The notes: generated from the sequence alone by a model not told the origin. A stretch of 20,000 nucleotides of DNA from Acidimicrobiia bacterium (GCA_029210695.1 JARGFH010000014.1:44109-64108); one strand, 5' to 3'; shown: positions 1 through 20,000, counted from the first letter of the stretch. A program made the numbers and translations.

Positions 1-1
1 C

Positions 2-1597
2 GAGTTGGTCGGTCTTCCTTGGTGGTGTCCAGAATCCATGGAAGCGTTCAAGGGTCGGATCGGTGTGCACTGCGAGCCAGGTGGCGTCGTCGATGGTGGC
101 CGGCCCGAACGGGGCGGCGGGATCCGCAACGGCGAGGATGCCGAGTGTTGCGCTTCGCGGATCGGTGGCGACTTGTGCGATGAGGGGTCGGCCAGAAGCG
201 GCCCGCGCCCACTCATCGAGCCGCGCTCCGACTGTGACGTTGATCGTTGCGTCGATCAGGATGTCGGTCGTCGGGACATATCCGTCGGCGAGCACGTCGA
301 GTGCACTAGACGGCTCGGCGGACACCTCAAGGTCGTCGGAGATCGCGCGGAGCCGCATTGCGAGTTGGGTTGCCTTGGGGAGGCCGACGTCATCCTCCGT
401 GTAATTCTGTCGCACCAGGAGCCCGCCAGCCACAGCTCCTGTGTCCCGGAGGACGAAGCGTCGGGCACCCGCACGGGCAATGAACTCGGCCATCCATGAA
501 CCGAGGCCACCGCAGCCCCAAATCTCGATGGTCTTGTCTGTGTAGGCCGATGTAGGTCGTTGGTGGTCGCGACGAGTGGCGATTTCAGTCCGTTCATCAG
601 ACACGGTGATCCATCCGATCGGCAGGTTGTGTAGGTGGCTAGCGATGGTCGCTCGCTGTGTGGCGATGCGTGGCACGGGTGCCATGGCGCAGGCGACGTA
701 GGTAAGAGATTCGACGGCTGGGTGGGCAACCTCGACGATGATCCGAAGGGTCCCGTCGGTGAGATGAGGCAGGAGTCGTTCAACAGCTCCGAGGACTGCT
801 ACCACCGGTGGTCCCTTTGCAGCCTCGACACGGGCGAGGAGATCACCCAGGGTGGACGTACGCCCCAATCCGAGCACCATTGGCTCTTTGGTGCGAACCA
901 CGAGTGCGCTCGTCGTGCTGGCTGGGTCGTCGCCGGATCGTTTCGCCCAGCGGACCAGGTCGCTGCGATGTGGGGCGCGGCTCTCGATTGTGGCGAGGCT
1001 GATTGGCTTTCGGGGCGGGGCTGGCGTCGATGGTCGAACGATCAGGGTCCCGGCAACGCGGGGGCTGGGCGGGAGGCCTCCGATAGGGTGGTAGAGCGCA
1101 GTTCGGCTGTCGAATCGGTCGGCAGCAGCATCTTCGAGCCACTCGACCAGGCGGGCGACTACGCGATCGAGACCGAAGGCGGGGTGCCATTCGCGAGCGA
1201 CATCGAGGTAGATGCAGATCGAGCAGAAGAACACATCAGGGAAGCGAACACATTGTGCCAGCACGTGGGGATAGCCAAGAAATCGCTTGTGCCGGACGAC
1301 GACGGAGGGAGGCTTGTCGGGGTAGTCACGTCCGAACCAGAGTTCGAACTCCTCGCTGTTCGGCGAGATCGGCAATCCGGAGCCGACTCGATCCAGTGTC
1401 TGCGTGGATAGGCGCAGGAGCGCGCCGTACTCGCCCTTCCCAGCCTCTAGATGCTTGGCGGCCAGAACCAGGGGGTGGCGGTTGGGGAGTTCGCGCATTT
1501 CCGCGGCTGCTCTCGTCTGCCCGGGCGTGTGCCGTCCGGCGGGCGCGGCGGCCTGCTGTCTGCGCTTCGGTCGGCGTCGCTTCGCCTTGCTCGACAT
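2..1597 (-). CDS. cap2: CBASS Cap2-like E2-E1(ThiF) ubiquitin-transferase-like protein, 3' end outside the window
   Basis: Not in the ORF track because the frame has no stop before position 1. Manual translation from ATG 1597, 10 nt after the CD-NTase stop, gives MSSKAKRRRPK..., an E2-like segment YPDKPPSV...RFLGYPHV...ICIYLD..EWHP, then ThiF motifs IEIWGCGGLGSWMAEFIARAG, LLVRQNY..DDVG.PKA and LIDAT, ending ...FHGFWTPPRKTDQL at the edge. Confidence 0.9.
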   Translation of the reverse strand, partial: MSSKAKRRRPKRRQQAAAPAGRHTPGQTRAAAEMRELPNRHPLVLAAKHLEAGKGEYGALLRLSTQTLDRVGSGLPISPNSEEFELWFGRDYPDKPPSVVVRHKRFLGYPHVLAQCVRFPDVFFCSICIYLDVAREWHPAFGLDRVVARLVEWLEDAAADRFDSRTALYHPIGGLPPSPRVAGTLIVRPSTPAPPRKPISLATIESRAPHRSDLVRWAKRSGDDPASTTSALVVRTKEPMVLGLGRTSTLGDLLARVEAAKGPPVVAVLGAVERLLPHLTDGTLRIIVEVAHPAVESLTYVACAMAPVPRIATQRATIASHLHNLPIGWITVSDERTEIATRRDHQRPTSAYTDKTIEIWGCGGLGSWMAEFIARAGARRFVLRDTGAVAGGLLVRQNYTEDDVGLPKATQLAMRLRAISDDLEVSAEPSSALDVLADGYVPTTDILIDATINVTVGARLDEWARAASGRPLIAQVATDPRSATLGILAVADPAAPFGPATIDDATWLAVHTDPTLERFHGFWTPPRKTDQL

Positions 1598-1606
1598 GGT
1601 CTTGTA

Positions 1607-2623
1607 TCAGCCGCCGCGCCCGGCCCCGACGGCAGCGAGCCCTGCACCGGCGGTGCCGGCGTTGGAGGAGCCGCCACCACTCGACGTGGCCGGGAGCTTG
1701 AAGTCCAGGCCGAAGACCTTCTGCCACAACTCAAGGCTGTGTTCAATCGACGTGTCGTCCTCATACGCGACCTTGGTATCGGCCGCGATGGACGAGATCT
1801 TCTTCCGGAATGCCTGGTAGGTGTCCTCTGTCCAGCGGTGGTCGAAGGTGATCGGGTTACCGTCGGGGTCGGTGGCACCTGAGGGATCGGCGATGGAGGG
1901 CTTGGTTGGGTTGGCCTGGAGCCATTCGTTCAAGTCGGTGATTAGGTGGAAGAAGGTGGTTGGCAGATCCTCGTAGTAGGACGGGTCTGCGATCTTGCTA
2001 GCTGCGTCGACTCGTTCGCCGAGCATCGCCGTGAGCAGGACGGACCGGGTGCGCCTGAAGCTATCGCGATGGTCGCGAAGGTACTTCAGCAGGCGGATGA
2101 CCCGCTTGAGGTGGCCGCCGGTGGTGTCGTTCTTCTCTTTCATCCACGCGGTGAAGCCGGCGGGGTCGGTGTCTTCCCACTCGTCGCCGTCACCGTTGAC
2201 GATGACTTGACGGCCATCGCTCAGCACGACGAAAGGTACAACATCGACGTGGTAGTCGCCGGCGTACACGACGCGTACGCATCGGCACTTGGGCGGCTTG
2301 ACCAAGTCCTTGTAGGTGCCGTTCCGGGCGAGTGCCGCGTGGACCACAGTGATGTACGTCTTGGGGCTATGGGCCCAGGCCTCCTGCTCGTCCATGACGA
2401 GCATGAAATCAGCGTCGAACTCCACACCGTCCGCCGGCTTGATGATCGTCCCGTGTGGCCACGAACCCTGCGGGTCGTAGTCGAGGACGATCGAGCCGAT
2501 CTCACTATCGGCTTGGAGAGCGTCGAAGATTGCGGGGACACTCACGTCCAGGTTGTCGATTCGCGTCTGGTTGATATTGACCGTATTGGTCATGAACGCG
2601 TTGAAGCTTGCAGTCATTCTCAT
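1607..2623 (-). CDS. cGAS/DncV-like nucleotidyltransferase (SMODS, CBASS CD-NTase)
   Basis: Pol-beta NTase motifs QGSWPHGT...EFDADF and HVDVVP, plus TDPAGFTAW and VIRLLKYLRD. ATGA overlap with the upstream SAVED gene. Gly-rich tail ending GRGG. Confidence 0.93.
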   Translation of the reverse strand: MRMTASFNAFMTNTVNINQTRIDNLDVSVPAIFDALQADSEIGSIVLDYDPQGSWPHGTIIKPADGVEFDADFMLVMDEQEAWAHSPKTYITVVHAALARNGTYKDLVKPPKCRCVRVVYAGDYHVDVVPFVVLSDGRQVIVNGDGDEWEDTDPAGFTAWMKEKNDTTGGHLKRVIRLLKYLRDHRDSFRRTRSVLLTAMLGERVDAASKIADPSYYEDLPTTFFHLITDLNEWLQANPTKPSIADPSGATDPDGNPITFDHRWTEDTYQAFRKKISSIAADTKVAYEDDTSIEHSLELWQKVFGLDFKLPATSSGGGSSNAGTAGAGLAAVGAGRGG

Positions 2624-3798
2624 TGTGCGCTGACCTCCAGTGCAGGGTGGTAGGAGCCGTCGTCGCGTCGGTCGTAGACGACGAGGCGGGGATGGATGCC
2701 CCAGCCGACGGAGCGGCCGAGGGTGACGCCGACCGAGACCGGTGCGGCTGGGAACACGTGGATGCGCCGGACGGTCTTGTCCGACTGCTCGAGTTGGCCG
2801 AGCATCTTGCGAACCGCTCGCTCAAACGAATCGCGCACACGACGGCTACATACCGAATCAGTATGTGGTGTGCCGTCCAACTCGACGAAATAGGTGGGAA
2901 GGCCAGCAGTCTCTGCCGGCAGCTCGGCGGGGTGGATCGTCCCTGAGGCATTGATGATTAGGACAGCGTCGGTGGCCGGACGGGGTCCGGGTGCGTGCGA
3001 CGGGTCCTCGCGCCGGGCCACGAACTCAGGGTCATCGTCGGCCGCTGCCGGCCAGATCCAGTTCTCCGTGGCGCGGTGTCGTTGGAACACGTCGACGGTG
3101 AGGGCGTCATCGATGCGCGAACCGAGGTAGACAAGCAGGGGGAAGCGGGCAATCGCGAATACGCTGAGATGCGGCACGATGCCCTTCTCGACGGCGGGCC
3201 GAAGGCGTTGAGCGATGACCTCGTCGATCCGGGAGGCTGCTGCTTTGTAGTAGCTATCGGCGGCGGTGAGTTCGCCGGAGATCTGGCGAAGGTCGATCTC
3301 GACGCCCCGGCGGTCGAAAGACAGAGCGAGTTCGGGAAACCGGTTCGAGGAGCGAAGTACTGCCTCCGTCGCAGCCTCCACGCCAAGGTCGACAGTTGCC
3401 CCGCGCACGTGCCCCTGCATGCGGAGCAGCACCGTACGTCTGCGACCAACGGTCTCGGTAGCCTCGAAGACCCGACGCTCGTGTTCCTCCTTCAACGTGC
3501 TGATCTGCTCCACGGTCAGTAGATCGAGTTGCGCACGCTTGTCGGCGTCGGGGTGATGGAGGCCGCAGAGCAGCAGCAGGTTGTCCGCCGCATTTCGCTG
3601 GTCGCCTGGAATCTGATGATCGCCTCGGGGGCCCGCAGCACTTGCTGCAACGTTGTGGGCGACCTCGCCGAGCAAGACCGGTCGCAGGGTCAGATCCGAC
3701 TCCAGCAGGTACGCATTGCAGAAAGCGCACCGTCCACCCGAGCGTACCCACACTCTTAGTCGTTCGTTCTCCGGAACCTTGCCTCGACGTCCAGCCAT
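2620..3798 (-). CDS. cap5: HNH endonuclease-SAVED CBASS effector (Cap5-like)
   Basis: N-terminal RSGGRCAFC...GEVAHNVA..GPRG...NLLLLCGLHH is an HNH with Zn ligands. C-terminal SAVED-like motifs SVFAIARFPLLVYLG, FQRHR..W.W and IHVFPAAPVS. Start set at ATG 3798, which follows GAGGTG. Confidence 0.9.
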   Translation of the reverse strand: MAGRRGKVPENERLRVWVRSGGRCAFCNAYLLESDLTLRPVLLGEVAHNVAASAAGPRGDHQIPGDQRNAADNLLLLCGLHHPDADKRAQLDLLTVEQISTLKEEHERRVFEATETVGRRRTVLLRMQGHVRGATVDLGVEAATEAVLRSSNRFPELALSFDRRGVEIDLRQISGELTAADSYYKAAASRIDEVIAQRLRPAVEKGIVPHLSVFAIARFPLLVYLGSRIDDALTVDVFQRHRATENWIWPAAADDDPEFVARREDPSHAPGPRPATDAVLIINASGTIHPAELPAETAGLPTYFVELDGTPHTDSVCSRRVRDSFERAVRKMLGQLEQSDKTVRRIHVFPAAPVSVGVTLGRSVGWGIHPRLVVYDRRDDGSYHPALEVSAQ

Positions 3799-4231
3799 CT
3801 GCTTCACCTCGCCAGTATGAATGCACGGTGTGACACTTCTCGCGACACACCGACTACGTGCGGCGCTCGCCACGAACCTTCGCCTGCCCGAGGCTCAGTG
3901 CGCTCGCCGACACGCAGCTTCTCCGCTCGGGGTCCCGGATCCTGAGGCATCACGCCGCCCGTACGGCTCACGCGCCGCCCGTTCATCTCCGCTTCTCTCC
4001 GGCGTCGGACCGCTTGCGCCGCCAACGACCTGACTTGGTCCGTGACCGTGGCTGCTTCCCGCCGCCCTGCTCTGGCACATGGGGGACCTTCCCCGCTCGT
4101 CGGTCTGGCATCTACTTCTCCTCAACTGTCACAAGATGGCCTCCTGCCGTCTCTTCTCACAGAATACTATACCATAGGGAGAGATGGACAGCGACTATGC
4201 TCAGAGGAGAGCGTTCCTCTATGGAGGTGTC
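3799..4231. promoter_or_regulatory. Divergent promoter region between the CBASS operon and the capH/capP-like regulators
   Basis: Non-coding gap between divergent starts, with an AT-richer patch (gaatactataccat, about 4162-4175) that contains -10-like hexamers. Operator not resolved. Confidence 0.55.
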
Positions 4232-4687
4232 ATGCGGGATTCGTTGGGTTCGAGGTTGCGGGCTCGGCGCACAGAGCGGGGTCTGAAACTGACTGATGTG
4301 GCGGACGCCACCGGGCTATCGATGCAGTACATCTCCAATCTGGAGCGCGACCGTGGGAACCCGACCCTCAAGGCGTTAGCTGCCATCGCCGGCGCGCTCG
4401 AGACGACAGTCGCGGCGCTGGTGGGGGACGACGTGGATGTCGAGGACGAAAGCGATGAGCTCGTTCTGGCCGCCCTTCCAACGTCGCTCATCACCTTCAG
4501 CCGGACGGACCGCTTCGAGTCTGTAGTCGAGCAGCTCGGGATAGCGCAGGGCGTCAGCCGTGAGGACATGCGGCGTCGGGTTCTCGTTGGGATGGCATCG
4601 GCGCCGCGTCGCAGTGCTGGTGAGCCAACGCGAGACGATTGGCAGCGGCTCCTCGACGCCTACCGGTTGATCCTCGACGAGGCGTGA
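4232..4687 (+). CDS. XRE/Cro-C1 HTH transcriptional regulator (CapH-like)
   Basis: LGSRLRARRTERGLKLTDVADATGLSMQYISNLERDRGNPTLKALAAIAGAL is a canonical XRE HTH. GGAGGT SD precedes ATG 4232. Divergent from CBASS and directly followed by a peptidase gene. Confidence 0.9.
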   Translation: MRDSLGSRLRARRTERGLKLTDVADATGLSMQYISNLERDRGNPTLKALAAIAGALETTVAALVGDDVDVEDESDELVLAALPTSLITFSRTDRFESVVEQLGIAQGVSREDMRRRVLVGMASAPRRSAGEPTRDDWQRLLDAYRLILDEA

Positions 4688-4688
4688 C

Positions 4689-5717
4689 ATGTCATCCCGT
4701 ACGCAGATCGATGCTGCGGATGCCGTGCTGCTCGAGCTTATCGACCCTGCGATCCTGAGCGATTTGGCGAGGGATCCCCGATCTGTCATCGAGGCGCGCT
4801 TTGGGCCCATAGGCATCCAGCCGCTTCCATCGGCTTCGATGACAAATGACGAATGCTCATGCGACGGCTACTACGAGACGCTCCTCAACCCGGCGAAACC
4901 CTGGATTCTGTACGACTCTCGCGTCTCGGCCGAACGTCGCTCCTTCACTCTCCTCCACGAGTTGGGCCACCATCTCATAGCCTCGCGAGTCCCGGAACTC
5001 CTCGATGTGATCGATGAGATAGCTGGTCCCCGCGGCGATCCAGCGGCCGTTGAGGAGGTGCTGTGCCACCGACTCGCTGGCAAGCTGCTCACGCCCGACA
5101 CTCTGCTCGATGAGGTGGTTGGCAGCGACGCCCCAAGGCCAGGGCATCTACTGGAACTCAAGGAGAAGGGTCACGCCTCGTGGGAGGCCGCTGCCGTTCG
5201 ACTCGCCGATCGGATCAGCGGTCCCGGTGCAGTCGTGTTGTTGCGAGAGCCCGGGCTCGTCTCATTCGCAGCTACGTCGACCGGCGCCAGGTTCGGGTGG
5301 CCGCGCAACAGCCGGCTTCGCCCCGGAGGCGCATTGAGTCGCGCATTCTCGGTCGACGCTCGGACCAAGGAAGATCGATACCGGTGGGGACTGCCTTACG
5401 AGGAGGAGCTCTTCTGCGACACGGTCAAGGTCCACGACGAACTCGTCGTTGCGGTTATGTCTCGGCATCGCAGTACGAGGGGTCTCAGCTTTCTCGAGGA
5501 GGTGGAGCCCGTTTGGAAGAGAAGGCTTGAGCTTTGTATCGCTTGCAACGGCGAGCGAATCGTCGGATGGTGCGACAAGTGCAAGGGGCGGTTCTGCCGT
5601 GATTGCGGCAGATGCGGATGCTATCGGCCAGCGGCCACGAATCGTCACTGCGAAGGGTGCGGCCTCATCAAACCCTTCCGACCCGGGTCGGGACTTTGCC
5701 GAGACTGTGAATCGTGA
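4689..5717 (+). CDS. ImmA/IrrE-family metallopeptidase (CapP-like) with Cys-rich C-terminal extension
   Basis: RRSFTLLHELGHHL (HExxH) and EEVLCHRLAGKLL, then an HTH-like ASWEAAAVRL segment, a putative GAF-like region, and a tail with 12 Cys. Starts 1 nt after the HTH gene stop. Confidence 0.88.
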   Translation: MSSRTQIDAADAVLLELIDPAILSDLARDPRSVIEARFGPIGIQPLPSASMTNDECSCDGYYETLLNPAKPWILYDSRVSAERRSFTLLHELGHHLIASRVPELLDVIDEIAGPRGDPAAVEEVLCHRLAGKLLTPDTLLDEVVGSDAPRPGHLLELKEKGHASWEAAAVRLADRISGPGAVVLLREPGLVSFAATSTGARFGWPRNSRLRPGGALSRAFSVDARTKEDRYRWGLPYEEELFCDTVKVHDELVVAVMSRHRSTRGLSFLEEVEPVWKRRLELCIACNGERIVGWCDKCKGRFCRDCGRCGCYRPAATNRHCEGCGLIKPFRPGSGLCRDCES

Positions 5718-5867
5718 CTGCCTATGAGTTCGAGGCTGAGGTCGGCTGGCCTGCCCCGGGGGTTCTGCTTCAGGAGCTCCTCGAGAGCGTGGTCAGCGTA
5801 CGCGAAGCCGTCAAGGCCTGGGCAGGCCAACCATCCCGCAGCGAATCACGCGGATGCTGTCAACCAC

Positions 5868-5881
5868 CTCAAGACTGAACC
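5868..5881 (+). repeat. 14-bp direct repeat CTCAAGACTGAACC, left copy (putative target site duplication)
   Basis: Identical to 12932-12945. Each copy directly abuts a terminal inverted repeat. Confidence 0.9.
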
Positions 5882-5915
5882 GGGAAGGGAGATAGAGGAA
5901 CGAAAAACCGGAATC
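5882..5915 (+). repeat. 34-bp left terminal inverted repeat
   Basis: GGGAAGGGAGATAGAGGAACGAAAAACCGGAATC matches the reverse complement of 12898-12931 at 32/34 positions. Confidence 0.92.
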
Positions 5916-5978
5916 GGGGAGCGATCTGTCCCCGCCCAGTGACGATAGCAATCCTCGGTCTACGTGCGTCGCTCAAAC

Positions 5979-8114
5979 CTACCTGCGACCGGGCGCTCGC
6001 AACTGTCGTAGTTCTGCAAGGCGTCCCGATGCTTCGAGAGCGTAGATGGCCCCTCGCGCATGGCGGGCATCACCCAGGAGCGACTCGGCGCGTTGAGTTA
6101 GCTCCCCGCCTTCAACAACGTCAAGGGGGTCAAGGAACACAAGGTGCGCTATCTCCCAGCGATCCTTCCCTGCACCGAATCTGTACAGGTGGCGTTGGTG
6201 GAACTGCCGTTCAAGCGCGGCGCGGTCCTTCTTGTACTTGAGGTGAGCGTAGAAGTTCAGGTCCCTTCCGTATCGGAGGTTGAACGCTGCACCCAGGAAC
6301 GGCCACCGATCCTTATAGAACGATCGTGATCCAAGGCCCAGCTCTTCTCTCGTCTCGCGGTACATAGTCGTCCGAAGGGAGCGACGGAATAGTCCTCTCC
6401 GCCACCAACGGAGATCCCCCCAATCTGCCGCGCCTCCGCTGCTGCAGCCGACCCCACCCCTAGCTGCCTGCACACGGTCGGAGCGTCGCTGGAGAACGAT
6501 GAAGCCGTCAGCTGTGGTCACTAGCGTCGACACCCCGACCATCATTGAGTAGTACGCCGCGGCGTCTTCGCCCGAGGGCAGGTCAACTTGACGGAGCGTC
6601 CACGCCGAACCCTCGAAGAACTCGCGCAGATATGGAAGCTGCCCTGGGACTTCGAGGTGAACGGACCCCTCGGCCAGTAGGTAGTCCTCGTACTTCACCT
6701 TGGCACACCGCATTCTCAGGCCCGCACGCGTCTTGACGCCCGACATCTGAGGTAAGTCTGCAAGCCGGACCTTCGCACCCCAGTTGAGGCCGGGTCCGTA
6801 GTAGCTCTTGCGCAGCTCGCGTCCGCGCCAGCGGGCATAAGCGTCCCAGCTAAAGGGTAGTACGTCGGATCGTTCCGAAGCTTGTGCAAGGTCTGGTTTC
6901 GGCGCCTTCCGAGCCAGGCTGCAATGGACGTCGAATTGAAGATCCTGCTCCGGGTGGATGAGGAACGAGATGGGCACATGGGCGTACGGCATTGACGCTT
7001 GGAGTACGGTCGGGTTCTTAGCTCGGCGGCGGTACTCGCTGGAAAGCTCCCGGTTGGTGCGATCGACCACCACGGTAGGCCCAAACCGAGGGTGGACGCC
7101 CGAGCGAACCACGCTCCACGCGTCCCGAATGCCTGTTCGGAGAAACTGGTACAAACCAAAGAGAATCCCTGTCGCGCCAGCCCCAGCAAGAAGACTCTCC
7201 GCCAACTGGAGCATGGTGCCTGAATCTCCCGTCGCGGGCGGGGTATGGCGGAGCAGAACGCTGAGACCAGACATGCTCAGCGATAGGGCGAGCAGGAAGA
7301 CAAGGCCCACGCCGATAAGATGTAGCCGAGCGCTGAGTCGCGATCGTGGCGAGAGCAGCGGCGCTGTCGTTTCGGATGGTGCGACGCTTCGTGTGGCGGT
7401 GGGTGCCGAATACATGCTTGCCCGTACCCAGTCCTCCGGTTCCGCAACCGACCTCGCATGGCGTACGTATTCGAGGATTCTCTCGACGCATTGCTTGCAG
7501 CGCGCGCCCTCATTCTCGTGGTCGACCGCGCATTCAGAAGTGTTGAGGAAGAGTCCGCCCCCGTAGTACGGGAACGACCTAGCTTCGGCCCGCACCTGGG
7601 ACTCAGTCAGATCGACGGCAGGGTGGCTCGCACGGCGCTCGCGAAACCTTTGCGCGGCGTCCTCTGCCGAGACGTAGCACTCAACCAGGAAGAGCTTCGC
7701 TCTGTGTTTCTGAGCGATGCCAACGATTCCCGAACGGTGATACCACGGGGCGTAGGTCGCGTCGACGATCACAGCGACCGCCCTCCCGCTGGCGAGCTCC
7801 ATGTCAGCAAGGCGATGCATCTGCCCATAGCTGAGATTGCGAACGCGTTTGCTGTGGTCCGAATCACTCAGAATGTCTCTTCGTATCTCATCCATCTCAA
7901 GGTGCGTTGCAGCCACATCGAGGCCCGCCTGGACCTGGCATGCGAGCGATGACTTCCCCGACAAGGAAGGACCAGAGAACACGATGACCCGCCGCCCGCC
8001 AGGAGCCACCCCCGATCCATCACCGGTCACCGAGGCACCGTCGCGGGGCATTTGACCTTGGCGTCGGCGTACGAGCGAGCGAGCGACGCCAGCTATCGCT
8101 CGCCATATTCTCAT
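5979..8114 (-). CDS. Fusion protein: P-loop (AAA_33-like) kinase, two TM helices, Nudix-like hydrolase
   Basis: VIVFSGPSLSGKS (Walker A), MDEIRR, VIVDATY and lid-like AAQRFRER. Hydrophobic LIGVGLVFLLALSLSMSGLSVLL and LLAGAGATGILFGLYQFL. Then GVSTLVTTADGFIVLQRRS and a Nudix box ending YRETREELGL. Start at ATG 8114 after GAGGT. Confidence 0.8.
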   Translation of the reverse strand: MRIWRAIAGVARSLVRRRQGQMPRDGASVTGDGSGVAPGGRRVIVFSGPSLSGKSSLACQVQAGLDVAATHLEMDEIRRDILSDSDHSKRVRNLSYGQMHRLADMELASGRAVAVIVDATYAPWYHRSGIVGIAQKHRAKLFLVECYVSAEDAAQRFRERRASHPAVDLTESQVRAEARSFPYYGGGLFLNTSECAVDHENEGARCKQCVERILEYVRHARSVAEPEDWVRASMYSAPTATRSVAPSETTAPLLSPRSRLSARLHLIGVGLVFLLALSLSMSGLSVLLRHTPPATGDSGTMLQLAESLLAGAGATGILFGLYQFLRTGIRDAWSVVRSGVHPRFGPTVVVDRTNRELSSEYRRRAKNPTVLQASMPYAHVPISFLIHPEQDLQFDVHCSLARKAPKPDLAQASERSDVLPFSWDAYARWRGRELRKSYYGPGLNWGAKVRLADLPQMSGVKTRAGLRMRCAKVKYEDYLLAEGSVHLEVPGQLPYLREFFEGSAWTLRQVDLPSGEDAAAYYSMMVGVSTLVTTADGFIVLQRRSDRVQAARGGVGCSSGGAADWGDLRWWRRGLFRRSLRTTMYRETREELGLGSRSFYKDRWPFLGAAFNLRYGRDLNFYAHLKYKKDRAALERQFHQRHLYRFGAGKDRWEIAHLVFLDPLDVVEGGELTQRAESLLGDARHARGAIYALEASGRLAELRQLRAPGRR

Positions 8115-8252
8115 TATGTACCTCAACACAAGGCCGACCTTACTTGTTGATGTTGTACCCCAGCCAACTCTCGTCCAAAGATCAGTCCATGGCGATCCTC
8201 AACGTCCTGTACCTGAGCGCGCGTGGTCGCGGAATGCCACGGTTCTCCCGAC

Positions 8253-8621
8253 TCACGGACGGGTGTAGTTGGCGTTGCAGGTGAACGACCTGCGCTGCCA
8301 CGGCGACGCCAAAGTCGAGCTGCTGACGAGGTTGATCTGCCCTTGCCGGTCGTCGAGTGCCCATTCGACGGCGACTTCGAATCTGCCCTCGTGGTCGAAG
8401 TCAGGGAACATCAGGTCTGCAGCACCACCCACGAGGACGGTTCTGCCTTCGACGTCGGCATGAGTACCGGCGATCCCGTCGCGGGAGGCGCGCCGCCGCG
8501 GGCCTGGGGCGATCCGAGCGCCGTGTGACGTCAGTGCCCAGTACGCAATGGTGGTTCGGCATCGCTGGCGGCTGCACTGGAATGGCAGCGGCGGCGTGGT
8601 ACGGAGCGGGTCGAGGAGCAC
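8253..8621 (-). CDS. Hypothetical protein or degraded gene
   Basis: 122-aa ORF whose frame stays open about 38 codons upstream without an obvious start. No recognisable motif. Confidence 0.3.
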   Translation of the reverse strand: MLLDPLRTTPPLPFQCSRQRCRTTIAYWALTSHGARIAPGPRRRASRDGIAGTHADVEGRTVLVGGAADLMFPDFDHEGRFEVAVEWALDDRQGQINLVSSSTLASPWQRRSFTCNANYTRP

Positions 8622-8750
8622 GTTGGGTTCTGGGTCGTCGATTAGCGCCGCCTCGGCGACGTCGTTGTTACGGAGCCATCGAATTACATCGTTGACATTT
8701 ACCGTCTTGCTCGCGACAGTAACCAGTAATCGACCCGGTTATCACAATGG

Positions 8751-9233
8751 ATGCCCGCCCGCAGTGCTGCGACTGCGGCATTTACGTGGCTCGTGGTCGC
8801 AGAAGGACTATGGCGCGACCTAGAGGGGCATCGTACTCGGCAGCCGGACCAAGTCGTTCTTCCGATCTGGGATAAATACAAGGCCAAGCGATTCGGGCCT
8901 AGCCTACCGTGGCCGGTGGAATCGGTAAGCGCCGCACAGATCGTTCTGAACGCTGCGGATCGAGACATCGTCGACGAGCCGATCCAAGCTGCCAACACCA
9001 ACCGCCACGGGTTCCTTCATGGCAATGTCGCAGGGATCATCCGCATCCACCATGCGGTGAAAGTGTTCACACTGGTCGATGCACTCGTGGATATGGCTGA
9101 GGAGTACGCGAGTGATCTGCCTGACGAGCGGCGGCTGGAACGGGCGCCGTGGGAAGATTCGCCCGGCAGCATTATCCGCACACCGGTTCGTTACGGACCA
9201 TTGCCCGGCATGTCCGCCTTGAACGACGAGTGA
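8751..9233 (+). CDS. HEPN-like protein, possibly an N-terminally truncated fragment
   Basis: NRHGFLHG fits the HEPN RxxxxH motif in a helical context (TWLVVAEGLWRD; AVKVFTLVDALVDMA). In-frame stop at 8727 and no clear SD. Confidence 0.55.
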   Translation: MPARSAATAAFTWLVVAEGLWRDLEGHRTRQPDQVVLPIWDKYKAKRFGPSLPWPVESVSAAQIVLNAADRDIVDEPIQAANTNRHGFLHGNVAGIIRIHHAVKVFTLVDALVDMAEEYASDLPDERRLERAPWEDSPGSIIRTPVRYGPLPGMSALNDE

Positions 9234-9313
9234 GCAACCTACGCGGCAAGGCAGGCCGCCCCCACTGGCGGGTCCGATTGGTCAGCTCTCTTAGTCGACC
9301 CTTTGCATCAATG

Positions 9314-10099
9314 TCACCGGGATTCTGAACTCGCCGCCCACCAGGTGAGGAGGGCGCGGCGAGCTATGTGCTCAAAGATGTGGAGATACATCGGGAGGTC
9401 TTCAGCCTTCCAGACGCTCTGACCGACAGCTGCGGCGAGACCCAAAGGTCGTTCCTCGGTGTTCGGATATCTGATCGGACCGTCAAGCAGCGGGCCAGGA
9501 AACGCCTTTCCGCCGTGCAGACTCTTGCTGCGGTATCCGTAGATCTGGCTCAGACCATGTCGCAGTTTGCTCCAATCGACCTGCATCGCCGGTTCTGGTC
9601 GGCTCTCCGGCGGAGGGGGTTTGAAAGCATCAAGGAAATCGAGGAACTTCCTTGTCGATCGAGTGACCTGGACAAGCTTCTCAGCCGCGTAGTCAACCAA
9701 TTCAGCGCCGCCAGCTTGCTGGAGGCGCTCGAAGAGGCCTTGGTCCCAAGCTTCCAGATGCTCCGCCGGGTCGGCCTGCCCCTGCCACCAATGATCAGCG
9801 GCAGTCTCGACAGCTGACACGAACTTGAGCCATGCGTACTCGGGGTCGTCTTCGGCAACCCATAGGCCTGCTTGATACGCCCGTGCCGATCGGATCAGCG
9901 CGACCGCCGTCGACAGATCGAGGTCCGGATACGAGCCGAGCAGGTCCGCAACATCATTGAGCTGATGGGTACCCAGAGCCGAGGGCACAGCAGGTCGGTG
10001 AGACGCGGGCGGTATATAGGGCTGAACGTGTTTGTGGGAACGCGGTCGGCCCATGGGATCACCGTCTGCGTCGAAAGCGCGTGGCGTCCCACCCCTCTG
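9314..10099 (-). pseudogene. 3' part of an ApeA-like HEPN-domain gene interrupted by an IS3-family element
   Basis: SARAYQAGLW..EDDPEYAWLKFVSAVE and IYGYRSKSLHGG (RxxxxH). The N-terminus of the listed ORF lies inside the IS and is spurious. Confidence 0.75.
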
Positions 10100-10169
10100 T
10101 GTCAACCTGGGGTGAGGCGGGTTGATAGACGGAAATATTGTGCTTTGAGGGCGGGGAGGGATGTTCCCG

Positions 10170-10625
10170 ATGAACACGGAAATGTTGCAGTCTGAGCAGC
10201 GACGCGGCGATGCTGGCGTCATGGAATCATCACATACCGATCCTGATCCTGAGGTTCCGGTGCGGGCCCGGCCGCCGCGGAGCTATTCGGCGAAGTACAA
10301 GGCCCGGATCCTTGCCGAGTATGAGGACCTGTCGAAGGGTGACAAGGGGGCGTTGTTGCGACGGGAGGGCCTGTACTCGTCGCTGATTTCGGAGTGGCGG
10401 AAACAACGTGACCGGGGAGCTCTCGAGGCGTTGTCGAAGTCGTCGGGTCGCCCACCGGCTGATCCGTTGGAGCGGGAGAACGTCCGGCTGGTCCGGGAGA
10501 ACCGGCGTCTCGAAACGGATTTGGATAAGGCTCGCAGGGTGATCGAGGTGCAGGGGAAACTCTCGGCGTTGTTGGAGCAGCTCGCCACCGGCAGCGCCAC
10601 CGAGACGAGGGGCGAGAAGCAATGA
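10170..10625 (+). CDS. IS3-family transposase OrfA (HTH plus coiled coil)
   Basis: [16 protein letters not shown]...[20 protein letters not shown], then [16 protein letters not shown]. Start uncertain (10161, 10170 or 10221). Confidence 0.85.
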
Positions 10626-11641
10626 TCGATGAGGCGATCGACGAGTTGGCGCCGGTGGTGGGGGTCACCGGGGCGTGTCTGGCGACGGGTCGGCCCCGTT
10701 CGACCCATTACCGCCGGCACCGGCAGAGCCCGCCACCGCCGAAACCCGAGCGGGTCCCGCAGCTCCAACCGCGGGCCCTTTCGGAGGTGGAACGCAAAGA
10801 GATACTGCGGGTGTTGCATGAACCCGACCATGTCGATGAGGCACCCGCAACGGTGTTCGCCAAGCTGCTCGACGAAGCAACCTATCTGGCGTCGGTATCG
10901 ACCATGTACCGGATTCTGCGGGCCGAAGGAGAGGTGGGTGACCGGCGCCGCCACGCCACCCACCCTGCCCACAAGAAACCTGAACTGATCGCTGTGGCAC
11001 CCAACGACGTGTGGAGTTGGGATATCACCAAACTGCTCGGCCCCCACAAGTGGAGCTACTACTACCTGTATGTGATCATCGATATCTACTCGCGGTATGT
11101 GCCCGGGTGGATGCTCGCCGACAAAGAGAACGGCCGGCTGGCCGAGCAGCTACTCGCCGAGACCACCGCCAAACAACACATCGAACGTGACCGGCTCACC
11201 ATCCACGCCGACCGCGGTTCACCAATGGTCGCCAAACCCGTAGCGCATCTACTCGCCGACCTCGGAGTCACCAAGAGCCATTCCCGGCCGCATGTCAGCA
11301 ACGACAACCCGTACTCGGAGAGCCAGTTCCGTACCCTCAAATATCGGCCCGAGTTCCCCGAACGCTTCGGCAGCATCCAAGACGCCCGCAGCTACTGCAA
11401 CTGGTTCTTCGGCTGGTACAACAACCAGCACCGCCACTCCGGTATCGGGTTCCACACCCCCGCCGACGTCCACTACGGCCGGGCCGAAGCCATACAGCAA
11501 CAACGAGCCCAGGTCCTCAACGCCGCCTACGCCGCCCACCCCGAACGATTCGTCCGGAAACCACCCCAACCACCGGCCCTACCCACCGCGGCCTGGATCA
11601 ACCCGCCACCCGACAGCGAGGACAACACAACGACACAATGA
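10622..11641 (+). CDS. IS3-family transposase OrfB (rve DDE core)
   Basis: [29 protein letters not shown] and [14 protein letters not shown] overlap with orfA. Confidence 0.93.
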
Positions 11642-11674
11642 AACCCCAACCAATCCGTCTCAAAAAGGTTGACA

Positions 11675-11948
11675 GGCACCGGTCGCTCGGCGAATGGTGC
11701 CAGCTGACGCGAAGCACGACCGCTGGAAGAGGGTCCCCGGGTCTATGAGGTTGGATTGGCACTGTATTGAGCAGCGAAAACGGCCCGAGTCCTCCGAGGA
11801 TCTCGCCGGTCACGTGAGCGTCCGTGTAAAGCGTGTACTCCTCAACGCCGTGAACTGGTTCGCTCGCACGAAAGGCACGCCAGTTCTCATACGCGGTCAG
11901 ATCTGAAGGGGGCTGCGGCATCTCGCCATCTTCGAACGTTTGGTTCAC
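11675..11948 (-). pseudogene. 5' part of the HEPN-domain gene interrupted by the IS3-family element
   Basis: GTG start with GGGGAGG SD. The protein-like sequence YENWRAF...EEYTLYTDAHVTGE..GLGPFSLLNTVP...AVVLRVSWH runs into the IS end. Same strand as the 3' part. Confidence 0.7.
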
Positions 11949-12084
11949 GGCCTGCCTCCCCTGCTAATCCGAGGCTCGTCGTCCATGTCATATCGAGTCA
12001 AGCGTATCCGTCGTTGAAGAGCTGCCACAGCACGAACGAGCCTCTGAGACGTGTGTCGTGTCAGTCTTGATCCCGCCTGCTGGC

Positions 12085-12726
12085 TCAGTCGCTGGCCAAC
12101 TCGTCGAGTATGAGAAGGCCGAGCGCCACGAATCGGTCGACCGCGAGGTGTCGAGCGTGGCTCGGATCGACGGCTTCCTCCCTTCCACCAACACGAACGG
12201 TGTATGCGGCTGATTCACCGATCATCACACTCAGCGGCACGTGGCGGTGGACGAGAGCGTTGCGAACATCGATGAGTCGATCGACGTGTGCCGACCCATG
12301 CGTCTCGACAACCCACCGCTGCTGAGCGGGCGTCAATGAGTCGAGCACCGCTCGTGTGGTTGCTACCTCGCGGAGGTCAGGCTCTCGTTGCGTCCGTCCT
12401 GCAAGTGCTGCCAATGCAGCTGCACAGAGGTCGATTGAGGCGGCTGCAGACACGACCGTGAGCTGGAACCCACTGAGATACACGAACTGAGCGTCGTCCT
12501 CGAACGCGACGCTCAGCGAGGGTGCCTGGTCGTACATGCGGGCTCCCACCCCCGAGTAGCGAAGGTGAAAGCCCGCCTGAACGATCCGGTGTCCCGCCTG
12601 AGTCCCGGAGTACCCGTGCTTCGCAGACAGATTCGCCAGAAGCCCTGCTGCGAACCGGTGAGTCCGAGGTCCTTCCTCGATGCGGTGACCGCGGAACTCG
12701 TCGGGGATGTCATCAACTGAGAGCAT
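12085..12726 (-). CDS. HEPN-like (Cthe_2314-like) protein
   Basis: AGGAGGT SD. Helical AAASIDLCAAAL and RLIDVRNALVHR (RxxxxH). Confidence 0.7.
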   Translation of the reverse strand: MLSVDDIPDEFRGHRIEEGPRTHRFAAGLLANLSAKHGYSGTQAGHRIVQAGFHLRYSGVGARMYDQAPSLSVAFEDDAQFVYLSGFQLTVVSAAASIDLCAAALAALAGRTQREPDLREVATTRAVLDSLTPAQQRWVVETHGSAHVDRLIDVRNALVHRHVPLSVMIGESAAYTVRVGGREEAVDPSHARHLAVDRFVALGLLILDELASD

Positions 12727-12833
12727 GGATGCACCTCCTGGGCGGCGATTGCGAACAAGCGATCCCTCGGAGGCATTGCGCCTCGGTCTGTCGCTTGGGG
12801 GAGTTCGGCGGTTCGAGCATTGGGCACCAGAGT

Positions 12834-12860
12834 ACGGGTCGGGTGTGACGGGTCGGGTGT
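12834..12860. repeat. Tandem 13-bp repeat ACGGGTCGGGTGT x2
   Basis: Perfect copies at 12834-12846 and 12848-12860, between the right TIR and the 12726 gene start. Confidence 0.7.
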
Positions 12861-12897
12861 AACCCCGTTCGCAGGGGTCGGCGACCGTGGCGCGCAG

Positions 12898-12931
12898 GAT
12901 TCCGGTTTTTCGTTCCTATGTCTCCCTTCCC
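12898..12931 (-). repeat. 34-bp right terminal inverted repeat
   Basis: Reverse complement GGGAAGGGAGACATAGGAACGAAAAACCGGAATC, 2 mismatches versus 5882-5915. Confidence 0.92.
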
Positions 12932-12945
12932 CTCAAGACTGAACC
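12932..12945 (+). repeat. 14-bp direct repeat CTCAAGACTGAACC, right copy
   Basis: Identical to 5868-5881. Confidence 0.9.
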
Positions 12946-13084
12946 AGGCTTTCGCCCGTCGCTCCGCTTGGTCGATGCCTATCGTTGCGTGTCGTACTTC
13001 CGGCGCTTGGCCCGCCTTACTTGCCAAGGGGCTGGCGGCGACGGGGCTCGGGCCTGACGTGTGGTGAGCATTGCTCCATCGCGC

Positions 13085-13115
13085 TGTCCGTGGACTGTCC
13101 GTCAAGTGTCCGTCA
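13085..13115 (+). repeat. TGTCCGT x3 with 11-bp period, candidate integrase arm-type sites
   Basis: Copies at 13085, 13096 and 13107, about 105 bp upstream of the tRNA fragment. Confidence 0.55.
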
Positions 13116-13218
13116 GAGGACCGAAAACGACCAAAGACTACGAGAGGTGACAACAGACGAAATCCCTTGCCATGTGGGGGTTTTCGCCCAAATCGCCTGT
13201 GCTGCCAAGACCCTTGTT

Positions 13219-13266
13219 CTGCCTTCACACGGCAGAGGCCACTGGTTCGATCCCAGTAGCGCCCAC
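13219..13266 (+). other. 3' fragment of tRNA-Val(CAC), att site of an integrative element
   Basis: Anticodon arm CTGCC-TTCACAC-GGCAG, T arm ACTGG-TTCGATC-CCAGT, and acceptor 3' strand AGCGCCCA. No D arm or 5' acceptor strand upstream. Confidence 0.88.
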
Positions 13267-13269
13267 TCG

Positions 13270-13294
13270 GAAACCGTTGCGCCGCAACGGTTTC
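13270..13294 (+). terminator. Hairpin downstream of the tRNA fragment
   Basis: GAAACCGTTGC-GCC-GCAACGGTTTC, an 11-bp perfect stem with only a weak U-tract. Confidence 0.6.
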
Positions 13295-13459
13295 TGGCGT
13301 TTCTGAGAGCGCGAAATCCAACGGTGGCTCCGCTAGGACGCGCATGGGACGCGTTTTGTCTCGAGCTACTCCTCAACTCTGGCCGCCGCGACCGCATCGT
13401 GACGACGTCCGGATGCGCCTCGTGGACGGCCTCTCGTGCTCCGTCACATGGACGGTGGC

Positions 13460-16400
13460 ATGATCGAGTTCTCGATACTCGGACCGCTGCTGGTACTGGC
13501 CGATTCTGTTGAGGTCTCGATTACGTCGCCACTTCAACGGGCGTTACTGGTTCGGCTGCTTCTCGAGCCGGGCAAGGTGGTATCAGTGGATCGCCTCGTT
13601 GAGGATCTCTGGGGTGACGCCCAGCCGGCCAATCCTGCAAATGCGCTGCGCTATCACGTGTGGCAGCTTCGGGACGCGCTCGAGCCCGACCGGCCGCGAC
13701 GGTCCGAGGGCGGCTATGTCCGCACCAGGGCGCCGGGGTACTACCTCGATCAGGAGCAAGCATCGATTGACGCCGTCGAGTTTGAGCGACTGGCGGTTGC
13801 GGGGCGTGCGATGGTGGAGGACGAGCCTGAACGCGCTGCGGAGCTCCTCGAGGACGCACTCGGATTGTGGCGGGGGGAGGCACTCGCGGACGTTGCCGAC
13901 TGCGAGTTCGCCCACGATGTGCGCCTGAGGTTGGAGGAACGCCGGTTATTGGCGGTTGAGGACCGGGTCGCTGCCAGATTGGCGTGCGGTGCTGCAACGG
14001 ATCTGGTCCCGGAGTTGGAGCAGCTTGCGGGCAAGCATCCGTGGCGTGAGCGCCTTCGCGGGCAGTTGATGGTGGCGCTATATCGGTCGGGGCGTCAGGC
14101 CGATGCCCTGGCGGCGTTCCGTGACGCCCGCAGGTTGTTTGGTGAGGAGTTGGGTATCGAGCCATCTCCGGAGCTCGCGGCGATCGAGGAACGGGTGCTC
14201 TTGCACGACACCGAGCTGGCTGCGCCACTCGGGACAGGCCGGCCGGGGTCCAACCTCCCGGAGCCGTTGACGTCGTTCATCGGACGGGACAGTGAACTCA
14301 CTCAGCTTCAACGGCTGCTCGGAGAACGACGTCTCGTCACCCTGGTGGGCTCGCCGGGAGTAGGGAAGACTCGCTTGGGTATCCAAGCTGCAAGGCGCAT
14401 GACGCACGGAGAACGGCATGTTGCGACGTGGATCGACCTCGTACCTATCCGCAGCAGAGATGACCTCATCCAAGCTATCGCTGACGCGCTGGAGCTCTCA
14501 CGTCCGGCCGCCCAAGCAGGCGGGGATGCAACACCCATGACGGAGGTCTCGGTTCTCGAATCGCTTCGTCGGCGACCCAGACTGTTGGTCCTGGATAACT
14601 GTGAGCACGTCGTCGATCTCGTTCGCGACGTGGCTGGGGCCTTGCTGGCCGCTTCGTCCGGGACGCGGATCCTCGCCACCAGTCGTCGACCACTTAACGA
14701 GGCGGCCGAGGTGATCTTCGAGGTAACACCCCTGCACGTGATTGATCCGGTCGACTTGGGAGACGACGGTTGGCGGCGCCTGCTGGCCACAGAGTCGGGC
14801 GCCTTGTTCATGGAACGCGCCTCGGATGCCGGCGCCCGCTTCACCAAGACGCGGGCATCGGCGGCTCAGATCGCCGAACTCTGCCAACGACTCGATGGCT
14901 TGCCTTTGGCGCTGGAGTTGGCAGCCACTCGCGCCCGGTCGATTGGTCCTGCCGATCTCCTCAGTCATCTCGGCGAACGTTTCGAGCTTCTCAACGGATC
15001 ACCCGCTGATCCATCAGGCAAGGGGACGCTGTGGAGCGCCCTCGAGTGGAGTTATGACCTCCTCGAAGCCGACGAGGCGACGGCGCTCTGTTGGCTATCG
15101 GTCTTCGTTGGAGCGTTCGATCTGGAAGCAGGGACTGCGTTGATAGGTGCTGCCGGGGACACGCCGGCGTCTCGGTACAGCCTGGTCTCACAACTGGTCG
15201 ACCACTCCCTGCTGGTGGCCGAACCAGCCGAGGGTGGGAAGCGTCGCTTCCGCTTGCTCGATTCGGTCCGCGACTTCGCCCTCGAGAAAGTCAAGCAGCG
15301 CGGCGAGACATCCGCCGCAGAATCAGCACACACCAGATATGTCGCTCGTCTCGCGGAGCAAGCTTGGGGAGCTCGCGCCGATCGAGAACTTCGAGAGGAG
15401 CTCCACCAGCGGCTCGATTCGGTCAGGTTCGACGTGAGAGCCGTCATTGACCGCCTACTCGCTTCCGGAGACGCCTGCCGTGCGATCGGTGTGGCCGGGG
15501 CCCTTGGTGAGTACTGGCGCGCGAGACGTTCATACGGAGATGCGATTGCCATATGCCGCGCCATCGGCGAAGACTGCCTCGGGGGCGACGTCCGTCTCGT
15601 TGCCCGCTTCTTGAACGGATGGGCTGAAGCTGAAGCGGTGATGATGCAGCCGCAGAAAGCCCAAGACCTTTGGAGGCGGGCCTACCCCCTGGCCGAGTCG
15701 GCCGGGGAGTGGTCCCTTGCTGCCGCTGCGCTCGTCGGAACGACGATGTGGCCGGGCCTCCACAGCCCGTGGGAACCGCGATTCGATGGAGTGTGGATGC
15801 GTGCTGTGGACTGCTATCGCCGGGCTGATGACGTCCTGGGAGAGGCCCGGGCGTACAACGAACGCGGCTTCAGAGAATTGGTAGCCGGCGACTTCGACCA
15901 AGCGTCGACCCACCTCGAGAGCGCACGTGCGCTCTTCGAGCAGGCCGAGGATGACGATGGAGTCCTAGAAGCGTTGGGGGATCTTGCGATGACCGCTCGG
16001 AACGCTGGCGACCTCGCAACCGCGCGCGCCACCGTTGAGCGGGGATTGGCGGTCATCACTGATCGGCCGGACGACGCTCGCAGACCGCGCCTACTCGTGG
16101 AATCAGCAGAGATCGCAATGGAAGAGGGCAAGCCCGACGCTGCCGTGAACCACTTGTTGCTGGCCCTGGCCATTGAGGACGAGTGCGCACCTGGAACGTT
16201 CTTCGCCAACACGCTTCGCTGTCTGCTGGGCTGGGCGCTGAGGGCATGCGGTCGCCACCGAGATGCGCTCGACCACATGACCTCAGCGATCCGGTTCTGC
16301 ATCCGCTCGCCGTGGGCCGACCCCGACAAGTCGGGTCACGCTGCATGGCTACTCGAGTCGGTCGCCGGCCTCTGCGCCGAAGCGTTCGCCCCGGCCCTCG

Positions 16401-16624
16401 CTGCGACGCTCTTCGGTGCAGCGGAGGCTGGTCGGCGACGGGTCGGCGCACGAATGCCGGCCTGGGACCGGTCCCGGTATGACGCCGACGTTGCCCGTCT
16501 CAGGAAGCGCCTCAAACCAAACGAGCTCGAGAGCGCCTGGGAGAAGGGCGCGAGGCTGTCGGTCGAGACCGCCGCCCACCTTGCGATATCCGAACTGACC
16601 CCCTTCCTCGCCGTTTCGGGCTGA
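13460..16624 (+). CDS. AfsR/SARP-family regulator (OmpR-type HTH, BTAD, NB-ARC-like ATPase, TPR)
   Basis: FSILGPL, LVEDLWG, ALGLWRGEALAD, HPWRERLRGQLMVALYRSGRQADAL, LGIEPSPEL, LTSFIGR, GSPGVGKT, LVLDNCEH and LDGLPLALELAA. Confidence 0.95.
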   Translation: MIEFSILGPLLVLADSVEVSITSPLQRALLVRLLLEPGKVVSVDRLVEDLWGDAQPANPANALRYHVWQLRDALEPDRPRRSEGGYVRTRAPGYYLDQEQASIDAVEFERLAVAGRAMVEDEPERAAELLEDALGLWRGEALADVADCEFAHDVRLRLEERRLLAVEDRVAARLACGAATDLVPELEQLAGKHPWRERLRGQLMVALYRSGRQADALAAFRDARRLFGEELGIEPSPELAAIEERVLLHDTELAAPLGTGRPGSNLPEPLTSFIGRDSELTQLQRLLGERRLVTLVGSPGVGKTRLGIQAARRMTHGERHVATWIDLVPIRSRDDLIQAIADALELSRPAAQAGGDATPMTEVSVLESLRRRPRLLVLDNCEHVVDLVRDVAGALLAASSGTRILATSRRPLNEAAEVIFEVTPLHVIDPVDLGDDGWRRLLATESGALFMERASDAGARFTKTRASAAQIAELCQRLDGLPLALELAATRARSIGPADLLSHLGERFELLNGSPADPSGKGTLWSALEWSYDLLEADEATALCWLSVFVGAFDLEAGTALIGAAGDTPASRYSLVSQLVDHSLLVAEPAEGGKRRFRLLDSVRDFALEKVKQRGETSAAESAHTRYVARLAEQAWGARADRELREELHQRLDSVRFDVRAVIDRLLASGDACRAIGVAGALGEYWRARRSYGDAIAICRAIGEDCLGGDVRLVARFLNGWAEAEAVMMQPQKAQDLWRRAYPLAESAGEWSLAAAALVGTTMWPGLHSPWEPRFDGVWMRAVDCYRRADDVLGEARAYNERGFRELVAGDFDQASTHLESARALFEQAEDDDGVLEALGDLAMTARNAGDLATARATVERGLAVITDRPDDARRPRLLVESAEIAMEEGKPDAAVNHLLLALAIEDECAPGTFFANTLRCLLGWALRACGRHRDALDHMTSAIRFCIRSPWADPDKSGHAAWLLESVAGLCAEAFAPALAATLFGAAEAGRRRVGARMPAWDRSRYDADVARLRKRLKPNELESAWEKGARLSVETAAHLAISELTPFLAVSG

Positions 16625-16650
16625 CACCGCCCACTCGCTTTACGATTCGG

Positions 16651-16679
16651 GCCAGATAGCCGCCAGATAGCGGCCAGAT
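16651..16679 (+). promoter_or_regulatory. GCCAGAT x3 direct repeats with 11-bp period, SARP-type binding site
   Basis: Copies at 16651, 16662 and 16673, between the SARP gene and the next start codon. Confidence 0.75.
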
Positions 16680-16701
16680 GCCTCCACCGCACGGTGGAGG
16701 C

Positions 16702-17352
16702 ATGAAGAGAATCATCGCCTTCCTCATCACAGCGGCTCTCCTCACCCCGGTTGGGGCGCAACCGGCCGCATCGAAAGTCACCGATCCAGCGCTTGCACTG
16801 ACACTCACGCCATACCTGACCGAAGCTAGCCACGCATCCGCACTGGAGTTCGAGACAGTACCCAAGGAGCCGGTTCATAGCCCCGTCGACCCAGAAGCCG
16901 CTGCGCTGATGACGTGGGCGCGGACGAGATTCGAAGCCGCCGGCCTGACACTGCCCGACGTCACACTCTTCGTGCACGAGAGCCGCGACTCGTGCGACGG
17001 CAACGTCGGGCTCTTCAAAGGCTCCGACGCTGGCGGCGAGGTTCACCTCTGCACCGAAGACATGAACCTCGTCAAGCGCAGGACGCTGCTCCATGAACTA
17101 GGCCACGCATGGACCCTGCAGCACCTCTCAGGCGAAGACATCTCGTCCTTCCTGGCGTTGCGCGGTCTCGAGCACTGGAGCGAACCCGCACCGTGGTATC
17201 ACCGAGGCATTGAGCACGCCGCCGAGATCATGGCATGGGGTTTGTACGACACAGAACTTCGCGTGGTCACGATCGAGCCCAGCGACCCAGCAAGCCTGAG
17301 GATCGCTTTCCGCTTCCTGACCGGGGCTGATCCCATCTGCGGCGAGAATTGA
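16702..17352 (+). CDS. Secreted HExxH zincin-like protein
   Basis: Signal peptide MKRIIAFLITAALLTPVGAQPAA, TLLHELGHAW, and a downstream GIEHAAE acidic ligand candidate. GGAGG lies just before the ATG. Confidence 0.8.
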   Translation: MKRIIAFLITAALLTPVGAQPAASKVTDPALALTLTPYLTEASHASALEFETVPKEPVHSPVDPEAAALMTWARTRFEAAGLTLPDVTLFVHESRDSCDGNVGLFKGSDAGGEVHLCTEDMNLVKRRTLLHELGHAWTLQHLSGEDISSFLALRGLEHWSEPAPWYHRGIEHAAEIMAWGLYDTELRVVTIEPSDPASLRIAFRFLTGADPICGEN

Positions 17353-17444
17353 CCAGGCAGAACGGCTCCCGTTCCACTCGCGGCTCTTGAGCCAGCCGCC
17401 TCCGCAACACCACCTCGGCGCAGTGGTCGCGAGGCTTGGCAGAC

Positions 17445-18575
17445 TCAGTTGCCAAGACGGAGCACGGTGCTACGTGCATCCCTGCTTAGCGTGCGTGAAG
17501 CCAGCTGGGCCTCAAGGCGCTCTGCTGCGGCCTCGTCGGCGCCTTCGTAGAGATGGCCGTACACGTCCAGAACTGTGCGTACCGAGGTGTGGCCTAGCCG
17601 GTCGGCGATCACCTTCGGGTGTTCGCCCTGGGCGATGAGGAGCGCTACCTGGGATCGGCGCAGCGTGTGAGTTCCCAGGTCCTGGTCCAGGCCGGCACCG
17701 GCGAGGGCGCGCTTCCACACACGACGCATCCACGCCGTTCTCCGGATGGGGCCACCTTCCGGTGCCGGGAATATCCAGGCTTCCGGTCCGGTCTCATCGA
17801 GCCGGGCGATGTGCTCGATGAGTTGCTCGGTTATCGACCGGGGGAGCACGACGGTTCTTATGCTCTTCGTCGTCTTGGGTGGACCGACGATCACCTCGCC
17901 CCGCACGTCGGACGCCGTTCGGCGAACGCGGATCAGACTCCTGAGAGGATCGAAGTCGCCGAGTTGAAGACCAGCGAGCTCGCCGATCCGAAGCCCACCA
18001 AAGGCGCCGACGAGCACGAGTGCCCTATAGCGAGGGTCGATCGCATCGGCGAGACGCATCACCTCCTCGACCGTGAAGGCAACAGGTTCGCTCCGCTCGA
18101 TCTTGGGGAGCCGGACATCGCGGGCGGGGGAGAGGGCGATCAATCGATCTCGCACCGCCAACCGGAACACGCCGGAGGCGATCTGCCATGCCTTCTGGAC
18201 GGTGGCCGGCGCCTTGCCCTCCGCCATCAGATCGGCGACCCACGCCTCGAGATCAGACGGCTGCACGCTCCCGACCGGCTTGTCACCGAGGTGGGGGAGC
18301 ACGAGCGAGTGGAGATAGGACCGATCTCGAGCTTGGGTGGACTTCCGGAGCGCCACGCGCCCCGCCAACCACCGCTCGGCGACCGACTCGAATAGCACTC
18401 GCCCCGCCCGGGGGTCCACCCATTCCCCTCGGTCGAGCTTGACCAGTTCGTTGTTCAACCAGCGTTGGGCGTCGATCCGACGATCGAACGTCCGAGAGCG
18501 CCACCTCCGATCGGGAGCCTGATACCGCGCCCGGTACCTCCCGTTTTCGCGTCGGTCGATTGTCGTCCGGGCCAT
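17445..18575 (-). CDS. int: Tyrosine recombinase / phage-type integrase
   Basis: N-terminal arm-binding GRYRARY...RSRTF. Catalytic GLRIGE, PKT, HTLRR, LGH and VYGH. GAGGGAGG SD before ATG 18575. Confidence 0.95.
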   Translation of the reverse strand: MARTTIDRRENGRYRARYQAPDRRWRSRTFDRRIDAQRWLNNELVKLDRGEWVDPRAGRVLFESVAERWLAGRVALRKSTQARDRSYLHSLVLPHLGDKPVGSVQPSDLEAWVADLMAEGKAPATVQKAWQIASGVFRLAVRDRLIALSPARDVRLPKIERSEPVAFTVEEVMRLADAIDPRYRALVLVGAFGGLRIGELAGLQLGDFDPLRSLIRVRRTASDVRGEVIVGPPKTTKSIRTVVLPRSITEQLIEHIARLDETGPEAWIFPAPEGGPIRRTAWMRRVWKRALAGAGLDQDLGTHTLRRSQVALLIAQGEHPKVIADRLGHTSVRTVLDVYGHLYEGADEAAAERLEAQLASRTLSRDARSTVLRLGN

Positions 18576-18597
18576 GACGCCCTCCCTCGTGTCTCCG

Positions 18598-18831
18598 TCA
18601 TCCTCTCCCGCTGACACTACGTCGTCGGGACGACACAAACTCATGCGGTTTAGGCTCGATGCGTTCCTGGATCCACTGTTGCACGTCACGCCACCGGTAG
18701 CGGAGGTGCCGACCCACCCGAAACGCCGGCGGTCCCTCCCTCCGGTAGCGCCAGGCATAGAGCGTCTTGACCGGCACCTCGAGGTAGGCGGCGAGCTCGC
18801 GGACGTCGACAAGGCGCTCGTCGTGTTCCAT
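18598..18831 (-). CDS. xis: Excisionase-like HTH_17 DNA-binding protein
   Basis: LVDVRELAAYLEVPVKTLYAWRYRREGPPAFRVGRHLRYRWRDVQQW, directly upstream of int. Confidence 0.88.
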   Translation of the reverse strand: MEHDERLVDVRELAAYLEVPVKTLYAWRYRREGPPAFRVGRHLRYRWRDVQQWIQERIEPKPHEFVSSRRRSVSGRG

Positions 18832-18850
18832 CGCGAAATCATGCCGGGGC

Positions 18851-19150
18851 ACCCTGTCAGACGGATGTCAATTCGTTGCCATTGGAGTTGCACATTGCAG
18901 ATTCAGAGACTCGCCCCGTGGTTCGGGTGCCTCCGGTGGGAGCCTCGATAGAGCCAATGATTCCGGGCGTTGACAGGGTCCCTGACAGGGTTGCGGACAT
19001 TCTGCGGAAAGGGTGGTCGACGGCTCCGAGTGTGATCTCGACATGGCCGGGCTGCCGATCCGCCGCTCGAAGTGGCCTCGTGCCTACAACGAGAACAACA
19101 CAGGGGTAGAAAGGTCCCCGGCTTGCCGTATGACAGCCCGGTGACAGGGT
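18851..19150. repeat. TGACAGGGT x4 upstream of xis-int
   Basis: Forward copies at 18971, 18983 and 19142; inverted copy at 18851-18859. Confidence 0.65.
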
Positions 19151-19544
19151 CGTCGGGTTGGATGCCGCTCATGAGACGACCAGAACCGACCATGCCGACA
19201 CTGAATCCGATGGAGTGGCGCCGTGGAGGTGGCCATCCCACACGTCGGCTGGAGCGTGACCGCCACTGCAACGCAACACAAACGATGACGACAGCAGCGG
19301 AATCCGAATGCTTGCAGTCCCCAGGCACTGAACCGCCCCCACGCTCCGGAGAGCAATCGCCTCCAGCACTACGAACGTCGACGAAAGCGCACCGCACCCA
19401 GATCGCGATTCGCGCTCACCACCCTCCAACACCACACGCACGTGCAACACTTCCTGTGTCAAGCCCTGGGTGGTTTGGTTGGTGTTGTCAGGGCGCGTGG
19501 GAGTGGGGCCGCGGCGCGGCCCGTCAGCGGGTGGGTTGTTGGTT

Positions 19545-19928
19545 CTAGCCGGTTAGGGATTGGAGGTTGCCGTGCCGGTCGGGGTTGTAGGGGGTGTGGT
19601 CGGTCCAGCATCTCCAGATGACCCGGATCCAGGCTCGGGCCAGGACGCGGATGGCGTGGGGGTGGTCACAGCCTCTTGCTCGTGCCTGCCGGTAGACGTC
19701 GTTGGCCCATTGGTTGCCGTGGCGGCTGTTGTTGGCGTAGGTGGTGATGGCCTGTCGGAACCATTTGTTGCACGCCCGTCGGAACAGCACGTTTCTGTAT
19801 TTGCCGGATTGTCGGGTGATGGGAGACACGCCTGCTTGTGCGGCGACCGATTCTGCGTCTGGGTAGGCTTGGCGGACGTCGCCCCATTCGGCGAGCATTT
19901 GGGCGGCGTTGATCGTCCCGGAGTGAGG
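19545..19928 (-). pseudogene. IS110-family transposase, C-terminal part only
   Basis: PHSGTINAAQMLAEWGD...AGVSPITRQSGK...ACNKWFRQA...HAIRVLARAWIRVIW. Sequence upstream of 19928 is not IS110-like. An outward-facing TTGACA (minus strand, 19457-19462) lies in the presumed end. Confidence 0.85.
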
Positions 19929-20000
19929 TGTATCTGACTCTTTGATATAGGTCGCCGGGTTCCTAACCCAATTCATGGTCGGGTCCGGGGCGGGTTGTTT
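19929..20000 (-). mobile_element. Probable end of a second IS (IS481/IS3-like) inserted in the IS110 transposase
   Basis: TGTATCTGACTCTTTGATA begins exactly where IS110 similarity stops, and the TGT terminus fits these families. The partner IR would be outside the window. Confidence 0.45.

Follow-up and report, generated by a model that had tools for sequence, protein, structure and literature searches.

A 7-kb bacterial element with casposon-type ends, probably a family-3-like casposon derivative that has lost cas1 and polB

We analyzed a 20,000-nucleotide stretch of DNA from an Acidimicrobiia bacterium (hereafter, the window) and found that the 7,050-bp element at positions 5882-12931 very probably derives from a bacterial casposon of the family-3-like type, with both cas1 and polB lost. 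These are the two genes that define the casposon, a self-synthesizing transposon, as described by Krupovic 2014 (PMC4046053). The casposon origin is suggested by relatives that have similar ends and a 14-bp duplication, encode Cas1 and PolB, and share one small core gene with the window element. Judging from these sequence comparisons, the insertion would have been made by a bacterial casposase of the Cas1 family, similar to those of family 3. The family 3 label, when applied to Cas1 of the type encoded by relative G039 (see below), expresses a likeness in ends, duplication, and domain layout, and should be read as family-3-like.

The element is bounded by a left terminal inverted repeat at 5882..5915 (34 nt, plus strand), with the casposon-type tip GGGAAGGGAGATAG, and a right one at 12898..12931 (34 nt, minus strand) that differs from it at two positions. 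These arms are complementary at 32/34 positions (94%) and form the longest inverted pair in the whole window; their match stops at 34 nt inward and does not extend outward into the flanking 14-mer. Directly abutting the arms are two perfect copies of a 14-bp direct repeat, CTCAAGACTGAACC, at 5868..5881 and 12932..12945, which we interpret as the target-site duplication. This 14-mer has two exact matches in the 3.91-Mb assembly, both flanking the element, and one more at one mismatch; by our own arithmetic, two fixed positions would agree at 14/14 by chance with a probability of about 4^-14. The GGG tip, together with the CC that closes the repeat, allows a reading of the duplication as 12-14 bp, 14 bp being the parsimonious length and in line with the family. 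On the other strand, CTCAAGACTGAACC ends in TTGAG, which corresponds to four of the five positions of the edge motif TTGAC found in 17/22 family duplications (our own count). The window ends also contain the motif GGAACGAAAA. Thus, two features by which casposons are recognized, terminal inverted repeats of casposon type and a target duplication of about 14-15 bp, are present, while two others, a casposase and a family-B DNA polymerase encoded inside the element, are absent. No PF01867 match was found among the 23 window ORFs scanned, no PolB Pfam match was found in the window ORFs, and tblastn searches of the window with the G039 Cas1 and with PolB were both empty.

The closest relatives were found in other genomes. 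The first is a 13.7-kb element (G039:C19) in a host of the same order and another family. Its ends are 35 nt long, 97% complementary, and identical to the window ends at 30/34 positions, and the 14-bp repeat on its flanks, CCCGCTGACTTTCC, differs from that of the window. Its products include a 500-aa Cas1 (PF01867, 5e-36; TIGR00287, 9e-32; PDB matches include 4n06 and 6opm) and a 1043-aa protein grouping with family-B polymerases; the latter has no Pfam match of its own and was assigned by clustering and motifs. No Cas2 was found in G039. The second is another Cas1-less element, located at 5866-11603 of G322:C128 and carrying the 14-bp repeat GGAAACTCGGTCAA on both flanks. Its polB is reduced to the C-terminal third (60% identical, E 1e-107, covering 629-995 of 998 profile positions), its cargo comprises AIPR and DUF4145 genes, and another end stands in tandem after it. 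A tRNA-Trp gene lies 46 nt downstream of this element, and the G039 element is placed identically; the target of the window element differs from this tRNA-Trp upstream site. Shared ends and internal sequence thus connect the window element to autonomous elements, as G039 and G473 both carry cas1 and polB. The differing 14-mers at the sites of the relatives indicate a target duplication and no recombination core. The first-pass annotation had described a bounded mobile element lacking its own enzyme and had given the same 34-bp ends and 14-bp repeats, all of which held; it had allowed that the 14-mer might be a fixed companion of the ends, which the relatives contradict. Of the three candidates that it named, the casposon proved to be the answer, reached along the lines of its own suggested check, in which further end pairs, the lengths of their duplications, and a shared gene led to Cas1-solo and PolB. 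Its suggestion of an undescribed transposase gives way to a Cas1-family casposase, an enzyme family identifiable from the relatives.

The association of such ends with Cas1 and PolB extends to a wider family. Relatives of the G039 Cas1 are encoded at 452 loci in genome_contigs, 80 of which were kept for analysis, and in 22/80 we located end pairs flanked by a perfect repeat. The PolB cluster was present in all 22 Cas1 loci with end pairs, and a CRISPR-like array was absent from 78/80 loci. With the tip fixed at GGG, 22 end pairs were obtained in 21 Cas1+PolB loci, from phyla other than that of the window; the duplication was 14 bp in 19 pairs and 13, 15, and 16 bp once each. Eighteen ends, including that of the window, align without gaps, with G1-3, G10, and A13 invariant and an A-run near positions 22-26. 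PF03175 was matched by 4/5 PolB cluster members tested (two above the curated cut-off), and weak PDB profile matches of the cluster were to family-B polymerases in 5/5 cases. The alignment has the invariant columns DxE, NxxFD, Yx3D, DxxSxY, KxxxNxxxYG, DTD, and KRY, which we take to correspond to PolB motifs. Both the PF03175 test and the motif alignment included PolB from L133 and from L146.

Similar ends are reported in the supplement of PMC4046053 for AceAut-C1 (GGGATAGTAG..., 15-bp repeat), NitAL212-C1 (GGGGTATG..., 14-bp repeat), and MetMaz-C1 (GGGATATAGG..., 14-bp repeat). The ends of AceAut-C1 (GGGATAG...) and NitAL212-C1, both of family 3, have GGG tips and an A-run about 20 nt in, like the window ends, and the AceAut-C1 repeat has GTCAA near its edge. 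Family 3 casposons as presented there (Krupovic et al. 2014, PMC4046053) further resemble the window element in their 14-15-bp duplication, intergenic insertion, and variable cargo with nucleases, kinases, and nested IS elements. They are 14-20 kb long with cas1 and polB, whereas the window element is 7 kb long and has neither. In addition, the family 3 PolBs were grouped in that article with those of RNA-primed family 2, whereas the PolBs of the window relatives match the protein-primed PF03175. The Streptomyces Toil-like (tectivirus-like) proviruses, formerly family 3 casposons, encode Cas1 (Yutin et al. 2018, PMC5894146); as described in that source, they share with the autonomous relatives of the window element an actinobacterial host and the combination of Cas1 with a protein-primed-type PolB. 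Unlike these proviruses, the four autonomous relatives whose full length was scanned (G039, L133, L139, and L146) have no capsid or packaging ATPase Pfam match, though divergent capsids could escape such a search, and the window element has no Cas1, PolB, capsid, or packaging ATPase gene.

Inside the window element, we distinguish four or five cargo genes of defense-like character (one kinase fusion, two candidates for HEPN-like proteins, and one gene of unknown function) and, in addition to these, the retained small core gene. The latter (8253..8738, minus strand; ~150-160 aa, start codon uncertain) is the only window gene common to the autonomous relatives, and the only one found when their proteins were used in tblastn on the window (E<=1e-4). 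It is 44% identical over 150 aa to a 188-aa gene of G039 (L080:6247-6813; E 2e-39), and its homologue lies between polB and cas1 in both G039 and G473:C15. It matched no Pfam, NCBIfam, or PADLOC family. The 716-aa cargo gene (5979..8129, minus strand) occupies the slot of cas1 in G039, in the same orientation and with a gap of 124 nt vs 100 nt; a Cas1 derivative was ruled out (hhalign probability 0.4%). Its product has an N-terminal P-loop kinase domain, followed by a hydrophobic central region and a C-terminal part that is Nudix-like, and one homologue at E<=0.001 (39% identity; 8,000 candidates scored from 5.8 billion proteins). The kinase assignment is solid (PF13671 AAA_33, 7.6e-15); the Nudix-like part is suggested by the motif RETREELGL, read from the translation, and by one Atlas lead cluster with NUDIX in 15% of members, a weak language-model lead.

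A 160-aa ORF of unknown function (8751..9233, plus strand, from the ORF list) gave no match in family searches, nor did the gene part at 9314..10099 (minus strand). The latter belongs to an ORF spanning 9314-10282, stop to stop, with an R-x4-H motif (RSKSLH, read from the translation) that is possibly HEPN-like. It may be the 3' part of a cargo gene interrupted by an IS3-family element, the candidate 5' part being 11675..11948 (minus strand, in ORF 11598-11948). One of six joins tried across the IS3 yields a continuous 356-aa frame, and we infer one split gene, a continuity that hinges on the exact IS ends. The remaining cargo gene (12085..12726, minus strand) encodes a 213-aa HEPN-like protein with the R-x4-H motif RNALVH, also read from the translation. 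It matched a "Cthe-2314-like HEPN" cluster in the Atlas by features (0.94, a weak language-model lead), and in one Atlas cluster 12% of the members have PF18730; Pfam and PADLOC searches with it gave no match. No PADLOC family was matched by the cargo as a whole, so that, of the functional labels proposed earlier for the cargo, the kinase domain stands, and the Nudix and HEPN assignments go no further than motifs and weak leads. The nested IS3 itself (10100..11674, plus strand; rve and rve_3) comprises orfA (10161-10625, plus strand) and orfB (10622-11641, plus strand; rve, NF033516 8e-50). It has its own ends, TGTCAACC...GGTTGACA, unrelated to the outer ones, as the first-pass annotation had stated, and no clear duplication; contig C49 holds a copy with 73% identity to it. 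A family scan of the ORFs found no other transposase or recombinase inside the element.

The insertion would be explained if a Cas1-family casposase had bound the two GGG-tipped inverted ends and joined the 3' ends of the element to two target strands 14 bp apart, with gap repair then producing the 14-bp direct repeat; the IS3 would have inserted later. The capacity of casposon ends to move cargo is known from artificial mini-casposons, in which 15-37 bp from the casposon ends enclose a resistance gene (Beguin et al. 2016, PMC5137440), and which purified casposase integrates with 13-15-bp duplications (Hickman & Dyda 2015, via PMC5137440). Like the window element, these hold cargo between short ends and have no cas1; as presented in that article, they were built in the laboratory from archaeal family 2 ends, whereas the window element is natural, bacterial, and multigene, and its mobility putative. 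TIMEs, TIME-COMPs, and mobile insertion cassettes, as described in PMC4133298, PMC13367494, and PMC4337579, follow the same concept, with passengers between ends and the enzyme elsewhere.

Whether the window element traveled as a cargo-only unit, with a casposase acting in trans, or was gutted after landing is almost evenly balanced, and we lean slightly toward the former. The alternative, to which we give a little less than an even chance, is that a complete casposon landed alone and later lost cas1 and polB in place, with no mobilization in trans; it opposes only the cargo-only movement and not the casposon identity. Such gutting is seen in G322, where a PolB stub is left at the usual tRNA-Trp site, and decay is common in the family, polB being split into 2-5 ORFs in 7/22 Cas1 elements. 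In the Methanosarcina casposons described by Krupovic et al. 2016 (PMC4779613), one target is reused and a duplication is shared by neighbors, as in G322, and there are likewise inactivated copies and casposon-derived end remnants; the decayed forms described there are broken polB copies and solo ends, whereas the window element is a cargo-carrying unit that keeps two intact ends but neither core gene. Also in line with decay in place, the IS3 is already inside the window element, its ends differ at 2/34 positions, and it is present as a single copy in a genome with no partner enzyme. Indeed, no third copy of the end sequence was found in the assembly at up to nine substitutions, nor any other copy of the element in six same-genus genomes, nor any match to the end pattern in genome_contigs. 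The search for an empty site was likewise negative: 6/6 same-genus genomes lack the left flank, and no sequencing run was listed. The element thus shows neither of these signs of its own mobility. A cognate enzyme in the same cell was not found either: the genome contains no casposase (no PF01867; empty search with the G039 casposase) and no casposon-type PolB (profile of 15 casposon PolBs), although it is 97.85% complete in 181 contigs and an unassembled casposase copy is possible. Because no casposase was found in the genome, the element would now be immobile unless one arrives. Against gutting in place, remnants of cas1 and polB are undetectable in the window by the tblastn and hhalign comparisons given above, and the cas1 slot holds the intact 716-aa ORF in matching orientation and spacing. 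Moreover, the small gene is retained between the two lost genes, and two separate clean replacements would therefore be needed.

A derivative of the Tn3 family (TIME- or mobile insertion cassette-like), moved by a Tn3-type TnpA with an aberrantly long duplication, is largely refuted, and we consider it very improbable. It was raised by the inner 18 nt of the window end, GGAACGAAAAACCGGAAT, which recurs unchanged as the inner portion of canonical 38-bp Tn3-type ends in 9/56 metagenome matches, one of which (L014) adjoins a DUF4158 Tn3 TnpA N-terminal domain (1e-56); the genome also contains a TnpA fragment. However, none of the 56 matches carries the window tip, and the closest end relatives change the 18-mer (two changes in G039, two or more in G322). 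The distance between tip and shared 18-mer is 15 nt vs 17, and the terminal TAAG is missing, so that the ends are not of the Tn3 form (~38 bp, GGGG tip to inner TAAG). Tn3 family elements typically duplicate 5 bp of target, vs 14 bp in the window, and the 5 bp adjoining the two window ends on the outside differ from each other (GAACC vs CTCAA). Finally, a family scan found no TnpA in or near the element and no DDE_Tnp_Tn3 or DUF4158 in the window; the closest relatives, judged over the full end, go with Cas1 and PolB instead. The resemblance to a Tn3 inverted repeat, noted earlier, is therefore best seen as coincidence. Some Tn3-type ends share the 18-nt identity, but the Tn3-derived non-autonomous elements differ from the window element in enzyme family, duplication length, tip spacing, and terminal motif.

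Equally improbable is some other enzyme, either a long-duplication DDE transposase (IS1202 family, IS4-like) or a tyrosine or serine recombinase with a 14-bp core: IS1202-family elements do make long target duplications, their target site duplication is discussed in the literature, and the locus looks like an integrative hot spot, with a tRNA-Val(CAC) fragment and a tyrosine integrase nearby, but the window ends match casposon ends, the 14-mer bears no relation to the tRNA fragment and is different at each relative's site, no recombinase lies inside, and the only rve enzyme is that of the IS3, whose ends at 10100 and 11674 do not match the outer ones.

The putative casposon derivative lies immediately downstream of CapH/CapP, which regulate a type II CBASS operon. 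A tRNA-Val(CAC) 3' fragment is located at 13219-13266 and has five further sites in the assembly, two of them inside intact tRNA-Val genes, and the tyrosine integrase is encoded at 17445-18893. The Tn3 TnpA fragment (99 positions) of this genome is located on contig C34.

An element lacking its own transposase, with 34-bp inverted ends and a 14-bp target duplication, had been described in the window by the first-pass annotation, and this structural description proved exact. The 14-bp direct repeat CTCAAGACTGAACC occupies 5868-5881 and 12932-12945, and directly inside its two copies are inverted arms of 34 nt (5882-5915 and 12898-12931; 32/34 matching), the longest inverted pair of the window, whose match is limited by a GGG tip outward and extends 34 nt inward. 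Tip to tip, the element measures 7,050 bp (7,078 bp including both repeats). By our arithmetic, two fixed positions would agree at 14/14 bases with a chance of about 4^-14, and the whole 3.91-Mb assembly contains exactly two copies of the 14-mer. No third copy of the end sequence was detected in the assembly with up to nine substitutions allowed, none of six same-genus genomes carried these ends, and a pattern for the whole end (GGGAAGGGN7GGAACGAAAAACC) gave 0 matches in genome_contigs. When a plasmid collection was searched, IS3 pieces were the sole matches to the whole element, and the 34-nt end gave one match, at chance level. Rfam and ARAGORN found no matches over the window, and in GC profile the element did not stand out from its flanks.

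Other genomes contain relatives of the whole end. A class-wide scan of 401 genomes with the inner 19-mer (≤2 mismatches) returned one match in the full tip context, on contig C19 of the related genome G039. The 35-nt ends there (751-785 and 14434-14468; 97% complementary) are identical to the window ends at 30/34 positions and enclose 13.7 kb flanked by a 14-bp repeat, CCCGCTGACTTTCC. An order-wide scan of 401 genomes with a degenerate 32-mer (≤3 mismatches; 0 matches for the reversed-pattern control) found ends in six genomes, including G039 and the window's own genome. On contig C128 of another related genome, G322, an element at 5866-11603 bears GGAAACTCGGTCAA on both flanks; it lacks Cas1, retains only the last third of polB and carries AIPR and DUF4145 genes. 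Since the G039 and G322 repeats both differ from that of the window, the 14-bp repeat is a family property whose sequence depends on the site, and the possibility, raised in the first-pass annotation, that the 14-mer is a fixed accompaniment of the end does not hold.

Both of these insertions, which come from two different genera, precede tRNA-Trp by exactly 46 nt (14469-14606 in the extracted G039 locus; 5729-5865 in that of G322), within a conserved tRNA-Trp/nusG/L11/L1 region, and their two target 14-mers are homologous, which indicates site-specific targeting in this branch. The G322 locus is arranged in tandem (5852-11651), as the Cas1-less element shares a 14-bp repeat with a second element, whose left end is at 11618; neither a right end for the latter nor a third repeat copy was found before the contig ends. 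In another genome (G661, contig C342), a short Cas1-like stretch at 5421-5636 (36% identity across 77 aa) overlaps a family-type end at 5599 and is situated just outside it; the arrangement may reflect an insertion into an older casposon or beside one.

The G039 element encodes a Cas1 homolog of 500 aa (PF01867, 5e-36; TIGR00287, 9e-32; PDB matches 4n06 and 6opm), and no Cas2 was found in this genome (98% complete, 20 contigs). Among the 8,000 candidates scored, more than 3,000 were related to this Cas1 at E ≤ 1e-10, the 120 best ones being mostly ~500-550 aa in length, and an alignment of 24 sequences showed CxxC...CxxC to be invariant and the C-terminal tail to be conserved. A Cas1 profile scan of species-representative genomes yielded 452 confirmed loci in Acidobacteriota, Actinomycetota, Chloroflexota, Eremiobacterota, and other phyla, of which 80 were kept for end analysis; the 500-aa Cas1 family has a zinc-ribbon/HTH tail. 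Inverted ends that enclose cas1 and are bordered by a perfect repeat were detected by script in 22/80 loci, the remaining 58 including cut contigs and cases missed by the strict rule. With the tip fixed at GGG, 22 end pairs were obtained in 21 loci, and the duplication was 14 bp long in 19 pairs and 13, 15, or 16 bp in one pair each.

Clustering of the ORFs of the bounded elements led to three core families: Cas1, a large protein of ~1000-1170 aa (22/22 elements, plus G039 and a stub in G322), and a protein of ~190 aa (21/22). The large protein is, by its sequence features, a family-B polymerase (PolB): PF03175 matched four of the five members tested (two above the cut-off), weak PDB profile matches were to family-B polymerases in 5/5, and the invariant columns correspond to motifs Exo I-III, Pol A, Pol B, Pol C, and KxY. 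Neither the 1043-aa nor the 652-aa protein of G039 gave a useful match in PDB sequence searches. The polB gene is split into two to five ORFs in 7/22 bounded elements. No CRISPR-like array was detected in 78/80 Cas1 loci, and no capsid or packaging gene was detected by Pfam in the four elements scanned. On these predicted gene contents, the elements encoding Cas1 and PolB are casposons by the published definition.

Published bacterial casposons of family 3 resemble them in ends and repeats: the AceAut-C1 end begins with GGGATAGTAG and has a 15-bp repeat, and that of NitAL212-C1 begins with GGGGTATG and has a 14-bp repeat (PMC4046053). The match of the PolBs to the protein-primed Pfam model is odd beside the 2014 description of family 3, and the pairing of such a polymerase with Cas1 recalls the Cas1-bearing Toil-like proviruses of Streptomyces (PMC5894146). 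In a gap-free alignment of 18 ends that included the window's, G1-3, G10, and A13 were invariant. A literature search for 14-bp duplications in prokaryotic transposons returned casposon work only. Through its Cas1-linked relatives the orphan element was traced to the casposase family, in place of the unusual or undescribed transposase that the first-pass annotation suggested as the mover; both the enzyme family and the kind of element are already known.

A second tie to casposons is a small gene on the minus strand of the window (8253-8738), whose product shares 44% identity over 150 aa (E 2e-39) with that of a 188-aa gene in the G039 casposon. On contig C15 of a further related genome (G473), this gene is located between polB and cas1, and it is thus a core gene of the Acidimicrobiia branch. 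The cas1 slot, on the same strand, is occupied in the window by a gene for a 716-aa kinase protein. Comparison with the G039 proteins detected no trace of cas1 or polB in the window, and neither gene was found elsewhere in the genome.

By analogy with studied casposases, the enzyme would join the 3' ends of both termini to the target strands at a fixed spacing, and repair would then yield the target duplication. A purified casposase integrates a resistance gene with only 15-37 bp of casposon ends and produces 13-15-bp duplications (PMC5137440), so that a cargo-only unit with intact ends would in principle be a competent substrate. One edge of the duplication is TTGAC, or its complement GTCAA, in 17/22 family duplications, and the corresponding edge in the window is TTGAG.

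How the window element came to lack cas1 and polB has two readings. We lean slightly toward its having travelled as a cargo-only unit. That a complete casposon landed and then lost both genes in place has a somewhat less than even chance: the element is single-copy, with neither an empty site nor a partner enzyme found, and the G322 element is a clear case of decay, yet the replacements flanking the retained core gene are clean on both sides, no cas1 or polB stubs are left, and the insertion site differs from the usual one of the relatives.

The label of defence-like cargo was borne out for one domain and remains plausible for the rest. The 716-aa protein (minus strand) has an AAA_33 P-loop kinase domain and a single homolog, of 39% identity, among the candidates scored; a remodelled Cas1 was considered for this protein and rejected by comparison with Cas1. 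The other labels draw on the R-x4-H motifs RNALVH and RSKSLH and a Nudix-box-like RETREELGL read in the cargo translations and on weak Atlas leads to HEPN and NUDIX, and PADLOC matched none of the cargo genes, so the defence assignment is kept at plausible. Besides the small core gene, the element carries a 213-aa gene and a gene running into a nested IS3-family element, both on the minus strand, and a 160-aa ORF on the plus strand. The nested IS3 (orfA and orfB, plus strand) has its own ends at 10100 and 11674, with perfect 8-bp tips (TGTCAACC), no clear target duplication, and 73% identity to a copy on contig C49. It probably splits a minus-strand cargo gene, a reading kept tentative because in silico removal restored a long frame with only one of six end choices. 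Defence-type cargo is also present in the G039 casposon (847-4509), as a Mrr_cat-STAND NTPase fusion and a protein of the PADLOC candidate PDC-S31; other members of the Cas1+PolB family carry a KAP NTPase, proteases, response regulators, and a serine recombinase.

The window is the final 20 kb of a 64-kb contig, and a complete-looking type II CBASS operon (2-5717) lies to the left of the element. It comprises a Cap2-like E1/E2 gene cut by the window start (2-1597), a CD-NTase (1607-2623), a SAVED nuclease effector (2620-3873), and the divergently placed CapH-like HTH (4184-4687) and CapP-like M78 peptidase (4689-5717) regulators, the last separated from the element by 150 nt. To the right are a 48-nt 3' fragment of tRNA-Val(CAC) (13219-13266), a BTAD-STAND regulator, a tyrosine integrase (17445-18893), and, at the contig end, an IS110-type transposase. 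The left flank is absent from 6/6 same-genus genomes, in which matches to the right flank are confined to the tRNA fragment and one short stretch; the region is a variable island. The empty site proposed as a check was accordingly not found there, and when it was rebuilt in silico no gene was clearly restored across the junction. The tRNA-Val(CAC) 3' part occurs at five other sites of the genome (C171:8945-8992, C121:31333-31380, C121:10369-10414, C10:33-77, and C141:16984-17023); two of the six copies lie within intact tRNA-Val genes and the others are fragments, probably att remnants of tRNA-Val-integrating elements, for which the tyrosine integrase is a candidate enzyme.

CRISPR adaptation machinery is thought to descend from casposons, which until now have been regarded as rare curiosities complete in themselves. 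With 452 loci, the related Cas1+PolB family is large, and its tip sequence and duplication length vary very little; natural units with casposon ends and cargo only were found in two genomes, with defence-type genes in both. We tentatively propose, as a possibility that we consider less probable than its negation, that cargo-only derivatives, retaining no more than the Cas1-recognised ends and sometimes a small core gene, form a natural second tier among bacterial casposons; they would be moved by casposases in trans, duplicate 14 bp at promoter-like (TTGAC-type) sites, and shuttle defence genes (HEPN-like, AIPR, and kinase fusions) next to other defence systems. Mobility of such units would mean that Cas1-type integrases naturally transfer cassettes of foreign genes, beyond their own genome or CRISPR spacers, and under the second-tier reading casposons would be active carriers in the assembly of defence islands, in marine Acidimicrobiia and elsewhere. 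In the openly accessible literature searched, casposons are described in tandem or broken form, as solo ends, and as laboratory mini-casposons, but a natural Cas1-less casposon that carries cargo was not found. Of note, an Acidobacteriaceae MAG (4015-18863 of its extracted locus) harbors a casposon at ~4254-18625, with its own 14-bp duplication, inside a second, GGGG-tipped pair of inverted ends that GTCAAACCCGGGGA flanks as a separate 14-bp duplication; this outer unit, only ~460 bp long once the casposon is subtracted, looks like a miniature casposon-end element.

Against a Tn3 origin, the window tip lies 15 nt from the inner 18-mer rather than 17, TAAG is missing, and the duplication is not 5 bp; this origin was dropped once the relatives of the whole end turned out to be Cas1-linked. 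A metagenome scan with this 18-mer had returned 56 loci, nine of which contain it as the inner portion of a canonical Tn3-type end (GGG/GGGG tip, 17 nt, 18-mer, AAG), and one of these nine ends adjoins a DUF4158 Tn3 transposase domain. The identity of the inner 18 nt of these 38-bp ends (loci L014, L021, L022, L023, L025, L046, L050, L058, and L062) with the inner part of the window end is probably due to chance. The window's own genome has an isolated Tn3-family transposase fragment (C34:939-1235; 99/389 profile positions) on a 3.2-kb contig that additionally bears an IS3-like piece. In L025 and L058, pairs of Tn3-type ends lie ~200-320 bp apart and look like miniature Tn3-derived elements.
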